64,000 bases of DNA, taken from the NCBI GenBank assembly GCA_041163625.1, contig JBEARB010000330.1:10194-74193 (forward strand), in the 5' to 3' direction. The notes under the pieces were generated by a model. That model was not told where the DNA came from. It was given only the letters and a program-made list of their open reading frames with translations, and did not search any database. Source of the stretch: Pseudomonadota bacterium (GTDB lineage Bacteria; Myxococcota_A; UBA9042). A program made the position numbers and the translations under genes. Each line of letters opens with the position of its first letter. Positions within the stretch are counted from its first letter, which is position 1. This document shows positions 1 to 64,000 of this stretch, one piece after another.

Positions 1-418
1 ATCCCGGTGTCTCCCTGTTCGTGCCGGACGTACCGGCGCAAGCGGACCTTCTCACGACTCGACTCGGGCGACGACAACCCTCGTGCCGTCTCCGTCCCCT
101 CCGATGCGGGTGGGTCGAAGCGTGCCCCTGCCGTTTGGTCGTACCCGACCTCGCGGCCGGACAATCATTCAGCAGAAGCAGCGTCTGTCAACCCAATCCC
201 GCGCCCTCGCGGACGGCCAAGTCAGGCGGCGTTGTAGCACCGCGTTCAGCGGACGGTCAAGGCCTGGAGGTGGGCTGCAGATCCGCGAACTTGGAGTACC
301 AGAATGGGCCACGAGAGGATGATGGAATGTGAACGTACGGCTGCAATCGTTGCGACCACGCCGCTTGCGCCGCCGGAGCCGCCGTGCTGCCATCGGCGCC
401 CCAACCGGAGGTGAGGCC

Positions 419-1066
419 ATGCGACGAAGCGACAGTGAGGCCATCGAGGCCGCCATCGAGGACGACCCCGACGAGGCCATCCGCCTGTGCGAAGCCCTGC
501 TCGACGACGACGAAGAGGATGCCGACGTGTGGGCGTACCTCGCCGAGGCTCAGCTCGCCGCCGGCCGCAGCCGCAAGGCGCTCGAGACATTGGCGCAGGT
601 GGTCGAGCTCGATCCCGAGTGGATCGAGGCGTACACCTTGCGTGCGGAGATCTTGATGGATCAGGACAAGGCCGACGCCGCCGCCATCGAGCTCGACGTC
701 GCCTCGGACCTCGACGCCGAAGATCCGCGGGTGCTCCGCGCTCGCGCACTCGCCGCGGAGCTCGCCGGCGCATTCGAAGAGGCCGATCGACTGTATGCGG
801 AGGCCGAGGACGTCGACGTGCTCTGGCCGGCGCCGCCGCGTTTCGAGCGCGGGGCCATGGCCGCTGCGCTGCAGAGCGCGATCGGCAAGGCCGTGCAGGT
901 CCGCGAGATGCCGGCCGCCGGCGCCGGCCGCCTGCGCATGGTCGAGCGCGGCAAGGGCGGTCTGGTCGTCTACGCGCGGAACCTGGAGCGCGAGCTCGAC
1001 GCCGGCGGCGCGCTCGAAGACGTCGTGCTGCTGGTCGAAGAAGCGTTGGAAGACCTCGGCGACTGA
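419..1066 (+). CDS. TPR-repeat protein (hypothetical), acidic
   Basis: ORF 329..1066. The ATG at 419 is preceded by GGAGGTGAGGCC. Helical TPR-like repeats (WAYLAEAQLAAGRSRKALETLAQVVELDPEWIEAYTLRAEILMDQDK). Confidence 0.55.
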   Translation: MRRSDSEAIEAAIEDDPDEAIRLCEALLDDDEEDADVWAYLAEAQLAAGRSRKALETLAQVVELDPEWIEAYTLRAEILMDQDKADAAAIELDVASDLDAEDPRVLRARALAAELAGAFEEADRLYAEAEDVDVLWPAPPRFERGAMAAALQSAIGKAVQVREMPAAGAGRLRMVERGKGGLVVYARNLERELDAGGALEDVVLLVEEALEDLGD

Positions 1067-1109
1067 GTCGCCCGCAGGGTTCGGCGGCGCGAATCCCCTC
1101 GCAGCGCCT

Positions 1110-2324
<1,215 letters not shown>

Positions 2325-2422
2325 CTGGAATCTCCCTGGCGGCCGCGCGGTTTGACGCTCCACGGGCGCAGCCGCAGGATGCGGAGCGCGCGGATGGTCC
2401 GCTGCGACGGGGAGACTGGCAA

Positions 2423-4081
2423 GTGCGACGAGCGTACGGAACGATCGCGGCCTGGGCCGTGGCTTGCGCGATCGCCGCGCCGAGCACCCTGGCGTCGGCA
2501 GCCCCGGCGTGGCGCTTCAGCGAGCAGGCGCCGGCCCCCAAGGGTGGCGCAGGCGGTGTCGGCATGGTCCTGGACGGGCGCGCCGAGGGAGGCCGCTCGG
2601 CCGGCGTGGTAGTCGCGCGCGTCGTACCCGGTGGCCCGGCCGCGAGCGCGGGGGTCCGACCCGGCGATCGCATCGTCGGCGTCGCGGGCAAGACGCTGCC
2701 GCCCGACGCGACGGTCGCGACGGTCGCCCTGCTGATCCGCGGCCCGATCGGCAGCAAGGTGACGATCGCGGTGCAGGGCAAGTCCGATCCCGCGCCGCGG
2801 CAAGCAGAGGTCGAGCGGGTCGCGATGGAATCGCTCTTCCCGACGCGGGTGGCGCGACCGGTCGAGGTCCAAGCCGGCGTGGCTCTGGTCGCGAGCGGCG
2901 CGAACCACACGGTCGGCGTGCACTTCCTGGACCAGGGCCGACCCGGCGCGCTGGTGCGCTATGCGTGGGCCGTCGCGCCGAGCGGCGCGGCGCTCGACGC
3001 GAAAGACGCGATGCAAGGCGAATCGGTGGTGGTCTGGACCGGCGCGGGGGCGACCGTGCAGGTCGCGGACCTCCGGGTCGATCTCGCCATCTGGCCCAGC
3101 CGGAGCGTCTTGGTCGCCTCCGCCTCGAATCTGCCGGTGGTGGTCACCGACGCCGCACGGTGGCGATCGCTCGATCCCTCGGCGCAGAAGGTGCAGACCC
3201 TGCGCGCGCCCCCGAAAACCGGGGTCGCGCACTGGCCCGAGGGGCCCTGCACGCTGCGAGTCGCGGCGCGGATCGGACAAGCTCCGGTGGTGTTGCATCG
3301 GCTGACGGTCGATCTCCGCAGTGCGACGGGCGAGGTGATGCCGAGCGCGACCGTGCTGACCGACGCCGACGGGGAGGCGACGCTCTCGCTGCCCGCCGGC
3401 ACCTGGACGATCGTCGGGATCCGGCCGGCCAAGGGCGGCGGTCATCGCGATCTCGCCTACGCCGCGAAGCTCGTCGCACCCAGCGCGGCCACGCGCTGCG
3501 ACGACGGCGCGACGGCGCAGGTGCCGCTGGCGCTCGAGGCGCTGCCGCCGGTCGCGGCGGGCGCGCTGCCTGCGCAGGCACTGAATCACCCCTTGGTCGG
3601 CAAGCCGATGCCGGAGATCGCGGTCCGCCGGTGGCTCGGGGAAGGCGCGGCGGCACCGGCCAAGGGCGAGGCGCTCCTGCTCTACGCATGGGCGACCTGG
3701 TGCGGCCCGTGCAAGCGGACATCACCCGAGATCGCCGAGCTCGCCGCGCGCCGCGCCGGCAAGGGCCTGCGCGTGGTGCTGGCGTCGGCCGATCGCGACG
3801 AAGCCGCGCTGGAGGACTATGTCGCGGCGCTCCCGCCGGACGGACCACCCGTTGCGTGGTGCGGACCCGATCTGCTCGATCCCCTCGAGGCTCGCGGCAT
3901 CCCGACCGTGATGGTGGTCGACGCCGGCGGCATCGTACGCGCGGTGCACACCGGCAGCGGCGTCGCGATCGAGACCTGGGAGCGATTCCTCGACTCGATC
4001 GCCAGCCCGCCCGAAGCGACGCCCGCGGGCACGCCGAAGGCCGTGCGCAAGCCGCGCCCGACCGTCGGCAAGAAGCGTTAG
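2423..4081 (+). CDS. secreted PDZ-domain / TlpA-like thioredoxin fusion protein
   Basis: GTG start and a signal peptide. PDZ motif ([24 protein letters not shown]). A central CarbopepD_reg-like segment ([20 protein letters not shown]). C-terminal thioredoxin fold with WCGPC. Confidence 0.7.
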
Positions 4082-4103
4082 CCGATCCGGTCGGAACCTG
4101 CGA

Positions 4104-5120
4104 TCAGGCCGAGAACGCGGCCACCAACAACGGCAGCGTCGTGAGCGCGACGCCCGAGTCGCGGAGCCGGCGCGCGCTCGCCGCAGCGGCGATGGCGGCC
4201 TCTTGCTCACCCTCGCGACCCAGCAAGACGGCGACGACTTCGAGGCGGCGCGACCAGATCGCGCGGGCGTCGTCGTGCAGCGCCGCGTCGACCGCCGTCG
4301 CGTCTGCGTCGGCAGCGAGGCCCAGGGCGGTCGCCATCGCGCGGGCGTAGGCGCGCAGCGCGGCGTGACCGCCGAACCGGTCGGCCGATTCGATCACCGC
4401 GCTCAAGGCGCCTGCATCGCCATCGAGCTGCACGTCGATCGCCTCGAGCGGCGGGATGTCGGCGAGCATCCGGCCGGCGCGGAGCATGTCGCCCTCGACC
4501 GCGGCACCACTCTCGCGCGAGAGATCCAAGCCCCGGCGCAGCAGGCCCGCGGCGAGCTCGGCGGGCACCTCGACCATCAGGGCGGCGTCGGGCACCACAC
4601 GCTCGAGCAGGCTGCGCACACGCGATCGCGAGGTATTGGCGTTGAAGTAGACCCCGCGCAGGCGGTCGTCGGGGCCGATCACACCGGCGAGCGACCAGCC
4701 GCCGTCGGCCTGCGACCAGCCGCCGAGCGCGACGACGTGGTGGCCCGCCTTGTCGAAGCCGGTGCAGTACGAGGGCAGCGGGTCCGGGCGCAGCGAGAGG
4801 CCGACGGCGCGACGCGGAGCCCCCGCCTCCGGCACCGTGATGCCGCGCTGCTTGGCCCGGAACACGACCTTCTTGGCGGCCTTGGCGCACGGCTTGCTGC
4901 GCGCGTGGGCGCAGAGCAGCGCGACGAGCGACCAGTCGGCGCGCTCTTCGGCGATCTCCAGCAGCGCCAACTCGACGTCTTCGCCCAGATCGCGGGACGC
5001 CAGCAGCTCCGGCGTCGCTTGAACCTTGCCCGAGAGCAGGACCATGCCGAGCGCCACTTCGGCGGAGCGCTCCTTGGGGGCGCGTCCGCTTTCCAACCAA
5101 TCGCGAGCCGCGATGCTCAT
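4104..5120 (-). CDS. hypothetical protein
   Basis: 338-aa ORF. Its ATG overlaps the gltX stop codon (ATGA), which suggests co-translation with the upstream gene. No recognisable motif. Confidence 0.45.
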   Translation of the reverse strand: MSIAARDWLESGRAPKERSAEVALGMVLLSGKVQATPELLASRDLGEDVELALLEIAEERADWSLVALLCAHARSKPCAKAAKKVVFRAKQRGITVPEAGAPRRAVGLSLRPDPLPSYCTGFDKAGHHVVALGGWSQADGGWSLAGVIGPDDRLRGVYFNANTSRSRVRSLLERVVPDAALMVEVPAELAAGLLRRGLDLSRESGAAVEGDMLRAGRMLADIPPLEAIDVQLDGDAGALSAVIESADRFGGHAALRAYARAMATALGLAADADATAVDAALHDDARAIWSRRLEVVAVLLGREGEQEAAIAAAASARRLRDSGVALTTLPLLVAAFSA

Positions 5121-6700
5121 GCCGCGCCCCCTTCGGCCGCCGCGGCGGCGTGCGCGAGCGCGTCGCGGTAGGCCGCGACCTCACGCTCGAGCGCTTCCAA
5201 CTCGGCCTGGCCCGGCGCGGACTGCGCCAGCCAGTTGGCGGCCGTACGCAGTCGCACCAGCGAGAGCGCGCGCCCCATCGCCACGATCGTCTCGAACAGG
5301 CCCGGCGCCGCGGTGCGGCCCGTCAGGGCGACGCGGACGGCCATGAAGCCGTCACCGACGCCGACTCCGGCGGCCTCGGTCGACTCGCGCAAGGCGGCTT
5401 CGACGGCGACCTCGTCGAAATCGGCGAGACCCTCGAGGCGCGCGATCACGTCCTCGAAAAAAGCCTTCGAGGCGCGCGCGCTCAACCGCACGGCCTTCTT
5501 CTTCTTGCTGCCGCAGCCCACCAGCAGGTGCCGCGAGTCGGCGCCGTAGGGCACGCTGGCGCCGTAGAAGGGGCCGGCGTGGTGCGGCCAATCACCGAGG
5601 CTGCCGACGCGCTCGGCGACCAGGCGGGCGACGTGGACGTCGCGGCCGTCCTCGCGGAAGTAGTCGGCGAAACGAGCAGCCAGCGCGTCGGGCGCCATCG
5701 CCCGGATCCACAGCCCGTTGATGTGCTGCAGGCGATCGAGGTCGAAGACCGGGCCGCCGAGCGAGATCCGGCCGAAGTCGAGCGCGGCGCTGAACGCCTC
5801 GAAGTCGAAGAACTCGGCCTCGTCGGGCATCGAGAAGCCGAGCATGCCGAGGAAGTTCAGGAACGCCTCGGGCAGGATGCCGGCGCGCTGGTAGAACTCG
5901 AGGCTGGTCGGGTTCTTGCGCTTGCTGATCTTGCTGCGGTCCGCGTTGCGCAGCAGCGGCATGTGCACGAAGACCGGCGCTTCCCAGCCAAACGCGTCGT
6001 AGAGTTCGAGGTGCTTGGGCGTCGAGTTCAACCACTCCTCGGCCCGGATCACGTGGGTGATCTGCATCAGGTGATCGTCGACGACGTTGGCGAGATGGTA
6101 GGTCGGCAGACCGTCGCTCTTGAGCAAGATCTGGTCGTCGATGCGACCGTTCTCGTAACGCACCTCGCCGCGCAGCGCGTCGGGCACGATGGTCTCGCCA
6201 TCCTGCGGCATCGCCAGGCGCACGACGTGGGCCTCGCCAGCGGCGGCGCGAGCGGCGGAATCGGCGGCGTCGAGGTGGCGGCAATGCCCGTCGTAGCGCC
6301 AATCGTCGCCGGCGGCCTTTTGCGCCGCGCGCATCGCATCGAGGCGCTCGGCGGTGCAGAAGCAACGGTAGGCGCGACCCTTGGCGATCAGCAGGTCGGC
6401 GTGCTCGGCGTAGATCGTGGCGCGCTCGGATTGACGATAGGGGCCGTAGGGGCCGCCGACGTCGGGGCCCTCGTCCCACTGCAGCCCGCACCAACCGAGG
6501 CTGCGCAGGATCGCGGCCTCGCTGGCGGCGGTCGAGCGCTTCTGGTCGGTGTCCTCGATGCGGAGCACGAACTGGCCGCCGTGCTGCCGTGCGAAGGCGA
6601 GGTTGAAGAGCGCGATGTAGGCGGTGCCCACGTGGGGGTCGCCGGTCGGGCTCGGGGCGATGCGAACGCGCACGGGATGGCGAGGCGTCGGGATGCTCAA
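5117..6700 (-). CDS. gltX: glutamate--tRNA ligase
   Basis: Class-I synthetase HIGH region (VRVRIAPSPTGDPHVGTAY) and a KISKR (KMSKS-type) motif. The likely start is TTG at 6698-6700 with AGGAG 5 nt upstream. The track's first M at 6754 would add a non-conserved extension. Confidence 0.85.
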   Translation of the reverse strand: MSIPTPRHPVRVRIAPSPTGDPHVGTAYIALFNLAFARQHGGQFVLRIEDTDQKRSTAASEAAILRSLGWCGLQWDEGPDVGGPYGPYRQSERATIYAEHADLLIAKGRAYRCFCTAERLDAMRAAQKAAGDDWRYDGHCRHLDAADSAARAAAGEAHVVRLAMPQDGETIVPDALRGEVRYENGRIDDQILLKSDGLPTYHLANVVDDHLMQITHVIRAEEWLNSTPKHLELYDAFGWEAPVFVHMPLLRNADRSKISKRKNPTSLEFYQRAGILPEAFLNFLGMLGFSMPDEAEFFDFEAFSAALDFGRISLGGPVFDLDRLQHINGLWIRAMAPDALAARFADYFREDGRDVHVARLVAERVGSLGDWPHHAGPFYGASVPYGADSRHLLVGCGSKKKKAVRLSARASKAFFEDVIARLEGLADFDEVAVEAALRESTEAAGVGVGDGFMAVRVALTGRTAAPGLFETIVAMGRALSLVRLRTAANWLAQSAPGQAELEALEREVAAYRDALAHAAAAAEGGAA

Positions 6701-6778
6701 GACGGCTCCTGTAGGGAAGTTCACGGCACCGGTGGGTGCCGCGGAACGGCGCAAGCTACGGGGACGCCCCGGGCAGGG

Positions 6779-7471
6779 TCAAGAGCCGGCAGCGGCGCGG
6801 GGATCTGCGTCGGCGTCGGCGCGCATCTGCACGACACGGGCGCGATCGTCGCCGGTCACGGGGCCGGCCGGGGTGGCGAGCAGCGCCTCGAGATCGGCGC
6901 TCGCGCGGTCGAGATCGTCGTTGCAGAGCAGGCCCCACGGCACGCCCGCGTCGAGTTGTTCGAGCACCCCGTGCAGCTCGCGGCGGGCGGTGCGCAGACG
7001 GCGCTGCAGCGTCTCGGGCGTCTCGCTACCGCGTCGCTCGAGTCGACCGCAGAGCGCTGCCCAATCGGGCGGCGTGATGAAGACCAACCGGCAGCGCGCC
7101 TGGTAGGCGTCGAAGAGCGCGGTGGCACCGACGATGTCGACGTCGAACAGCACGTCGCGACCGGCGCGCAAGTGGTGCTCGACGGCAGCGTAGGAGGTGC
7201 CGTAGAGGTTGCCGTGCACCTCGGCCCACTCCACGAAGCCGCCGGCGTCGATCAGCGCCTCGAAGGTCTCGCGGTCGACGAAGGTGTAGTCGACGCCGTG
7301 CTGCTCACCGCGGCGCATGGCGCGGGTGGTGTGGCTGACGGAGAAGGCACGCTGCTCCGGCTTCGCGTCGATCAGCCGATGCGCCAGCGTGGTCTTGCCC
7401 GCGCCGGCAGGGCCGACCAGGACCACCAGACGGCCCTTTCGCGCGTGCTCGGTCGTCGCCGTCTGCCGCAT
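6779..7471 (-). CDS. gmk: guanylate kinase
   Basis: P-loop GPAGAGKTT, and sequence matching the guanylate kinase family over the full 230 aa. Confidence 0.85.
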   Translation of the reverse strand: MRQTATTEHARKGRLVVLVGPAGAGKTTLAHRLIDAKPEQRAFSVSHTTRAMRRGEQHGVDYTFVDRETFEALIDAGGFVEWAEVHGNLYGTSYAAVEHHLRAGRDVLFDVDIVGATALFDAYQARCRLVFITPPDWAALCGRLERRGSETPETLQRRLRTARRELHGVLEQLDAGVPWGLLCNDDLDRASADLEALLATPAGPVTGDDRARVVQMRADADADPRAAAGS

Positions 7472-7496
7472 CGTCGCCTCGTCCTTTTCGCCCCAA

Positions 7497-8372
7497 TCAG
7501 GCGAGGTTCTGTACCTGTTCGCGGATCTTTTCGATCTCGACCTTGGCCGCGACCACGCGCTCGGTGATCGCCAGGGTGCTCGACTTGCTGCCGATCGTGT
7601 TGACCTCGCGGAGCAGCTCCTGGCTCAGGAACGAGAGCTTGCGTCCGGGTGCCGGCTCGGCGAGCGCGGCACGGCAGGCCTGCAGATGACCGGCCAGCCG
7701 GACCAACTCTTCCGTCACGTCGCTGCGATCGGCGACCAACACGATCTCGGTCTCGAGCCGCGCCGGGTCCAACTTCGCGTCGCCGAGCAACTCGCCGACC
7801 CGCGTCCACAGACGCTCGCGCGCCTCGGGTAGGACCTGCGCCGCCAGCGCCTCGACTTCGAGCCGCAGGGCGTCGAGCGTGGCAAGCCGCGCCATCAGGT
7901 CGCGTGCGAGCCGCTCACCCTCGGCGTCGCGCGAGGTCTGCAGCTGCGCGAGCGCAGCGGTGAACGCAGCCGTCGTCGCCTGCTCGCCGGCTTCGACGTC
8001 CTCTTCCGGCCGCGAGACGCTCATCACGCCCGGCTGCGCCACGATCAGCTCCAGCCCCGGCGTTTCGGCGCGGCCGAGGGCCTCGGCCAGCGCGGCCAGC
8101 GATTCCTGCCACGCGGTCGCGAGCGCCAGATCGACGCGGACCTCGGGCCGCGCGTCGCCGTCCCGACGGAGCTCGACATGAACATCGACGTGGCCGCGCC
8201 CGAGCGCCTCGCGCAGCTGTTCGGTCAGCCCGACCTGCAGGTGGGCGAGCGCGTGCGGCAGCCGAAACCGAGGGTCGAGGTTGCGATGGTTGACGCTGCG
8301 CAGCTCGACGCGCGCGACGACACCTTCGACGGCGGCATCACCGGCGCCGAAGCCGGTCATCGAGGCGGGCAT
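7497..8372 (-). CDS. YicC-family stress-induced protein
   Basis: C-terminal ~290 aa of the track ORF, starting at MPASMTGFG. The YicC N- and C-terminal domains are recognisable (SMTGFG...; ...NTIGSKS...EIEKIREQVQN). The ATG lies 2 nt downstream of the upstream gene's stop. Confidence 0.8.
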   Translation of the reverse strand: MPASMTGFGAGDAAVEGVVARVELRSVNHRNLDPRFRLPHALAHLQVGLTEQLREALGRGHVDVHVELRRDGDARPEVRVDLALATAWQESLAALAEALGRAETPGLELIVAQPGVMSVSRPEEDVEAGEQATTAAFTAALAQLQTSRDAEGERLARDLMARLATLDALRLEVEALAAQVLPEARERLWTRVGELLGDAKLDPARLETEIVLVADRSDVTEELVRLAGHLQACRAALAEPAPGRKLSFLSQELLREVNTIGSKSSTLAITERVVAAKVEIEKIREQVQNLA

Positions 8373-8374
8373 GA

Positions 8375-9448
8375 CTACTCCGCGGCGGTCGGGACGGCCG
8401 GCTCGGCAGCGCCCGGGACGTCGCCCTCGGCCGGGGCCTCGAGCGCCGAGAGCTGCAGCGGCTCGGGCAGCGTCTTCACGCCGGCGATGCCGAGGGCCTC
8501 GCGGATGCCGTCCTGGAGCTGCTCGATCGTCTCGGCGCGGCGGCCGTTGACGTAGAAGGTCGGCGTGCCGTCGACGCCCGCCTTGCGGCCCTGCTCGTAG
8601 TCGGCATCGACCGCGGCCTTGGACTTCTCGTCGTTCACGTCGGCCTCGAAGCGCTTCATGTCCAGCCCGAGCTTGGTGGCGTAGCCCTTGACCTGCTCCC
8701 ACGCCAGCGCAGGCGCGTTGGCGAAGAGCACGTCGTGCATCTCCCAGAACTTGCCCTGCTGTTGCGCCGCCCAGGCCGCCCGGGCTGCGCCCTCTGCGTG
8801 CGGATGGGCGGCCCGCAACGGGTAGTGCAGGTAGAACACGGCGACGCCGTAGTGCTTCTGCAGGCGCTTGACCGGCTCGACGGCGCGCCGACAGAAGGGG
8901 CACTCGAAGTCCGAGAACACGACCACCGAAACCTTGCTGTCCTTCGGCCCGAGGCGGGGGGCGGCGGCGGTGTCGATGCGTGCGACGGTATTCAGGCGCT
9001 CGACCTCGCGCAGGAGCAGGCCCACGATCTTCCGCTTGCCGTAGCCCTGCTGCAGCTTGTGCACGACGAAGCGGGCAAGGCGGGGCGCGAGCGCGCAATC
9101 ACCGGCCATCACCGAGGCGCGGAAGTTGCGGGGCTTGCCGCACGGGCAGAACTGCTCGTCGAGCACCTCTCCGAGGACCTTGAGTTCCGAGGCGTCCAAA
9201 TCCTTGGTGTCGACGCCGGGCAACTCGGCCGGCGCGGCCTTGTCGGCCGTCTTCGGGGGCGCGGCCGCGGGGGCCTTGTCGCCGGCACCAGCGGGCTCGA
9301 CCGGCGGCGCGGCGGGCGTGCGAGCCTCGGCGGCGGGGGCCGCGGGCTTGACCTCGGCGGGCGCGGGCTCGCTCTTACCGCAGGCGGTCGCGGCGAGCGC
9401 GAGGGCGAGCAGGCCGGCGAGACCGGCGAACGACGGCTGGCGGATCAT
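8375..9448 (-). CDS. DsbA-like thioredoxin-fold lipoprotein
   Basis: Signal peptide with lipobox (LALAATAC). Pro/Ala-rich linker. Thioredoxin CxxC (FSDFECPFCRR). Start at MIRQPSFAG. Confidence 0.7.
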   Translation of the reverse strand: MIRQPSFAGLAGLLALALAATACGKSEPAPAEVKPAAPAAEARTPAAPPVEPAGAGDKAPAAAPPKTADKAAPAELPGVDTKDLDASELKVLGEVLDEQFCPCGKPRNFRASVMAGDCALAPRLARFVVHKLQQGYGKRKIVGLLLREVERLNTVARIDTAAAPRLGPKDSKVSVVVFSDFECPFCRRAVEPVKRLQKHYGVAVFYLHYPLRAAHPHAEGAARAAWAAQQQGKFWEMHDVLFANAPALAWEQVKGYATKLGLDMKRFEADVNDEKSKAAVDADYEQGRKAGVDGTPTFYVNGRRAETIEQLQDGIREALGIAGVKTLPEPLQLSALEAPAEGDVPGAAEPAVPTAAE

Positions 9449-9560
9449 GGACACGGGGACCTCCACGTCTTGCCCCACGATGGGCGGCGATTAGGATGCG
9501 GCGCGGACCGGGAGGGCGCAAGGGTGCGCCGCCGGGGTCCACTCGGAGTCGGGAGCGTCC

Positions 9561-10061
9561 GTGTCGTGTCGCGTCGTCATCGCCCTCGGCGGCAACCTCG
9601 GCGCCCCCGACGCCCTGCTCCGGGCCGGCTGGGCCGACGTCGTGGCGGCCCTGCGCTTGGACAACCCCGTGCTCTCGCCGATCTTCCGTACCCCGCCGGC
9701 CGAGCAGGCGAGCGGTCCGGACTTTGCGAACGCAGTGGGCGTCGGCTATACGCGCTGCGACGCGGGAGAGACGCTGGAAGCGCTGCTCGCGATCGAGCGA
9801 CGGCACGGCCGTGATCGAGCGCGGGAGGGCTACCACGGCGCCCGCCCGCTGGACCTGGACCTGGTCGATTGGGGAGGCATCGTGCACCGAGACGCTCGCC
9901 TGACGCTGCCGCACCCGCGCGCCCACCGACGTGCGTTCGTGCTGGTTCCGCTCGCGAGCGTGGTGCCCGATTGGCGCTTCCCGGGCCACGACACGACGGT
10001 CGCCGAGTTGCTCGCGGCACGGCCGGCGAGCGAGCGCGCGGCGGTACGGCCATGGGCATGA
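9561..10061 (+). CDS. folK: 2-amino-4-hydroxy-6-hydroxymethyldihydropteridine pyrophosphokinase (HPPK)
   Basis: GTG start. HPPK signature (VIALGGNLG ... RPLDLDLV ... LTLPHPR). 166 aa. Confidence 0.8.
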   Translation: MSCRVVIALGGNLGAPDALLRAGWADVVAALRLDNPVLSPIFRTPPAEQASGPDFANAVGVGYTRCDAGETLEALLAIERRHGRDRAREGYHGARPLDLDLVDWGGIVHRDARLTLPHPRAHRRAFVLVPLASVVPDWRFPGHDTTVAELLAARPASERAAVRPWA

Positions 10062-10708
10062 GCACACGGATCTGGGCCGCCGTCCTGGTGACGGCGTCGC
10101 TGACGGCGTGCGAGCACGAGCCGCCGGCCGCGTCGGTGTTCGGACCGGCCGATCGACCGGCGCCCGGCCTGCTGTTGCGGGCGACGACGCTCGGCGCCGC
10201 CGACGCCCGTGCCGATCACACCGCGATGGCCTTGAATTGGCAGGCGATCGCGGCGGTGGAGGGTGCGCCGGCGGCGGCGCGCGCGTGGTTGGCGCTCGCC
10301 GCGCGACAGGACGATCGCAGCTTGAAGGACCGGGCCGGCTCGCGTCGCTTGGTCATCGAAGCGGTCGTCCGGACCGTGCAGGCCGGCACCCTGGGCGAAC
10401 AGTTCGAGACCCTCCGTGGCGTGGTCGACCGCCTGTACCGCGCCGCCCCGACCGCCGCCGAGACCCGCTTCGCGTTGGCCTACCTGCGCTGGATCTTGCT
10501 TTCGAACGGCGAGGGCGGCCTGCGCCGCGGCGACGTCGACCTCGACGTGATTCGCGACCTCGAGCAGCAGCTCGCGACGCTGCTACGCGAGCACCCCGAT
10601 TTCGTCGGCCCCGCGGAGTTCGACGCCCCGCGATTGACCCGCGAACTCGAGGGGGTCAGGGCGTTGCTGCCGGCGGCGGCGACGGCGACCGGCGCGGTCG
10701 GGGAATGA
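10052..10708 (+). CDS. hypothetical lipoprotein
   Basis: Start at MGMSTRIWAAVLVTASLTAC (lipobox); an ATG at 10058 is an alternative. The start overlaps the folK 3' end. The 3' end overlaps the convergent amidohydrolase gene by ~50 nt. Confidence 0.45.
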   Translation: MGMSTRIWAAVLVTASLTACEHEPPAASVFGPADRPAPGLLLRATTLGAADARADHTAMALNWQAIAAVEGAPAAARAWLALAARQDDRSLKDRAGSRRLVIEAVVRTVQAGTLGEQFETLRGVVDRLYRAAPTAAETRFALAYLRWILLSNGEGGLRRGDVDLDVIRDLEQQLATLLREHPDFVGPAEFDAPRLTRELEGVRALLPAAATATGAVGE

Positions 10709-11903
10709 GCGTCGTCGGATCCAGATCGAAGAGGCGCACGGCGTTGTCGCGGTAGATCTTGTCGAGCACGGCGTCGGGGAGCTCGATGGCATCGACCTTC
10801 CAGTTGCCTTGGATCGGGCTCGGGTGGTCGATCTGGCGCTCGCTGCCCTCGAAATAGCGGAAGTGCGCGTCGTAGAACGGCACGACATCGGACATCTGCG
10901 GCTCGACCGCGCCGTTGCTACCGAGCATCAGCATCTCCTCGCCGACGCCGATATCGGTGCCGAAGAGGATGCGATCGGCGAAACGCACCATCAGCGCGCG
11001 CACGGCTTCCGGCGGATGTCGGCCGAACTCGCCCACGCGCGCCGAGAGGTCGAGCCAGACGTTCGGCAGGCGCTCGAGCATCCGGGTGACACGCTCGAGA
11101 TCTTCGGCGGCGTTACCGAAATGCACGGCGACGAAGGTCGTGCCGGGGTGGCGGGCGAAGAGCCGGTCGCCGGCGTCGAGCAAGGCCGACCAATCCGGTA
11201 CGCCGCGCTGGTACCACGACCAGCCGGGGTGGACGGAGAGCTCGGCGTAGCGCTCGTTGTCGGCCGTCGGCGGCAGCCAGAACGCCTTGGGGTCGGCGAT
11301 GTGGATGGCGACGGGGATGCCGAGGCGGCCCGCGGCCTGCCAGAGTGGATCGAGGCGCGGATCGTCGACGGCGACGAGGTTGCGGTCGCGATCGCGGACC
11401 GAGAGCCCGAGCGCCTTGCTGATCTTCAAGCCGCGGAACTGGTGGTCGCGCACCGCCGTCTCGAGCCGCGCCGCTTCGCGCAGCCCCCACGCGGGGTCGC
11501 AGCAGCCTTGCCAGTCGACGTTGGCGAAGTTGAGCACGCGCCCGCCGAGTCGCTCGGACAAGATCTGCGCCAGCATCCACGACTGTCGACCGCCGCGTCC
11601 CGAGCCACCGGAGAGATTGACGATAGCGCCGATGCCGACGTCTTCGAGGATGTGCTCGATGCGCCAGACGCCGAAAATCGAGAGGTGGCCGTGTACGTCG
11701 ACCAGCTTCGGGCGCCGATAGCCCGGACGCACGGTCGGCTGCACCCGCGGACGCGCCGGCTCGGTCGGTGCCGCGGACGCGGTCGGCGTGGCGGCCCCGG
11801 ACGGAACGGGCGCAGCGTCCTCGCGACAAGCGGTCGCGACCAACGCCGCCAGCGCCACGGTCCACGTGGCGACGCGACGTCGACGCAGCCCCGGCGCGTT
11901 CAC
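10656..11903 (-). CDS. amidohydrolase-family (TIM-barrel metal-dependent hydrolase) lipoprotein
   Basis: The GTG start at 11901-11903 overlaps the scoA stop (GTGA). Signal peptide with lipobox (ALVATAC). Amidohydrolase_2-like motifs (VDVHGH...; ...HFGN...; FGTD). Confidence 0.65.
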
Positions 11904-12598
11904 GGCCGCGGCCGCACCGTGCGCTGCTCGATCGGCTTGCGATGGTCGCTGCCCTGGAAGATGCGCTGCACGTAGATGCCGGGGGTGTGGATCTGGTCCG
12001 GGTCGAGCTCGCCCGGCTCCACCAGCTCTTCGACCTCGGCGATGGTGATGCGCCCCGCCGACGCCATCATCGGCGCGAAGTTGCGGGCCGTCTTGCGGAA
12101 CACCAGGTTGCCCCAGCGGTCGCCCTTCCAGGCTTTCACGAACGCGAAATCGCCGCGGATGGCCTGCTCGAGCACGCACATACGACCGCCGATCTCACGG
12201 GTCTCCTTGCCCTCGGCGACCAGCGTGCCGTAGCCCGTCGGGGTGTAGAACGCCGGAATTCCGGCGCCGCCGGCGCGGATGCGCTCGGCGAGCGTGCCCT
12301 GCGGGTTGAGCTCGACCTCGAGCTCGCCGGCGAGGAACTGCCGCTCGAACTCCTTGTTCTCCCCCACGTAGCTCGAAACCATGCGGCGCACTTGGCGGCT
12401 CTGCAGGAGCACACCGAGGCCGTCGTCGGTCACGCCCGCATTGTTCGAGACGATGGTGAGGTCGCGGGTGCCGCGGGCGCGCAGTGCGGTGATCAGGTTC
12501 TCGGGGTTGCCGCAGAGACCGAAGCCCGAGACGAGGATGGTGGCGCCGTCCGCGACGTCGAAGATCGCGGCCTCGGGGCCGCTGTAGACCTTGTCCAT
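11900..12598 (-). CDS. scoA: succinyl-CoA:3-ketoacid CoA transferase subunit A
   Basis: Start at MDKVYSG. Family I CoA-transferase alpha-subunit motifs ([13 protein letters not shown], ...SYVGEN...). Confidence 0.85.
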
Positions 12599-12718
12599 GA
12601 TGCGCTCCACGCGGCGCCTGCCGCTGCCGTCCTCGGATACCACGCTTGGCGCAAAACGGGGAGGGGGCGCCCCGGACCAGCCGGGACGCCCCCTCACGTC
12701 GCTGCGAAGCGTGGACGC

Positions 12719-13396
12719 CTACTTGGCGGCCGGCGCCTCACCGGTCGGAACCTCGGCCTTCGGGGCCTCGGGAGCCGGAGCGGCGGCGGCGGCCGGAGCC
12801 TCGCCAGCCGGGGCGGCGGCCGGAGCCTCGCCAGCCGGAGCGCCGGCCGGAGCCTCACCGCCCGGAGCGGCGCCCGGCGGCGGAGCCATCGGGCGGGCCT
12901 TCATCATGGCCTGCATGAACTTGCCCATCAGGGGAGCAAGCTTGCCGCGGGCGTACTCCTCGATCTTCTTCTTGTCCTCGGGCGAGAGGGCCTTGTTGAT
13001 GGCCTCACCCTCGGCCTTCTCCTTCTCGGCGAACTCCTTGAACTTCTCGCCGATGGCCTTGATCTTCTCCTGATCACCGGCAGCGGCCTCGATCTCGGTC
13101 GCCATGGTCTCCATGCGGCCAGCCATGCGATCGACCAGGGCCTTGGCCTTGGTCAGGTTCTCGCTGTCGGCGCCGCCCTCGGCGGGCTTGGCCTCGCCCT
13201 CGGCAGGCTTGGCCTCGCCCTCGGCAGGCTTGGCCTCACCCTCGGCAGGCTTGGCCTCGTCGCCCTTGGCGGCTTCGACCTTGGCCGCGGCCAGCTTGGC
13301 CTCTTCCTTCTTGTTGCCACAGGCGGTCGCGCCGACGGCGCAGATCGCGGCGACGGTCGCCACGCGCTTCCCGATGTTCCACATCTCTCGCTCCAT
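12719..13396 (-). CDS. low-complexity Ala/Glu/Lys/Pro-repeat lipoprotein
   Basis: Lipoprotein signal MWNIGKRVATVAAICAVGATAC; the start is either M40 or M44 of the track ORF. Four tandem AEGEAKP units and three C-terminal GEAPAxAPA units. Confidence 0.55.
   Translation of the reverse strand: MEREMWNIGKRVATVAAICAVGATACGNKKEEAKLAAAKVEAAKGDEAKPAEGEAKPAEGEAKPAEGEAKPAEGGADSENLTKAKALVDRMAGRMETMATEIEAAAGDQEKIKAIGEKFKEFAEKEKAEGEAINKALSPEDKKKIEEYARGKLAPLMGKFMQAMMKARPMAPPPGAAPGGEAPAGAPAGEAPAAAPAGEAPAAAAAPAPEAPKAEVPTGEAPAAK
12788..12870. repeat. three tandem ~27-nt units (ggccggagcctcgccagccgg...)
   Basis: Direct repeats in the DNA encoding the PAGEAPA units at the 3' end of the lipoprotein gene. Confidence 0.5.
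13180..13263. repeat. four tandem 21-nt units (ggcttggcctcgccctcggca)
   Basis: Near-perfect direct repeats encoding the AEGEAKP units on the minus strand. Confidence 0.6.
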
Positions 13397-13605
13397 GATC
13401 CTGCCCCGCCAACGGGGACAATGACGCCGACGCTCGATGCGAGCGGCGACAGGGTTCGGTCGGTCCGACAGGACCGGCCGGCGTACGATCCGGCCTGGGC
13501 GCGGGAAGCGCAAGTCCGGGGGCGCCTCTTTGTGAAGCGGGGCGGGGGGATGGCCCCCCGCCCCGCATCTCGGCTCACGGGTGCGGCGATTGCCGCACCG
13601 TCAAG

Positions 13606-13892
13606 CTACTTGGCGCCTTCGCCAGCGGCGGCCGGAGCGGCCTCGGCCGGCTTGGCCTCACCCTCGGCAGCGGCCGGAGCGGCCTCGGCCGGCTTGGCCT
13701 CCTCGGCCGGCTTGGCCTCGCCCTCGGCAGCCTTCTCTTCGGCTTGGCCTCGCCCTCGGCGGCGGCCGGAGCGGCCTCCTCCTTCTTCTCCTCGGCGGCG
13801 GCGACCGGCTCGGCCTTCTTGCCGCAGCCGCTGACGGTGAACGCGAGACCAACGGCCACGGCGACCGCGGCGAAACGCTTGAACGTGAACAT
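13606..13892 (-). pseudogene. paralogous repeat lipoprotein with an apparent 4-nt deletion frameshift
   Basis: The N-terminus (MFTFKRFAAVAVAVGLAFTVSGCGKK...AEGEAKP) lies in the frame of ORF 13575..13934. The expected continuation (AEEKAAEGEAKPAEEAKPAEAAPAAAEGEAKPAEAAPAAAGEGAK*) lies in the frame of ORF 13606..13989. Around 13738-13747 the motif 'ttcggccggcttggcctc' appears as 'ttcggcttggcctc'. The alternative read-through gives an implausible Pro/Arg tail. Confidence 0.4.
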
Positions 13893-14179
13893 ATTCAGAC
13901 TCCTGATGGGCGCGCCGCGGCAAACCACTCTCACCCCCGTCCTCGCCTCGGGACCGGTCGACGGAGGGCTCCCTTTCCCCCGGCGACACTATTGGCCTTC
14001 GGCACGCTGTGGCGCGACCTTCCCATCTTGGTAGAAGAGCGGTCCTCGCCGGATGCTAGGTGCCTTGCGCGGAGCGGTCAACAGCGGAGATCGCCAAGCC
14101 TGCAAGCGAATCTCGGGACGGGTTGCGCGCGGCCGGCGACCGTGACAAGCAAGCGACCCGATCCGCCCAGGAGCCACAC

Positions 14180-16195
14180 ATGCCCGCCTTCGATCTCGTC
14201 GCGCCCTTCCCGCCCGCGGGCGACCAGCCCGCCGCCATCGACGAGTTGATGCGCGGCCTGCAGCGCGGCGACCACTGGCAGGTCCTGCTCGGCGTCACGG
14301 GCTCGGGCAAGACCTTCACGATGGCCAACGTCATCGCCGCCTCGCAGCGACCGACGCTGGTGCTCGCGCCCAACAAGACCCTCGCGGCGCAGCTCCACGC
14401 CGAGCTCAAGAGCTTCCTGCCACACAACGCGGTCGAGTACTTCGTCAGCTATTACGACTACTACCAGCCCGAAGCCTATATCCCCTCAACAGACACCTAC
14501 ATCGAGAAAGACGCGCTCATCAACGAAGAGATCGACCGGATGCGGCACGCCGCGACCTTCGCCCTGCTCGAGCGGCGAGACGTCGTCATCGTCGCTTCGG
14601 TCTCCTGCATCTATGGTCTCGGCGCGCCGGTCGACTACTTGGCGATGCGGCTCGGTCTCGAGGTCGGGCAGGAGATCGGTCGACGCAAGCTGCTCGAACG
14701 TCTGGTCGAGATGCAATACGAGCGCAACGAGGTCGAGCTGACGCGCGGTCATTTCCGCGTCCGCGGCGACGTCATCGACGTGGTGCCGATCGGCGAGGAC
14801 GCCGAGGCCGTGCGTATCGCGCTCTGGGGCGACGAGATCGAGTCGCTCGAAATCATCGACCCGCTGCGTGGGCGCGTCCTGCGCAAGGTCGAGCGCGTGC
14901 ACATCTACCCGAGCTCGCACTTCGTGACGCCGGCGGAGGTGGTGGCGCGCGCACGCGAGACCATCGCCGTCGAGTTGCGCGAGCGATTGCAGGAGCTGCG
15001 CGAGGGGGGCCGCTTGCTGGAGGCCCAGCGCCTCGAGCAACGCACGATGTTCGACCTCGAGGCGTTGATGACGCGTGGATTCTGCCGCGGCATCGAGAAC
15101 TATTCGCGCCACCTGACCGGCCAGCAGCCCGGAGAGCCGCCACCGACCTTGCTCGACTACTTCCCCGACGATTGGCTCCTGATGATCGACGAGAGCCACG
15201 TCACGGTCTCGCAGGTCGCGGCGATGTTCCGCGGCGACCGCGCGCGCAAGGAGGTATTGGTCGGGCACGGCTTCCGGCTCCCCTCGGCGCTGGACAACCG
15301 TCCGCTGCGGATCGAGGAGTTCCTCGAGCGCGTGCGGCAGGGCGTGCTGATTTCGGCGACGCCGGGCGATTGGGAGCTCGAGCAGACCGGCGGCGTCGTG
15401 GTCGAGCAGGTGGTTCGCCCGACGGGGCTGCTGGATCCGGTGATCGAGGTGCGTCCGGTCGGCAGCCAGGTCGACGACTTGCTCGGAGAGATCCGCCTCC
15501 GCGCCGAGCGCGACGAGCGCGTCCTGGTCACGACGCTGACCAAGCGGATGGCCGAGAACCTGACCGAATACTACGCCGACCTGGGCGTGCGCGTGCGCTA
15601 CATGCACAGCGATATCGACACGCTCGAGCGCGTCGAACTGCTGCGCGGCCTGCGCGCCGGCGACTTCGACGTGCTGGTCGGTATCAACCTGTTGCGGGAA
15701 GGATTGGATCTACCCGAGGTCAGCCTGGTGGCGGTGCTCGACGCGGACAAGGAAGGCTTCCTGCGCTCGCGACGGAGCCTGATCCAGACCATCGGCCGCG
15801 CCGCCCGCAACGCCGAGGGCCGCGTCATCCTGTACGCCGACCGCATCACCGGCTCGATGCGCGAGGCGATCGACGAGACCGAACGCCGCCGCACGATCCA
15901 GGCGGCCCGCAACGCCGAACTCGGCATCGTGCCCAAGACGGTTCGCAAGGCGATCCACGGCACCGAGTTGCTGCAGGGCGCGAGTCGGACCGCTCACGAC
16001 GGCGGACCGCTCAGCGAGCAGGCGCTGCTGGAATCGGACGATCTCGCGACCCTGGACCGCAAAGACCTCGAGCGCCGCATCCAGGGCCTGCAGGCCGAGA
16101 TGAAGGCCGCGGCCGGAGCCCTGGACTTCGAGCGCGCGGCTGGGCTGCGCGACGAGATCCGCGACCTGCAGAAGCTGCTGCTCGCGCTCTCGTGA
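14180..16195 (+). CDS. uvrB: excinuclease ABC subunit B
   Basis: Start at MPAFDLV with AGGAG 7 nt upstream. Helicase motifs ([12 protein letters not shown]) and the UvrB C-terminal domain ([17 protein letters not shown]). 671 aa. Confidence 0.9.
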
Positions 16196-16223
16196 ACCGG
16201 CGAAGCCTCGGCGCCGGAGGGCT

Positions 16224-17684
16224 TCAGTCGACCCCGTCGATCTGCTCGAGGTCGAGGACCTCGGCGTCGAGGTAGTCGTCGATGACGATGTCGGGCGGCG
16301 CGCGGTCGCGGACGGCGACGATCTCGTCTTCGCCGAAGACCTCGAGATAGCGCGACCAGACGCCGGCACAGATGCGGTCGAAGGCACAGCCGCCACAGAG
16401 GTGCGCCGGCTTGACGCGTTCGGGGTCGGCGACCGCGCCGTCGGCGAAATCACCGTAGATGTCGAAGTGGTCGATGTATTCGGGGATCACGCACGGTGGC
16501 AGCGCGGCCGATTGGCTCGTCTCCACCCGCATGCCGGTGCGCCGGCCGAGCTCGAACGCCTCGGCGAAATAGGGCCGGCAATCGGTGAACGAGAGCGCCC
16601 ATTGCGGATTGAGCCAGGCGTTGCCGCGCGGCATCGCGTAACTGAACTGGAGGCGATCCAGCCGAGGGCCCCAGCGCTCCCAGCACGCCTGCGCGAAAGC
16701 CGGGACGTGCGCGAGGTTGGGCCGCATCACGACGCACGTCACCTTGACGCGGAAGCCGAGCTCGACGGCGCGATCGATGGCGTGGAGCTTGGCCGCGAGC
16801 CGGCCGCTGTCGGGCCGCTCGCGCTCCGGGTCCGGCAGCGTCAGGCCGCGGGCGAAGCGCTCCGCCAGCGGCATCGCCGGGACGTCGTGCGCGGCAGTGA
16901 GCAGATCCGAGGCCCGCGCCTCGAACGCGTGCAGCGAGAAGCCGATGCCGAGGCGGTCGCGATAGGGCAGCAGCGCCTCGAGCGCGCCGGGTTCGGCCAT
17001 CCGCACGCCGTTGGTCTGCACGATGATGTCGCGGGCCCCTCGCGCCGCCGCCAATGCCACCATCTCGGGCAACGCCTTGAGCAGCGTCGGTTCGCCGCCC
17101 GAGAAGATCACCTGGCGCAAGGCGCCCGCGGGCAGCCGATCGAGGATCGTGCGCAGCTTCTGCTTGCTGGTGACGAGGTTGCTGTTGCCCTCGGTGGCGT
17201 TGCAGAACACGCAACTCTCGTCGCAATGATCGGTCACGCGCAGGTAGAGCTTCTTGCCGCTGGTGATCTCGAGGTAGGCCGACGCCGGCGGCGCACGGAA
17301 ATAGCGCTGATCGAGGTCGGCCGGGGAGAGGCCCGCCGACGCGGCGACGGTCTCGACGCGGCGCCCGACCTCGGCCAACAGCGCCGTCGCCATGCGGTCG
17401 AAGCCCTCGCCACGGTAGCTGACGTTCCAGCGCGGAGTGCGCAGGTAGGTGTCCTGCGTCGGGTCGTGGTGGCGCAGCAGCACGTGGAGATCCCAGGGCT
17501 CGCCGTCGCGCTCGACCTGCAGGCAGATATGGTCGCCGTCGTGCGTCCAGCCGACGCAGCGCACGCGACCGACGTCGTCGCCGGCGCGCAGGTCGGCGGG
17601 CGCCGCGATCTCGTCGACGAAGCGGCTCAGGCGCGGGATGGCATCGGGATCCAGCGCCAGTACCGGTTTGGCGAGTCGCGACAT
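16224..17684 (-). CDS. radical SAM / SPASM-twitch-type enzyme with a ~130-aa N-terminal extension
   Basis: Radical-SAM cluster CDESCVFC followed by a GGEPTL motif. C-terminal Cys cluster (HLCGGCAFDRICAGVW). The N-terminal ~130 aa has no recognisable motif. Confidence 0.75.
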   Translation of the reverse strand: MSRLAKPVLALDPDAIPRLSRFVDEIAAPADLRAGDDVGRVRCVGWTHDGDHICLQVERDGEPWDLHVLLRHHDPTQDTYLRTPRWNVSYRGEGFDRMATALLAEVGRRVETVAASAGLSPADLDQRYFRAPPASAYLEITSGKKLYLRVTDHCDESCVFCNATEGNSNLVTSKQKLRTILDRLPAGALRQVIFSGGEPTLLKALPEMVALAAARGARDIIVQTNGVRMAEPGALEALLPYRDRLGIGFSLHAFEARASDLLTAAHDVPAMPLAERFARGLTLPDPERERPDSGRLAAKLHAIDRAVELGFRVKVTCVVMRPNLAHVPAFAQACWERWGPRLDRLQFSYAMPRGNAWLNPQWALSFTDCRPYFAEAFELGRRTGMRVETSQSAALPPCVIPEYIDHFDIYGDFADGAVADPERVKPAHLCGGCAFDRICAGVWSRYLEVFGEDEIVAVRDRAPPDIVIDDYLDAEVLDLEQIDGVD

Positions 17685-17767
17685 GAGCGAACGCTACCGA
17701 CCGGCTCGCGCCGCCGCAACCACGGGTCGCGCGAGGCGGTGCCCCAGACGGGAGGAGGACGCGACCG

Positions 17768-20542
17768 TCATCGCCGGACGGCGAACCAACTGGTGGGTCG
17801 AGCCGGCCCCAAGCGCACCCGGCGCAACAGCAGATCCAGCAGCAGCAGCGCGATGGCAGCGGCCACCAGCGCCGCCCAGAGCGGCTGCCACGTTCGGGTC
17901 GTGGCCTGCCCGCGCTCCCGCCAATCGGCCGGTTTGGCGGCATTCTGACCGCCGGTCGACTGAACCAACGCCTGCAGGCCGACGGCTGCACCGCGCGCGA
18001 TGCGGAGCTCGTCGGGGTACGGCCGCACGGCAGTCGCGCGTCCGCGCAGCATCACCGGCTTCTCCGGCGCGGCGCGCAACTCGGTGAGGACGTCGTAGGG
18101 ACCGAAGGCGCTCATCGAGACCGCGGCCTCGTAGCGACCCAGCGCGACCTCCTGCAGTCGAATCGCACGCGGCGCGCCATCAGGTGCACGAACCGTGGCC
18201 TCCGCGAGCAGCCCGCCGACGTGCTGATCGTCGACGATGGCGTCCAAAGCGATCCGCATCCGCTCGTCTTCCCGCGCGAGACGGACGCGGACCTCACCGG
18301 CCAAATCCTCGCGTTGCAGGTCACGCACGAGCTGGCGCGCGAGCACGGCGTAGCCCGGCCAATCGATCCAATCCTGCGCCCAGCGGTTTTTCAGGTCGCT
18401 GGTCCAGACCGAGACCTTGCCCAGGCCGAGACGCCACCGCACCAAGAGCGGCTGGCCGGTCGAGAGGCGCAAGATCTCCTCGGCGCCCCGCTTGACCTTG
18501 CTCGCCAGGAAGCCGCGCAGCGCCGGGGCCCGCGTGACGTCGAAGCCGCGCAACAGCTCGACGCGGCCCAATCCCGGGGCGAGTCGGGCGCGGACGCGCT
18601 TCTCGACCACCGTCTCGCCGCTGATCTCCTTGGTCTCGCGGACGAAGATGCGAGGCAGCGTCTCGGGTCGGTCGGTGAAATACGAGCGGCCGCCGCCGCG
18701 GTCGGCAATGGATTCGAGCATCGAGCGGTCGACCTCGGCACCGACGCCGACGGTCGTGACCGTCACGCCCGAGCGCCGCATCTGCCGGACGAGCGCGTCG
18801 ATGCCGTTGCGCGGCGCCTGGCCGTCCGAGAGCAAGATCACGTGCTTGACCTTGGCCCGCACGCGCTCGAGCTCCGCGGCGGCCATCGCGAGGGCCGGGT
18901 AGATATTGGTGCCGCCGCTGGCCGAGATGCTGCCGATGCCGGTGGCAATGCGATAGCGGTTGCCGGCGCGCTGCAGGCTGACAACGCGGCGCGGGGCGTT
19001 GTCGAAGGCGACCACGCCGATGCGATCCTCTTGGCCGAGCGCCTCGGCCGTCGCGCGTGCCGCTTCCTTGGCGAGTTCCATCTTCTCGCCCTGCATGGAG
19101 CCGGAGCGATCGAGCACCAGCATCATCGCGATCGTGGGCTGCTCGACGGCCGAATCGACCTCCATCCGCACCGGCAGCACGTGCTTGTCGAGCCAGGAGC
19201 CCTGCCAGCCACCCGAGCCGAGCGCGTCCTCACCGCCGACCATCAACAAGCCGCCGCCCTCTTCGACGTAGCGTCCGAGCGCGCGTTGCTCGGGGTCGGG
19301 CACGAGCGGGACGCCGGCGGGCGAGACGCGCGCGAGGTCCGACAAGATCACGGTCTGGTAGCGGGCCAAGGCGGCAGCGTCGCGGGGCAACGCGTCGGGG
19401 CCACGCAGGGTGACCTCGAAGTCGTCGGCCAGCGCGCTCGCGAGCTGCCGCCCCATCGCGGGGTTGCCCTCGACGAGCAGCACGCTCGGGCGCGCGGAGA
19501 CCACGACGCGCACGCGCATCGCGTTGTTGCTGGGGAAGCGGTCGCCGCCCGCCACCAAGGCGCAGTGCGCGCGCAGCTCGTGGGCACCTGCCTCGCGGAT
19601 GCGGGCCTCGCCGAGCTCGACGTCGCGGCGACCGGCACCGAGTTCGGCGGCGATGGGACCGAGGTGGACACCCTCGCCGTCGAGCTCGCAGCGCACCGTG
19701 GCCGCCGCCGTGCTGCGCAGCCGCAGCCGCACGGGGAAGGGCAGGTTCGCGCGCACCCGCTCGGGGACGTGCACCGCCTCGACGAGAAACTCCGCCGGCT
19801 GCTGCAGGGGGCCGAGGTCGCCGCGGTGCACACGGGCGCCGGCGCGACGCATCAGGGGGGCCAGACGCTGGGCGTCGCCGCGCGTCTCGGCGCCGTCGGA
19901 CCAGACGACGACGTGGGCGACGCGTCCCGGATCGAGGTGGCCCAGCGCGAGATCGAGCGCCGCCTCGAGGTCGGTGGCGCCCTGGCTCTGCGGATCGCGG
20001 GCGACCTGCAGCGGCGGCAGCGGCGTCGCTGCGTCCGCGTCGTCGGTGGGCGTCGGGGGCCACGGCAGCCGACGTGCGCCGGCGTCGAAGGCGATGACGT
20101 GCACCGACGCTGCCTCGCCCTCGGGGTCGTCGCGATGCGCCTGTACGTCGGCGGTGATCGCCGTCAGCGCCTGCGCCAGCGCCGCGGGCGGCATCGACTC
20201 GCTTCGGTCCACCAGATGCACGATGGATGCTTGCCGCGGTCGCTCCTGCCGGCTGCGCGGCTCGGTCGCGGCGAGCACCAGCGCCGCGATCGCGAGCATT
20301 CGCGCCACTGCGCCGAACGCGGCCTGCCAGCGCGGCAGGTCGCCGATCGAACCGAGCGCCAGCAGCGGCACCAGCCAGCATGCCAGCAGCCCCCACAGCC
20401 GCTCGGGGTGCGCCAACTCGACGCCACCCGCCGCGAGCGCGCCGAGCCACGCCGGCGCTTGCTCGCGCGCCCACAGCGCGAGGCCGGCTCCGAGCGCGAG
20501 CCAGACGAGCCCGCTGACTACGGTGGCGACGCGCCCGCTCAC
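17768..20542 (-). CDS. BatB-like membrane protein with two VWA domains
   Basis: The GTG start at 20540-20542 overlaps the upstream stop (GTGA). N-terminal TM helices. Two MIDAS-containing VWA domains (VHLVDRSESM; LVLDRSGSMQGEKM). C-terminal TM helix. Confidence 0.7.
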   Translation of the reverse strand: MSGRVATVVSGLVWLALGAGLALWAREQAPAWLGALAAGGVELAHPERLWGLLACWLVPLLALGSIGDLPRWQAAFGAVARMLAIAALVLAATEPRSRQERPRQASIVHLVDRSESMPPAALAQALTAITADVQAHRDDPEGEAASVHVIAFDAGARRLPWPPTPTDDADAATPLPPLQVARDPQSQGATDLEAALDLALGHLDPGRVAHVVVWSDGAETRGDAQRLAPLMRRAGARVHRGDLGPLQQPAEFLVEAVHVPERVRANLPFPVRLRLRSTAAATVRCELDGEGVHLGPIAAELGAGRRDVELGEARIREAGAHELRAHCALVAGGDRFPSNNAMRVRVVVSARPSVLLVEGNPAMGRQLASALADDFEVTLRGPDALPRDAAALARYQTVILSDLARVSPAGVPLVPDPEQRALGRYVEEGGGLLMVGGEDALGSGGWQGSWLDKHVLPVRMEVDSAVEQPTIAMMLVLDRSGSMQGEKMELAKEAARATAEALGQEDRIGVVAFDNAPRRVVSLQRAGNRYRIATGIGSISASGGTNIYPALAMAAAELERVRAKVKHVILLSDGQAPRNGIDALVRQMRRSGVTVTTVGVGAEVDRSMLESIADRGGGRSYFTDRPETLPRIFVRETKEISGETVVEKRVRARLAPGLGRVELLRGFDVTRAPALRGFLASKVKRGAEEILRLSTGQPLLVRWRLGLGKVSVWTSDLKNRWAQDWIDWPGYAVLARQLVRDLQREDLAGEVRVRLAREDERMRIALDAIVDDQHVGGLLAEATVRAPDGAPRAIRLQEVALGRYEAAVSMSAFGPYDVLTELRAAPEKPVMLRGRATAVRPYPDELRIARGAAVGLQALVQSTGGQNAAKPADWRERGQATTRTWQPLWAALVAAAIALLLLDLLLRRVRLGPARPTSWFAVRR

Positions 20543-22539
20543 AGCGTCCTCCGACGTTGGTAGAGCGCCCACTCGAGCAGCAACAACCCGGCCACGGCGA
20601 CGACCAGGATGGTCCACGCCGGCCACGGCGAGCGCGGCGCGGCGTCGTGCGCGGCGCGGGCGCGGGGAGCCCAGGCGGCCGCGTCGGGCGAGACGCGACT
20701 CGGCTGCTCGGTGGCCGGCAGGATCGTCGGTCGCGCGATCTCGAAGCCTTCATGGCTGCGCCAGACGTGGATGCCCTGCACTTCGCTGCTCGCGAGCAGC
20801 GCGTCGTCGCTCGCGAAGGCGGCGCGCGCGGGCGTCCCGGGCTCGGTCCAGGTCCAGCGCTCGGCTGCGACCGGAAGCCCCAGCGCCCAGGGCCGACCGA
20901 CCTCGAGCGGCCCGACGACGGCCTCGTCTTCGCCCGCCAGCCACTCGACGGCGTTGCTCACCAGCAGCGGCAGGAAGTAGCGGCCGCCGAGGTCGGTCTC
21001 CAGCAGGTCCAACCCGAAGACCAGGCCGCGCACGCCGGCGTCCGTAGCGTAGGCCAAGGCGACGCCACCGCGCTCGCGCAGGAGCACCCGCGCACCGGTC
21101 GGCGGCGTCAACGGACGGACTTGGTCGACGTTGCCGTCCTGCAGCGAGAGACCGCGGACCACGGGATGTTCGTCGTCGCCCACCGCCAGCTCGCCGGCGC
21201 TGCGGGGCTCGGCGTCGCCGGCGGCGCCGTGCTGTCCGGCGCGCAAATCGAAGCGCCACGTGGGCGTGCCGTCGGGCGCCGGGGCGTCGACTTGGTCCAG
21301 GACCACGACGTCGATGCCGTGACCGAGCCGGCGGCTGCGGGCGAAATTGGCGGGCTGGTAGGCGTCGGGCGCAAGCCGGCGGACGTCGAAGCCGTCGTTG
21401 GCCAGGAGCGCGGCCTCGAGGAAGAGGTTGCCGCGGCCGACGAGCAGCACGCCCACCTTGCGGCGACGCGCCGCGACACCGAAGCCCCAATCGTCGTAGG
21501 GGGCGACGTCGCGCCAAGCGGCGCCGTCGGCGGGGCGGACCTGCACCGCGAAGCGACCGGGGGCCAGCGTGACGTCGGCGAACGCGACGCTCTGCACGGC
21601 CCGCGGTGCCAGTTCGACGACCTGCTCGGCGACGACGCTCTCGGCGCGCGCGAAGTCCACCGGGCCCTGGCCTTCGCGATCGGCCGAGAGCAGCACGCGC
21701 AGCCGGGTGGCGACGCCGCGATCGTTGCGGATCCGCGCCGTCACCACGCCGCGACCGGGGTCGGCTTCGGCAGCGCGGACACCGACGCGCTCGACGGCGG
21801 CGTTGTCGACGAGGCGGCCTTCGGCGGCGGCTTCGGGGCCCACGCGCCGCACGCGAATCGGGACGCCTCGCATCGACTCGGGCACGACGAAGCCGGTGGT
21901 ACTCGGGCCGCCGTCGGTGACCACGACCACGCGCGGCATCGTGCGCTCACGGACCGCATCGACCGCCGCTCGCAGCGCCCGCTCGAGGTCCAGGCCGGCA
22001 TCGGTGCTGCGCAGACCGGCGATCGCTGCGCGGACGGTCTGCGCCTCGTCACTCCAGGGGGCCTGTGTCCGCGGCGCGGCGGCGGCGGCGACGACCAGGA
22101 AGCGTTCGCGCGGCAACGCGTCGGCGACGATCTCGTCCAGCGCTTCCTGCGCGAGCTCGAGCCGGGTGCGCGGGAGCAGACCGGGCCCGGGATCGCCATC
22201 GACGGTCGCCATCGTCGCGGAGACGTCGACCAGCAGCACGGTATGGGTCGCCGGCGGCTGCTGGCGCTCCCGCAGCGCGCGCAGCCCCAGCGGCCCTTCG
22301 GCCAACGCGGCGAGCAGCCCGCTCGTGCAGGTCGCGAGGAAGAGCCACGAAAAGAACCGGCGCCATCGACGCCCGATGCGGCGCGACTCGGCGCGCTCGA
22401 GTACGGTGCGCCAGAGCGCGCCGAAGGGCACCGCCACCTGGCGACGGCGCGGCTCGAGCAGATAGAGCAGCGTCAGCACGGCGAGCGCGCCTGCCGCCCA
22501 CGGCCACCAGGCCTGCAGGGTATCGAAGGGGGCGATCAC
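20539..22539 (-). CDS. BatA-like VWA-domain membrane protein
   Basis: The GTG start overlaps the DUF58 stop (GTGA). N-terminal double-TM domain typical of the aerotolerance BatA N-terminus. VWA MIDAS (VLLVDVSATM). C-terminal TM helix. Confidence 0.7.
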   Translation of the reverse strand: MIAPFDTLQAWWPWAAGALAVLTLLYLLEPRRRQVAVPFGALWRTVLERAESRRIGRRWRRFFSWLFLATCTSGLLAALAEGPLGLRALRERQQPPATHTVLLVDVSATMATVDGDPGPGLLPRTRLELAQEALDEIVADALPRERFLVVAAAAAPRTQAPWSDEAQTVRAAIAGLRSTDAGLDLERALRAAVDAVRERTMPRVVVVTDGGPSTTGFVVPESMRGVPIRVRRVGPEAAAEGRLVDNAAVERVGVRAAEADPGRGVVTARIRNDRGVATRLRVLLSADREGQGPVDFARAESVVAEQVVELAPRAVQSVAFADVTLAPGRFAVQVRPADGAAWRDVAPYDDWGFGVAARRRKVGVLLVGRGNLFLEAALLANDGFDVRRLAPDAYQPANFARSRRLGHGIDVVVLDQVDAPAPDGTPTWRFDLRAGQHGAAGDAEPRSAGELAVGDDEHPVVRGLSLQDGNVDQVRPLTPPTGARVLLRERGGVALAYATDAGVRGLVFGLDLLETDLGGRYFLPLLVSNAVEWLAGEDEAVVGPLEVGRPWALGLPVAAERWTWTEPGTPARAAFASDDALLASSEVQGIHVWRSHEGFEIARPTILPATEQPSRVSPDAAAWAPRARAAHDAAPRSPWPAWTILVVAVAGLLLLEWALYQRRRTL

Positions 22540-23468
22540 CCGAGGAAGCCTCCGAGGCGGAAGATCTTCATCACGACCTCGTCGAAGGGGGTGGCGACGT
22601 CGACCCGTAGCGCGCGGGCGCCGACCTCGCGCGCCGCGGATTCCACGCGCGCCGAGAGCTCCTCGAAGACCTCCCGGTAGGTGGCGACGATCTCGGGCGT
22701 GAGCCAGATCTCCTGCCGCTCGCCGGTCTCGACGTCGACCAGCGTCAGGTCGCCGTAGATCTCGGCGCGGAACAGCCGCTCGTCGGCCAGCTGCAGCACC
22801 ATCGGCTCGTACCCGCGGGCGGCGAGGTCGCGCAGGCCGTCGCCGAGGCCGTCCGGGTCGTAGAGGTCGGAGATCAGCACGACGAGCCCCCGCCGCGGCT
22901 TGAAGCGCAGGAAGTCGCGGATCGAGTCGTGGATCGCGGTGCGACCGGCGGGCTCGAGCGCCGAGAGGGTACGCAGGATGCGGAAGAGCTGCGCGCGGCC
23001 GCGCACCGGGCGCTCGGGGCGCGCGCGACCGTCCGCCATCGGCGCGACCGAGACACGGTCGAGGTTGCCGAGCGCGATGTAGGCGAGCGCGGCGGTGATC
23101 TGCAAGGCACGATCGAACAGGCTCGGTTCACCGGGCGGCGCCATCGCCATGGACGGGCTGCGGTCGAGCAGGAAATAGACCGAGAGGTCCTCTTCCTCCT
23201 CGTATTGGCGCAGGAGCATCCGTTTGGTGCGACCGTAGACCTTCCAATCGAGGTGGCGCAGGTCGTCGCCGGGGCTGTAGTCGCGATGGTCGGCGAACTC
23301 GATGCCGCCGCCGATCTTCTTGCTGCGCCGCGCCGCCCGCTGCCCCGAGGAGGCCATCCGGCGCGCGAGCAAGGTCAGGTGCTCGATGCGGCGCAGGAAC
23401 GCCGCGTCGAAGAGATCGTCGCGGATCCCGGCGTGCGCGCCCCCGGCGGCGGGCCGCGACTCAGCCAC
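22536..23468 (-). CDS. DUF58-domain protein (MoxR-associated)
   Basis: DUF58 signature (ADHRDYSPGDDLRHLDWKVYGRT). 8-nt overlap with the moxR stop. Confidence 0.8.
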   Translation of the reverse strand: MAESRPAAGGAHAGIRDDLFDAAFLRRIEHLTLLARRMASSGQRAARRSKKIGGGIEFADHRDYSPGDDLRHLDWKVYGRTKRMLLRQYEEEEDLSVYFLLDRSPSMAMAPPGEPSLFDRALQITAALAYIALGNLDRVSVAPMADGRARPERPVRGRAQLFRILRTLSALEPAGRTAIHDSIRDFLRFKPRRGLVVLISDLYDPDGLGDGLRDLAARGYEPMVLQLADERLFRAEIYGDLTLVDVETGERQEIWLTPEIVATYREVFEELSARVESAAREVGARALRVDVATPFDEVVMKIFRLGGFLG

Positions 23469-24507
23469 CGGCGACCTGCTTGCCGACCTCTTGCAGGATG
23501 GCGTCGAGGACCTTGTCGCTGGCGACGCCGTCGGCTTCGGCGTCGAAGTTCAGCAGCACGCGATGGCGCAGGACCGGGCGCGCGAGCGCCTGCACGTCTT
23601 CGCGCGCGGCGTTGGGGCGACCGTCGAAGAGCGCGCGCATCTTCGCGCCCAAGATCAGCGCCTGCACCGCACGCGGGCTCGCGCCGGCGCGCAGGTATTG
23701 GCGGGCGGCGTCGGCGCCACCGTGGGTGGCCTCGACCACACGAATGGCGAGGTCGACGACGTGGTGGGCGATCGGCACGCCGAGCGCCAGCCGCCGCACG
23801 GCCAGGATATCGTCGCCGTGCAAGATCGCGCCGATCTCGTGCTGCTCGGCCTGCAGCGTGCGCGCGACGATCTCGTGCAGGTCCTGCCGGCTCGGGAAGG
23901 GCACGTCGAGCTTGAACATGAAGCGGTCGAGCTGCGCCTCGGGCAACGGGTAGGTGCCTTCCATCTCCAGCGGGTTCTGCGTCGCCATCACGAAGAAGGG
24001 CTTGGGCAGTTGGAGCGTCTCGCGCCCGATGGTCACGCGGCCCTCGGCCATCGCCTCGAGCAACGCCGATTGGGTCTTGGGCGTGGCGCGGTTGACCTCG
24101 TCGGCCAGCAGCAAGTTGGTGAAGACCGGGCCCTTGCGGAGTTCCAGACCACGGCCGCCGCGGCCGTCCTCGGCCAGCATGTGCGTGCCGACGATATCGG
24201 TCGGCATCAGGTCCGGGGTGAACTGCACGCGCGAGAAGTCGAGATCGACCGCCGCGGCGAGCGTACGCACGAGCATGGTCTTGCCGACACCCGGTACGCC
24301 CTCGAGCAAGATGTGGCCGCCGCAGAACAGGCCGATCAGCGCCCCCTCGACCACGGCGTCCTGCCCGACGATGACCTCGCCGACACCGGCGCGCAGGGCG
24401 CCCAAGCGGTCCCGGACCCAGGCGAGCGCGTCGGCGAGGCGAGCCTCGTCGGCGAGCGCCGCTTCGATGTCGGGGCGCGCCCCTGTCGAATCCGAAGCCT
24501 TGGTCAT
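23461..24507 (-). CDS. MoxR-family AAA+ ATPase
   Basis: Start at MTKASDST; the ATG overlaps the upstream stop (ATGA). Walker A (GVPGVGKT), Walker B (LLADEVNRA) and the MoxR motif ATQNP. Confidence 0.85.
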   Translation of the reverse strand: MTKASDSTGARPDIEAALADEARLADALAWVRDRLGALRAGVGEVIVGQDAVVEGALIGLFCGGHILLEGVPGVGKTMLVRTLAAAVDLDFSRVQFTPDLMPTDIVGTHMLAEDGRGGRGLELRKGPVFTNLLLADEVNRATPKTQSALLEAMAEGRVTIGRETLQLPKPFFVMATQNPLEMEGTYPLPEAQLDRFMFKLDVPFPSRQDLHEIVARTLQAEQHEIGAILHGDDILAVRRLALGVPIAHHVVDLAIRVVEATHGGADAARQYLRAGASPRAVQALILGAKMRALFDGRPNAAREDVQALARPVLRHRVLLNFDAEADGVASDKVLDAILQEVGKQVAGG

Positions 24508-26828
24508 CGTGTGCTCCTCTGCGTTTGCGCCGCGCGCGGTCGGATCAGCTCGTAGTAGCGGCGAACCATCGCCTTGCGTCCCGGCGGCAGGGACTCCTTC
24601 TCGAGCATCTCCTGCGCTACTTCCGCATATTCCGAATAGACCTCGCGCCACCCGGTGCGGGCGAAGCCCTTGCGAGCCGCGTCGACGAAGACGTCCTTGG
24701 TGCTCGGCCCTTCGCCGTGCTTGCCGCGAACCTGCTCGGTCCGGGCCGTGCCCTTGCGGGCGCCCTTGCCCTCGAGGTCGCGGCCGTCCTCGTGGCCGTA
24801 GGTCTTGCCGCGCCCACCGTCGCCGCCGCCCTGCTGCTGGAGCTGTTGGCCATCGGCCATCTGCTGCATCCGGCGGTCGTCGGAGAGCTCGCCCTGGCCG
24901 AGCCGCGTGGAGCGCTTGCGGCCCGAGCCTCCGGGCTGCGAGGGGCCACCGGACTCGCCCTGGCCGGCGGCTTGCCGGCGCCGCGCGGCGGCGCGTTCCT
25001 TGGCGGCCGCCTCGGCAGCCGCTCGGCCCTGCTTGCCGGCGCCGTCGCGTGGCTCTCCGCGCTGGCCGGACTGCGCGTCGCGTCCCTCTTCCTCGCCTTG
25101 CTTTCCGCCGCCCTCCTCGCCGCGCTGGCCCTTGGACTGCTGACCGCGGGCTCGGTCGGCAAAGTCGCGGCGCTGCGAACGCCCGCGCTCGCCGGCGCGG
25201 CGGAGGGCTTGGCGCAGGTCGCGCAGCCGTCCGTCGCCGATCCGGCGCGCCTGGCGCTCGCGTTGGCCCTGGCCCTGTCGACGCATCTCCTGCGCCGCCC
25301 GCTGCATCTGCTGGCGGACCTGTCCGGCGAGCGCCTTGCGCTGCTGCTGGCGTCGCGCCTCGCCCTCGGCACCGCCGCCCTTCTGTCGATCGATGCGGCT
25401 ACGCTCCTGCTGCATCCGACGCATCTCGTCGGCCGCTTGGCGAGCACCGCGCTCGAGACGCTGCAGCTGCCGTCCGGCCCCGGCGACGTCGCCGTGCTCG
25501 CGGCGCAACGCGTCCATCGCCCGGCGGGCGTTGTGCAGTCGGCGGTTCTCGGCCGGGGTCAGGCCGCCCTGTTGCTGGCGCTTCTGCTCGAGCCGGCGAA
25601 TGCGATCGGCGAGTTGCTGGAACTGCTTGGGCACCTCCTTGGCCCCGAGCGCTTTGGCCAGCTTCTCCGCCGCCTTGACCCAACCCTCGAGCTCCTTGTC
25701 GCTCATGTCGCGGTCGGCGAGCTTCTCGAGCGCCTTGGCCATCAGACCGAGGTCGCCCTTCTTGGCGGCGCGCTCGAGTTCGTCGCGCGTGGCGCCCTCG
25801 GGGGCCGCCTCGATCGCCTTCTCGACCGCCTTGGAGAGCGCCTTCTGTACCGCCCGATCGCGATCACGCTCGGCCGCGGCGGCGGCCTCGCGCGAGACGG
25901 GCTGATTCGGATCGCCGCTGGGATCACCGCTGCGAGCCTGCTCGGGTGGCTCGGGGCGCTCGGCCTCGAGCTCCGCGAGCTTGGCGAGCGCTGCGCGGCG
26001 ATCGAGCTTGCCGCTCTCGACGTCCTCGAGGACGCCTTTGACCCGATGCAGCCACGCGCGGGTCGGTGCGTCATCGACCTGGGCGGCCACGTCGGCGATC
26101 AGCTCGGCGTCCGCGCGCAGCAACTCGAGGGCATCGGCGCCCAGCAGCTCGGCCGCGACGACGACGCCGGCGTGGCCTGGGGGTAGGTCGAGGAGCAGGC
26201 CGTCGGCCCGCTGGCCGTCGATGCGGTCGCCGAGGAGCCACACCTGCGGCACGACCAGCGCCAGCATCGCGGCGACGGCGCCGGCAACGACCCAGCCGAG
26301 CCCGGCAGGCCGCGGCATCGGCAGCAGCGCGACGAGATCGAGCCCGGCAGCGGCGGACTCGGCGTGTCGCGCTTGCAGCATGGCGAACGGATCGTCGCGC
26401 CCCTGGCGCGCCAAGTCGAGCGCCGTGCTGATGTGGTCACCGCCACCGACCCGCAGATCCAACGCTCCCGCAGCGGCCAACCAACCCGGTCGGCGCCCCA
26501 TCGCCCAGGCGACGCCGAGCAGGCCCGCGATCGCGAGCACCAGCGCGGCCCCCACATCCCAGGCAGCCGGCCACAGCCCTGCCCGGGCCGCGAGCGCCCA
26601 GCCCGCGTAGGCCAGCATGGCCGGGGCCGCGACGTACGCGAGGCGGCCCAGCGCGCCGGCCCACCAGAGCCGACGTCGGGCGCGGCGCACCACGTCGATC
26701 ACCGCCGAGACCCGCGCGCGGCGCGGTGCCGACAGATGGACGGGACGCAGCGTGGCGGGAAGTGGGGTGGTGGTGGCTCGGCTCAACGCGATCTCCGGGC
26801 CGACGCAGCCGGCGTGGGGGCAACCCAC
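24504..26828 (-). CDS. membrane protein with a long R/Q/E/G-rich charged low-complexity region (hypothetical)
   Basis: First gene of the Bat-like string. About 4 N-terminal TM helices. A ~450-aa charged low-complexity region (RRQQQRK..., QGQGQRERQARR...). A conserved-looking C-terminus (TGWREVYSEYAEVAQEMLEKE). Start uncertain. Confidence 0.5.
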   Translation of the reverse strand: MGCPHAGCVGPEIALSRATTTPLPATLRPVHLSAPRRARVSAVIDVVRRARRRLWWAGALGRLAYVAAPAMLAYAGWALAARAGLWPAAWDVGAALVLAIAGLLGVAWAMGRRPGWLAAAGALDLRVGGGDHISTALDLARQGRDDPFAMLQARHAESAAAGLDLVALLPMPRPAGLGWVVAGAVAAMLALVVPQVWLLGDRIDGQRADGLLLDLPPGHAGVVVAAELLGADALELLRADAELIADVAAQVDDAPTRAWLHRVKGVLEDVESGKLDRRAALAKLAELEAERPEPPEQARSGDPSGDPNQPVSREAAAAAERDRDRAVQKALSKAVEKAIEAAPEGATRDELERAAKKGDLGLMAKALEKLADRDMSDKELEGWVKAAEKLAKALGAKEVPKQFQQLADRIRRLEQKRQQQGGLTPAENRRLHNARRAMDALRREHGDVAGAGRQLQRLERGARQAADEMRRMQQERSRIDRQKGGGAEGEARRQQQRKALAGQVRQQMQRAAQEMRRQGQGQRERQARRIGDGRLRDLRQALRRAGERGRSQRRDFADRARGQQSKGQRGEEGGGKQGEEEGRDAQSGQRGEPRDGAGKQGRAAAEAAAKERAAARRRQAAGQGESGGPSQPGGSGRKRSTRLGQGELSDDRRMQQMADGQQLQQQGGGDGGRGKTYGHEDGRDLEGKGARKGTARTEQVRGKHGEGPSTKDVFVDAARKGFARTGWREVYSEYAEVAQEMLEKESLPPGRKAMVRRYYELIRPRAAQTQRSTR

Positions 26829-26921
26829 GAGATGCGGCGCCTCTTCCCGATTTCGACGCGCGGGAAGCCGATCGGATTCAGCACGAGCCGCAAGAGGTCG
26901 TCAAACCGGACGCCTCGACGC

Positions 26922-26968
26922 AAAAATGCCGATCCGCCCCGGCGCGGTCTGCGTCCGGGGCTGATCGG
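26922..26968 (-). terminator. intrinsic terminator-like hairpin
   Basis: A 14-bp GC-rich stem with one mismatch (ccgatccgccccgg / ccggggctgatcgg) and a 12-nt loop, followed on the minus strand by TTTTT. It lies ~50 nt downstream of the 54-aa gene. Confidence 0.4.
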
Positions 26969-27013
26969 CGTGGACTCGTCTGCTGTCCGGCGGTTGCCGG
27001 ACCGTCGACCGGG

Positions 27014-27178
27014 CTAGCGGCGGACGGTATCGAGCGAGATGGCCTCACCGAGGGCGGCCTCGAGCACCTTCTCGCTCTGAATGCGGTGCGCGCGACGGAT
27101 CTCGGCCTTGCGGCCAGCGCCGGCGGTGCGTCGCTTGTGCTTACGAATCTTGCGGGTCTGTTGAGTAGGCGAAGCCAT
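27014..27178 (-). CDS. small basic protein, 54 aa (hypothetical)
   Basis: MASPTQQTRKIRKHKRRTAGAGRKAEIRRAHRIQSEKVLEAALGEAISLDTVRR. SD GGAGGA 7 nt upstream of the ATG. Own downstream hairpin. Confidence 0.5.
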   Translation of the reverse strand: MASPTQQTRKIRKHKRRTAGAGRKAEIRRAHRIQSEKVLEAALGEAISLDTVRR

Positions 27179-27231
27179 GGTGGTCCTCCGTCGGCAAGGG
27201 CAGCGGGTTGTGCACGACTCGCGTCCGTGCG

Positions 27232-27283
27232 TCAAGTGCGAAAGCGAAACGCCGGCCGAGGGACGGGGTCCCCCTGCCGGCGT
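27232..27283 (-). terminator. terminator-like compound hairpin
   Basis: An 8-bp stem (acgccggc / gccggcgt) enclosing a ggggtcccc sub-palindrome, followed on the minus strand by a U-rich tract (ttcgctttcgc). Immediately downstream of the 91-aa gene. Confidence 0.4.
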
Positions 27284-27309
27284 CCGCCTCAGGTCGTTCG
27301 CGACGCGAA

Positions 27310-27585
27310 TCAGATCTTGCGCAGCTCGTCGATGATCTCGGCCTTGATCCGAGCCTCGTCGCTGACCGAGAGCGCGCCCAGGGCGCGTGCCTCGATCGCC
27401 GCGAGGGCGGCGCGGGTCTCGGCGATCTCCTGACCGCGGAACTCGAGCTCGGCGTCCGGCGCGAGCGCGAGACCATGGCGCATACGCACCACCTTCTCCT
27501 CGACGTCGGTGAGCCCGAGCTGCTGCAGGCTGCGTTCGGTCGTCACGCGCGTTTGCGTGGCGGTCCGTGTGCGGGTCCTCGTCAC
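27310..27585 (-). CDS. stand-alone sigma-70 region-4-like small protein
   Basis: GTG start with AAGGGAG 7 nt upstream. LTDVEEKVVRMRHGL...LEFRGQEIAETRAALAAIEARALGAL aligns with sigma-70 region 4 (LTxREEKVLRMRFGI...LEEVG...TRERIRQIEAKALRKL). The recognition-helix arginines are replaced by Ala/Leu. Confidence 0.5.
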   Translation of the reverse strand: MTRTRTRTATQTRVTTERSLQQLGLTDVEEKVVRMRHGLALAPDAELEFRGQEIAETRAALAAIEARALGALSVSDEARIKAEIIDELRKI

Positions 27586-27787
27586 GGTACACTCCCTTTG
27601 CGGCCACGAAGACCGCAGGTTCGGGCGAAACCGCCCGCCAGCAAAGCGCGCGCAGCGCCTCGCCGAAGATTCACGCTACCCGATCCCGGACAAACCGCAA
27701 TTTTTCGATCGTTTCTGCTGCGAACTCGATCACTTGAGCCCAAGATCGGAAGATCGTGTGGAGATCTCGGGGCGGTCCGAACGGCGC

Positions 27788-29140
27788 TCAGGCCTCGCCG
27801 GGCGGTCGCTCCAGTCCGAGCTTCCGAACCACGTACTCGAGGCTCTTGCGATGCAACCCGGTGGCTCGTGCCGCCGCCGACACGTTCCAGCCGTGATGCT
27901 CGAGGGCGCGTTCCCAATAGGCACGCTCGAATGCATCGACCAGCCGAGCCTTGGCATCCTTGAAGGGCAAGTCGAAGCGGACCGGCACGCCGCCCTCTCC
28001 GTGGACGATCGGGGCGTCGGCGGTCTGCACGTCGACCTCGAGCTCGCGACCGGACGAGAGCACGGCGGCCCGCTCGATGGCGTTGCGCAGCTCGCGGATA
28101 TTGCCGGGCCAGGGGTGGCTCTGCAGGCGCTGCATCATCTCGTAGCCGATGGTCATCGGTCGCGTCTTGCCGTCGCGCCGGGCCGCCTCCTCGAGGAAAT
28201 GCTGCGCGAGCATCGGGATGTCCTCGGTGCGGCGCCGCAGCGGCGGCAGCGCCACGCGGACGACGTTCAGCCGCCAGTAGAGGTCTTCGCGGAAGGAGCC
28301 TTCCTTGACCATCTGTCCGAGATCGCGATTGGTCGCGGCGACGATGCGCACATCGACCCGGCGCCGATCGTTGCTGCCGACCGGGCGAACCTCGTGCTTC
28401 TCGAGCGCGCGCAGGAGCTTCGGCTGCAGGTCGAGGTCGAGCTCGCCGATCTCGTCGAGGAAGAGCGTCCCGCCGTCGGCCTCGGCCATCGCGCCGACGC
28501 GCGAGGCGACCGCGCCGGTGAACGCGCCGCGGAGATGCCCGAAGAGCTCGCTCTCGACGAGATTCGGTTGCACGGCCGAGCAGTCGAAGACGACGAACGG
28601 TCCTGCAGCGCGACGGGAGTGGCGGTGCAGCGCCTCGGCGACCAACTCCTTGCCCGTCCCCGACTCGCCCTCGATCAGGACCGTGACCTCGGTCGGAGCG
28701 ACCTTGCCGAGGTGAGCGAAAATCTCGCGCATCGCCGGCGCGTCGCCGAGCAAGTCGCCGAAGCGACGCTCACGTGAGAGCGCCACTTCGTGGGTCTCGG
28801 CCAGGGGTTCGACGAGCAGCTCGACCTGACCGACGCGCAGGGTGGTGCGATCGGTGAGCAGCCCCTCGACCAGGCGGCATCCGCCCATCCAGGTGCCGTT
28901 CTTGCTGCCGAGATCGCGGATTCGGAAGCCGCCGCGCTCGCCCTCGATCTTGAGGTGGTTGCGGGAGACCGACGAGTCCCCCACGACCACGTCGTTATCT
29001 GGCGCGGAGCCGACGTAGAGCAGGCGGCGCTCGAAGACCGTCGGCGCTGTGCCACGGCCACCGACCACGCTGATGCGCAGTCGCGGCAGAGTCAGCCGTT
29101 CGGGCAGAGCTGAGGTCAGGGTGCGGGTGGCGTCGTGCAT
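27788..29140 (-). CDS. sigma-54-dependent transcriptional activator with N-terminal FHA domain
   Basis: Start at MHDATRT. FHA motifs (YVGSAPDNDVVVGDSSVSRNHLKIE...GSKNGTWM). Sigma-54 AAA+ domain (GESGTGKE, GAFTGA, FLDEIGEL, ESELFGH). C-terminal Fis-type HTH. 450 aa. Confidence 0.85.
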   Translation of the reverse strand: MHDATRTLTSALPERLTLPRLRISVVGGRGTAPTVFERRLLYVGSAPDNDVVVGDSSVSRNHLKIEGERGGFRIRDLGSKNGTWMGGCRLVEGLLTDRTTLRVGQVELLVEPLAETHEVALSRERRFGDLLGDAPAMREIFAHLGKVAPTEVTVLIEGESGTGKELVAEALHRHSRRAAGPFVVFDCSAVQPNLVESELFGHLRGAFTGAVASRVGAMAEADGGTLFLDEIGELDLDLQPKLLRALEKHEVRPVGSNDRRRVDVRIVAATNRDLGQMVKEGSFREDLYWRLNVVRVALPPLRRRTEDIPMLAQHFLEEAARRDGKTRPMTIGYEMMQRLQSHPWPGNIRELRNAIERAAVLSSGRELEVDVQTADAPIVHGEGGVPVRFDLPFKDAKARLVDAFERAYWERALEHHGWNVSAAARATGLHRKSLEYVVRKLGLERPPGEA

Positions 29141-29169
29141 CGCTCGGGAGCATGCGCGCCCGGGCGACG

Positions 29170-30960
29170 TCAGGGCAAGCCGCGGACCAGTCGAAAACCG
29201 GGCAGCCGACGCTGTTCGCCGGCCTTGAGGACGAGCTTGCGCGTCTCCTCGCGGCCGCTGATTGGGTCGCGGACCCGCAGCGTGCGCTCGCCCGCCGCGA
29301 TACCGAGCGCGTGCACGCCGTCCGAGCCGCTGCCGCCGGCGACCTTGCGGCCATCGACGTACACCTCGGCGTCGGCCGGCACGACGCGGAAGCGGACCTC
29401 GGCGCGGGCCACGCGAGCGGCACCGCGCCGCCCGGCGCTCGGCGCGGCCGGGCGCTCGGGCTCGCCGGCGCCAGCGGCGTCGGCCGAGGCGATGGCGCCG
29501 GCATCGGCGGCAGCAGCGGTCGCCGCGGCATCGACCGCGACCGGCTCGGCGAGCGCGGCACCGGCGTCCGGCTCGAGGGCGACGCGCGTCGCGGCCGCAG
29601 GCGCGCTGGTGATCTCGGCGATCGACACGGCGCCGGCATCGGGGTCGACCGCGACGCCGGCATCGGGCGCCGGCGCGGCGACGGCGTCGGCGAGTGCGGC
29701 GACGACGCCGTCGGCCCCGTCGGCCCCGGGCGCGGAAGCGGACGGCCCGCCGCCGCGCGTCCCCAGCCACCAGCCAACGGTGCCGGCGAGCAACAAGGCG
29801 ATGCTGGCCGCGAACAGCGTCCGTCGACGCACTTCGATGGTGCGCGCGCCGCGCAGGGCGGTCGTGTCGGGTCCGAGCGCCGGTGCGGGGCCCGCCGGCA
29901 AGGGCGAGAGCGCCGCCGCCAACTCCGGCGCGTCGGACGCCTTGGGCAACGCCAAACCGGGCAGACTGACGGTGCCGGTCGCCTCACCGGCCCCGCCGCT
30001 GCCGCCGTCGAGTAGGCCGGCGAGCGTGGCGTCGAACCCCTGCGCCTCGGCGTCCAGGCGCTCGAAGGCGGGTGCGAGCCGCTCGGCCAGGGAGCGTTCG
30101 GGGGTGGCGGCGCCCCGCTCGACCAAGATCTGCGCGACGGCCTCGGCGACCTCGGCGGCGTCGGCCGGACGGGCTTCGGGCGAGCGCGCCACCATGCGCC
30201 CGATCAGATCACGGGTCGGCGCGCTGACGCCGTTGTGCTCGAGCGCGACAAGGCGCGCGGGCAGGTTGGCCCACGCCGTCTCCAAGCCGGCCGCATCGAT
30301 CACCTCGAGCGCGCGCTCGGCGGTGAGCAACTCGAAGGCGCAAAGCCCGAGCGAAAAGAGGTCTGCGCGCGGATCGGCCTTCGCTGGATCGAGGTGCTCC
30401 GGCGCCATGTAGGGCAGCTTGCCGCGCAGCGAACCGGCCTCGCGCCGCGCCATCATCGCCGTACGGGCGACGCCAAAATCGACCAGCTTCACCAGCCCGT
30501 CGCGACGGACCATCAGGTTCGACGGCGTCACGTCGTAGTGCACGATGCCGAGGGGCTTGCCGTCCGGACCGTGGTGGGTCGCGGCGTGGTGCAGCGCGGC
30601 GGCGGCGGCGGCCAGCACGGCCAGCACCGAGACTTCGTCGAGCGGCCGGCCGAGGGCACGGAAGAGGGCGCGCAGATCGTGGCCGACGACCATCTCGATC
30701 GCCAGGAACCAGGTCCCGTCCTCGACGCCGAGGTCCAAGATCTGCGCGATGTTCGGATGATCCAGCGCCTCGAGCAGCCGGCCCTCGGCGACCAGCAGCT
30801 CGACCAGGCGTTGATCCGCCGCCAGTTCGGGCCGCAGCGTCTTGATCACCAGCCGCTTCGCGAAGCCGGCGGCACCCGGCGCTTCCGCCAGCCAGACCTC
30901 GCCCATGCCTCCGGTCGCGAGGTGACGGACGAGCCGATAGCGACCGAAGGCGCGGCTCAG
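29170..30960 (-). CDS. Hanks-type Ser/Thr protein kinase with TM segment and Ala-rich C-terminal region
   Basis: Kinase subdomains (LATGGMGEVW, AIEMVVGHDL, HYDVTPSNLM, DFGVAR, PYMAPE). Probable CTG start at 30958-30960 with GGAGG 6 nt upstream. No in-frame ATG exists upstream of the Gly loop outside the neighbouring gene. Confidence 0.75.
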   Translation of the reverse strand: MSRAFGRYRLVRHLATGGMGEVWLAEAPGAAGFAKRLVIKTLRPELAADQRLVELLVAEGRLLEALDHPNIAQILDLGVEDGTWFLAIEMVVGHDLRALFRALGRPLDEVSVLAVLAAAAAALHHAATHHGPDGKPLGIVHYDVTPSNLMVRRDGLVKLVDFGVARTAMMARREAGSLRGKLPYMAPEHLDPAKADPRADLFSLGLCAFELLTAERALEVIDAAGLETAWANLPARLVALEHNGVSAPTRDLIGRMVARSPEARPADAAEVAEAVAQILVERGAATPERSLAERLAPAFERLDAEAQGFDATLAGLLDGGSGGAGEATGTVSLPGLALPKASDAPELAAALSPLPAGPAPALGPDTTALRGARTIEVRRRTLFAASIALLLAGTVGWWLGTRGGGPSASAPGADGADGVVAALADAVAAPAPDAGVAVDPDAGAVSIAEITSAPAAATRVALEPDAGAALAEPVAVDAAATAAAADAGAIASADAAGAGEPERPAAPSAGRRGAARVARAEVRFRVVPADAEVYVDGRKVAGGSGSDGVHALGIAAGERTLRVRDPISGREETRKLVLKAGEQRRLPGFRLVRGLP

Positions 30961-30979
30961 GAGTGGCCTCCGCGCCCGC

Positions 30980-31837
30980 TCAGGCGACCGCGAGTCGGGC
31001 CGTGAGCCAGTCTCGCAGCGCAGCGAGCGGCCGGTCGCGCTCGCCGGCGGGCTCGTTGAAGAGCTCGTGGTAGAAGCCCTCGAAGACCTCGATGGTGCGG
31101 TCATCGGCGGCGACGCTGGCGAAATAGCGCTGGCCGACCTCGGGGTCGACGACCTGGTCGCCCGTCCCGATCAACGCGAGCAGCGGCACGTCGACGCGGA
31201 GCGGTGCCGCCAGGACATGCTGCTGCGCGGCCAGGAATTCGGCCCCCCAGCGGGTGGTGCCGGCGCCGAAGATCGCGGGATCCGACTCGTAGTCGCGGAC
31301 CGAAGCCGGGTCGCGGCTGATGTGCGACGCCGGGATGCCGACCGGCAACGCGACCGTCGGCAGCAGGCGCGAGAGCGTCTTCGCGGCGACGACCTTCCAG
31401 CCCGGAACCTCGACCGATGCGGCGAGCGCGGGATTCGAGAGCACGATTCCCGCCACCGGCAACGCGCGCTCACGCAAGGCATACGAGACCACCAAGCCCC
31501 CCTGCGAGTGCCCGAGCAGGTAGGGCACACGACCGGCCTCGGCGCGGACATGGTCGATGACCTGTCGCAGATCGGCAGCGTAGTCGGCGAAGGCGTCGAC
31601 GTGACCGCGCCGGCCACCCGAGGCACCGTGGCCACGCGCGTCGTACAGGAAGGTGTCGATGCCGGCGGCCGACATCGCCTCGACGAGGTTGCCGTACCGC
31701 CCCATATGCTCGGCGAAGCCGTGATGGACGACCAAGGTCGCGGCCGAGTCGGCGACGCGGTTCCAACGCCAAGCGAGACGCAAGCCGTCGCGGGCGACGA
31801 GTCGCCCTTCACGGGTTTCGATCGAGGTGGTGCTCAT
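30980..31837 (-). CDS. alpha/beta hydrolase (lysophospholipase / monoacylglycerol-lipase-like)
   Basis: Start at MSTTSIETREG with GGAG 5 nt upstream. Nucleophile elbow GHSQGG. HGxxE and a C-terminal FYHELFNE motif. Confidence 0.75.
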   Translation of the reverse strand: MSTTSIETREGRLVARDGLRLAWRWNRVADSAATLVVHHGFAEHMGRYGNLVEAMSAAGIDTFLYDARGHGASGGRRGHVDAFADYAADLRQVIDHVRAEAGRVPYLLGHSQGGLVVSYALRERALPVAGIVLSNPALAASVEVPGWKVVAAKTLSRLLPTVALPVGIPASHISRDPASVRDYESDPAIFGAGTTRWGAEFLAAQQHVLAAPLRVDVPLLALIGTGDQVVDPEVGQRYFASVAADDRTIEVFEGFYHELFNEPAGERDRPLAALRDWLTARLAVA

Positions 31838-31983
31838 GGGCGCTCCGCATGGCCCGGGTCCGGGGCAGCGGGAGGGTAGGACGCGACCGAGCCCGCGGCA
31901 AGACGCGTTGCGGGGGGCCGCCGCATGTTGCAGGATCGCGGACGCAGCCGGCAGCATCCGGCACAAGCCCACGGATTCGCCTC

Positions 31984-32982
31984 ATGCTGACCCGCTCGCC
32001 CCGCGGCCCGATCGGTCGATTCGCCTTCCTCACGATGGTCCTCGCCTTCGCGCAGGGCTGCGGGTTCTTCCAGGTCAGCGAGCAGACGGTCTCCTGCGAT
32101 CTGCTCACTCAATCGCAGTGCGCGCCCGACGAGGCGTGCGTCGCCCCGAACAACCCGCAATGCGCGGCGGCCGGCAGCAAGGCCGTCGGCGAGGCCTGCG
32201 TCACGCTCAACGACTGCAATCGGGACGGCATCTGCGTCGGGACCGACAACGAGCGCTTCTGCCGCCAACGCTGCGACCTCAACAGCCCGTCGTGTGGCGA
32301 CGGCGAGACCTGCGTCACCGGCACGAACGGAGCCAACCCGTCGGGATTCGGCGTCTGCGTCCCGTTGGCCTGCGATCCGGTGCAGCAGACCGGCTGCAAG
32401 GAGGGTCTCCGCTGCATCCCGGGGCCGGTGCCGCAGTGCAGCGGCGTCGTCGGCGTCGCCATCGAGGGCTCGAGTTGCGCGAGCAGCGAGAGCTGCAAGA
32501 CGGGCTTGGTCTGCGCCCAGTCGGGCACCGACGCCAACGGCAAACCCAAGAGCGTGTGCATCTCGATCTGCGACGCGGCGGCGTCGCCGACGACCTGTGG
32601 CGAGGACTACGTCTGCCAGGCGCTGCTCGACGGCAACGGCTTCAGCCTACCGGCGAATCAGGGCACCTGCGTGCTCGAGCACTGCAATGCGCTCACCGAT
32701 CTGGGCTGCGAGGACAGCCAGAAGTGCTACGCGGCGCCCAAGCCGGTCTGCGGCTTCCCGGGCAACAACACGCTCGGTCAGGCCTGCGAGAAGGTGATCG
32801 ACTGCGGCATCGGCTTGGTGTGCTTCCAGACGGCCGACGGGCAGCGCCTCTGCCGCGCGAAGTGCGATACGTCCGGCGCCAACGCCGATTTTGCGTGTCC
32901 GAGCGGCGAGGCGTGCTTCGCCATCAAGGACAGCACCGGCTCCGAGTTGCCGAATGACGTCGGCTATTGCCGCTTGCCATGA
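31984..32982 (+). CDS. cysteine-rich repeat lipoprotein (myxobacterial Cys-rich repeat type)
   Basis: Lipobox (FLTMVLAFAQGC). Six or seven ~45-aa units, each with 4 Cys (C..DE.C..... C...G.C pattern). Confidence 0.65.
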   Translation: MLTRSPRGPIGRFAFLTMVLAFAQGCGFFQVSEQTVSCDLLTQSQCAPDEACVAPNNPQCAAAGSKAVGEACVTLNDCNRDGICVGTDNERFCRQRCDLNSPSCGDGETCVTGTNGANPSGFGVCVPLACDPVQQTGCKEGLRCIPGPVPQCSGVVGVAIEGSSCASSESCKTGLVCAQSGTDANGKPKSVCISICDAAASPTTCGEDYVCQALLDGNGFSLPANQGTCVLEHCNALTDLGCEDSQKCYAAPKPVCGFPGNNTLGQACEKVIDCGIGLVCFQTADGQRLCRAKCDTSGANADFACPSGEACFAIKDSTGSELPNDVGYCRLP

Positions 32983-34433
32983 CCCACACCGTCCGTTGCC
33001 TCGCGCTGTGCCTGGTCGTCGGCGCGCTCACGGGCTGCGCGGTGCATCTGCGCGCGCCCGAGCCCGACCTCGGTCCGCGGGGTAGTCCTGCCCCTCCGGC
33101 GACATCGACGGTGGTCACGGCGCTGCACCTCGGTCCCGAGTCGCTCGGCGCCCTGCTCGACGCCGCGACAGCCGAGCCTGCGCGCTACGGTCAGAGCTCC
33201 GCGATACTCGGCGGCTGGTCGCTCCTGGTCGAGCGCGCCGGCGCCATCGGCGTGCGGGGCCGCGACGACCAGCTCTGCTTCGAGGTGCCCTTCCGCGGGC
33301 GCGGCACGATCGAGGTCTTCGGTCGCCGCCTCGACAAGGCGCTCGAGGCGAAGCTGAGCGCGTGCGCGCGGCCGCGCCTCCTGGCGAACGCGCACCTGGC
33401 CTTCGACCGAGCCGAGGTCGCGCTGCGCGTCGGCGACGGCCGGGTGGAGATGTCGAGCCGTGTGCTCGCCGACGCCTTGGGCAAGCACCTACGGACGCTG
33501 GTCGAGCCGCGGGTGCAGCAGGCGCTCGAGCGAGTCGCGCTGCCGGTGGCCCCGTTGCTGCGTCGAACCACGCGCGCACTCACGACGCCGCGCGCGCTCG
33601 GGCAGGGGACGTGCCTGCGGCTACGCCCCGAGCGACTGCTGATCGGCCAACCCCAGGTCGAGGACGGCGGCCTACGGGTCGTCGGCGCCGCCGAGGTCCG
33701 ACCGACGATCGAAGTCCCCTGCACCGTCCCGCTGGCGGACGACGCGGCGAATCGCGCTGCCGACGACGCCGTGCCCATCGTGGCCAGCCCGGACCTCCGG
33801 CCGGGCCCGACGGTCTTGCTGATCCCGGTCGGGGTGGACACGGCGGCGCTCGGGCGCTCGGCCGAGCAGCACATGCGGGCGCGTGGCGCGATTCCGGTGC
33901 AAGGCGGAGCCATCTCGGTGCGCGGGGCGCGACTCGCGACGGCCCGCGACCACTTGCTCATCCGCGCCCAGATCGACGGCCAGGTGCAGGGCCATGTGCT
34001 GGGCATCGTGCCGGTGCGACGTGACGTCGACGGCGAGATCTTGGTCTGGGGCAAGCCGCGGCTCGGCGAGACTGCGGTCGAGCTCGCCGCGCCGCGCGTC
34101 GAGGTCCGCAGCGACGACGACGTCACCACCTGGGTCGCCGCCCTGGAGCGCGCCCGCCTGCAGGACGCCGCGGCGAAGGCCGTGCGCGTCGAGCTCGCAC
34201 CGTTGCTGCAGCGGGCCCGCAAGGCGCTCGACGAGCTGTCGGCCGGATTCCAGGTAGGCGACACGCGGCTGCCGGTCCGCGTCGACACCCGCTCGCTGGA
34301 CGCTGTGGCGGTGCGAGCAGACGCCGGCAACGTCGTGGTCGTCGTGCGCTTCGAAGGTCACGTGGTGCTCGGCGACCGCGCCGTGCAGACGCTCGCGCCG
34401 GCTCCGACCGCACCGCCGCGCCCGACCCGCTGA
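32979..34433 (+). CDS. hypothetical lipoprotein
   Basis: The ATG overlaps the upstream stop (ATGA). Lipobox (LVVGALTGCA). 484 aa, no recognised motif. Confidence 0.55.
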   Translation: MTHTVRCLALCLVVGALTGCAVHLRAPEPDLGPRGSPAPPATSTVVTALHLGPESLGALLDAATAEPARYGQSSAILGGWSLLVERAGAIGVRGRDDQLCFEVPFRGRGTIEVFGRRLDKALEAKLSACARPRLLANAHLAFDRAEVALRVGDGRVEMSSRVLADALGKHLRTLVEPRVQQALERVALPVAPLLRRTTRALTTPRALGQGTCLRLRPERLLIGQPQVEDGGLRVVGAAEVRPTIEVPCTVPLADDAANRAADDAVPIVASPDLRPGPTVLLIPVGVDTAALGRSAEQHMRARGAIPVQGGAISVRGARLATARDHLLIRAQIDGQVQGHVLGIVPVRRDVDGEILVWGKPRLGETAVELAAPRVEVRSDDDVTTWVAALERARLQDAAAKAVRVELAPLLQRARKALDELSAGFQVGDTRLPVRVDTRSLDAVAVRADAGNVVVVVRFEGHVVLGDRAVQTLAPAPTAPPRPTR

Positions 34434-34448
34434 GCGGGCTGCGATGCG

Positions 34449-35855
34449 CTATTTCGGCACGGCTGCGGGCTTTCCGGGCTTGTTCGAGGGCAGCTTGGCG
34501 GGCACGCCGGCGGGCGCGTCGGCCGTCGGCGGCGCAGCGGCCGCTGGCGTCGGCTCGGGCTCCGGCGCCGCCGCGTTCTCCTTGCCGAGGTCGGGCGATG
34601 CCGGCTCGACCGGCTCGGCAGCCGCCGCCGGCGGCGGAGCCGGCTGTCCCTCAGCGGCGGCCTCGGCCGGCGCCTCCGCGGCAGGGTTGGGCGGCGGCTC
34701 CTGCTCGAGCGCGAACAGCCCGGCGAGCTTGCGCTGACCGATCATCGCCTCCCAGCGGCCACGTCCGAGTTTGGCGTGGTCGGCGTCGAGGCGAATCCAA
34801 TCCGGTCCCGCGCCGCCCTGCAGGTGCACGTGGCGACCGTCGATCACGCCGACCAGCTTGACCGGCCCCGGGAAGGCCGGCGCCTTCTTCTTCGCGGGCG
34901 CCAGGGTCAGCGTGCCCTTGGCGTCGCCCTTGTCGACCTGCACTTCGATGCGACCGGAGAGCGGTCCCGACAGCGTGCCGCGATAGCGGCCGTTGGCGCG
35001 CTCGGTGGCGGCGACGGCGCGGGGATCGGGGCAGCGGCTCGAGCGCGCCTTGGCAACCTTGGCCGTGACGTCGTCGAACCGCGCCATCTCCAGTCCGAAC
35101 TGCGAGAAGCCGCGCGCGTCCATGCCGAAACGCCGAAAGATCTCGGCGGCGGCGCGGGCGTGAGCGACGGTATCGACCGGCCCGCCGGGCTTGCCGATCT
35201 GCTCACCGAGGCACGCGACATCGACGAACGCGCTGACATAGGCCTCGATCCGCTCGGCGGCGACCAACCCCAGCTTCGGCGAGAAGTGGCAGGTAGCGAC
35301 GGCGTCGTCCACCGCCCGCACGACCTTCGGGTAGGCCTGGGCCTTCTCCACGGCGGTCACGTATCGGGCGAGGAAGGGATCGTCGTCGCGCGGCGCGACG
35401 CGACCGCCGGGGGTGTACACGGCCGCCGGAATCCCGGTCTCGGTCGCCTGATTTGCCGGATCGACCGGGGCGATCTTGCCGAGCTCGGCGGCGCGATCTG
35501 CGGCCCCGACGTCACGGGCGACGCCCGCCAGGGCGAGCTTGCGGGCCCGCGCCACGGCCTCGGGGTCCTGCATCGGTCGGCCCGCCAGTTGATCGACCGC
35601 CAGCGTGCGGGCGTCCGCCTCGGAGGCACCGAAGCGCTGCGCGCAGCGCGCGAGCGTGTGCGCGGCCACGAAAGCGTCGACGGGGATACCCAGCTCCGGC
35701 TCGGCCTCGGCTTCGGGCGCGGCGGCCTCGGTCGGCGCCGCCGCCTCGGGCTTCTCGGCTTCGGTCGGCTTCGGCGCATCCTTGCCACAGGCAGGGAAAG
35801 CGACGGTCGCGAGCGAGAGAACCGTCGCGCGGAACTTGCGGGAGAGCCGGGCCAT
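34449..35855 (-). CDS. hypothetical lipoprotein with Pro/Ala/Glu-rich C-terminal tail
   Basis: Start at MARLSRKFRATVLSLATVAFPAC with GGAGGA 7 nt upstream. 468 aa. The upstream part of the track ORF is a GC shadow. Confidence 0.6.
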   Translation of the reverse strand: MARLSRKFRATVLSLATVAFPACGKDAPKPTEAEKPEAAAPTEAAAPEAEAEPELGIPVDAFVAAHTLARCAQRFGASEADARTLAVDQLAGRPMQDPEAVARARKLALAGVARDVGAADRAAELGKIAPVDPANQATETGIPAAVYTPGGRVAPRDDDPFLARYVTAVEKAQAYPKVVRAVDDAVATCHFSPKLGLVAAERIEAYVSAFVDVACLGEQIGKPGGPVDTVAHARAAAEIFRRFGMDARGFSQFGLEMARFDDVTAKVAKARSSRCPDPRAVAATERANGRYRGTLSGPLSGRIEVQVDKGDAKGTLTLAPAKKKAPAFPGPVKLVGVIDGRHVHLQGGAGPDWIRLDADHAKLGRGRWEAMIGQRKLAGLFALEQEPPPNPAAEAPAEAAAEGQPAPPPAAAAEPVEPASPDLGKENAAAPEPEPTPAAAAPPTADAPAGVPAKLPSNKPGKPAAVPK

Positions 35856-36035
35856 GGAGATCCTCCGGACGTTCGCCCCGATCGGGCGAGCGGAGCGTAT
35901 CGAGGACGTGCGCGAGGGGAAGTGCCAGCCGTGCTGACGACACGCGAACCGGAGCGAGCATGCCACCCGGTGCCGGGCCGCGTAAAGCCGACCGGCCACG
36001 GGCGCCGAGCGACGGTCGCGGCGGTCGGCTGGCTG

Positions 36036-36413
36036 ATGTCTGCGCTGCTCGTGGGCTGCGCGTCCACGCCCCTCGAACCACTGCAGGTCGAACCGCTCGG
36101 TCGCCACACCGTCGAGGTCGGAGAGGCTTGGATCTGGCCGCTCACGATTCGCGGAGCCGAGCTCCCGATGCAGGTCGAGGTCGTCCAGGGCCCGGCATCG
36201 CTTCAGGTGATGACGCCGACGACCACGCCGACGCTCGGCTGGCAGCCGACCGTCCTGGATCTCGCCCCGACACCGGTCGGCGTCCCCCGCGCCCCGGGCG
36301 CGGAACGCAGCGTCGAAGTCCGCGTGCGCGATGCATCCGGCCGCAGCGCGTCGGCGAGCGGGACGGTGCGCGCGGTGCCGGCCAGCGTGGCGTTCGAGCC
36401 GGCGGTGCCGTAG
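36036..36413 (+). CDS. small putative lipoprotein (Ig-like?)
   Basis: MSALLVGCASTP.... It follows a 180-bp divergent intergenic region and ends 10 nt before the next gene. The N-region is weak, so the call is uncertain. Confidence 0.35.
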   Translation: MSALLVGCASTPLEPLQVEPLGRHTVEVGEAWIWPLTIRGAELPMQVEVVQGPASLQVMTPTTTPTLGWQPTVLDLAPTPVGVPRAPGAERSVEVRVRDASGRSASASGTVRAVPASVAFEPAVP

Positions 36414-36422
36414 AGTCCGCGC

Positions 36423-37244
36423 ATGACGCCACCCGCCCGCGCCATCGCCACGCCTACGCTGCCCCGTCGCGACGCCCTCCGACGCCTCGTCGGACTCGGC
36501 GCGTGGCTCGCTTGGCCGCATGCCGCAGCAGCCGCCGAGCGCACCGGACCGTCGAGCGTGCTTCGCCTGGGCAACCTCCGGATCAGCGAGCGCGATCACG
36601 ACCTGCGCAGCGGGCTGGACAATCTCGCCGCCGAGGTCCGCATGCGCACCAGCATCGAGACGGCACACCGCTCGCTGCGCGTGGATCTGCGCAGCGACAA
36701 CGTCTTCGAGGCGCCGGTCCTGTTCTGGGCACCGACCGACGGCGCTCGCCCGAACGAGTCCGAGCTCGGGCGACTGCGCGAGCACCTCTCGGCGGGCGGA
36801 CTGCTCTGGATCGACGACGCGTCGGCAAGCGGCCCGTCGGCCACGGTCGACGCGGCCGTACGCGAGCTGGTCGCGCGCCTGTTCGGTCGTCCGCTGGTCG
36901 CGGTGCCGCCGCGTGACGTGGTGTTCCGGACCTTCTACCGCTTGGACGAACCGGTCGGTCGGCGGGCGGACGTCAAGGCGCTGGAAGGGCTCCGAGTCGG
37001 TCGCCGGTGGGCGATCCTCTACGGGCGCGACGACCTGCTCGGTGCGTTCCGGCGCGCCGCGTCCGGCGGTCCGGCAGCGCCGGTGGTGCCAGGCGGGGAA
37101 GCACAACGGGAGATGGCCTATCGGCTCGGCATCAACCTGCTGATGTACGCCCTCTGCCTGGACTACAAGGACGATCACACCCACGTGCAGACCCTGCTGC
37201 GGCGCCGCCGCGGACGCCCGGGAGGCGGTCGGCGTGCTCCCTGA
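36423..37244 (+). CDS. Tat-secreted protein, DUF4159-like
   Basis: Twin-arginine signal (RRDALRRLVGLGAWLAWPHAAAA). The conserved core (LLWIDDASASG...ILYGRDDLLGAF...LMYALCLDYKDD) resembles DUF4159, which is often found beside MoxR/VWA genes. Confidence 0.55.
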   Translation: MTPPARAIATPTLPRRDALRRLVGLGAWLAWPHAAAAAERTGPSSVLRLGNLRISERDHDLRSGLDNLAAEVRMRTSIETAHRSLRVDLRSDNVFEAPVLFWAPTDGARPNESELGRLREHLSAGGLLWIDDASASGPSATVDAAVRELVARLFGRPLVAVPPRDVVFRTFYRLDEPVGRRADVKALEGLRVGRRWAILYGRDDLLGAFRRAASGGPAAPVVPGGEAQREMAYRLGINLLMYALCLDYKDDHTHVQTLLRRRRGRPGGGRRAP

Positions 37245-39453
37245 GCTCTCTCAACTGGAATGGACGCTCGATTGGGGACCGCTCGGCCTGCTCGCGGCCG
37301 CGACGCTGGGCGGTGCCGGCGTCTTGCTGGCCTGGCGCAACGCGCGCGGATTGCCGATCGGCCGCCGCGCGGTGCTGCTCGGCCTGCGCCTCGGGACGGT
37401 GCTCGGCTTGCTCGCGGCGATCTTGCAGCCGACCTGGGTCGAGCTACGTCCACGCCCGGACGACCGCAAGGTCGCGGTCCTCGTCGACGCGAGCCGCTCG
37501 ATGCGCCCGGGCGGGGACGACAGCCGGGCGCGCGCCGCGTCGGCCGCGGCGGCCGCCCTGGCGGCGCGGGTGCCGACGCGGCGCTTCGCGCTGGAGCCGG
37601 AGCCACGCGCCCTGGGCGACGGCGAATCCGCCGGCAGCGCCGCCGGCAGCACCGATCTGCTCGCCGCCCTGCGCGCGCTCGGGGAGGGCAGCCGGCCGGC
37701 CGGGATGACCTCGGTGGTGGTGGTCTCCGACGGCCGCGATCACGGTCCGCTCGGCGCCGGCGAGGGCAATACGGCCCTGGACGACGCGGTCTTGGCGCTC
37801 GGCGTCCCGGTACACACCGTGGCCATCGGCGATACCGACCGCCTGTCGGACGTCGTGGTCGGTGAAGTGCGCGCGTCTCGGTTCGCGTTGGCCCGCAATC
37901 CGCTGCCGATCGAGGTCGACCTGGATCTGGGCCGTTTCGCGGGTGGCTCGGGCAACCTCGAGCTGGTGTTGGAGCTCGACGGGGAGCCGATGCACAGCGA
38001 GCGGGTGACGCTCGAGGGCAGCGCACGGCGCAGCGTGGCGCTGGAGCTGACCCCGACGCAGACGGGTCCACACGTGCTGACGGTCCGCGCCGTCCCGCTA
38101 CCCGACGAGCTGACGGTCGCGAACAACCGCATCCACGTGCCGATCGAGGTGGTCCGCGACCGCGTTCGGGTGATGCACCTCGCGGGCCGGCCCTCACCGG
38201 ACACCCGTTTCCTGCGCTCGCTGCTGCGCGAGACCGAGAACGTGGATCTGGTGTCGTTCTACATCATGATCGGCAGGGCGGCCCGCGTCTTCGTCGATCC
38301 GGACGACACCACGCTCATCCCCTTCCCCACGACGCAGCTGTTCGAAGAGGCGCTGGCCGACTTCGACGTCGTGATCTTCCACGATTTCGCGTTCGCCCAA
38401 TACGGCATCGACCGCTTCGTCCCCACGCGCCTCGGTCCATGGATCGAACGCGGCGGCGCCTTCCTCAGCGTCGGCGGTCGGGGTTCGCTCGCCGCGGGCG
38501 GCTACGAAGCCACGAGCATCTGGCCGTGGATGCCGGTCGCGCTCGACAGCGCCGGCGCCGAGGCCTGGCGTGAGCAGACCTTCACGCCACAGCGCACCGA
38601 TATCGGCGCCGCCCACCCGATCACCGCGCTGCGCTCGACACCGCAGGAGAGCGAGGCGGCGTGGGCGGCGAGCACGCTGCCGGGCCACAACCTCCGCTTG
38701 CTGCCCCGTTCGGGTGATCCGGTGCTGCTGCAAGGCCCCGACGACGCCCCGCTGCTCGCTGTCGGGCAGCGGGGCAAGGGTCGAGTCGCGACGCTCGCGA
38801 CCGACGGCACCTGGACCTGGGCCTTCCCGACCGGGGCCGGACGGAGCCGGGTCGACGCGCGCGCCGACTACCACGCGCTGTGGAAGAACCTCCTCGGCTG
38901 GCTGCTGCGCGATCCGGCCTACGCCGAGCTGCGGATCCGCGCGCCGCGTGAGGCGGTGGCACCGGGAACGCCCTTCGAGATCCGCGTCGAGCTCCGGGGA
39001 CGCACGCGAGAGACCCGCGCCGGGGTCGAAATCACGCTCTCCGACCGGCCGCTGCCCGACGGAGCGCCGAGCCAATGGACGGGGCGCACCGGGCCGGACG
39101 GCGTGGCGCTGTTCACCTTGCCGGCCGGCCGATCCGGCCCGCATCGACTGCAAGCACGCGCCGAGGGCAGCGTCGACGTGCCGGCGGAAGCCGCCTACGC
39201 CGTCGCCGAGGGTGCTCCGGAGGATCTCGACCTGCGGCCCGACCCCGCCCTGCTCGGCCGCCTGGCCCGCGCCGGCGGCGGCCAGAGCGTGCACGACGTC
39301 GGCGAGCTCGACTCGGACGCCCTGCTCGGCCCGCGCGACCTCGGCCACGACCGCGTGCGCCACGAGCTCTGGGGCCACCCGCTGGTCGCCGCCCTGCTGC
39401 TCGCCCTGCTGCTCGCCGAGTGGTGGCTGAGGCGGCGCTGGGGTCTGGTCTGA
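37234..39453 (+). CDS. BatA-like VWA-domain membrane protein (second copy)
   Basis: The GTG start overlaps the upstream gene by 11 nt. N-terminal double-TM. VWA MIDAS (VAVLVDASRSM). Class-I glutamine-amidotransferase-like central region. C-terminal TM (LVAALLLALLLAEWWLRRRW). Confidence 0.7.
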   Translation: MLPELSQLEWTLDWGPLGLLAAATLGGAGVLLAWRNARGLPIGRRAVLLGLRLGTVLGLLAAILQPTWVELRPRPDDRKVAVLVDASRSMRPGGDDSRARAASAAAAALAARVPTRRFALEPEPRALGDGESAGSAAGSTDLLAALRALGEGSRPAGMTSVVVVSDGRDHGPLGAGEGNTALDDAVLALGVPVHTVAIGDTDRLSDVVVGEVRASRFALARNPLPIEVDLDLGRFAGGSGNLELVLELDGEPMHSERVTLEGSARRSVALELTPTQTGPHVLTVRAVPLPDELTVANNRIHVPIEVVRDRVRVMHLAGRPSPDTRFLRSLLRETENVDLVSFYIMIGRAARVFVDPDDTTLIPFPTTQLFEEALADFDVVIFHDFAFAQYGIDRFVPTRLGPWIERGGAFLSVGGRGSLAAGGYEATSIWPWMPVALDSAGAEAWREQTFTPQRTDIGAAHPITALRSTPQESEAAWAASTLPGHNLRLLPRSGDPVLLQGPDDAPLLAVGQRGKGRVATLATDGTWTWAFPTGAGRSRVDARADYHALWKNLLGWLLRDPAYAELRIRAPREAVAPGTPFEIRVELRGRTRETRAGVEITLSDRPLPDGAPSQWTGRTGPDGVALFTLPAGRSGPHRLQARAEGSVDVPAEAAYAVAEGAPEDLDLRPDPALLGRLARAGGGQSVHDVGELDSDALLGPRDLGHDRVRHELWGHPLVAALLLALLLAEWWLRRRWGLV

Positions 39454-39522
39454 GTCGGTAGCGACAACGGCCGGGTCCGGGCATGCTCGCCATCGCGCCC
39501 GTGGCCGGCGCGAGGAGGCAGG

Positions 39523-40749
39523 ATGTCCGAATTCGACGCCGGGATGCGAGCGCGAGGCAACGGCCCCGCTGGGTGCGGGTGGTTGGCGAGCGCTGCGGCG
39601 CTGATCGCGTTGCTCGGCCCCGGGCAAGCCGCCGCGAGCGCCGGCCTGGACAGCCTGGACTGCCCGACCATCGACCAGACGACGTGCCCCGCCCTGGCAC
39701 GCGCCCTGGAGCGCCCCGACGTCACGGTGGCCGAGCTGGGCGCCTGGCTGGCCCACGCGCCGGCCGACGGCATCAAGCTGCGGCGAGCCGCCGCGGTCCT
39801 CGGCATCATCGGCGGCGACACGGCCCGCGGGCACCTGGAGCAGGCCGCCAAGCGCCACGCCGCAGGTGCATTCGCGGTCGATTTGCAGGCCGCCGCCGCG
39901 CGCGCCGGATCGACGTCGGCGCGCGACGGCTTGGTGCAATCTGCGCGCTCCGGGGACACGCGCATCCGCCTGGTGGCGCTCTCGACGCTCGCCTCGCTGC
40001 GGCATCCGGAGGCGGCGGCGCTGGCCCGGGCAGCGCTCGACGCCACCGACGCACGTCTGGCGGCGACCGCCGCGCGCGCCCTGGGCAAGGTCGGAACCGG
40101 CGAAGACGGCGCCCGCCTGCTCGCGTTGGTCCGCGGCGCCGACACGCCGGCCTCGGTGCGCCGCGCCGCGCTCTGGGCGATGGCCCGCCTGAAGGACACC
40201 AGCGGCATGCTGGAAGCGACGCAGCTGGTCACGCACCCGGCCGCGTCGGTCGCCAACGCGGCGCTGGAGCTTCTCGCCGTGGCCCCTCCGGTCTGGTCCT
40301 CGCCCGCGATTCGCTGGGCCCTCGAGCAACCGGCACTGCAGCAGGCGGCTGCGTTGCCAGCCGCGGCGATGAAGGACGAGACGGTCTCCGGCGTCGCGCT
40401 GCGCGCCGCGGTGGTCCCGGGCGTGCCGCTGGCGCGCTACCGGGCGCTCATCGACGCCGCCGCCAGCGCGCCGGTCGCCGGCGCCGCCGCCCGCCTGCTC
40501 GATCACGCCGAGACGCTCGACGAGGCCGGCAAGGTCGCCACGCTGCGCACGGTCGCGCGGATGAACGACCGAAGCGTGGTACCGCGGCTGGTCGAGAGCC
40601 TCGTGAGCGCGCGCTCGCAGGTTGCCAATTTCACGGTCTACGCGCTAGAAGCGCTCACGGGCGAGCGCCTCGGCGGCGACCTGCAGGCCTGGCGCGCGTG
40701 GCTGCGAGGCAGCAAGCCGGCGCGACCGGACGCCCCGCCCAGCCCCTGA
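39523..40749 (+). CDS. secreted HEAT-repeat (PBS-lyase-like) protein
   Basis: GGAGG SD and a signal peptide. Repeated HEAT-like units ([44 protein letters not shown]...). Confidence 0.6.
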
Positions 40750-40763
40750 CTCGGAGGTCCCCA

Positions 40764-41435
40764 ATGGCCTTGGATCGCAACCAGATCGCAGCCCGCGTGG
40801 CGCGTGAGCTGCGCGACGGCTTCTACGTCAACCTCGGCATCGGCATCCCGACGCTCGTGGCGAACTTCATCCCCGACGGCATGGACGTGGTGCTGCAGAG
40901 CGAGAACGGCATGCTCGGCATCGGCCCCTTCCCGTACGAGGGCGAGGAAGACCCGGACCTGATCAATGCCGGCAAGCAGACGATCACCGAGATCCCCGGC
41001 TCGGTCTACTTCAGCTCCGCCGAGTCGTTCGCGATGATCCGCGGCGGCCACGTCGACCTGACCGTGCTCGGCGCGATGGAGGTCAGCAGCGGCGGCGACA
41101 TCGCCAACTGGATGATCCCCGGCAAGGTGGTCAAGGGCATGGGCGGCGCGATGGATCTGGTCGCCGGCGCGCGCCGCGTCGTCGTCACCATGACCCACAC
41201 CGACAAGGCCGGAAATCCGAAGCTCCTGCAAGCGTGCACCCTGCCGCTGACCGGCAAAGCCTGCGTGCATCGCGTGGTGACCGACCTCGCCGTCATCGAC
41301 ATCGAGCCGCGCGGCTTCGTGCTCCGCGAGCTCGCCCCGGGCGTCGACGAGGCCGAGATCCGGGCGAAGACCGGCGCGCCGCTGCACATCGACGGCCCGG
41401 TCGGCAGCATGGTCGGGGAGCCCGTCGCCGGATGA
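40764..41435 (+). CDS. scoB: succinyl-CoA:3-ketoacid CoA transferase subunit B
   Basis: Catalytic-Glu motif ([13 protein letters not shown]) and GMGGAMDLV. 223 aa. Confidence 0.85.
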
Positions 41436-42520
41436 GCCGCAGCCCCATCGACCGGCTGGTCGTCTGCGTCATGGCCGGCGGCAGCGGCACGCGCTTCTGG
41501 CCGGTCTCGCGCACCGCGCGCCCGAAGCAGCTGCTGCCGCTGCTCGACGGCGCGACGCTGCTCGGTGCCACCATCGATCGGGTCGCCGAGCTCTGCCCGC
41601 CGGAGCGGACGCTCGTCGTCACCGCCGAGCGCCTCGCCGACGCCACCCGCGCTGCGCTGCCCGGGCTGCCACCCGAGCAGGTGCTGGCCGAGCCGACGCC
41701 GCGCAACACCGCGCCCTGCCTCGGTCTCGCCGCCATCGCCGCCGCGCAGCTCGCCCCCGACGCCATCCTCTGCCTGCTGCCGGCCGACCACCACGTCGCC
41801 GACGGCGAGGCCTTCCGCGCCGCGCTCGCCACCGCCGCCCACGCCGTCGCCGACGGCGGCATCGCCACGCTCGGCGTCGTGCCGACCCACCCCGAGACCG
41901 GCTACGGCTACATCGAGGTCGGCCGCGACCGCGGCGACGGCAGTAGCGACGTCGTGCGCTTCGTCGAGAAGCCCGACCTGCCGCGCGCGATGGACTTCCT
42001 CGCCGGCGGCCGCCACCTCTGGAACGCCGGCATCTTCCTCGGCCGCGCAGACGTGCTGCTCGCCGCGGTCGATGCGACGCTGCCCGCGCTCGGCGAGGCG
42101 CTGCGCCCGCTGCGCAACGACGCGGCCGGCCCCTACCACGGCCCGGCCTTCCGCGACGCGCTCGCCGCCTGCTTCGGCGCGAGCCCCTCGATCAGCATCG
42201 ACCACGGCATCATGGAGCACCGCGACGACCTCTGCGTCGTGCCGCTGCAAGCCGGCTGGAGCGACGTCGGCTCGTGGCGCAACGTCCGCGACCTCGGTGT
42301 CGACGACGAAGGCAACTACCGCGACGGCGACACCTTCGCCCTCGATTGCCACGATTGCGTGGTCGTCAGCGACGGCCCCTTCGTCGCCGCCATCGGCCTG
42401 CAGGGCGTCGGCGTCGTGGCGCGCGGCGACGCCGTGCTGGTGCTGCCGCTCGACCGTTCCCAGGATGTCCGCGCCGTGGTCGCCGAGCTGCAGGCCCGCG
42501 GTCGCCACGACCTGCTCTAG
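41432..42520 (+). CDS. manC: mannose-1-phosphate guanylyltransferase
   Basis: The ATG overlaps the scoB stop (ATGA). NTP-transferase motifs ([12 protein letters not shown], ...GYGYIE...). No PMI domain. 362 aa. Confidence 0.8.
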
Positions 42521-42527
42521 AGGACCG

Positions 42528-43892
42528 ATGAATCCGCATATCTTCCGGGCCTACGATATCCGCGGCAAGGCCGACCGCGACCTGCCCGACGACGTCGTGC
42601 GCGCCATCGGCCAGGCCTTCGCCACCGTCATCGTCCGCCGCGGGCTGCTGCGCCAGGTCGCCGTCGGCCGCGACGCGCGCCTCTCGAGCCCGCGCATCCG
42701 CGACGCCCTCTCCGAAGGCCTGCGCGCGGGTGGCTGCGACGTCCTCGACGTGGGCTTGGTGCCGACGCCGCTGGTCTACTTCGCCGCCTACACGCGCGAG
42801 GTCGGCGGCGCCGTGATGGTCACCGGCAGCCACAACCCCGGCGACGAGAACGGCCTGAAGATGGTCATCGACAAGGCTGCCCTGTTCGGCGACGACATCG
42901 CCGAGCTGCAGCGCATCGCGCGCGAGGGCGACTTCGAGCACGGCACGGGCATCGACCGCGGCATCGAGGTCGTGCGGCCGTACGTCGACCAGCAGAAGCT
43001 GATGGTCGAGTTCGGCCCCCGGCGGCTGAAGGTCGTCGTCGACGCCGGCAACGGCCCGACCGGCCCGCTCGCTCCGGGGCTGCTCGAAGACCTCGGCATC
43101 GACGTGGTGCCGCTCTACTGCGAGCTCGACGGCACCTTCCCGAACCACCACCCCGATCCGACCGTCGAGGAGAACCTGCTCGACCTGCGCGCGGCCGTCG
43201 CGGCCCACGGCGCCGACCTCGGCGTCGCCTACGACGGCGACGGCGACCGCATCGGCGTGCTCGACGAGCAGGGCAACGTCGTCTGGGGCGACCGCCTGCT
43301 CGCCTTGTTCGCGCGCGCGCTGCTCGCCGAGGTCCCCGGCGCGGCCATCGTCGCCGAGGTCAAGTGCAGCGACGTGCTCTTCGACGATATCGCCAAGCAC
43401 GGCGGCCGCCCGATCATGGGTCAGGTCGGCCACAGCTTGATCAAGGCGCGGATGAAGGCCGAGGGCGCGCTGCTCGCCGGCGAGATGAGCGGACACATCT
43501 TCTTCGCGCACCGCTATTTCGGCTACGACGACGCGATCCACGCCACGCTGCGGCTGCTCGAGATCTTGACCCACGGCGAGGCGCCCCTCTCCGCGCTGCT
43601 GGCCGATCTGCCGGCGACGGTGGCGACGCCCGAGCTGCGCTTGAATTGTCCGGACGCCCATAAATTCGCGATCGTCGCGCACGTCCGCGACCAATTCGCC
43701 GGCCGCCTGCCGACCGTCGACATCGACGGCGTGCGCGTCCGCTTCGACGACGGCTGGGGCCTGGTCCGCGCCTCGAACACCGGCCCCGTCCTGGTGATGC
43801 GCTGCGAAGCCTCGACCGCCGAGGCCTGCGCCGCCAACGAGGCCACCCTGCGCGAGGCCGTCGCCCGCGCGACCGCGGAGCTGGTGCCATGA
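42528..43892 (+). CDS. phosphomannomutase / phosphoglucomutase
   Basis: Active-site motif TGSHNP, metal loop AYDGDGDR, and GEMSGH. 454 aa. Confidence 0.85.
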   Translation: MNPHIFRAYDIRGKADRDLPDDVVRAIGQAFATVIVRRGLLRQVAVGRDARLSSPRIRDALSEGLRAGGCDVLDVGLVPTPLVYFAAYTREVGGAVMVTGSHNPGDENGLKMVIDKAALFGDDIAELQRIAREGDFEHGTGIDRGIEVVRPYVDQQKLMVEFGPRRLKVVVDAGNGPTGPLAPGLLEDLGIDVVPLYCELDGTFPNHHPDPTVEENLLDLRAAVAAHGADLGVAYDGDGDRIGVLDEQGNVVWGDRLLALFARALLAEVPGAAIVAEVKCSDVLFDDIAKHGGRPIMGQVGHSLIKARMKAEGALLAGEMSGHIFFAHRYFGYDDAIHATLRLLEILTHGEAPLSALLADLPATVATPELRLNCPDAHKFAIVAHVRDQFAGRLPTVDIDGVRVRFDDGWGLVRASNTGPVLVMRCEASTAEACAANEATLREAVARATAELVP

Positions 43893-44182
43893 CGGTCCAC
43901 GTCGACCAGGCCCTGCTGCAACACGTCGCCAAGCTCGCGCGGATCGAGGTCGCCTCCGAGCAAGCCGCCGCCACCACCGCCGCCTTCGCCGCAATGGTCG
44001 CCATGGCCGAGCGCCTCGCCGACGTCGAGGTTGGCGACCTCGAGCCAATGCAGCATCCGGACCACCCCTATCCCGACGCCCGCGCCGACGAGGCCGGCGC
44101 GGTCTTGCCGCCGCAGGCGCTCGAGGCCAACGCGCCGCGTTTTGGCGCCGGCGGCTTCGTCGTCCCCCGCGTGGTCGAGTAG
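43889..44182 (+). CDS. gatC: Asp/Glu-tRNA amidotransferase subunit C
   Basis: The ATG overlaps the upstream stop (ATGA). The 97-aa GatC-like sequence sits immediately before gatA. Confidence 0.8.
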   Translation: MTVHVDQALLQHVAKLARIEVASEQAAATTAAFAAMVAMAERLADVEVGDLEPMQHPDHPYPDARADEAGAVLPPQALEANAPRFGAGGFVVPRVVE

Positions 44183-44194
44183 GCAGGAGCCCGC

Positions 44195-45673
44195 ATGAGC
44201 CGAGAGACCCCGCCGATGGGCGTGTTGGCGACCGCCCAGGCCATCGCCCGAGGGGAGCAGAGCGCCGAGGCCGCCACCCGCGCGGCCCTGGACGCTGCCG
44301 ACGCCCACGCCGACCTCGGCGCCTTCGTGGAGCTCGACGCCGACGGCGCCCTCGAGACCGCCCGCGCCGTCGACGCCGCCCGCGCCCGCGGCGAGGCGCT
44401 CGGCCCGCTCGCCGGCGTGCCGATCTCGCTCAAGGACAATATCGCCGCGCGCGATTGGGCGCTCTCGGCCGGTTCACGCATGTTGGCGGGCTACCGCAGC
44501 CCCTTCGACGCCACCGTCACCGAGCGGCTGCGCGCCGCCGGTGCCGTGCTGCTCGGTCGCGTGAACATGGACGAGTTCGGCATGGGCTCGGCCACCACGA
44601 CCGGCGTCGCCGGCCCGGCCCGCAACCCCTGGGACGCCGAGCGCGTCGCCGGCGGCTCCTCGGGCGGGTCGGCCGTGGCGGTCGCCATCGGCGCGGGCGC
44701 CGCCTCGCTCGGCACCGACACCGGCGGCTCGGTGCGACTGCCCGCGGCGCTCTGCGGCGTCGTCGGCCTGAAGCCGACCTACGGCCGCGTCTCGCGCTAC
44801 GGCGTCGTCGCCTACGCCAGCTCGCTCGAGCAGGTCGGCGTGCTCGCCCGCGACGTCGACGGCGCCGCGGCCGTGCTCGCCGCCATCTCGGGTGCCTGCC
44901 CGCTCGACGCGACCGCCGCGCCGCTGCCGCCGTTCAGCCCGCGGAGCTCCGATGGAGCCGACGCCGCAGGCTTGCGCATCGGCGTCCCCGAGGGCTTCGT
45001 CGACAAGGCCCGCGCCGCCGATCCGGCCGTGGCCGAGGCCATCGACGCCGCACTCGCCGGCCTCCGCGACGCCGGCGCGACGCTGGTGCCCGTTCGCCTC
45101 GAAGAGCTCGATGCGGCCGTCGCGGCCTATTACGTCATCGCCACGGCCGAAGCCTCGACCAACCTCTCGCGCTACGACGGCGTGCGCTATGGTCACCGTA
45201 CCAGCGAGACCGGGCTCGGCCTCGGCGAGTTGATCGCGCGCAGCCGCACCGAAAGCTTCGGCGACGAGGTCCAGCGGCGCATCCTGCTCGGTACCTTCGC
45301 GCTCTCGGCCGGCTACCACGACGCCTTCTACGCGCGCGCCGGCCAGGTCCGTCGCAAGCTCGCGAACGCGGTCGCCGGGGCATGGGACGATTGCGACGTG
45401 CTCGCGATGCCGACGAGCCCCGTACGCGCCTGGCGCCTGGACCAACGCTTCGACGATCCGACCGCCGTCTACGCGATGGACGTCTTCACGGTGCTCGCGA
45501 ACCTCTGCGGCCTGCCCGCGCTCAGCGTCCCCGTGCGCTCGGCGGGAGACGCCATGCCGATCGGGCTGCAGTTCATGGCGCCGGCGTTCGAGGAGGCCAC
45601 GTTGGTGCGAGCCGGTCGCGCTGTGCAGGCGTGGCGCGGGGCGCTGCCGATGCCGACGGGAGGCCCGCGATGA
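44195..45673 (+). CDS. gatA: Asp/Glu-tRNA amidotransferase subunit A
   Basis: Amidase signature (GGSSGGSAVAVA, ...GTDTGGSVRLPAA). Confidence 0.9.
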   Translation: MSRETPPMGVLATAQAIARGEQSAEAATRAALDAADAHADLGAFVELDADGALETARAVDAARARGEALGPLAGVPISLKDNIAARDWALSAGSRMLAGYRSPFDATVTERLRAAGAVLLGRVNMDEFGMGSATTTGVAGPARNPWDAERVAGGSSGGSAVAVAIGAGAASLGTDTGGSVRLPAALCGVVGLKPTYGRVSRYGVVAYASSLEQVGVLARDVDGAAAVLAAISGACPLDATAAPLPPFSPRSSDGADAAGLRIGVPEGFVDKARAADPAVAEAIDAALAGLRDAGATLVPVRLEELDAAVAAYYVIATAEASTNLSRYDGVRYGHRTSETGLGLGELIARSRTESFGDEVQRRILLGTFALSAGYHDAFYARAGQVRRKLANAVAGAWDDCDVLAMPTSPVRAWRLDQRFDDPTAVYAMDVFTVLANLCGLPALSVPVRSAGDAMPIGLQFMAPAFEEATLVRAGRAVQAWRGALPMPTGGPR

Positions 45674-47127
45674 AGGGCGATTGGGAGATCGTCGTCGGCC
45701 TCGAGGTGCACGCGCAGCTGGCTACGCGAAGCAAGCTGTTCAGCGTCGCGCCGACCGCCGAGGCCGAAGGCCCGAACCACGCGGTGACGCCACTCTGCGC
45801 CGGGCTGCCCGGCACCCTTCCTCGGATCAACGGCGAGGCCCTGCGCTTGGCCGCGCGGGCGGGGCTCGGTCTCGGTTGTCAGATCCGCGACACGCTGTGG
45901 ATGGCGCGCAAGAGCTATTTCTACGCCGATCTGCCGAAGGGCTATCAGATCTCGCAGCACGACCGGCCGCTCTGCCACGACGGTGAGCTGCACTTCCTGC
46001 TCGAAGGCCAGCCGCAGGTCCTCGAGATCGAGCGCATCCACCTCGAAGAAGACGCCGGCAAGAGCGTGCACGACGCGCTCCCCGGCGCCACGGTCGTCGA
46101 CCTGAACCGCGCCGGCGTGCCGCTGATCGAGATCGTCTCTCGACCAGGTCTGCGAAGCGCCGAAGCCGCCGCCGCCGCCTTCGCCGAGCTACGCCTCGTC
46201 TTGATGCACCTCGGCGTCTGCGACGGCTCACTCGAGTCCGGCTCAATGCGCTGCGACGCCAACGTCTCGGTTCGACCGCGCGGCGAGACGACGCTTCGGA
46301 CCCGCTGCGAACTGAAGAACCTCAACTCGCTGCGCGCCGTCCGCGAGGCCGTGTCTTTCGAAGCGCAACGGCAACGCATCGCCTGGGAATCGGGCGAAGG
46401 CGTCGTGCAGCAGACTCGTCTGTGGGACGCCGACGCCGGTCGCACCCGCGCGATGCGCGGCAAAGAGGACGCCGCCGACTATCGCTACATGCCCGACCCC
46501 GACCTCCCGCCGCTGCCGGTTCCGAAGGCGTGGGTCGCGGGGCAGCGGGAGACGCTACCGCCGCTACCGATGGAGCTCCGCCGCACGCTCGGCGAGACGC
46601 TCGGCTTGGCCGAGGACCACGTCGCGCTCTTGCTCGACGATCCCTCGCTGCTCGGGGTACTCGGCCCGCGGCTGCTCGCCGACGCCGAGACTGCACGATC
46701 GCTGGCTGGTTTCCTCTTCGGCACACTCGCCGGCGTGCTCCGAAAGCGCGAACTCGAGCTCGGCGCGGTGTTGCCTGCGCTCGAGGCGCTCGTCGCCATC
46801 CACGACCGCTGGCGCGCCGGTTCGCTCAGCAACAAGATGCTCGGCGAAGTCCTGCAAGCCGGTGCCGATGGCGCCTACGCCATCCCGGCGACTTGGGAGA
46901 CGGCGTTGGCCGACGCGGGCAGCACCGTCAGCGACGCGAGCGCGCTGCAGCCGCTGATCGACGGCCTGATTGCGGCGCACCCTGCCGAAGTCGAGCAATA
47001 CCGCAGCGGCAAGACCAAGCTCTTCGGCTTCTTCATGGGGCTGGCGATGCGCGCCACCGCTGGCAAGGCCGACGCAGCGATGTTGCGCGCGCTAATGCAG
47101 CGCGCCCTCGACGCATCCGCCGACTGA
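45670..47127 (+). CDS. gatB: Asp/Glu-tRNA amidotransferase subunit B
   Basis: The ATG overlaps the gatA stop (ATGA). GatB N-terminus (WEIVVGLEVHAQL) and C-terminal YqeY-like domain. 485 aa. Confidence 0.9.
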   Translation: MKGDWEIVVGLEVHAQLATRSKLFSVAPTAEAEGPNHAVTPLCAGLPGTLPRINGEALRLAARAGLGLGCQIRDTLWMARKSYFYADLPKGYQISQHDRPLCHDGELHFLLEGQPQVLEIERIHLEEDAGKSVHDALPGATVVDLNRAGVPLIEIVSRPGLRSAEAAAAAFAELRLVLMHLGVCDGSLESGSMRCDANVSVRPRGETTLRTRCELKNLNSLRAVREAVSFEAQRQRIAWESGEGVVQQTRLWDADAGRTRAMRGKEDAADYRYMPDPDLPPLPVPKAWVAGQRETLPPLPMELRRTLGETLGLAEDHVALLLDDPSLLGVLGPRLLADAETARSLAGFLFGTLAGVLRKRELELGAVLPALEALVAIHDRWRAGSLSNKMLGEVLQAGADGAYAIPATWETALADAGSTVSDASALQPLIDGLIAAHPAEVEQYRSGKTKLFGFFMGLAMRATAGKADAAMLRALMQRALDASAD

Positions 47128-47166
47128 GCACGGCCGATTCCTGACCGTCCGGGTGGAGAGGCACGC

Positions 47167-47200
47167 GCCTCCCACGCCCGCGCAGCCGCGGGCGTGGGAG
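47167..47200. terminator. perfect 15-bp GC-rich palindrome with 4-nt loop (bidirectional terminator candidate)
   Basis: cctcccacgcccgcg-cagc-cgcgggcgtgggagg. It lies between convergent gatB (stop 47127) and the giant gene (stop 47211). There is no clear U-tract. Confidence 0.45.
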
Positions 47201-47210
47201 GTCATTCGCG

Positions 47211-64000
<16,790 letters not shown>

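Follow-up and report, generated by a model that had tools for sequence, protein, structure and literature searches.

A radical SAM gene at the tail of a MoxR-DUF58-VWA-VWA gene string raises the question of whether the encoded enzyme serves that operon or only sits beside it, and what it might act upon. The window analysed here is a stretch of 64,000 nucleotides (64 kb) of bacterial DNA, and a first-pass annotation of it had placed the enzyme among the SPASM/twitch radical SAM enzymes and proposed that it modifies a substrate, or matures a metal site, within the MoxR/VWA system. After weighing gene contexts, family models and upstream signals, we put the chances at about even that the gene encodes a stand-alone radical SAM enzyme of an uncharacterised family with a substrate encoded elsewhere, such that its adjacency to MoxR represents an ancestral gene order of a gene with its own promoter and not an integral component of that system.

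The gene lies on the minus strand (Table 1), where an ORF running from an ATG start to a stop codon at 16224-16226 encodes 486 aa, and its GC3 of 0.91 against an overall GC of 0.71 (the region is ~71% GC) marks it as a genuine coding frame; the plus-strand reading of 16224-17684 was rejected because it yields no protein. Radical_SAM (PF04055) was the sole Pfam match, covering aa 150-249 at 53.4 bits against a cut-off of 29.5 (E 4.6e-14), and the protein has the partial TIM-barrel fold of a radical SAM core. The CDESCVFC and GGEPTL motifs and the C-terminal Cys cluster recognised in the first-pass annotation are all present (C154/C158/C161 in the context HC154DESC158VFC161, counting Met as 1; residues 196-201; and C398, C430, C433, and C439, the last three within CGGCAFDRIC). 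Across 29 aligned orthologues, C154/C158/C161 and the four C-terminal Cys are invariant, and both sets are also conserved in the wider family described below, while in GGEPTL only T200 varies, being S in one sequence. Two further Cys, C317 and C369, are only ~90% conserved in the orthologue alignment, with C369 being Ser in some. Outside these motifs, an insert at ~aa 264-290 of the core is missing in a set of 'short' orthologues, and a short strand is predicted at residues 475-477 of the acidic tail in the full-length structural model. These features establish a radical SAM enzyme that has an additional Cys site near its C-terminus, and everything that we say beyond this we infer.

Table 1. 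Features of the radical SAM locus and its neighbours; coordinates count from the first letter of the window.
Feature	Coordinates	Strand	Evidence or remark
Radical SAM gene	16224..17684	-	ORF, translation, GC3 0.91, Pfam Radical_SAM E 4.6e-14, 43 full-length orthologue clusters
N-terminal alpha/beta domain, aa 1 to ~135	17280..17684	-	Found in all orthologues and in the wider 400-430 aa family
Radical SAM core, ~aa 140-350	16635..17267	-	Includes lineage-specific insert at ~aa 264-290
C154-D-E-S-C158-V-F-C161, CX3CX2C motif for the SAM-binding [4Fe-4S] cluster	17202..17225	-	Sequence
G196-G-E-P-T-L201, GGE-type SAM-binding motif	17082..17099	-	Sequence
Four invariant Cys: C398 (in PPC), C430-x2-C433-x5-C439	16368..16493	-	Putative site of one auxiliary Fe-S cluster
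Acidic C-terminal tail, DRxxP...IDDYxxxEVLDL, conserved	16227..16310	-	Consensus of orthologue alignment
Promoter-like element, TTGCGG-17 nt-TAGCGT	17691..17719	-	-10-like hexamer ends 6 nt before ATG
83-nt spacer between VWA gene (stop at 17768) and radical SAM gene	17685..17767	-	No terminator-like site
Upstream neighbours (functional link not implied)	17768..26828	-	Pfam
VWA+GATase1_like	17768-20626	-	Pfam
BatA-N+VWA_2	20539-22539	-	Pfam
DUF58	22536-23468	-	Pfam
MoxR AAA_3	23461-24651	-	Pfam
Unannotated 774-aa ORF	24504-26828	-	No Pfam annotation
uvrB, convergent, syntenic neighbour only	14060..16195	+	NCBIfam UvrB equivalog, 1036 bits

Classification with HMMs, which had been suggested as a check on the first-pass placement, put only Radical_SAM above its cut-off and reached no curated family. 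Within NCBIfam the best scores all fell below cut-off, with HxsC4 at 56.6 bits (cut-off 500), MoaA at 47 (284), HxsC at 46.1 (267.9), and Tes at 38 (450). The SPASM signature comprises seven Cys, arranged as CX9-15GX4C ... CX2CX5CX3C ... C, and binds two auxiliary clusters. Our protein lacks this signature and has CX2CX5C only, with Trp at residue 443 and no Cys after 439, and its C-terminal 208 aa matched no Pfam model at E<=1 (the SPASM model PF13186 included). The SPASM model TIGR04085 found no match to the protein at E<=10, and TIGR04053 gave a marginal 22-residue match (E 0.04). SPASM membership was therefore ruled out, the earlier placement among SPASM enzymes failing on both the models and the remainder of the signature. 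The twitch model NF033640 had no match to the protein and gave sub-threshold matches for two distant relatives. What the protein does share with SPASM/twitch enzymes (anSME, SuiB, CteB, SkfB, BtrN, and MoaA) is a layout in which the radical SAM core is followed by a Cys-rich C-terminal domain with a CX2CX5C stretch, and these enzymes are among its top fold matches. SkfB and BlsE also rank among the top fold matches, with alignments mainly over the core, and the four C-terminal Cys are predicted to be compatible with one auxiliary cluster. An anSME identity was rejected, as no anSME model appeared in the best 25 of 34 NCBIfam matches and no sulfatase was found among the neighbours.

Individual enzymes of known structure gave similarly partial likenesses. 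Sequence matches in the PDB (Tes/GDGT-MAS, BlsE, SkfB, MoaA, and viperin) are confined to the opening ~90 residues of the core, and the top structural and sequence neighbours also include SuiB, CteB, DesII, MqnE, and anSME. GDGT-MAS/Tes (PDB 7TOL/7TOM) was both the best PDB sequence match (E 3.5e-8) and the best Foldseek match, but the sequence match spans only aa 148-232 of the core, the TM-score is 0.38, and the host organisms are bacteria without the archaeal lipid context of that enzyme. PADLOC returned no defence-system match and only a generic likeness to the viperin core, which leaves a defence role unsupported.

Among named families the closest are HxsC (TIGR03977) and HxsC4 (NF038332), the maturases of HXS antiphage systems, which score best for our protein and, over full length, for its wider family. 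HxsC is the radical SAM maturase of the His-Xaa-Ser antiphage system, where it matures the protein HxsA together with HxsB, and its genomic partners are HxsB, HxsD, and the HxS-repeat protein HxsA (PMC13128918). Like our protein, HxsC carries an N-terminal extension ahead of its radical SAM cluster and a further Cys site toward the C-terminus, and the cysteines given for it are C105/C108 and C342/C345 (PMC13128918). The CxxC-containing C-terminal motif of our protein matches the end of the HxsC4 model (only the last ~35 positions, E 1.7e-4 in NCBIfam), which is the sole model match for that part. The 64-kb window contains no HxsB, HxsD, or HxsA gene, has only this one radical SAM gene, and lacks any ORF with >=4 HxS motifs within 80 aa, and the genes around ours are unrelated to such a system; membership of an HXS system was ruled out by these absent partner genes and by scores far below the cut-offs. 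No curated model covers an architecture of N-terminal alpha/beta domain plus reduced four-Cys auxiliary site, and the protein represents an undescribed family and architecture inside the radical SAM superfamily, in which, to our knowledge, many families remain uncharacterised.

The N-terminal extension had been described as ~130 aa matching nothing recognisable, and this description stands: its ~135 aa match no Pfam (E<=1) or NCBIfam (E<=10) model and give no confident fold match. The folds that it weakly resembles (SMP/TULIP, RseB/MucB, BPI, and START-like) are ones that bind lipids or ligands. In a profile comparison (hhalign probability 97.8%, E 6.8e-13) the domain also matched the N-terminal part of a broader group of radical SAM proteins 400-430 aa long, so the domain is not unique to this gene. 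These wider-family proteins have the motifs YRG, CNExCxFCN, GGEPTL, QTNG, PxC, and CxxCx5CxGVWxxY, and an exhaustive profile search counted 162 representatives with E<1e-30, rising to 1528 with E<1e-10. HxsC and HxsC4 were the best or second-best models in 10 of the 10 distant relatives tested; for the majority of these the alignment spanned most or all of the model, and the scores were far under cut-off. Among distant members of the superfamily there are fusions to GFO_IDH_MocA oxidoreductase, methyltransferase, or B12-radical SAM domains, in one case a fusion to an Asp/Arg beta-hydroxylase domain, and also genes located next to an epimerase fusion. A paralogous family at 26% identity has a constant partner across 4 loci, a ~170-aa lipoprotein, for which no homologue was found in the window or in the orthologue loci.

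Full-length orthologues are few: out of 5.8 billion proteins, clustering at 90% identity leaves 43 groups, with 49-100% identity to the query and database titles of 'hypothetical protein', 'radical SAM protein', or 'MoaA/NifB/PqqE/SkfB family radical SAM enzyme'. In the GTDB species set there are 18 loci, nearly all of them in lake and ocean MAGs titled Myxococcales, Myxococcota, or Deltaproteobacteria, and the orthologue group is a small, lineage-restricted family of uncultured aquatic Myxococcota. Searches of these loci with the window's neighbours (tblastn) showed that the window's arrangement, with MoxR-DUF58-VWA-VWA on the upstream side and uvrB on the downstream side, recurs at 8 of the 18 (L010, L011, L012, L015, L016, L018, L020, and L027). 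Neither the MoxR block nor uvrB was found within ~10-kb flanks in six others (L014, L017, L019, L022, L023, and L026), nor within the shorter flanks of L013, L021, and L025. These non-MoxR orthologues occupy at least three unrelated contexts, which include a divergent hemC-hemD(-hemL) (hemC-hemD in L019, L023, and L025), a triple DsbA-like protein, an SNase-like nuclease with a DEAD-box helicase, ABC-F, bPH_2, and unannotated genes, and apart from the radical SAM gene itself no gene family is common to the different contexts. The neighbourhood comparison proposed with the first annotation thus gives unrelated neighbours in about half of the orthologous loci. Rooting the neighbour-joining tree with P0044 puts MoxR contexts in each of the two main clades, with the remaining contexts nested inside these clades, which suggests that the MoxR/uvrB-adjacent position is probably the ancestral gene order in this Myxococcota lineage and that the gene moved away at least 4 times.

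The operon can also be viewed from its own side, and here the earlier description of a gene lying co-directionally 83 nt behind the MoxR-DUF58-VWA-VWA string was accurate (VWA stop at 17768), with the corresponding gap to the co-directional VWA gene being 33-215 nt among orthologues and uvrB ending 28 nt beyond the radical SAM stop codon. The window's upstream genes have the exact architecture of Bat-like MoxR(AAA_3)-DUF58-BatA/BatB VWA operons, and in about half of the lineage the radical SAM gene trails such an operon co-directionally. A scan of metagenome contigs with an alignment of the VWA+GATase1_like protein yielded 80 loci, which were annotated; the radical SAM gene follows the VWA gene in only 3 (L068, L072, and L091), and ~52 with >=1.5 kb of downstream sequence lack it. 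Among the closer relatives, L076 (identities to the window of 56% for VWA, 76% for MoxR, 72% for DUF58, and 73% for uvrB) carries the five-gene block but no radical SAM gene; convergent uvrB comes next after its VWA gene and, beyond that, the downstream genes of the window. L077 (64%) and L071 (46%) likewise run from the VWA gene straight into uvrB, and in L070 and L073 (52-57%) both the radical SAM gene and uvrB are missing from the downstream side. Unlike the window, the ~50 loci at 30-45% identity that share the MoxR-DUF58-...-VWA layout of this widespread operon type, with >=1.5 kb downstream, hold the radical SAM gene in no case. An operon component should show constant adjacency and be present in orthologous operons, whereas here adjacency is seen in the window and 8 of 18 loci and the gene is absent from L071, L076, L077, and ~50 others; since relatives carry the operon without the gene, the MoxR operon is complete without it. 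We know of no radical SAM component described for Bat-type operons. One further comparison tempers how lost adjacency should be read, as L076 and the relocated-copy locus L013 have GC of 0.672 and 0.674 and both have ERZ88-prefixed assembly names, and they may come from one genome in which the gene moved and the operon stayed put. Relocated-copy genomes may thus still carry the MoxR operon, and so lost adjacency is not proof of a lost functional link.

A scan of 15900-18300 for consensus sigma-70 sites returned no promoter at its threshold and no terminator, and the promoter-like element at the start codon was found with a looser TTGNNN-17/18-TANNNT search combined with conservation across orthologues. 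The pattern TTGNNN-N17/18-TANNNT occurs 4 times on both strands of the 64-kb window (128 kb), or 3e-5 per position, with TANNNT alone occurring at ~1e-3 per position. TANNNT lies exactly at -12 in L010 (TACGGT), L011 (TACGTT), L012 (TATCCT), and L015 (TAGCGT), and L014, in which the gene is away from the MoxR operon, keeps TAGCTT at the same -12 offset. There is no Shine-Dalgarno sequence before the radical SAM ATG, and the placement of the -10-like hexamer 6 nt before that codon implies a leaderless or near-leaderless mRNA. From these motifs the gene would be expected to have its own promoter and to give a leaderless or near-leaderless transcript in this clade. Several 'short-clade' loci do not have the element, and L005 has GGGAG upstream of the gene in its place, so that read-through may matter in these loci. 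A sigma-54-like TGGCAT in L003 and L020 was dropped because the -12 element is missing. No intrinsic terminator was found between the VWA and radical SAM genes, the scan being negative and the 83-nt intergenic RNA folding no better than shuffles (z +0.5). Given co-directional gaps of 33-215 nt, the lack of a detectable terminator, and an apparently ancestral adjacency kept in both main clades, read-through co-transcription or a functional link is possible in the lineages that keep it.

It is against this background that a dedicated maturase of the adjacent MoxR/VWA system, co-transcribed with it and modifying its VWA, DUF58, or 774-aa protein or maturing a metal site, has to be judged. The co-directional layout with an 83-nt gap and no terminator-like structure would suit such a role, as would an arrangement found in the window and 8 species-level loci over both main clades and probably ancestral, and the nearest named relatives (HxsC) mature a protein. 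A radical SAM effector has also been noted by Aravind's group in another class of vWA-MoxR systems, the FtsH ternary conflict systems (PMC7159879). These were the only systems that a full-text literature search tying radical SAM to MoxR/von Willebrand returned, and the window operon is of the classical AAA_3 MoxR/DUF58/BatA type in contrast to the ternary conflict systems of PMC7159879. Also weighing against this role are the unrelated neighbours in about half of the orthologous loci, the close operons L076, L077, and L071 that run from VWA to uvrB without the gene, the ~50 distant operons of like architecture that lack it, and a conserved promoter-like element at the start codon that travelled with the gene in L014. 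We consider a dedicated maturase unlikely, and the claim of a substrate or metal-site maturation within the MoxR/VWA system, as first stated, is not supported. The first-pass annotation itself held that an independent promoter together with unrelated neighbours in orthologous loci would speak against its proposal, and this is largely what we see, with the promoter being a predicted one.

Other substrates fit a free-standing gene to different degrees. A housekeeping or secondary-metabolic enzyme of the lineage that acts on a small molecule, sugar, cofactor, or lipid is a real if minority possibility, being consistent with a lone gene that turns up in varied surroundings and has neither a partner nor a peptide gene beside it, with the presence of viperin, BlsE, MoaA, DesII, MqnE, and the lipid synthase GDGT-MAS/Tes among the top neighbours, with the GFO_IDH_MocA, methyltransferase, B12-radical SAM, and Asp/Arg beta-hydroxylase fusions and the neighbouring epimerase fusion of distant members, with the lipid- and ligand-binding character of the weak SMP/TULIP, RseB/MucB, BPI, and START-like matches of the N-terminal domain, and with the divergent hemC-hemD of L019, L023, and L025. 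We slightly favour a protein or peptide substrate, given the maturation of the protein HxsA by HxsB/HxsC (PMC13128918), the presence of SuiB, SkfB, and anSME among the top folds, and the full-Cys auxiliary site with a large N-terminal module, and we hold a small molecule or lipid to be nearly as likely. Far less probable is that the enzyme modifies secreted Cys-/Asp-rich MopE/TSP3-type repeat proteins before their export, in the manner of anSME or HxsB/C on exported proteins. In L014, L017, and L019 the orthologue does have a giant MopE-repeat gene less than 10 kb away, the window has one (47211-63596), and at 2 of 4 loci of the paralogous family (26% identity) only 2-7 nt separate a MopE/TSP3 gene from the radical SAM gene downstream of it, but such a gene is missing from the other 2 of 4 and from the flanks of most orthologue loci, repeat proteins of this kind are probably just abundant in these genomes, and the paralogue's constant partner is instead its ~170-aa lipoprotein, which has no counterpart here. 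The link was demoted because of this variability in the paralogue. Least probable of all is a RiPP maturase with a missed precursor peptide gene. SuiB, SkfB, and CteB are among the structural neighbours and the N-terminal domain sits where those enzymes carry an RRE, but the domain is not an RRE, and a RiPP maturase with an RRE was rejected for want of both a PqqD-like RRE and an adjacent precursor gene. A search of small ORFs of 20-120 aa within 1.5 kb across 19 orthologous loci found none conserved, only out-of-frame shadows in uvrB and the VWA gene, which bears out the first impression that no precursor-peptide ORF is nearby.

For the stand-alone enzyme that we prefer, a working model can be proposed. 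In radical SAM chemistry, the cluster binds and reductively cleaves SAM to give a 5'-deoxyadenosyl radical, which abstracts H from the substrate. Here, the C154/C158/C161 cluster would perform this reductive cleavage of SAM to the 5'-deoxyadenosyl radical, with subsequent abstraction of an H atom from the substrate. The four invariant C-terminal Cys, being enough to ligate one auxiliary cluster fully, probably hold one fully ligated auxiliary [4Fe-4S] cluster, which, by analogy with oxidative or cross-linking reactions of the SPASM/twitch type, may handle the second electron. The N-terminal domain might dock the substrate, which would not be encoded beside the gene and which we would guess to be a protein or peptide encoded at some other place in the genome. 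The gene, with a promoter of its own, would have moved away from the MoxR operon several times, and as that operon seems to work without the gene, the radical SAM enzyme would not be an integral component of it.

What this means depends in part on which reading holds. The substrate of the radical SAM enzyme should not be deduced from its gene lying next to the MoxR/VWA operon. It is quite improbable, in our estimate, that the protein founds a new class of radical SAM maturases, recognising its target through a previously undescribed N-terminal domain and modifying a component of the Bat-type MoxR/VWA system, for example a VWA protein or the 774-aa protein; if true, this would be the first radical SAM step tied to a widespread and poorly understood operon, and a lineage-specific add-on in aquatic Myxococcota. 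If the gene is only an orphan, it adds one more uncharacterised family to the radical SAM superfamily, confined to uncultured aquatic Myxococcota. Its wider family (162 representatives) and the paralogue with a translationally coupled, Cys-containing lipoprotein may then be easier routes to the chemistry of this group.

The promoter-like pattern TTGNNN-N17/18-TANNNT, a copy of which directly precedes the target radical SAM gene, had four matches in the whole window, two of which read TTGACC...TAGCAT and TTGACC...TAGCTT (see table). Because these two sit before minus-strand ORFs, with the former lying upstream of the ORFs at 13575-13934 and 12719-13513, the sequence suggests that this pattern marks real promoters in the organism. 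At the other end of the gene, the spacer that separates its stop codon from that of the convergent uvrB holds a GC-rich imperfect inverted repeat (GAAGCCTC...GAGGGCTTC) which, judged by its sequence and despite having no T-run, could serve as a bidirectional terminator.

Features of the window and of the P0203 paralogue loci
Feature	Position	Strand	Remark
TTGACC...TAGCTT	6753-6782	-	pattern match; ends just before TTG start of minus-strand ORF 5117-6754
TTGACC...TAGCAT	14053-14081	-	pattern match; overlaps annotated uvrB start (opposite strand)
Spacer between convergent stop codons, uvrB / radical SAM gene	16196-16223		28 nt
Sigma-54 activator with FHA domain	27788-29770	-	
Ser/Thr protein kinase	29170-31104	-	
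Giant MopE-repeat ORF	47211-63596	-	at least 5461 aa
P0203-family radical SAM loci	L148 8001-9745; L151 6001-7757; L152 6001-7757; L153 1412-3173		

Within the MoxR operon, the listed ORFs for the BatA-like protein (20539-22539) and the VWA/GATase1_like protein (17768-20626) overlap by 88 nt (20539-20626), whereas the same two genes overlap by 4 nt in the orthologues, which leaves the annotated start of the VWA/GATase1_like gene uncertain. Further upstream, the ORF for the sigma-54 activator adjoins that for the Ser/Thr kinase, the two overlapping as listed.

Elsewhere in the window, in a scan covering 3000 aa of the giant minus-strand ORF, the MopE-type repeat PF11617 ('putative metal-binding motif') recurred at least 24 times, and a C-type lectin domain was present as well. 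Comparable MopE-repeat giants lie no more than 10 kb from the radical SAM orthologue at three loci (L014, L017 and L019). Three of the orthologue-bearing MAGs (L016, L017 and L020), with 66-67% GC, carry the record title 'uncultured Enterobacteriaceae bacterium', and Myxococcota-type synteny was seen in two of them (L016 and L020); the title looks like a taxonomic mislabel.

Among distant superfamily members, P0055 (1054 aa) and P0059 (1318 aa) each hold 3-4 tandem Radical_SAM domains per polypeptide, and the contig of P0045 carries six radical SAM genes in a row, P0045 included, one being an epimerase fusion and one B12-dependent. The distant relative at L034 (8747-11314, plus strand; an 855-aa ORF as listed) is a putative fusion with an Asp/Arg beta-hydroxylase domain (PF05118), the two appearing to form one polypeptide.

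The P0203 radical SAM family is paralogous to the target, at 26% identity, and its genes are preceded on the 5' side by a GAF-HD gene, with a MopE/TSP3 protein gene inserted 2-7 nt upstream of the radical SAM gene in two of the four loci. Directly 3' of the radical SAM gene, with stop and start codons overlapping, all four loci encode a lipoprotein of ~170 aa, of which no homologue was found in the window; besides its signal peptide and lipobox Cys, it has several conserved Cys. This lipoprotein is a candidate substrate of the P0203-family paralogue.

Follow-up and report, generated by a model that had tools for sequence, protein, structure and literature searches.

Operons that join a MoxR-proper ATPase to DUF58 and VWA proteins are among the most widespread bacterial AAA+ systems without a mechanism. 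The five-gene copy described here, found in a stretch of DNA of 64,000 nucleotides (the window), raises the question of what such an ATPase works on: a single enzyme encoded nearby, or a larger structure such as the cell envelope. The literature that we searched held no experiment on any member of this exact five-gene type, and the answer developed below comes from sequence comparison, structure prediction and analogy.

Operon layout and translational coupling

Five tightly packed genes occupy positions 17768-26828 of the minus strand, and the open reading frames of all five were confirmed. In order of transcription they are g1 (24504-26828, 774 aa, GTG start), g2 (23461-24507, 348 aa, ATG start), g3 (22536-23468, 310 aa, GTG start), g4 (20539-22539, 666 aa, GTG start) and g5 (17768-20542, 924 aa, GTG start). 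Each gene overlaps the next. The ATG of g2 overlaps the g1 stop codon by 4 nt (ATGA, in cacgATGAcc), g2 and g3 share the 8 nt GTGGCTGA within ccgGTGGCTGAgtc, and 4-nt GTGA overlaps join g3 to g4 (cggGTGAtc) and g4 to g5 (gctGTGAgc). The reading frames and junction sequences thus confirm the five-gene operon, coordinates and overlaps of the original prediction, and Pfam bears out its gene identities: a 774-aa charged membrane protein, a MoxR ATPase, a DUF58 protein, a VWA protein and a double-VWA protein.

GGAG-type Shine-Dalgarno sequences lie 5' of the g2 and g5 starts (AGAGGAG, GGAGGA). The g5 start is fixed by its GTGA overlap, and the N-termini of homologs agree with it. For g1, a TTG at 26786 offers an alternative start that yields 760 aa; an alignment of 14 homologs and a GGAG motif favour it at least equally with the annotated GTG at 26828. 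All five genes can be taken as real because homologs of each exist elsewhere.

Overlapping genes as such are common in operons, and what goes beyond chance here is the conservation of the overlaps. By a heuristic count whose values are upper bounds, a start candidate overlapping by 4 nt or 1 nt is present in 38 of 60 related loci for the g3/g4 junction, and in 48 of 63 for g4/g5. At g1/g2 an overlapping candidate occurs in only 14 of 54 loci, and at g2/g3 in only 14 of 59 (12 with a 4-nt or 1-nt overlap, two with a longer one). The stop/start overlaps point to translational coupling, most strongly and with the best conservation in g3-g4-g5. The tight stoichiometric co-translation once read into them goes too far, since an overlap indicates coupling only.

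The 185 nt upstream of g1 (26829-27013, minus strand) are likely to form the 5' boundary of the transcription unit, to judge from the signals in them. Behind the small gene that precedes g1 stands a hairpin with a T-run that resembles a terminator (26943-26928), and a weak -35/-10-like pair (TTGACG, 17 nt, CTGAAT) lies at about 26906-26878. The scan of this region returned no sigma-70 consensus site, no sigma-54-like site and no Rfam match. Further out, the neighbours in the window encode UvrB, small proteins, an FHA-sigma54 activator, a Ser/Thr kinase and a hydrolase. About 9.6 kb from the operon, a DUF4159 protein and a VWA/GATase1-like protein are encoded as a pair without a MoxR gene.

A five-gene unit conserved across phyla

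The same five genes recur far beyond this lineage. Among 57 species-representative loci with a MoxR gene and room upstream of it, a g1 homolog was detected in 53; it immediately precedes MoxR in 52 of these and follows g5 in the remaining one (L071). Represented among them are Myxococcota, Burkholderiales, Gammaproteobacteria, Poribacteria, Gemmatimonadota, Acidobacteriota, Verrucomicrobia and Planctomycetes, with Sorangium, Enhygromyxa, Lujinxingia, Longimicrobiales and Methylacidiphilales among the carriers, and gene order is kept across at least eight phylum-level groups. The five genes stay together in close and distant relatives alike, including those at 62%, 42% and 40% g1 identity and the Sandaracinaceae and Kofleriaceae; a gene set split apart in close relatives, which would have spoken against a functional unit, was not what we found. 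By this conservation, the operon represents a widespread, conserved module with the order g1-MoxR-DUF58-g4-g5, and g1, which had been regarded as an addition to a known operon, is its core, conserved first gene in many phyla.

Five co-oriented neighbours could in principle be functionally unrelated and held together by lineage synteny only. Synteny alone can persist, because the flanking genes for UvrB, the FHA-sigma54 activator, the Ser/Thr kinase and the hydrolase are themselves syntenic within the lineage. The five families, however, retain one order in phyla whose flanking genes are all different, and their stop/start overlaps are conserved; the cross-phylum conservation effectively refutes this explanation.

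Conservation also bears on the idea that the operon encodes a dedicated chaperone that inserts a cofactor or metal into one client. MoxR-VWA pairs of this kind, such as RavA-ViaA, CbbQ-CbbO, NorQ-NorD and CoxD-CoxE, have a soluble VWA partner, and the client enzyme is encoded nearby. The present module shares with them a MoxR-family ATPase beside MIDAS-bearing VWA-type partners and a likely division into ATPase and adaptor, and its DUF58 protein is soluble and could be that adaptor. A candidate client is at hand as well: a radical-SAM gene (16224-17684, minus strand, 486 aa) begins 83 nt downstream of g5, no terminator-like site was found in the gap, and the two genes may be co-transcribed here. 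Its product matches Pfam Radical_SAM (4.6e-14, 53.4 bits against a cutoff of 29.5) and carries the CX3CX2C motif as CDESCVFC at residues 154-161; no NCBIfam subfamily came near its cutoff, the best being HxsC4 with 56.6 bits against 500.

The association does not hold beyond a few close loci. The radical-SAM gene adjoins g5 only in the window and in L002, L009 and L010, that is, in three of 87 related loci, whereas orthologs at 49-58% identity sit in unrelated neighbourhoods elsewhere. In one sample an ortholog even lies on a different contig from the one that carries the operon, which there has no radical-SAM gene. Judged by its neighbourhoods, the gene is a neighbour and not a conserved component of the module, to which the original prediction had assigned it. 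Nor does another client emerge: when the flanking open reading frames of 61 loci were clustered, no family occurred in more than seven, and the shared families were all restricted to family-level clades, so that the conserved unit consists of just the five genes, with no client alongside. In addition, the soluble partner here is DUF58, while g4 and g5 are integral membrane proteins with VWA domains predicted to be periplasmic, in contrast to the soluble partners of the known pairs. A client-specific chaperone of the CoxD/E, NorQ/D or CbbQ/O type, as first proposed, is therefore unlikely.

The ATPase and the DUF58 protein

The second gene, g2, encodes by its domain matches an AAA+ ATPase of the MoxR-proper type, with DUF58 and VWA genes directly downstream. 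Pfam AAA_3 (5.4e-62, 207.9 bits, cutoff 27) and AAA_lid_2 (2.2e-15, 56.6 bits, cutoff 22.7) both match, the Walker A (GVPGVGKT at residue 70) and Walker B (LLLADE at residue 132) motifs are intact, and there is no TM segment. Among solved structures, 2R44 is the closest (E 3.4e-78, residues 30-342). Similarly, g3 lacks a TM segment and matches DUF58 (PF01882, 6e-32, 111 bits against a cutoff of 23.4) together with a weak VWA_2 match; it has a VWA-like fold with the MIDAS motif DRSPS, of which the D, S and S of DxSxS are invariant in 64 of 64 homologs.

A second Pfam family on g2, bpMoxR (2.5e-11), brings in a further explanation. The Pfam family description presents MoxR-vWA systems as immunity modules, and the operon might accordingly serve conflict or phage defence as a MoxR-vWA ternary system, in which the ATPase and VWA proteins sense invasion and trigger an effector. 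Yet bpMoxR scores 43.5 bits on g2 against 208 for AAA_3, Pfam detects neither a beta-propeller nor an effector domain, and the PADLOC matches were confined to weak P-loop hits on g2 and generic viperin-like core hits on the radical-SAM protein. Throughout the lineage the module keeps a conserved, syntenic place on the chromosome and does not lie in a variable island, and its GC content matches that of the surroundings. Taken with these observations, a role in defence is highly improbable.

The leading membrane protein

The product of g1 comes from a large family that lacks a model in Pfam and NCBIfam: neither database yielded a matching family, for Pfam in g1 and its close homologs alike. Fifteen close homologs were found, and a family profile search recovered 2962 cluster representatives at E<=1e-3, of which 722 reached E<=1e-10. 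An Arg-rich N-terminus is followed by TM helices at about 57-82, 90-110 and 175-193, with a conserved segment of 64 aa between the second and the third. Long charged helices cover residues 225-560, a Gly/Gln/Arg-rich low-complexity stretch runs over 561-700, and the protein ends in a conserved three-helix domain at about 705-765 (...LPPGRKAMVRRYYELIRPR), which is also present in the upstream genes of the Sandaracinaceae and Kofleriaceae operons. The AlphaFold2 model is all-alpha (mean pLDDT 74) and combines long helices with a small bundle at the C-terminus; it had no match among PDB folds at E<0.1.

Two comparisons help to place this architecture. DUF4175 (PF13779)/TIGR02302 proteins similarly combine N-terminal TM helices with a long low-complexity C-terminal region, and distant members of the g1 family reach 21.7-24.2 bits against DUF4175 (E 1e-5 to 8e-6, cutoff 27.3). 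These sub-threshold matches leave the conserved C-terminal domain of g1 uncovered, however, and in g1 and its 14 close homologs DUF4175 gave no match even at E<=10, and NCBIfam gave none for g1, so that any kinship is remote at most. TolA is anchored in the membrane at its N-terminus, continues as a long charged helical stretch and ends in a small globular domain. The modelled g1 resembles it in architecture only, as an anchor with long charged helices and a small C-terminal domain, a layout that would suit spanning of the periplasm; no sequence or fold similarity was detected, and g1 differs in having three TM helices and a predicted cytoplasmic insert.

Two membrane proteins with VWA domains

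The last two genes encode large membrane-anchored VWA proteins. In g4, which matches Pfam VWA_2 (1.2e-14), a BatA-type N-terminal TM hairpin with an Arg-rich loop precedes a VWA domain that starts at about residue 100; some 400 residues without an assigned family follow, and a C-terminal TM helix (641-659) closes the chain. The BatA N-terminal family itself stays below threshold in g4 (17.4 bits, cutoff 25.9) and scores more strongly in relatives. At the DxSxS positions of the MIDAS motif, here DVSAT, the D is kept in 60 of 61 homologs, the first S in 59 and the final S/T in all 61.

The architecture of g5 is more elaborate. Three TM helices lead into a first VWA domain (about 95-241, MIDAS DRSES) and a beta-sandwich (252-331). 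A GATase1-like domain then spans about 341-745 and has a second VWA domain (471-641, MIDAS DRSGS) inserted in it, and a second beta-sandwich (753-840) and a TM helix (889-908) complete the protein. Pfam supports this layout with VWA (2.7e-28), VWA_2 in two stretches and GATase1_like (PF07090, 1e-10, 42.1 bits against a cutoff of 27) in two stretches flanking the second VWA domain. Sequence matches in the PDB cover residues 385-470 (3SOZ) and 473-661 (VWA chains), and the AlphaFold2 model has a mean pLDDT of 83.8. The MIDAS residues are invariant in 85 of 85 homologs, as D112, S114, S116 and D216 in the first VWA domain and D478, S480, S482, T545 and D573 in the second. All four VWA-type domains of the operon, one each in g3 and g4 and two in g5, thus have conserved MIDAS residues; VWA proteins devoid of the motif, which would have weakened the original prediction, were not encountered. 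In seven loci a g5 homolog has no adjacent MoxR or DUF58 gene, from which we infer that g5 can work apart from the ATPase.

These domains invite comparison with the aerotolerance (Bat) operons of Bacteroides, Porphyromonas, Riemerella and the spirochaetes, for which a role in tolerance of oxygen or oxidative stress has been proposed. Like Bacteroides fragilis BatI/Bat, Borrelia bb0170-bb0176 and Leptospira batABD, the module has a core of MoxR-proper, DUF58 and membrane proteins with BatA hairpins and MIDAS-bearing VWA domains. On superposition, a VWA domain of g5 aligns with both Bacteroides BatB (3IBS) and the B. fragilis aerotolerance-related protein 4JDU (target-normalised TM-scores about 0.72-0.74), the weak BatA match in g4 strengthens in relatives, and batA and moxR mutants show stress phenotypes. 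Against a canonical Bat operon, Pfam finds no BatC/BatE (TPR, SH3) or BatD domain among the five proteins or in the product of the radical-SAM gene, and NCBIfam VWA_BatA_Lepto scores 26.2 bits on g5 against a cutoff of 380. BatA and BatB have about 330 aa, whereas g4 and g5 are two to three times that size; g5 adds a second VWA domain, a GATase1-like domain and beta-sandwiches, and the leading g1 has no Bat counterpart. The module is also common in obligately aerobic lineages such as Sorangium, and a Leptospira study reportedly questioned the role of Bat proteins in oxidative stress. The label Bat-like therefore holds for the domains, as the superposition on BatB shows, and fails for the operon as a whole; that the genes serve aerotolerance is quite improbable.

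Topology and a proposed role at the cell envelope

Where the large domains reside is central to what the module may do. Hydropathy and charge counting place N-terminal TM helices in g1, g4 and g5 and additional C-terminal ones in g4 and g5, and within each family both the TM segments and the positive-inside pattern agree. In g4 the N-terminus holds no K or R, the loop 11, and the C-terminal tail three among seven residues. For Borrelia BB0173, which has the same succession of BatA hairpin, VWA domain and C-terminal TM helix as g4, the VWA domain has been placed in the periplasm experimentally. Together, the charge distribution and this precedent suggest that the large domains of g1, g4 and g5 probably lie in the periplasm, and that the Arg-rich loops, the tails and the 64-residue segment between the second and third TM helices of g1 would be cytoplasmic. 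MoxR and DUF58 are predicted to be cytoplasmic.

The best functional analogy appears to be cmdA-cmdD of Rhizobium leguminosarum (RL3499-RL3502), described as a 'broadly conserved' operon of a MoxR-type ATPase, a DUF58 protein and two membrane proteins, whose mutants have a dysfunctional envelope and defects in morphology (Vanderlinde et al. 2011, J Bacteriol 193:2684); bab1_1573-1576 is given as the predicted Brucella counterpart. Likened by gene order and description alone, cmdA-D corresponds to g2-g3-g4-g5 in the same order with overlapping junctions, and differs in being described as four genes where the present module has five, including g1. A search of a Rhizobium plasmid for proteins of the g4/g5 type gave partial VWA matches only.

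On this basis we favour, with a probability of roughly 0.55, a trans-membrane, envelope-associated MoxR system of the Rhizobium cmdA-D/Bat kind that forms an inner-membrane complex at the cell envelope. The MoxR hexamer would use DUF58 as a cytoplasmic VWA-type adaptor, much as other MoxR ATPases use a VWA partner, and would then spend ATP on assembling or remodelling g1, g4 and g5 by way of the parts that these membrane proteins expose to the cytoplasm. On the periplasmic side, the MIDAS sites of g4 and g5 could bind metal-dependent envelope ligands, with g1, through its long charged helices and small conserved C-terminal domain, as a TolA-like tether or spacer. By analogy with cmdA-D, loss of the operon would then cause defects in envelope integrity or cell shape and not the loss of one enzyme.

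Genomic context counts in favour of the envelope reading, given that in several relatives the gene immediately upstream of g1 encodes a lytic transglycosylase (SLT) and that 11 related loci have an SLT gene in the flank, a link confined to some Myxococcota and absent from the window. Several points weigh against it: the Arg/Gln/Gly-rich region of g1 would be an unusual export substrate, g5 homologs occur apart from MoxR and DUF58 in the seven loci mentioned above, the ATPase is predicted to be cytoplasmic whereas its target domains are predicted to be periplasmic, and the phenotypes of Bat and MoxR systems elsewhere are heterogeneous and extend to oxidative and heat stress. A bolder version, which we hold doubtful, is a previously unrecognised, widespread trans-envelope machine in which a MoxR/DUF58 motor energises g1, as a TolA-like protein that spans the periplasm, and the two MIDAS VWA/GATase1-like proteins to monitor or remodel peptidoglycan or the outer membrane; in this lineage the motor might also serve the nearby DUF4159 pair.

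Implications

The locus in the window is itself ordinary, one more copy of a known and functionally unsolved system. What is new concerns the family: the GATase1-like-carrying variant forms a fixed five-gene unit, its first gene comes from a large family hitherto without a domain model, no client gene travels with the module, and its bulky domains are probably periplasmic. Culturable carriers can be named, with Sorangium, Enhygromyxa salina and Lujinxingia vulgaris. Since no client travels with the genes and the large domains probably face the periplasm, the working hypothesis for this family moves from an enzyme-specific chaperone to an envelope machine.

Layout and junctions of the operon

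In the window, whose GC content is about 72%, five consecutive minus-strand ORFs fill positions 17768-26828. They encode a membrane protein (g1, 24504-26828, 774 aa), a MoxR ATPase (g2, 23461-24507, 348 aa), a DUF58 protein (g3, 22536-23468, 310 aa), a VWA protein (g4, 20539-22539, 666 aa) and a double-VWA protein with a GATase1-like domain (g5, 17768-20542, 924 aa). Read directly from the sequence, the g1/g2 junction is an ATGA overlap, g2/g3 is GTGGCTGA with an 8-nt overlap, and g3/g4 and g4/g5 are GTGA each, exactly matching the original prediction. The start codons of g2 and g5 are preceded by GGAG-type ribosome-binding motifs. For g1, two start sites 14 codons apart come into question, of which homolog N-termini and a GGAG motif favour the TTG at 26786. 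On the other side the region ends at the convergent uvrB gene (14060-16195, plus strand).

Among related loci with g5 homologs in other genomes (numbered L001 onwards), overlapping start candidates are common at g3/g4 (38/60) and g4/g5 (48/63) and rarer at g1/g2 (14/54) and g2/g3 (14/59), all four being heuristic upper bounds. Their frequency at the g3/g4 and g4/g5 junctions suggests that translational coupling of the membrane subunits is conserved. Of the tight stoichiometric co-translation proposed earlier, the coupling is retained; a fixed stoichiometry is not proven by overlaps. In L066, L068, L079, L080 and L085 (Poribacteria, Marinacidobacterales) extra sequence of about 3 kb or more stands between the homologs of g4 and g5, so that this junction is not tight everywhere.

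Conservation of the five-gene set

Contigs with g1 homologs of 62%, 42% and 40% identity all show the order g1, MoxR, DUF58, g4, g5. Contigs of Sandaracinaceae and Kofleriaceae, found via g5, have the same gene order, and their upstream proteins (716 and 749 aa) contain the g1 C-terminal domain. A g5 alignment was used to search one genome per species, and six-frame ORFs of 87 loci were labelled by HMMs and phmmer. In 57 loci MoxR is preceded by 2.2 kb or more of sequence, and 53 of these contain a detectable g1-family gene, which sits upstream of MoxR in 52 cases and downstream of g5 in one (L071, Pirellulaceae). Carriers of the module include Sorangium, Enhygromyxa salina, Lujinxingia vulgaris, Polyangiaceae and Kofleriaceae, and further Burkholderiales, a gammaproteobacterium, Poribacteria, Longimicrobiales, Acidobacteriota and Methylacidiphilales. 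Judged by this distribution across phyla, the g1-type membrane protein belongs to the core of an operon type that is widespread, and is not the local addition it had been taken for.

The set is sometimes split. In seven loci (L019, L026, L031, L040, L065, L067 and L078) a g5 homolog with an E-value of about 1e-113 to 1e-142 stands without an adjacent MoxR or DUF58 gene, as judged within 6-10 kb upstream. The g5 homolog of L078 is flanked on its 5' side by the gene for a 620-aa protein without a family and on its 3' side by those for a CobW GTPase and a WD40 protein.

Domains and metal sites of g2 to g5

The MoxR protein g2 matches Pfam AAA_3 (5.4e-62) and AAA_lid_2, has intact Walker A and Walker B motifs, and finds its closest solved structure in the Cytophaga hutchinsonii MoxR 2R44 (3.4e-78). 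Pfam assigns DUF58 to g3 (6e-32) and VWA_2 to g4 (1.2e-14). The g5 protein matches VWA (2.7e-28), VWA_2 as two stretches, and GATase1_like (1e-10). Its AlphaFold2 model (mean pLDDT 83.8) starts with three TM helices, a first VWA domain and a beta-sandwich, followed by the GATase1-like domain, inside which the second VWA domain sits; a second beta-sandwich and a C-terminal TM helix complete the chain. PDB searches by sequence and by fold agree with this model: 3SOZ covers residues 385-470, and many VWA structures match as well, among them Bacteroides BatB 3IBS and 4JDU.

The original prediction had named VWA proteins lacking MIDAS metal-site motifs as evidence that would speak against it. These residues are present throughout: the DxSxS motif of DUF58 is invariant in 64/64 homologs, g4 homologs keep D in 60/61, the first S in 59/61 and S or T at the last position in 61/61, and the two g5 sites, D-S-S...D and D-S-S...T...D, are unchanged in 85/85.

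The resemblance of a g5 VWA domain to BatB 3IBS would fit a canonical Bat operon. The BatA N-terminal match of g4 is sub-threshold, curated-model scores fail their thresholds, and BatC, BatD and BatE proteins are missing, which makes a Bat operon proper quite improbable. Membership in a defence system, for which PADLOC gives no support, is very improbable indeed. A search of annotated plasmids for g5 copies yielded only two partial VWA matches.

The leading gene

The first subunit, g1, has no Pfam match even at E<=10 and none in NCBIfam. An identical 774-aa protein is present in the protein database, from a MAG labelled 'Pseudomonadota bacterium', and the nearest relatives come from uncultured Myxococcota or 'Deltaproteobacteria' MAGs. 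A word-index search returned only 15 homologs; a profile of these, run against 1.84 billion cluster representatives, retrieved 2962 proteins with E<=1e-3, of which 722 reach E<=1e-10. Most measure 500-750 aa and are matched in the membrane region at the N-terminus as well as in the C-terminal domain. Neither 39 diverse family members nor the g1-position proteins of other phyla matched any family above threshold. A Pfam or NCBIfam identity was therefore rejected, with a few distant relatives giving sub-threshold DUF4175 scores and coiled-coil noise.

The AlphaFold2 model of g1 (mean pLDDT 74) is wholly helical. Its long helices give way to a disordered stretch rich in Gly, Gln and Arg, and three helices form a small bundle at the C-terminus. 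Foldseek against the PDB returned only generic helical bundles (E>=0.5), and a fold-based function was rejected. Over the part of g1 encoding its charged Arg/Gln/Glu-rich region, AT skew falls to -0.277 (24001-26000), probably a codon-composition effect of low-complexity coding sequence.

Neighbouring genes and the question of a client

A radical-SAM ORF (16224-17684) with a CX3CX2C motif and a Radical_SAM domain, assigned to no subfamily by an NCBIfam scan, follows g5 after an 83-nt gap and had been counted as part of the system. Its distribution among relatives rules this out: the gene adjoins g5 in the window and in L002, L009 and L010, but in no other locus. It is absent from L004 and from L001, the closest relative with a long contig, where uvrB directly follows g5. 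Orthologs at 49-58% identity, one from the same sample as L004, sit amid unrelated genes. By this comparison of loci it is a neighbour and not a module component. In the window it is possibly co-transcribed with the operon, since the gap holds no terminator-like site.

Clustering of all ORFs within 6 kb on each side of 61 loci gave no sixth conserved gene or client; no flanking family occurs in more than 7/61 loci, and every shared family is limited to one clade. The absence of a conserved client, together with the membrane anchoring of the proteins, argues against a client-specific cofactor chaperone, a reading we consider unlikely.

Several relatives carry a lytic transglycosylase (SLT) gene immediately before g1, and 11 loci, all Myxococcota, have one in the flank, which hints at a peptidoglycan link; the window and L001 have none. 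Such a gene was located in L002 (7250-9865), L004 (3241-6075, with a gap of just 5 nt to g1), L006 (553-2601) and also L003, L005, L009, L010, L013, L015, L016 and L025; in several of these loci it adjoins g1 or almost does so.

Regulatory signals

Upstream of the operon, 27788-31972 (minus strand) encodes an FHA-domain sigma-54 activator, a Ser/Thr protein kinase and an alpha/beta hydrolase. This order is kept upstream of the operon in L001 and L002, and for the activator conservation extends to L004. Sigma-54 control by this conserved activator was dropped for lack of sequence support: a scan for TGGCAC-N5-TTGC with <=2 mismatches found no match in 26830-27800, and sigma-54-like sites across the window are at chance level (65 observed, 58.7 +/- 7.5 expected). 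A sigma-70 promoter scan of this 72% GC region found nothing; a weak TTGACG/CTGAAT pair upstream of g1 was spotted by eye only. An Rfam search of 15500-28500 (E<=0.1) returned no RNA family, and the idea of a riboswitch or leader RNA, either ahead of g1 or between genes, was likewise rejected.

Between the activator and g1 lies a gene for a very basic 54-aa protein (MASPTQQTRKIRKHKRR..., 27014-27178, minus strand), followed by a terminator-like hairpin (26943-26928). The protein matches no Pfam family; L001, L002, L004 and L009 encode 53-54-aa homologs at this position.

Topology and a possible mechanism

MoxR and DUF58 have no hydrophobic segments. For the other three proteins topology was inferred from Lys/Arg counts in the window proteins and in family means. 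The g1 N-terminus is strongly positive (8 Lys/Arg vs 1 Asp/Glu), the TM1-TM2 loop carries no positive charge and the stretch past TM3 is net acidic, a pattern that implies an N-in protein with its 64-residue insert in the cytoplasm and its C-terminal region of about 580 residues outside. The Arg-rich 32-residue loop of g4 (Lys/Arg 11) and its C-tail would lie inside, and its N-terminus and large domain outside, which is the topology shown by experiment for the BatA-type Borrelia protein BB0173. The g5 C-tail (Lys/Arg 6, Asp/Glu 0) would be inside and its large domain outside.

Taken together, these points most favour a cytoplasmic ATPase module of MoxR with DUF58 as its VWA-type adaptor, which would be coupled to three inner-membrane proteins whose periplasmic MIDAS, GATase1-like and helical domains would act on the envelope. 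MoxR may work through DUF58 on cytoplasmic loops of the membrane proteins, and g1 could serve as a TolA-like tether. The only similar four-gene core with known genetics is cmdA-D of Rhizobium leguminosarum, whose mutations are reported to make the envelope dysfunctional and to alter morphology. Stress and virulence phenotypes have been described for Bat and MoxR mutants elsewhere.

Related and unusual genes in the window

About 9.6 kb from g1, a second, MoxR-less related gene set (36414-40749, plus strand) comprises genes for a DUF4159 protein (36414-37244, 2.5e-35), a g5 paralog (37144-39453) and a HEAT-repeat protein (39454-40749). The paralog has a VWA domain with a DASRS MIDAS and a GATase1-like domain, lacks the second VWA, and shares 27% identity with g5 over 387 aa (E 3e-9). 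L001 and L002 have the DUF4159 gene in the same relative position. This set may share the MoxR/DUF58 motor.

A giant ORF of >5595 codons (47211-63998, minus strand) runs past the window end, in a region of 63-66% GC, vs about 72%, and strongly negative AT skew. Scans of its two ends gave Dicty_CTDC repeats, MopE-type Cu-binding motifs, and Big_9 and PQQ_2 matches. In L089, a radical-SAM ortholog has a comparable giant Dicty_CTDC/Laminin_G protein two genes away.

Significance

The observation behind the original prediction is confirmed, its interpretation only partly supported. Operons of MoxR-proper, DUF58 and VWA genes are already a known kind, and public genomes already contain dozens of architectures nearly identical to that of the window locus; the literature searched yielded nothing on GATase1-like or DUF4159 variants, nor on the g1 family. 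The main value lies in recognising the five genes as a fixed, client-less unit that is probably trans-membrane and whose first subunit has no name.

Follow-up and report, generated by a model that had tools for sequence, protein, structure and literature searches.

A 91-aa open reading frame that resembles region 4 of sigma-70, standing alone and with a degenerate recognition helix, raises the question of whether such a gene is the remnant of a sigma factor or a working protein and, if it works, through which contacts. The locus was examined within the window, the whole stretch of 64,000 nucleotides (64 kb) analyzed here, and in its orthologues. The gene and its family were given the name sig4L (protein, Sig4L).

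Gene structure and expression signals

The sig4L coding sequence (27310..27585, minus strand; 91 aa) runs from a GTG start to a TGA stop, with the GTG at 27585..27583 being the first in-frame start codon. A Shine-Dalgarno (SD) sequence, AAGGGAG (27592..27598, minus strand), lies 6 nt upstream of the GTG, and an SD of the form (A/C)(A/G)GGAG is kept across orthologous sig4L loci. Just 5' of the SD is a short GC hairpin (GCGGTC/GGCCGC; 27600..27616, minus strand), whose stem letters differ among orthologous loci while the pairing persists, as judged by eye rather than by a formal covariation test. The stop codon is followed by a terminator-like GC-rich hairpin (27242..27289, minus strand; -48.1 kcal/mol, z = -3.5 vs shuffles), after which comes UUUCGCUUUCGC. 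The GTG start, the AAGGGAG SD and a hairpin of the gene's own, all listed in the initial annotation, were thus recovered. Codon-position GC content was 0.72/0.49/0.89, typical of coding sequence, in a window of 70% GC, and a protein identical to the window's Sig4L was present in public MAGs (P0001).

The 200 nt upstream of sig4L are non-coding and hold a conserved promoter-like block (27673..27731, minus strand), which was delineated by alignment of 11 orthologous upstream regions and is visible only through such comparison of orthologues. Two GATCGA boxes (27731..27726 and 27710..27705), 21 nt apart, are followed by an A-tract, TTGCGG (27700..27695), a 16-nt spacer and TAGCGT (27678..27673); the A-tract, TTGCGG and TAGCGT resemble a sigma-70-type promoter, and the transcript is predicted to begin near 27666. 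A simple sigma-70 promoter scan upstream of sig4L returned nothing at its thresholds. A sigma-54 promoter, as would be expected if sig4L were a target of the adjacent activator described below, was considered and rejected: no match to TGGCAC-N5-TTGC with <=2 mismatches occurred in 27586..27790, window-wide counts were at the level of chance, and inspection by eye gave just off-spacing GG/GC pairs.

Homology to region 4 of the primary sigma factor

NCBIfam RpoD models matched the window protein at E=1.3e-6, and PDB RpoD chains were retrieved at E=1.5e-5 by phmmer with the window protein as single sequence, and at E=1.6e-14 with the family profile. Profile-profile comparison with the RpoD C-terminal profile (hhalign) gave 98.9% probability and E=2.3e-17 and paired Sig4L residues 23-74 with sigma-70 residues 549-600, at approximately 48% identity over 52 columns of primary sigma region 4.1-4.2. 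The Sig4L core (codons 23-74; 27364..27519, minus strand) is accordingly homologous to sigma-70 regions 4.1-4.2 (E. coli residues 549-600). Both the alignment with region 4.1/4.2 and the stand-alone nature of the homologue, as first proposed, were borne out: the protein is free-standing at 91 aa, carries no sigma region 2 on the same polypeptide and, by Pfam and NCBIfam, comprises a single domain, the sigma-4-like core, with no receiver domain. The initial annotation had let its case depend on a significant Sigma70_r4 score, and this was absent, since Pfam (including Sigma70_r4/r4_2) gave no match to the window protein even at E<=10; the homology is nevertheless proven by the more sensitive comparisons above. 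Among 98 family members, PF04545 (Sigma70_r4) matched 1 (E=5e-4), NCBIfam RpoD_Cterm matched 45, and a dedicated model matched none, so that the family is in effect invisible to Pfam and is without an NCBIfam model.

These results show that the family has its origin in regions 4.1-4.2 of a group 1, or primary, sigma factor. Sig4L shares with RpoD/SigA region 4 the fold-core residues L551, V558, R560, M561, R562, G564 and L573, and also E574, G577, I590, E591, A594 and L595. It differs from RpoD/SigA in being free-standing, without regions 1-3, in not keeping F580 and in scoring below the Pfam Sigma70_r4 threshold.

Family distribution and selection

Approximately 145 clusters of proteins of 72-140 aa lead a search of 1.84 billion representatives, and the family's genomes that carry names are Myxococcota-type MAGs. 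At every orthologous locus (36-88% Sig4L identity), a free-standing gene of 82-130 aa was found that shares the GTG start, the ribosome-binding site and the promoter block, and neither a longer sigma gene nor upstream sigma regions were ever seen at these loci. The dN/dS ratio of sig4L was 0.16-0.64. These data bear on the reading that sig4L is a decaying 3' fragment of a disrupted sigma gene, which the initial annotation had left as an option, or a chance ORF. Its short length, GTG start and lack of a Pfam match would fit such a reading, as would its resemblance to only the last 60 residues of RpoD, but the reading is already contradicted by the comparative evidence, namely the same free-standing gene at all orthologous loci, the approximately 145 clusters of the same size, dN/dS <1, a GC3 of 0.89 and the conservation of the promoter-like block, SD and start codon, and we regard it as extremely improbable.

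A search for paralogues, which had also been suggested, was run with the family HMM against the six-frame translation of the 64-kb window and found none. An origin in phages or plasmids was considered and rejected, as tblastn gave no match (phage set, 50,697 records). No source gives the family a name; IMG labels it 'sigma subunit' (COG-style), which is a mislabel, and members are otherwise called 'hypothetical protein'. No description of a stand-alone region 4 protein was found in full-text searches of the literature. The sig4L ORF encodes a functional member of an undescribed small-protein family and, because it is conserved and free-standing, has lost most DNA-reading residues, bears a Thr-rich tail and usually neighbors a kinase, it resembles a hitherto undescribed regulator more than a broken gene.

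Recognition helix, core charge and C-terminal helix

In E. coli sigma-70, R584, E585 and R588 read the -35 element, and E585, R588 and Q589 specify -35 bases (PMC2613000). In the alignment, sigma-70 TRERIRQIE corresponds to TRAALAAIE in the window protein, exactly as had been read from the sequence initially, and the equivalents of E585, R586, R588 and Q589 are all Ala. The accompanying claim that the -35-contacting arginines are lost held for R586 and R588 and failed for R584, whose equivalent, R58, is retained in the window protein and present in 48% of the family (T57/R58 are kept in 34-48% of members). In the family consensus, Ala stands at the positions of E585 and R588 (59 and 62), the position of Q589 (63) is variable with A/E/L/M, and the helix varies even between close orthologues (TRAALAA, VRAELRA, AAEELRA). 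The charge of the 50-residue core has a median of -2.1 and is negative in 85% of members (-4 in the window protein), in contrast to a median of +2.9 for RpoD region 4. The aligned residues and calculated charges show that the family has replaced most of the base-reading residues of the recognition helix by Ala, and that the core has been inverted from basic to acidic. Many activators use a basic patch of sigma-70 (K593, R596, K597, R599), and family members do not conserve it.

The most conserved block of the family is LTxxEEKVVRMRHG. Ten positions are conserved in at least 82% of members, most of them in at least 91%: L25, E29, E30, R34, M35 and G38 in region 4.1, and L47, E65, I84 and L88. 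The last two fall within a C-terminal amphipathic helix (codons 76-90; 27316..27360, minus strand; K81-x2-I84-I85-x2-L88-R89), recognized from conservation and helix prediction, whose spacing echoes the R-x3-L-x2-F of the sigma-70 C-terminus and which phmmer aligned colinearly with an RpoD C-terminus (9gdo_F). The hhalign alignment does not reach the N- and C-terminal helices of Sig4L; in sigma-70, the N- and C-terminal helices of region 4 help form the flap pocket. The first helix of the helix-turn-helix (HTH) is poorly conserved and not predicted to be helical, and the AF2 model of Sig4L (pLDDT 78, pTM 0.42) showed no compact sigma-4 fold and matched no sigma-4 structure.

A basic, Thr-rich N-terminal tail

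The core is preceded by a basic, Thr-rich tail (codons 1-24, MTRTRTRTATQTRVTT...; 27514..27585, minus strand; charge +3.5), located where RpoD has instead an acidic 3.2-4 linker. Family tails contain 21% Thr (5.9 per tail) as against 6% Ser, with 12.5% Arg and 8% Lys, and Thr makes up 3.9% of the protein elsewhere. Thr residues recur in a T-x-T pattern (spacing 2, z=11.1; spacing 4, z=9.8), and the tail charge has a median of +2.6 and is positive in 90% of members. The composition and periodicity of these tails show that the family has acquired a basic N-terminal extension with Thr at every second position, periodic in Thr, Arg and Lys. No obvious pT+3 hydrophobic preference of the kind associated with FHA domains was seen around the tail Thr residues. 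The initial annotation made no mention of this tail.

Retention of the HTH framework, with T57/R58 in a third to a half of members, together with the basic tail could mean that Sig4L still binds nucleic acid with a new specificity, by way of the residual HTH (T57, R58, K/Q/R60), the periodic tail or both, the tail lying as an extended strand in a groove or on nascent RNA; we infer a resemblance of the period-2 polar pattern to DNA-reading beta-strands. We consider this quite unlikely, as the core is net acidic in most members, the recognition-helix positions are Ala-rich and variable among close orthologues, the first HTH helix is degenerate as described, and neither the window protein nor the 98 family members matched GerE/LuxR or other DNA-binding HTH family models, the window protein's sole non-sigma match being a marginal one to a CRP HTH (E=0.006).

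Neighboring genes and their linkage to sig4L

Immediately upstream of sig4L is a gene for a sigma-54 activator (27788..29140, minus strand; Pfam domains FHA, AAA+ and HTH_8) with an intact GAFTGA motif in its translation and an FHA domain where a receiver would be. A Hanks-type Ser/Thr protein kinase gene (29170..31104, minus strand) follows 29 nt upstream of the activator gene and is the only kinase match in the 64-kb window. On the other side lies a gene for a very basic 54-aa protein (27017..27178, minus strand; pI 11.8, charge +9.7) with its own SD and a terminator (26943..26928, minus strand); the protein had no match in Pfam or NCBIfam, even at E<=10. None of these three neighbors figured in the initial annotation. 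In a defence-system search, the locus gave a marginal match to the sigma factor MzaA and generic AAA+ matches; there being nothing else, membership of a defence system was rejected.

In clade A, the clade of the window's sig4L, the activator adjoins sig4L at every locus whose DNA extends upstream of it, and the order kinase, FHA activator, sig4L persists over a Sig4L identity range of 36-88%, although different genes lie downstream (MoxR operon, SLT protein, TonB receptor, aldolase). In the second clade, clade B, sig4L lies 20-50 bp upstream of a kinase-AAA16-TPR gene. Neither a kinase nor an FHA gene is found near sig4L in several further clades (RecJ, PilZ and SMC_N/SLT contexts), which makes the kinase link less than universal; at approximately 3 of approximately 8 independent architectures, it is only moderately significant. 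Genuine rpoD loci sharing EEKVVRMR, gathered by the scans for sig4L-like loci, served as controls, and no kinase match was found in any of the 134 (1.29 Mb). The 54-aa protein adjoins Sig4L in most clade-A loci (49-89% identical) and is confined to part of that clade; on the P0020 contig, the pair persists without kinase and activator.

FHA domains read phospho-Thr, and an extended Thr-containing tail encoded together with a Hanks kinase and an FHA protein does present the context of a putative kinase substrate or FHA ligand. Sig4L might serve the FHA activator only, as a phospho-adaptor or regulator whose phosphorylated tail binds to the FHA domain and governs how the AAA+ ring assembles, with the core a mere scaffold. 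The gene order held constant amid changing flanks, the preference of the tail for Thr over Ser and the activator's intact GAFTGA with an FHA domain in place of a receiver all fit this proposal. Against it, tail and sigma-4 core are equally conserved in clades without an FHA activator nearby, region 4.1 is conserved strongly enough to argue for a ligand of the core itself, and sig4L stands outside the activator's operon because it has its own conserved promoter and terminator. It is, in our judgment, a rather unlikely explanation.

PhyR and NepR form the partner switch of the alphaproteobacterial general stress response. By analogy, Sig4L could act away from RNA polymerase as a decoy that sequesters a region-4-binding protein or another partner, such as the 54-aa protein, with phosphorylation of tail Thr residues flipping the switch. 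A sigma-domain homologue without DNA reading, a kinase nearby and a tightly co-conserved neighbor of charge +9.7 facing an acidic core of -4, in a pair that outlasts the loss of kinase and activator on the P0020 contig, are what such a decoy would look like, and PhyR-NepR offers a precedent for phospho-controlled sigma mimicry (PMC4551977). The 54-aa protein, however, occurs only in part of clade A and has no similarity to NepR or to any Pfam/NCBIfam family, and a protein of charge +9.7 is unlikely to bind authentic, basic sigma-70 region 4. The activator-used basic patch is also not conserved in Sig4L, and the protein has no receiver domain. We regard a decoy as unlikely.

Proposed mode of action

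We prefer, with a probability of roughly 0.4, a reading in which Sig4L mimics sigma region 4 by contacting proteins, the beta-flap tip being the likeliest site, and its Thr tail serves a kinase or FHA domain as a handle. The beta-flap was among the possible partners that the initial annotation had put forward. Sig4L would no longer read -35 DNA, and would instead occupy, or compete for, the flap tip helix of RNA polymerase, where the RNA exits. What it retains is the set of structural core residues, the region 4.1 helix and the conserved C-terminal amphipathic helix. The flap tip helix is contacted by sigma region 4 (PMC6755090), and C-terminal residues of sigma-70 are flap-tip targets (same paper and its reference 46). 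Any sigma-4 fold has the residues conserved in Sig4L in its hydrophobic and salt-bridge core, and their conservation therefore does not point to the flap surface in particular. Regulation would act through the extended Thr/Arg/Lys tail, which the co-located Ser/Thr kinase would phosphorylate and which, in clade A, the FHA domain of the neighboring sigma-54 activator would read.

A flap binder that favors sigma-54 over sigma-70 was considered, and the idea is weakened because the core-binding domain of sigma-54 is likewise located on the beta flap (bioRxiv 10.1101/2023.06.09.544244); a flap binder would therefore not simply favor sigma-54 transcription. In its most complete form, to which we give a low probability and which we deem very unlikely as a whole, the protein would be a kinase-controlled adaptor whose sigma-4-derived core clamps the flap tip at the RNA exit and whose phosphorylated T-x-T tail recruits the activator's FHA domain or other phospho-Thr readers. 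Were this true, Sig4L would do in cells what phages achieve by replacing sigma region 4, and it would couple Ser/Thr-kinase signaling directly to RNA polymerase and to the selection of sigma-70 or sigma-54.

Comparison with known systems

Many activators and phage take-over proteins converge on region 4 of the primary sigma factor, the hub that also engages the -35 element and the beta-flap. To our knowledge, all known occupants or mimics of its position (AsiA, gp33, Rsd and others) are unrelated to it in sequence. The locus shows a widespread, selected, free-standing region 4 homologue shorn of its DNA-reading surface, which would constitute a new class of bacterial transcription regulator. 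Myxococcota encode hundreds of Ser/Thr kinases, most without known targets, and the repeated linkage of sig4L to such kinases and to an FHA sigma-54 activator offers a testable path from eukaryote-like kinase signaling to RNA polymerase in this group.

One parallel is gp33, the late-transcription co-activator of bacteriophage T4. This small helical protein is acidic, has no DNA binding of its own, grips the beta-flap tip helix 'as sigma R4' and binds the activator, the sliding clamp, through a terminal tail; its structure is unrelated to that of sigma R4 (PMC7892883). The likeness is by analogy only, flap binding by Sig4L being a proposal. Sig4L is truly homologous to sigma region 4, to which gp33 is related in neither structure nor sequence. 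Sig4L belongs to cells, tblastn having found no homologue in phages or plasmids, and its putative tail partner is an FHA domain or kinase rather than a sliding clamp.

Sig4L is like PhyR in concept, in that a sigma-derived domain no longer serves as a sigma factor and may be a phosphorylation-controlled mimic with a small partner, as described for PhyR (PMC4551977). In PhyR, the mimic of an ECF sigma factor (sigma-2 plus sigma-4) is joined to a receiver that is phosphorylated on Asp, whereas Sig4L derives from group-1 region 4 only, lacks a receiver and is linked to Ser/Thr kinases; unlike in the PhyR/NepR pair, its 54-aa neighbor does not resemble NepR. T4 AsiA, Rsd, phage G1 gp67 and actinobacterial Wbl proteins act at the same interface of the transcription machinery as is proposed for Sig4L but, unlike it, are not homologous to region 4; among cellular homologues of region 4, Sig4L would be the first for which a role in binding or replacing region 4 is proposed.

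Homology and expression signals of sig4L

The 91-aa ORF at 27310..27585 of the minus strand (MTRTRTRTATQTRVTTERSLQQLGLTDVEEKVVRMRHGLALAPDAELEFRGQEIAETRAALAAIEARALGALSVSDEARIKAEIIDELRKI), designated sig4L together with its small-protein family, starts with GTG (27585..27583), the first start codon in frame, which is preceded by the Shine-Dalgarno (SD) sequence AAGGGAG (27598..27592); its TGA stop is followed on the same strand by a GC-rich hairpin (about 27289..27242) and then by UUUCGCUUUCGC. The features named in the initial annotation were thus all confirmed. The hairpin folds at -48.1 kcal/mol (z = -3.5, with 1 of 200 shuffles equally stable), and the codon-position GC of the ORF (0.72/0.49/0.89) is the coding signature of this genome, in a window of 70% GC. 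The exact protein is listed in NCBI as 'RIT45_3911 [Pseudomonadota bacterium]'.

Pfam returned zero matches to this protein even at E<=10, and PF04545 was matched by only 1 of 98 relatives. NCBIfam full-length RpoD models matched residues 9-72 (E=1.3e-6), phmmer against PDB sequences recovered RpoD/SigA region 4 chains only (best E=1.5e-5), and a profile of 98 family members matched RpoD chains at E=1.6e-14 and RpoS only marginally. Alignment to an RpoD C-terminus profile with hhalign (98.9% probability, E=2.3e-17, 48% identity) paired residues 23-74 with E. coli sigma-70 549-600, stopping short of the N-terminal 22 and C-terminal 17 residues. By these comparisons sig4L is truly homologous to regions 4.1-4.2 of the primary (group 1) sigma factors. 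The initial annotation had taken a missing Sigma70_r4 score as an argument against this resemblance; that score is indeed absent from Pfam, yet the other comparisons establish the homology.

Upstream of sig4L, 11 aligned orthologous regions share one conserved block (27673..27731, minus strand) across loci at 36-88% protein identity. A GATCGA box occurs twice in it, at a distance of 21 nt (27731..27726 and 27710..27705), ahead of an A-tract, TTGCGG (27700..27695) and, after a 16-nt spacer, TAGCGT (27678..27673); the whole looks like a sigma-70-type promoter layout with a candidate two-site operator. No sigma-54 -24/-12 element was found upstream of sig4L, so the gene is probably not driven directly through sigma-54 by the neighbouring activator described below. 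Given the terminator-like hairpin as well, it most likely forms a transcription unit by itself. A short GC hairpin of 5-6 bp abuts the SD (27600..27616, minus strand); its stems, compared by eye, differ between loci with pairing kept (GCGGTC/GGCCGC, GCGGC/GCCGC, GCGTCC/GGACGC and GGCGC/GCGCC), and it may regulate translation or the stability of the mRNA. The GTG start is kept in 9 of 10 orthologues compared and may reflect deliberately limited translation initiation.

An unnamed family of free-standing proteins

A word-indexed search of 5.8 billion clusters gave only six relatives, and a profile search run exhaustively over 1.84 billion representatives gave 372 matches, one of them (P0010) a repeat artefact. 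The best 150 of the 372 are nearly all proteins of 72-140 aa, and genuine RpoD appears among them solely as assembly-duplicated artefacts (P0029, P0145 and P0146). Named genomes with a free-standing sig4L are Myxococcota or 'Deltaproteobacteria' MAGs and one MAG labelled Bdellovibrionales; no phage or plasmid homologue occurred in the collections searched. No source names the family, its members being labelled 'hypothetical protein' or, in IMG COG style, 'sigma subunit'; NCBIfam has no dedicated model, RpoD_Cterm being matched weakly by 45 of 98 members, and a full-text literature search found such a family nowhere described, an absence that is no proof.

The gene is free-standing in every orthologous locus (36-88% identity), with an unchanged N-terminus and a non-coding region upstream (130-370 nt where measured), and its dN/dS against nine orthologues is 0.16-0.64 (Nei-Gojobori). 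Together, the free-standing orthologues and these ratios rule out the decayed sigma-factor fragment that the initial annotation had offered as an alternative. The sig4L family is real and previously unnamed, a variation on the known theme of sigma-domain mimicry whose function we only infer.

Conserved residues, charge and predicted structure

In alignments of 146 and 98 sequences, conservation peaks in the region 4.1 helix, at L25 (91%), T26, E29 (94%), E30 (95%), V32, R34 (99%), M35 (96%), R36 and G38 (99%), corresponding to sigma-70 LTxxExKVLRMRFG. Two further sets, L47, E48 and G51 and L61, I64, E65 (97%), A68 and L69, correspond to sigma-70 L573, E574 and G577 and to I587, I590, E591, A594 and L595, respectively. 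A fourth lies in a C-terminal amphipathic helix (K81, I84 (82%), I85 and L88 (86%)), whose K-x3-I-x2-L spacing echoes RpoD R-x3-L-x2-F.

The -35 bases are specified by sigma-70 R584, E585 and R588 (PMC2613000). The window protein keeps the R584 equivalent as R58 and has A59, A60, A62 and A63 for E585, R586, R588 and Q589, so that the proposed loss of the -35-contacting arginines holds for R586 and R588 and fails for R584. Across the family these five positions are, in order, R 48%/A 23%, A 58%, K/Q/R/E, A 54% and A/E/L/M. They vary between close orthologues (TRAALAA, VRAELRA, AAEELRA and VAAQLAA), so no common constraint acts on this surface. The 50-residue core has a median charge of -2.1, with negative values in 85% of members, against a median of +2.9 for the same segment in 61 RpoD proteins; the pI is 4.9 for the window core versus 9.8 for E. 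coli region 4. Sigma-type DNA reading has very probably been lost in sig4L. Residual nucleic-acid binding, to be set beside both the kept R58 and the negative core, appears quite improbable.

The family tail, 16-30 residues ahead of the LT motif, is 21% Thr, 12.5% Arg and 8% Lys, with a mean of 5.9 Thr versus 1.6 Ser per tail; outside it, Thr makes up 3.9% of sig4L. Thr-Thr spacings of 2 (z=11.1) and 4 (z=9.8) are strongly enriched and those of 1 and 3 are not; the resulting T-x-T-x-T pattern is that of an extended strand whose two faces carry Thr and K/R/Q, respectively. With a median charge of +2.6 the tail is basic, in contrast to the acidic sigma-70 3.2-4 linker. This periodic tail was absent from the earlier description of the ORF. 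A structure model from 6 sequences was poor (pLDDT 61); one from 98 sequences (pLDDT 78, pTM 0.42) places helices at 11-22, 27-37, 55-73 and 76-90, leaving residues 38-54 without helix.

Gene neighbourhoods

Pfam and ORF calls place the following genes on the minus strand, in order of transcription: an alpha/beta hydrolase (Hydrolase_4-type, 30980..31972), a Hanks Ser/Thr kinase (29170..31104), an activator with FHA, sigma-54 AAA+ (GAFTGA intact) and HTH_8 domains (27788..29140), sig4L, a 54-aa ORF, a 774-aa protein, MoxR, DUF58 and two VWA proteins. The last five form a Bat/MoxR-type operon (17768..26828, minus strand; MoxR AAA+ being bpMoxR) followed by a radical SAM gene; one VWA protein carries a GATase1-like domain, and the 774-aa protein, in which a Pfam search found no domain, is conserved together with the operon in related loci. 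Elsewhere in the window, a giant minus-strand ORF (47211..63596, 5461 aa) has at least 25 MopE-type putative metal-binding motifs (PF11617), a C-type lectin domain and a GC1 of 0.54, unusually low for the window.

Comparison of 31 family loci defined three main contexts. Clade A (the window, L007, L008, L010, L011, L090-L095, L171, L172 and L174), which a neighbour-joining tree sets apart from the remaining sig4L, has (hydrolase), kinase, FHA activator, sig4L and usually a 52-54-aa protein, followed variably by the MoxR operon, an SLT-domain protein, a TonB receptor or an aldolase. Clade B (L013, L016, L032, L056 and L176) is a recurrent three-gene module of an FGE-sulfatase-like protein (256-267 aa), sig4L and a fusion of Ser/Thr kinase, AAA_16 and TPR/MalT-like repeats (roughly 1170 aa, PknK-like architecture), the kinase gene beginning about 20-50 bp past sig4L in most loci. 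In clade C (L012, L014, L017 and L175), sig4L lies between a divergent hydrolase or HNH gene on its upstream side and RecJ. Outside these three contexts, L018 has a PilZ protein and L099 a kinase 1 kb downstream.

The kinase of the sig4L neighbourhood is the only one in the 64-kb window, and control rpoD loci (1.29 Mb) gave kinase matches in 0 of 134. The kinase link is recurrent, in at least three architectures, yet not universal. The FHA-activator link is complete wherever a contig extends upstream of sig4L and limited to clade A; a role purely as adaptor of that activator seems very doubtful. Several otherwise differing contexts (L009, L018, L171, L172, L175 and the window) share an alpha/beta hydrolase of the Hydrolase_4 type close to sig4L, a hint that hydrolase and sig4L were ancestral neighbours and that the kinase-activator pair entered this neighbourhood by insertion.

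The 54-aa protein (27017..27178, minus strand; MASPTQQTRKIRKHKRRTAGAGRKAEIRRAHRIQSEKVLEAALGEAISLDTVRR) has a pI of 11.8 and a charge of +9.7, and its gene has a separate SD and a terminator (26943..26928). Its homologues are 49-89% identical, a conservation exceeding that of sig4L, and it has no family assignment in Pfam or NCBIfam. It is confined to clade-A-type loci, directly downstream of sig4L in most. The pairing persists on one clade-A-like contig (P0020), where sig4L and a 53-aa gene are kept without kinase and activator and an SMC_N protein lies upstream.

Proposed mode of action and comparison with known systems

The analysis demonstrates a selected, independent sigma region 4 homologue with its DNA-reading surface largely replaced and its charge inverted. 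As a region 4 mimic, sig4L would work through protein-protein contact, docking on RNA polymerase at its beta-flap tip, with the sig4L tail projecting towards RNA exit, within reach of the kinase and of phospho-Thr readers. We tentatively favour flap-tip binding, at a probability of about 0.4, because the conserved parts are exactly region 4.1 and the C-terminal amphipathic helix, with the serious caveats that the same residues double as the fold core and that the structure models lend this binding no support. Region 4.1 is placed on RNA exit, and flap tip and T4 MotA are both directed at one set of sigma-70 C-terminal residues (PMC6755090 and its reference 46; bioRxiv 10.1101/2023.06.09.544244). 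A decoy in a partner switch, for which the recurrent but not universal kinase link is likewise to be weighed, is unlikely. Flap-tip binding by sig4L would not simply mean that sigma-54 is favoured, since the sigma-54 core-binding domain occupies the same flap (bioRxiv 10.1101/2023.06.09.544244).

Homologous to region 4 by descent, sig4L falls short of what defines a sigma factor: it lacks region 2 and most -35-reading residues and remains under the Pfam threshold. Three known systems are the closest by proposed mechanism, none being homologous to sig4L: the PhyR/NepR sigma-mimicry switch (PMC4551977); AsiA, termed 'a mimic of sigma R4' (PMC6755090); and T4 gp33, a small, acidic protein without DNA binding whose tail binds an activator and which grips the flap tip 'as sigma R4', yet is structurally unrelated to region 4 (PMC7892883).

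Follow-up and report, generated by a model that had tools for sequence, protein, structure and literature searches.

The plus-strand genes at 36-41 kb of the window (the 64,000-nucleotide stretch of DNA analyzed here) are built around a conserved unit of two genes, a translationally coupled pair in which a gene for a DUF4159-family protein is followed by one for a 739-aa inner-membrane protein, G739. With moderate confidence, we regard this cassette as the detached distal half of an MRP-type MoxR operon, which likely forms a periplasmic, MIDAS-mediated envelope-maintenance complex. The original prediction had treated four genes as one unit, and this has to be narrowed to two: among 80 Myxococcota species loci, a homolog of the first gene, for a small lipoprotein, lies upstream of DUF4159 in 11, and a homolog of the last, for a HEAT-repeat protein, is found in 5.

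Gene calls at 36-41 kb

The DNA is 72% GC, and shadow ORFs were sorted out by GC3 frame analysis, which together with the candidate starts shows four plus-strand genes to be real (35970..40749):

35970 (GTG)..36413, plus strand, small lipoprotein of 147 aa (GC3 frame, lipobox LLVG-C)
36423..37244, plus strand, DUF4159 protein of 273 aa with a signal peptide (PF13709)
37234..39453, plus strand, G739, inner-membrane protein of 739 aa, overlapping the DUF4159 stop by 11 nt
39523..40749, plus strand, exported HEAT-repeat protein of 408 aa (HEAT_2, PF13646, 37 bits, cutoff 27.7)

A 911-aa antisense ORF (34449..37184) was rejected as a shadow by the same analysis. The domains originally predicted for the four products are borne out by the PF13709 and HEAT_2 matches, the lipobox, and the double-TM/VWA/GATase-like layout of G739. 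The first three genes do overlap or nearly abut, as had been claimed (a 9-nt gap between the lipoprotein and DUF4159 genes, then the 11-nt overlap), and a 69-nt gap separates G739 from the HEAT gene. It was also correct that the string has no ATPase or DUF58 of its own, since Pfam finds neither within the four genes; a TPR gene is likewise absent, and the string thus lacks the contiguity of a Bat-type operon. An NCBIfam scan of the four proteins returned no family other than a spurious CpeY-lyase HEAT match. Because a sigma-54 activator adjoins the module, a sigma-54 promoter was sought upstream of it; the pattern TGGCAC-N5-TTGC has 65 matches in the window (58.7 expected), none of them convincing in the intergenic stretch 35856-35969. 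A scan of 34-42 kb for sigma-70 promoters and intrinsic terminators gave zero sites, and operon boundaries therefore rest solely on gene spacing.

The lipoprotein gene had originally been opened at the ATG at 36036, a start that is probably internal, as it leaves just 7 residues before the lipobox Cys (MSALLVG-C). The GTG at 35970 yields a normal 30-residue signal, in which the lipobox follows VAAVGWLMSAL. The protein has zero Pfam or NCBIfam matches. Its homologs were called at 135-157 aa and several share a conserved PLxxLQVxPLGxHxV motif; a lipobox is found in those of loci L003, L013, L017, L022, and L029, though not in all. The lipoprotein is a clade-specific accessory outside the conserved core. 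The HEAT-repeat protein is likewise a clade-specific neighbor, and it is doubtful that it belongs to the module. Its homologs keep signal-like N-termini and an N-terminal Cys motif, and their adjacency varies, with one placed after a DUF2330 gene (L012) and another after an M1 peptidase gene (L022). The idea that the HEAT protein is the C-terminal part of an M1-HEAT fusion was dropped because L022 carries both genes.

The DUF4159 protein and G739

In a Pfam scan, the DUF4159 protein matches PF13709 at 122.3 bits (cutoff 25.9), covering profile positions 11-202 of 202, and it matches the fold of the solved family member 4I66. Judged from these matches and its residues, the fold is class-I-GATase-like and of the predicted non-catalytic kind. 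The C-terminal tail carries the motif YALCLDYKDDHxHV..LLRxRRG, in which Y242, A243, C245-K249, D251, and H254 are invariant and the remainder is consensus. The invariant acidic residues of the protein include D131, D204, E230, D247, and D251. Signal-type N-termini occur in 115 of 120 DUF4159 homologs. As for the Tat secretion originally predicted, the signal peptide does contain a twin arginine (LPRRDAL in the window; DRRQLL and SRRALL in the next-closest two homologs), but no Tat-signal family is reported on the protein (Pfam E <= 0.01, NCBIfam E <= 0.1), and the motif is confined to the three closest homologs and, as RRx-hydrophobic-hydrophobic, to 26 of the 115 overall.

G739 begins with two TM helices (15-36 and 42-63) joined by a short basic loop, RNARGLPIGRR, and continues into a large extracytoplasmic region, a layout of the BatA_N type. 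This region consists of a VWA domain with a MIDAS, a beta-sandwich (208-307), a GATase1-like domain (311-557), an Ig-like domain (566-657), and a small alpha/beta domain, and is followed by TM3 (716-735) with the motif EWxLRRRxG. The acidic N-terminus, the Arg-rich TM1-TM2 loop, and the RRR tail after TM3 support a prediction that residues 67-715 are periplasmic; experiments on BB0173, a BatA-like protein, have located its VWA domain in the periplasm (PMC5700661). The VWA assignment of G739 rests on the HMM or the fold, the Pfam match to VWA_CoxE being weak. Its MIDAS residues D85, S87, S89, D166, and D169 are invariant among 30 homologs, with T140 kept in at least 90%, and all are kept in the homologs from Azospirillum and Paracoccus as well. 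The GATase1_like match (PF07090) falls just short of its cutoff (26.7 bits vs. 27), but G739 has the fold of the PF07090 representative 3RHT, and the identical database protein (P0121) and many homologs carry a precomputed PF07090 label.

The description of G739 as "BatA-like" stands in part. In its favor are the double-TM layout and an hhalign match between the G739 family and the BatA-like protein encoded elsewhere in the window, from TM2 onward (E 2.6e-8, probability 95%). Against it, neither PF07584 (BatA_N) nor TIGR02226 matches G739 (Pfam E <= 0.01; NCBIfam E <= 0.1), and the BatA_N model scores 68-69 bits on a different protein, the third-gene product of the alphaproteobacterial operons described below. 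In BLAST, the fourth-gene product of those operons resembles G739 at E 2e-42, against E 1e-7 for the in-window VWA protein VWA952 (27% identity over ~350-390 aa). By this alignment VWA952 is a distant paralog of G739. As the fourth-gene likeness is far stronger and the likeness to the BatA-like protein is visible to profiles only, G739 is no recent paralog of either in-window protein.

Genomic context and competing explanations

The minus-strand genes that bear on the argument belong to a MoxR operon and to a regulatory island (27788..31972):

17768..20626, minus strand, VWA952, VWA and GATase1_like protein of 952 aa, last gene of the MoxR operon (VWA 99.7 bits, GATase1_like 42 bits)
20539..22539, minus strand, BatA-like membrane VWA protein of 666 aa, MoxR operon (VWA_2 55 bits; BatA_N 17.4 bits, below cutoff)
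22536..23468, minus strand, DUF58 protein, the canonical MoxR partner, a context gene (PF01882, 111 bits)
23461..24651, minus strand, MoxR, MRP-type AAA_3 ATPase (207 bits), a context gene and possible partner in trans
24504..26828, minus strand, P774, protein of 774 aa and no family, opening the MoxR operon (unmatched in Pfam, NCBIfam, and PADLOC)
about 27788..29140, minus strand, FHA/sigma-54 activator, regulatory island (Pfam)
29170..31104, minus strand, Ser/Thr kinase, regulatory island (Pfam)
30980..31972, minus strand, Hydrolase_4 protein, regulatory island (Pfam)

The window holds a single MoxR and a single DUF58 gene, as shown by Pfam and by tblastn searches of its full length with each protein. 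The true MoxR start is probably ~60 codons downstream of 24651; orthologs measure 323-337 aa. P774 belongs to a narrow family (15 database clusters) whose members always lie upstream of MoxR. From the start of the module it is 9.1 kb to the first gene of this operon and 11.3 kb to moxR itself, on the opposite strand.

The relatives all come from Myxococcota. Of the 80 species loci, 76 have the DUF4159 and G739 genes side by side in one orientation. In eight gene-called loci (L001, L003, L005-L010) the two overlap by as much as 29 nt or lie up to 33 nt apart, and three Sandaracinaceae-type loci (L074, L078, L083) have DUF4159 without an adjacent partner. All-vs-all ORF clustering of the 80 loci found no universal third gene beside the pair, only clade-specific neighbors such as ApbE with citrate synthase (~14 loci) and proteins of 430 and 447 aa in Kofleriaceae/Haliangiales. 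ApbE was dropped as a functional lead because it travels with unrelated housekeeping genes. The siting of the module away from MoxR, originally presented as a trait of this locus, is the rule across the phylum: among the 50 loci with full flanks, to which this count was restricted, 49 lack both MoxR and DUF58 out to 10 kb. Dependence on MoxR may therefore have been lost.

The closest precedent for a link lies outside the phylum. Azospirillum brasilense (L093) and Paracoccus denitrificans (L094) carry homologs of both core genes directly behind MoxR-DUF58 in one operon, ordered MoxR, DUF58, BatA_N...DUF4159, G739 homolog. This arrangement supports in kind the original suggestion that an ancestral cluster was split around the regulatory island. 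The island itself is a weaker part of that suggestion, as its link to the pair is confined to one clade of 20 of the 80 loci (it is also kept in L091 and L092). Within that clade ~25 kb of synteny is conserved, and even where the P774 marker has dropped to 42% identity the MoxR operon is still found at a distance of 10-12 kb. The synteny also takes in flanking radical-SAM and uvrB housekeeping genes, and it may therefore reflect inherited gene order and not functional coupling.

The same evidence bears on a reading in which the pair is an autonomous periplasmic module without AAA+ input and the nearby MoxR operon is an independent system. The near-universal distance from MoxR and DUF58 argues for this, as does the MoxR operon of the window, which has a complete Bat-like set of its own, including a BatA-like and a VWA/GATase1-like protein. 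Moreover, TM segments and short tails aside, the domains of the pair are predicted to be periplasmic and so beyond a cytoplasmic ATPase (PMC5700661). However, two alphaproteobacterial genera have the homologous pair in one operon with MoxR-DUF58, the MoxR operon keeps its distance throughout the island-bearing clade, and most genomes may still encode MoxR elsewhere. Autonomy is a serious possibility, albeit not the outcome we expect. The original proposal that one MoxR may service both VWA modules sits uneasily with the topology, since an AAA+ ATPase in the cytoplasm has no direct access to a VWA domain on the periplasmic side, where that of G739 is predicted to lie.

The remaining alternatives fare worse. 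A four-gene operon that cannot do without the lipoprotein and the HEAT protein as subunits, the model implicit in the original prediction, is suggested by the short junctions flanking the pair in the window (9 and 69 nt), export signals on all four products, the same four-gene order in the closest relative (L001), and an M1-peptidase-HEAT fusion after G739 in 13 clade members. It is nevertheless improbable given the low counts of both genes, the intervening genes in L012 and L022, and the absence of both from the alphaproteobacterial operons and from all 60 island-less loci except L030. The class-I GATase fold of both core proteins, together with database names such as "glutamine amidotransferase" for homologs, could instead indicate an active enzyme pair (periplasmic amidase, peptidase, or glutaminase), and the G739 family does keep an invariant His-Pro (H461-P462), to which the GATase HPE motif may correspond. 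We consider this very unlikely, as neither protein has the Cys-His-Glu triad of class I glutamine amidotransferases: the elbow lacks an invariant Cys/Ser nucleophile (GGAFxxxGG in G739, where no invariant Cys occurs among 30 homologs; IDD in DUF4159), and no Glu follows the His-Pro of G739. The nearest folds also belong to the non-catalytic branch (3RHT, 2GK3, ThuA-like, IFT52-N, OST48), and Pfam placed these families in their clan by structure only (PMC4702930). Least credible is a MoxR-vWA biological-conflict (defense) system. The secondary bpMoxR match on MoxR (43 bits) and the VWA and STK/FHA genes nearby might hint at one, but MoxR matches AAA_3 of the MRP type far better than any other model, PADLOC gave no defense family for the module or MoxR-operon proteins beyond weak P-loop matches, and a stable gene order has been conserved vertically in the midst of housekeeping genes.

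We therefore return to the detached distal half of a MoxR operon. The first product of the cassette is a DUF4159 protein that is exported, GATase-I-like in fold, and devoid of the catalytic triad; the second is held in the inner membrane by its N-terminal TM hairpin and C-terminal TM helix and is predicted to display to the periplasm a VWA domain with an intact MIDAS, the beta-sandwich, a non-catalytic GATase1-like domain, and the Ig-like domain. Homologs of both form the distal half of the alphaproteobacterial MoxR-DUF58-BatA_N/DUF4159-GATase1_like operon, a half that in Myxococcota would have become physically separated from MoxR-DUF58. The two proteins are putative interaction partners on the strength of gene coupling. 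The MIDAS of anchored G739 may capture an acidic residue of DUF4159, possibly in the invariant YKDDHxH tail, and the result would be a membrane-tethered periplasmic scaffold for envelope maintenance. Cytoplasmic MoxR-DUF58, 11 kb off, may act in trans, e.g., before or during export, with the lipoprotein and HEAT protein as probable lineage-specific periplasmic neighbors outside the core.

Operons that join an MRP-type MoxR to BatA-like membrane proteins are widespread, yet how a cytoplasmic AAA+ ATPase relates to periplasm-facing VWA domains is a standing puzzle. The present system is a variant of a known but uncharacterized type; its proteins are already annotated in databases and nothing known is overturned, so that its value is organizational. 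Across phyla, DUF4159 is closely paired with the GATase1_like membrane protein, with a conserved metal-binding site predicted from sequence; both are among the least studied parts of such systems, and a single paper in the literature searched mentions either family. As Myxococcota keep the pair detached from MoxR phylum-wide, it offers a genetic handle in tractable Myxococcus, which has the pair (L086). More tentatively, and with some doubt, the periplasmic half (DUF4159 with the 2TM-VWA-GATase1-like protein) could be a machine separable from the cytoplasmic half (MoxR with DUF58). Myxococcota would then run the periplasmic half alone, as a scaffold driven by the MIDAS; in the clade of the window it would have come under the kinase/FHA-sigma-54 island, and in the closest relatives DUF4159 would have switched to Tat export. 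If so, myxobacteria would be a natural experiment on the contribution of the AAA+ half.

Comparison with known systems

Several known proteins share parts of the pair. The DUF4159 structure 4I66 is Hoch_4089 of Haliangium ochraceum, a structural-genomics entry titled "uncharacterized protein" with no functional annotation, whose crystal chain stops at ...YALCLD and thus lacks the conserved YKDDHxH...RRG tail. The non-catalytic GATase-fold domains of 3RHT (GATase1-like, Planctomyces limnophilus), 2GK3 (STM3548), ThuA-like proteins, IFT52-N, and OST48 occur in isolation or in unrelated assemblies, with neither a DUF4159 partner nor a VWA/TM framework. The Bat (Bacteroides aerotolerance) operon, with related loci in Borrelia (BB0170-0176) and Leptospira, encodes MoxR, DUF58, and BatA-BatE. 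Unlike G739, BatA and BatB are short proteins of about 330 aa with neither a GATase1-like nor an Ig-like domain; conversely, the module in the window has no TPR proteins BatC/BatE, and Bat operons have no DUF4159.

The alphaproteobacterial operon is nearer. By gene content, and not by sequence, it is probably of the RL3499-RL3502 type of Rhizobium leguminosarum, with the third and fourth genes of Azospirillum and Paracoccus supplying the distal BatA_N/DUF4159 and 2TM-VWA-GATase1_like components. Mutation of RL3499-RL3502 reportedly damages envelope integrity and cell shape. RL3499 matters for membrane integrity and morphology according to one report (PMC3893208), and for the membrane protein RL3501 a defect in growth on TY medium has been described (PMC4255674). 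The alphaproteobacterial pair shows the order and tight junctions seen in the window, with identities of 31% for G739 (E 2e-42) and of 35% (E 4e-30) and 28% for DUF4159, and its G739 homologs likewise have a 2-TM hairpin, MIDAS VWA, GATase1-like domain, and C-terminal TM. Paracoccus encodes DUF4159 within the MoxR operon as a gene of its own (a 320-aa ORF with a signal peptide), while in Azospirillum it is fused to the BatA_N membrane protein, unlike that of the window. The main difference is one of position: the alphaproteobacterial pair is contiguous with MoxR-DUF58, whereas 11 kb and a change of strand separate the two in the window.

Gene content of the module and its flanks

ORF lists for the window, which include an antisense 911-aa ORF (34449..37184) overlapping the start of the module, are dominated by shadow frames because GC content is 72% up to ~46 kb. 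The four module genes were called from third-position GC and inspection of start codons:

35970..36413, plus strand: small lipoprotein
36423..37244, plus strand: DUF4159 protein (Pfam DUF4159, 122 bits)
37234..39453, plus strand: 739-aa membrane protein (G739)
39523..40749, plus strand: HEAT-repeat protein (Pfam HEAT_2, 37 bits)

The first two genes are 9 nt apart, the second and third overlap by 11 nt, and 69 nt separate the third from the fourth. The four-gene string of the original prediction was confirmed, with the lipoprotein start corrected from 36036 to 35970: the ATG at 36036 is only seven codons upstream of the lipobox Cys, and the GTG at 35970 provides a normal lipoprotein signal peptide and agrees with homologues called at 135-157 aa elsewhere. 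A lipobox is frequent among these homologues, and HEAT homologues share a conserved Cys motif along with a signal-like segment.

Divergent from the module, on the minus strand, is the gene of a 468-aa lipoprotein (34449..35855). Between it and the Hydrolase_4 gene of an island of Hydrolase_4, Ser/Thr kinase and FHA-sigma-54 activator genes lie a 377-aa protein without family (31849-32982, plus) and a DUF4403 protein (32967-34433, plus), which only the closest relatives keep. Next after the HEAT gene comes a CoA_trans gene (~40760-41435, plus) and then manC, a phosphomannomutase gene and gatCAB. This CoA_trans gene and another ~28 kb away on the opposite strand (11900-12697, minus) may code for subunits A and B of a single CoA transferase. 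A single 5461-aa ORF (47211-63596, minus; GC 63-67% vs 71-75% for most of the rest) contains ~29 Cu-binding_MopE repeats, a C-type lectin domain and a PQQ_2/BamB-like beta-propeller, and L001, the closest relative, has a 6190-aa counterpart in the corresponding position.

The DUF4159-G739 pair in Myxococcota

Relatives were sought in one genome per species (at least 572 found), and loci of the best 80 were scored by tblastn with window proteins. All 80 are from Myxococcota (Myxococcales, Haliangiales, Kofleriaceae, Polyangiales, Sandaracinus, Bradymonadales, Myxococcus). A G739 homologue directly follows DUF4159 on the same strand in 76/80 loci; of the remainder, one is on a truncated contig and three, of Sandaracinaceae type, truly lack the partner. 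In the eight loci with gene calls, the two genes of the pair overlap by up to 29 nt or lie up to 33 nt apart. Pfam-labelled contexts revealed bare pairs amid unrelated genes in L008 (Anaeromyxobacteraceae), L009 and L010 (both Bradymonadia), and ORF clustering of the loci identified no universal third gene. With HEAT and lipoprotein homologues in 5/80 and 11/80 loci, respectively, the conserved unit is two genes rather than the four proposed. MoxR or DUF58 was detected in one of the 80 loci, and in one of the 50 with full 10-kb flanks. The module was rightly described as lacking both genes, but this is the phylum norm (49 of those 50) and not a peculiarity.

Other neighbors vary. In L003, a 60%-identity relative, a DUF2330 gene (616 aa; 13251-15101) separates the HEAT gene from the G739 homologue, which shows that the HEAT gene need not adjoin the pair. 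Outside the island clade, an ApbE (flavin transferase) gene is divergent from DUF4159 in ~14 loci (including L034, L038, L042, L043, L062, L072, L074, L083, L085, and L088), accompanied by citrate synthase and Zn-ribbon/TPR protein genes; this vicinity probably reflects local synteny, not function.

The island (27788-31972, minus, in the window) diverges from the pair in 20 of the best 80 loci, with DUF4159 identities of 43-82%. A neighborhood walk from homologues of the 774-aa protein that opens the window's MoxR operon (15 database clusters) found the whole arrangement retained down to 42% identity: across the divergent junction from DUF4159 come lipoprotein, hydrolase, kinase, activator, small genes, (SLT), 774-aa protein, MoxR, DUF58, BatA-like and VWA/GATase1-like. 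Since flanking radical-SAM and uvrB genes are also retained, as in the window, linkage of the MoxR operon to the pair may reflect overall conservation of gene order and not selection to keep the two coupled. The island trio (L011-L029, L079, L091, L092), which sits between operon and pair in 20 species loci, is followed by two tiny ORFs (~54 and 78-138 aa), and some loci have an SLT lytic transglycosylase gene (~900-1100 aa) inserted there. In 13 clade members (within L015-L028), an M1 aminopeptidase with C-terminal HEAT repeats (~860 aa; e.g., L015 12937-15852) comes next after the G739 homologue and is itself followed by a beta-lactamase-family gene; at that position the window has a stand-alone HEAT protein instead. 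Contigs clearly from this myxobacterial clade (L012, L014, L022, L028, L079) are on record as MAGs of 'uncultured Enterobacteriaceae bacterium' or of 'Klebsiella pneumoniae', and the window's source protein database label is 'Pseudomonadota bacterium'; the taxonomy labels of these records are unreliable.

Architecture, topology and export

In Pfam, G739 matched GATase1_like at 26.7 bits (cutoff 27) and VWA_CoxE weakly. Against expectation, neither BatA_N nor TIGR02226 matched it. A structure model (pLDDT 85.7) contains:

residues 15-36: TM1
residues 42-63: TM2
residues 66-197: Rossmann/VWA domain
residues 208-307: beta-sandwich
residues 311-557: GATase1-like domain
residues 566-657: Ig-like domain
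between the Ig-like domain and TM3: small alpha/beta unit
residues 716-735: TM3

Across 30 G739 homologues, MIDAS residues D85, S87, S89, D166 and D169 never vary and T140 is conserved to at least 90%; the sequence at the GATase elbow, GGAFxxxGG, contains no Cys, and EWxLRRRxG is invariant at the C-terminus. Judged from these residues, the MIDAS site is intact and a catalytic triad is absent. DUF4159 homologues share the C-terminal consensus YALCLDYKDDHxHV..LLRxRRG (invariant Y242, A243, C245-K249, D251, and H254), which is missing from the crystal chain of a solved family member. Both families are annotated in databases and unstudied, and in the literature searched a single paper gives the Pfam accession or name of either.

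G739 residues 67-715 are predicted to be periplasmic because the N-terminus is acidic, the loop joining TM1 and TM2 has four Arg and TM3 is followed by RRR; periplasmic exposure of the VWA domain was shown experimentally for the BatA-like BB0173 (PMC5700661). Signal-type N-termini occur in 115/120 DUF4159 homologues and a twin-arginine motif abutting the h-region in only 26 of the 115, which points to export, and not Tat, as the family trait. As to the suggested Tat secretion, the window protein and the two relatives nearest to it carry the motif (RRDAL, RRQLL, RRALL); the next-closest lack it, and Tat-signal models in Pfam and NCBIfam did not match the window protein. Tat export would be at most a recent feature of the window's subclade.

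MoxR operons and the possible role of the pair

The predicted composition of the minus-strand MoxR operon was borne out by Pfam:

24504-26828, minus: 774-aa protein, first gene; no Pfam, NCBIfam or PADLOC match
second gene, minus: MoxR (AAA_3, 207 bits)
third gene, minus: DUF58 (111 bits)
fourth gene, minus: 666-aa BatA-like protein (VWA_2; BatA_N sub-threshold)
last gene, minus: 952-aa protein (VWA and GATase1_like)

No second MoxR or DUF58 copy was found by tblastn in the whole window, or by Pfam among its other confidently called genes. The 774-aa family is very narrow and always directly upstream of MoxR; in L006, from another lineage, DUF4175 and TPR/Peptidase_MA_2 proteins occupy its position. 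G739 matches the 952-aa protein at E 1e-7; its homology to the BatA-like protein, which spans TM2 to the sandwich, emerges at profile level only (hhalign E 2.6e-8, prob. 95%).

The pair is conserved, translationally coupled and equipped with export signals. The MIDAS site of anchored G739 would bind an acidic residue of DUF4159, and the two could form a membrane-tethered periplasmic scaffold in envelope maintenance, which MoxR-DUF58, 11 kb off in the window, may assist in trans. One published precedent, a lead and not evidence, is the Tat export of RipA in M. tuberculosis, which reportedly depends on MoxR1 (PMC4810496). The main rival is full autonomy of the pair from MoxR, which the 49 full-flank loci with neither gene nearby favor. 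The operonic link with MoxR-DUF58 seen elsewhere is either ancestral or parallel. An enzymatic role is disfavored by the Cys-less elbow, an obligatory four-subunit complex by the scarcity of HEAT and lipoprotein homologues, and a defence system by a PADLOC scan of module and operon proteins, which gave weak P-loop hits only. Outside Myxococcota, tblastn of DUF4159 against plasmids and chromids gave matches in Azospirillum and Paracoccus only, at loci annotated here (source records had no annotation):

Azospirillum gene 1: MoxR (AAA_3, 198 bits)
Azospirillum gene 2: DUF58 (119 bits)
Azospirillum gene 3: 913 aa, N-terminal BatA_N (69 bits) and C-terminal DUF4159 (184 bits)
Azospirillum gene 4: 703-aa G739 homologue (31% identity over 512 aa, E 2e-42; GATase1_like 26.9 bits)
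Paracoccus gene 1: MoxR
Paracoccus, after MoxR: BatA_N protein, 658 aa
Paracoccus, after the BatA_N gene: separate DUF4159 gene (320-aa ORF), product with signal peptide
Paracoccus last gene: 758-aa G739 homologue

Window DUF58 detected no counterpart in the Paracoccus locus by tblastn. DxSxS is retained in both G739 homologues, and G739 is far closer to these proteins than to the in-window 952-aa protein. The module thus corresponds to the distal half of an MRP-MoxR operon with four genes. The idea of a split ancestral cluster was right in kind, given these alphaproteobacterial operons, but the unit is two genes and its MoxR-less state is usual in the phylum. Judging by the genes it contains (MoxR, DUF58 and those of two large membrane proteins), the four-gene operon is probably the "broadly conserved operon" RL3499-RL3502 of Rhizobium leguminosarum, whose disruption is reported to affect the integrity of the membrane, morphology and the ability to grow on complex medium (PMC3893208; PMC4255674; PMC5118466).
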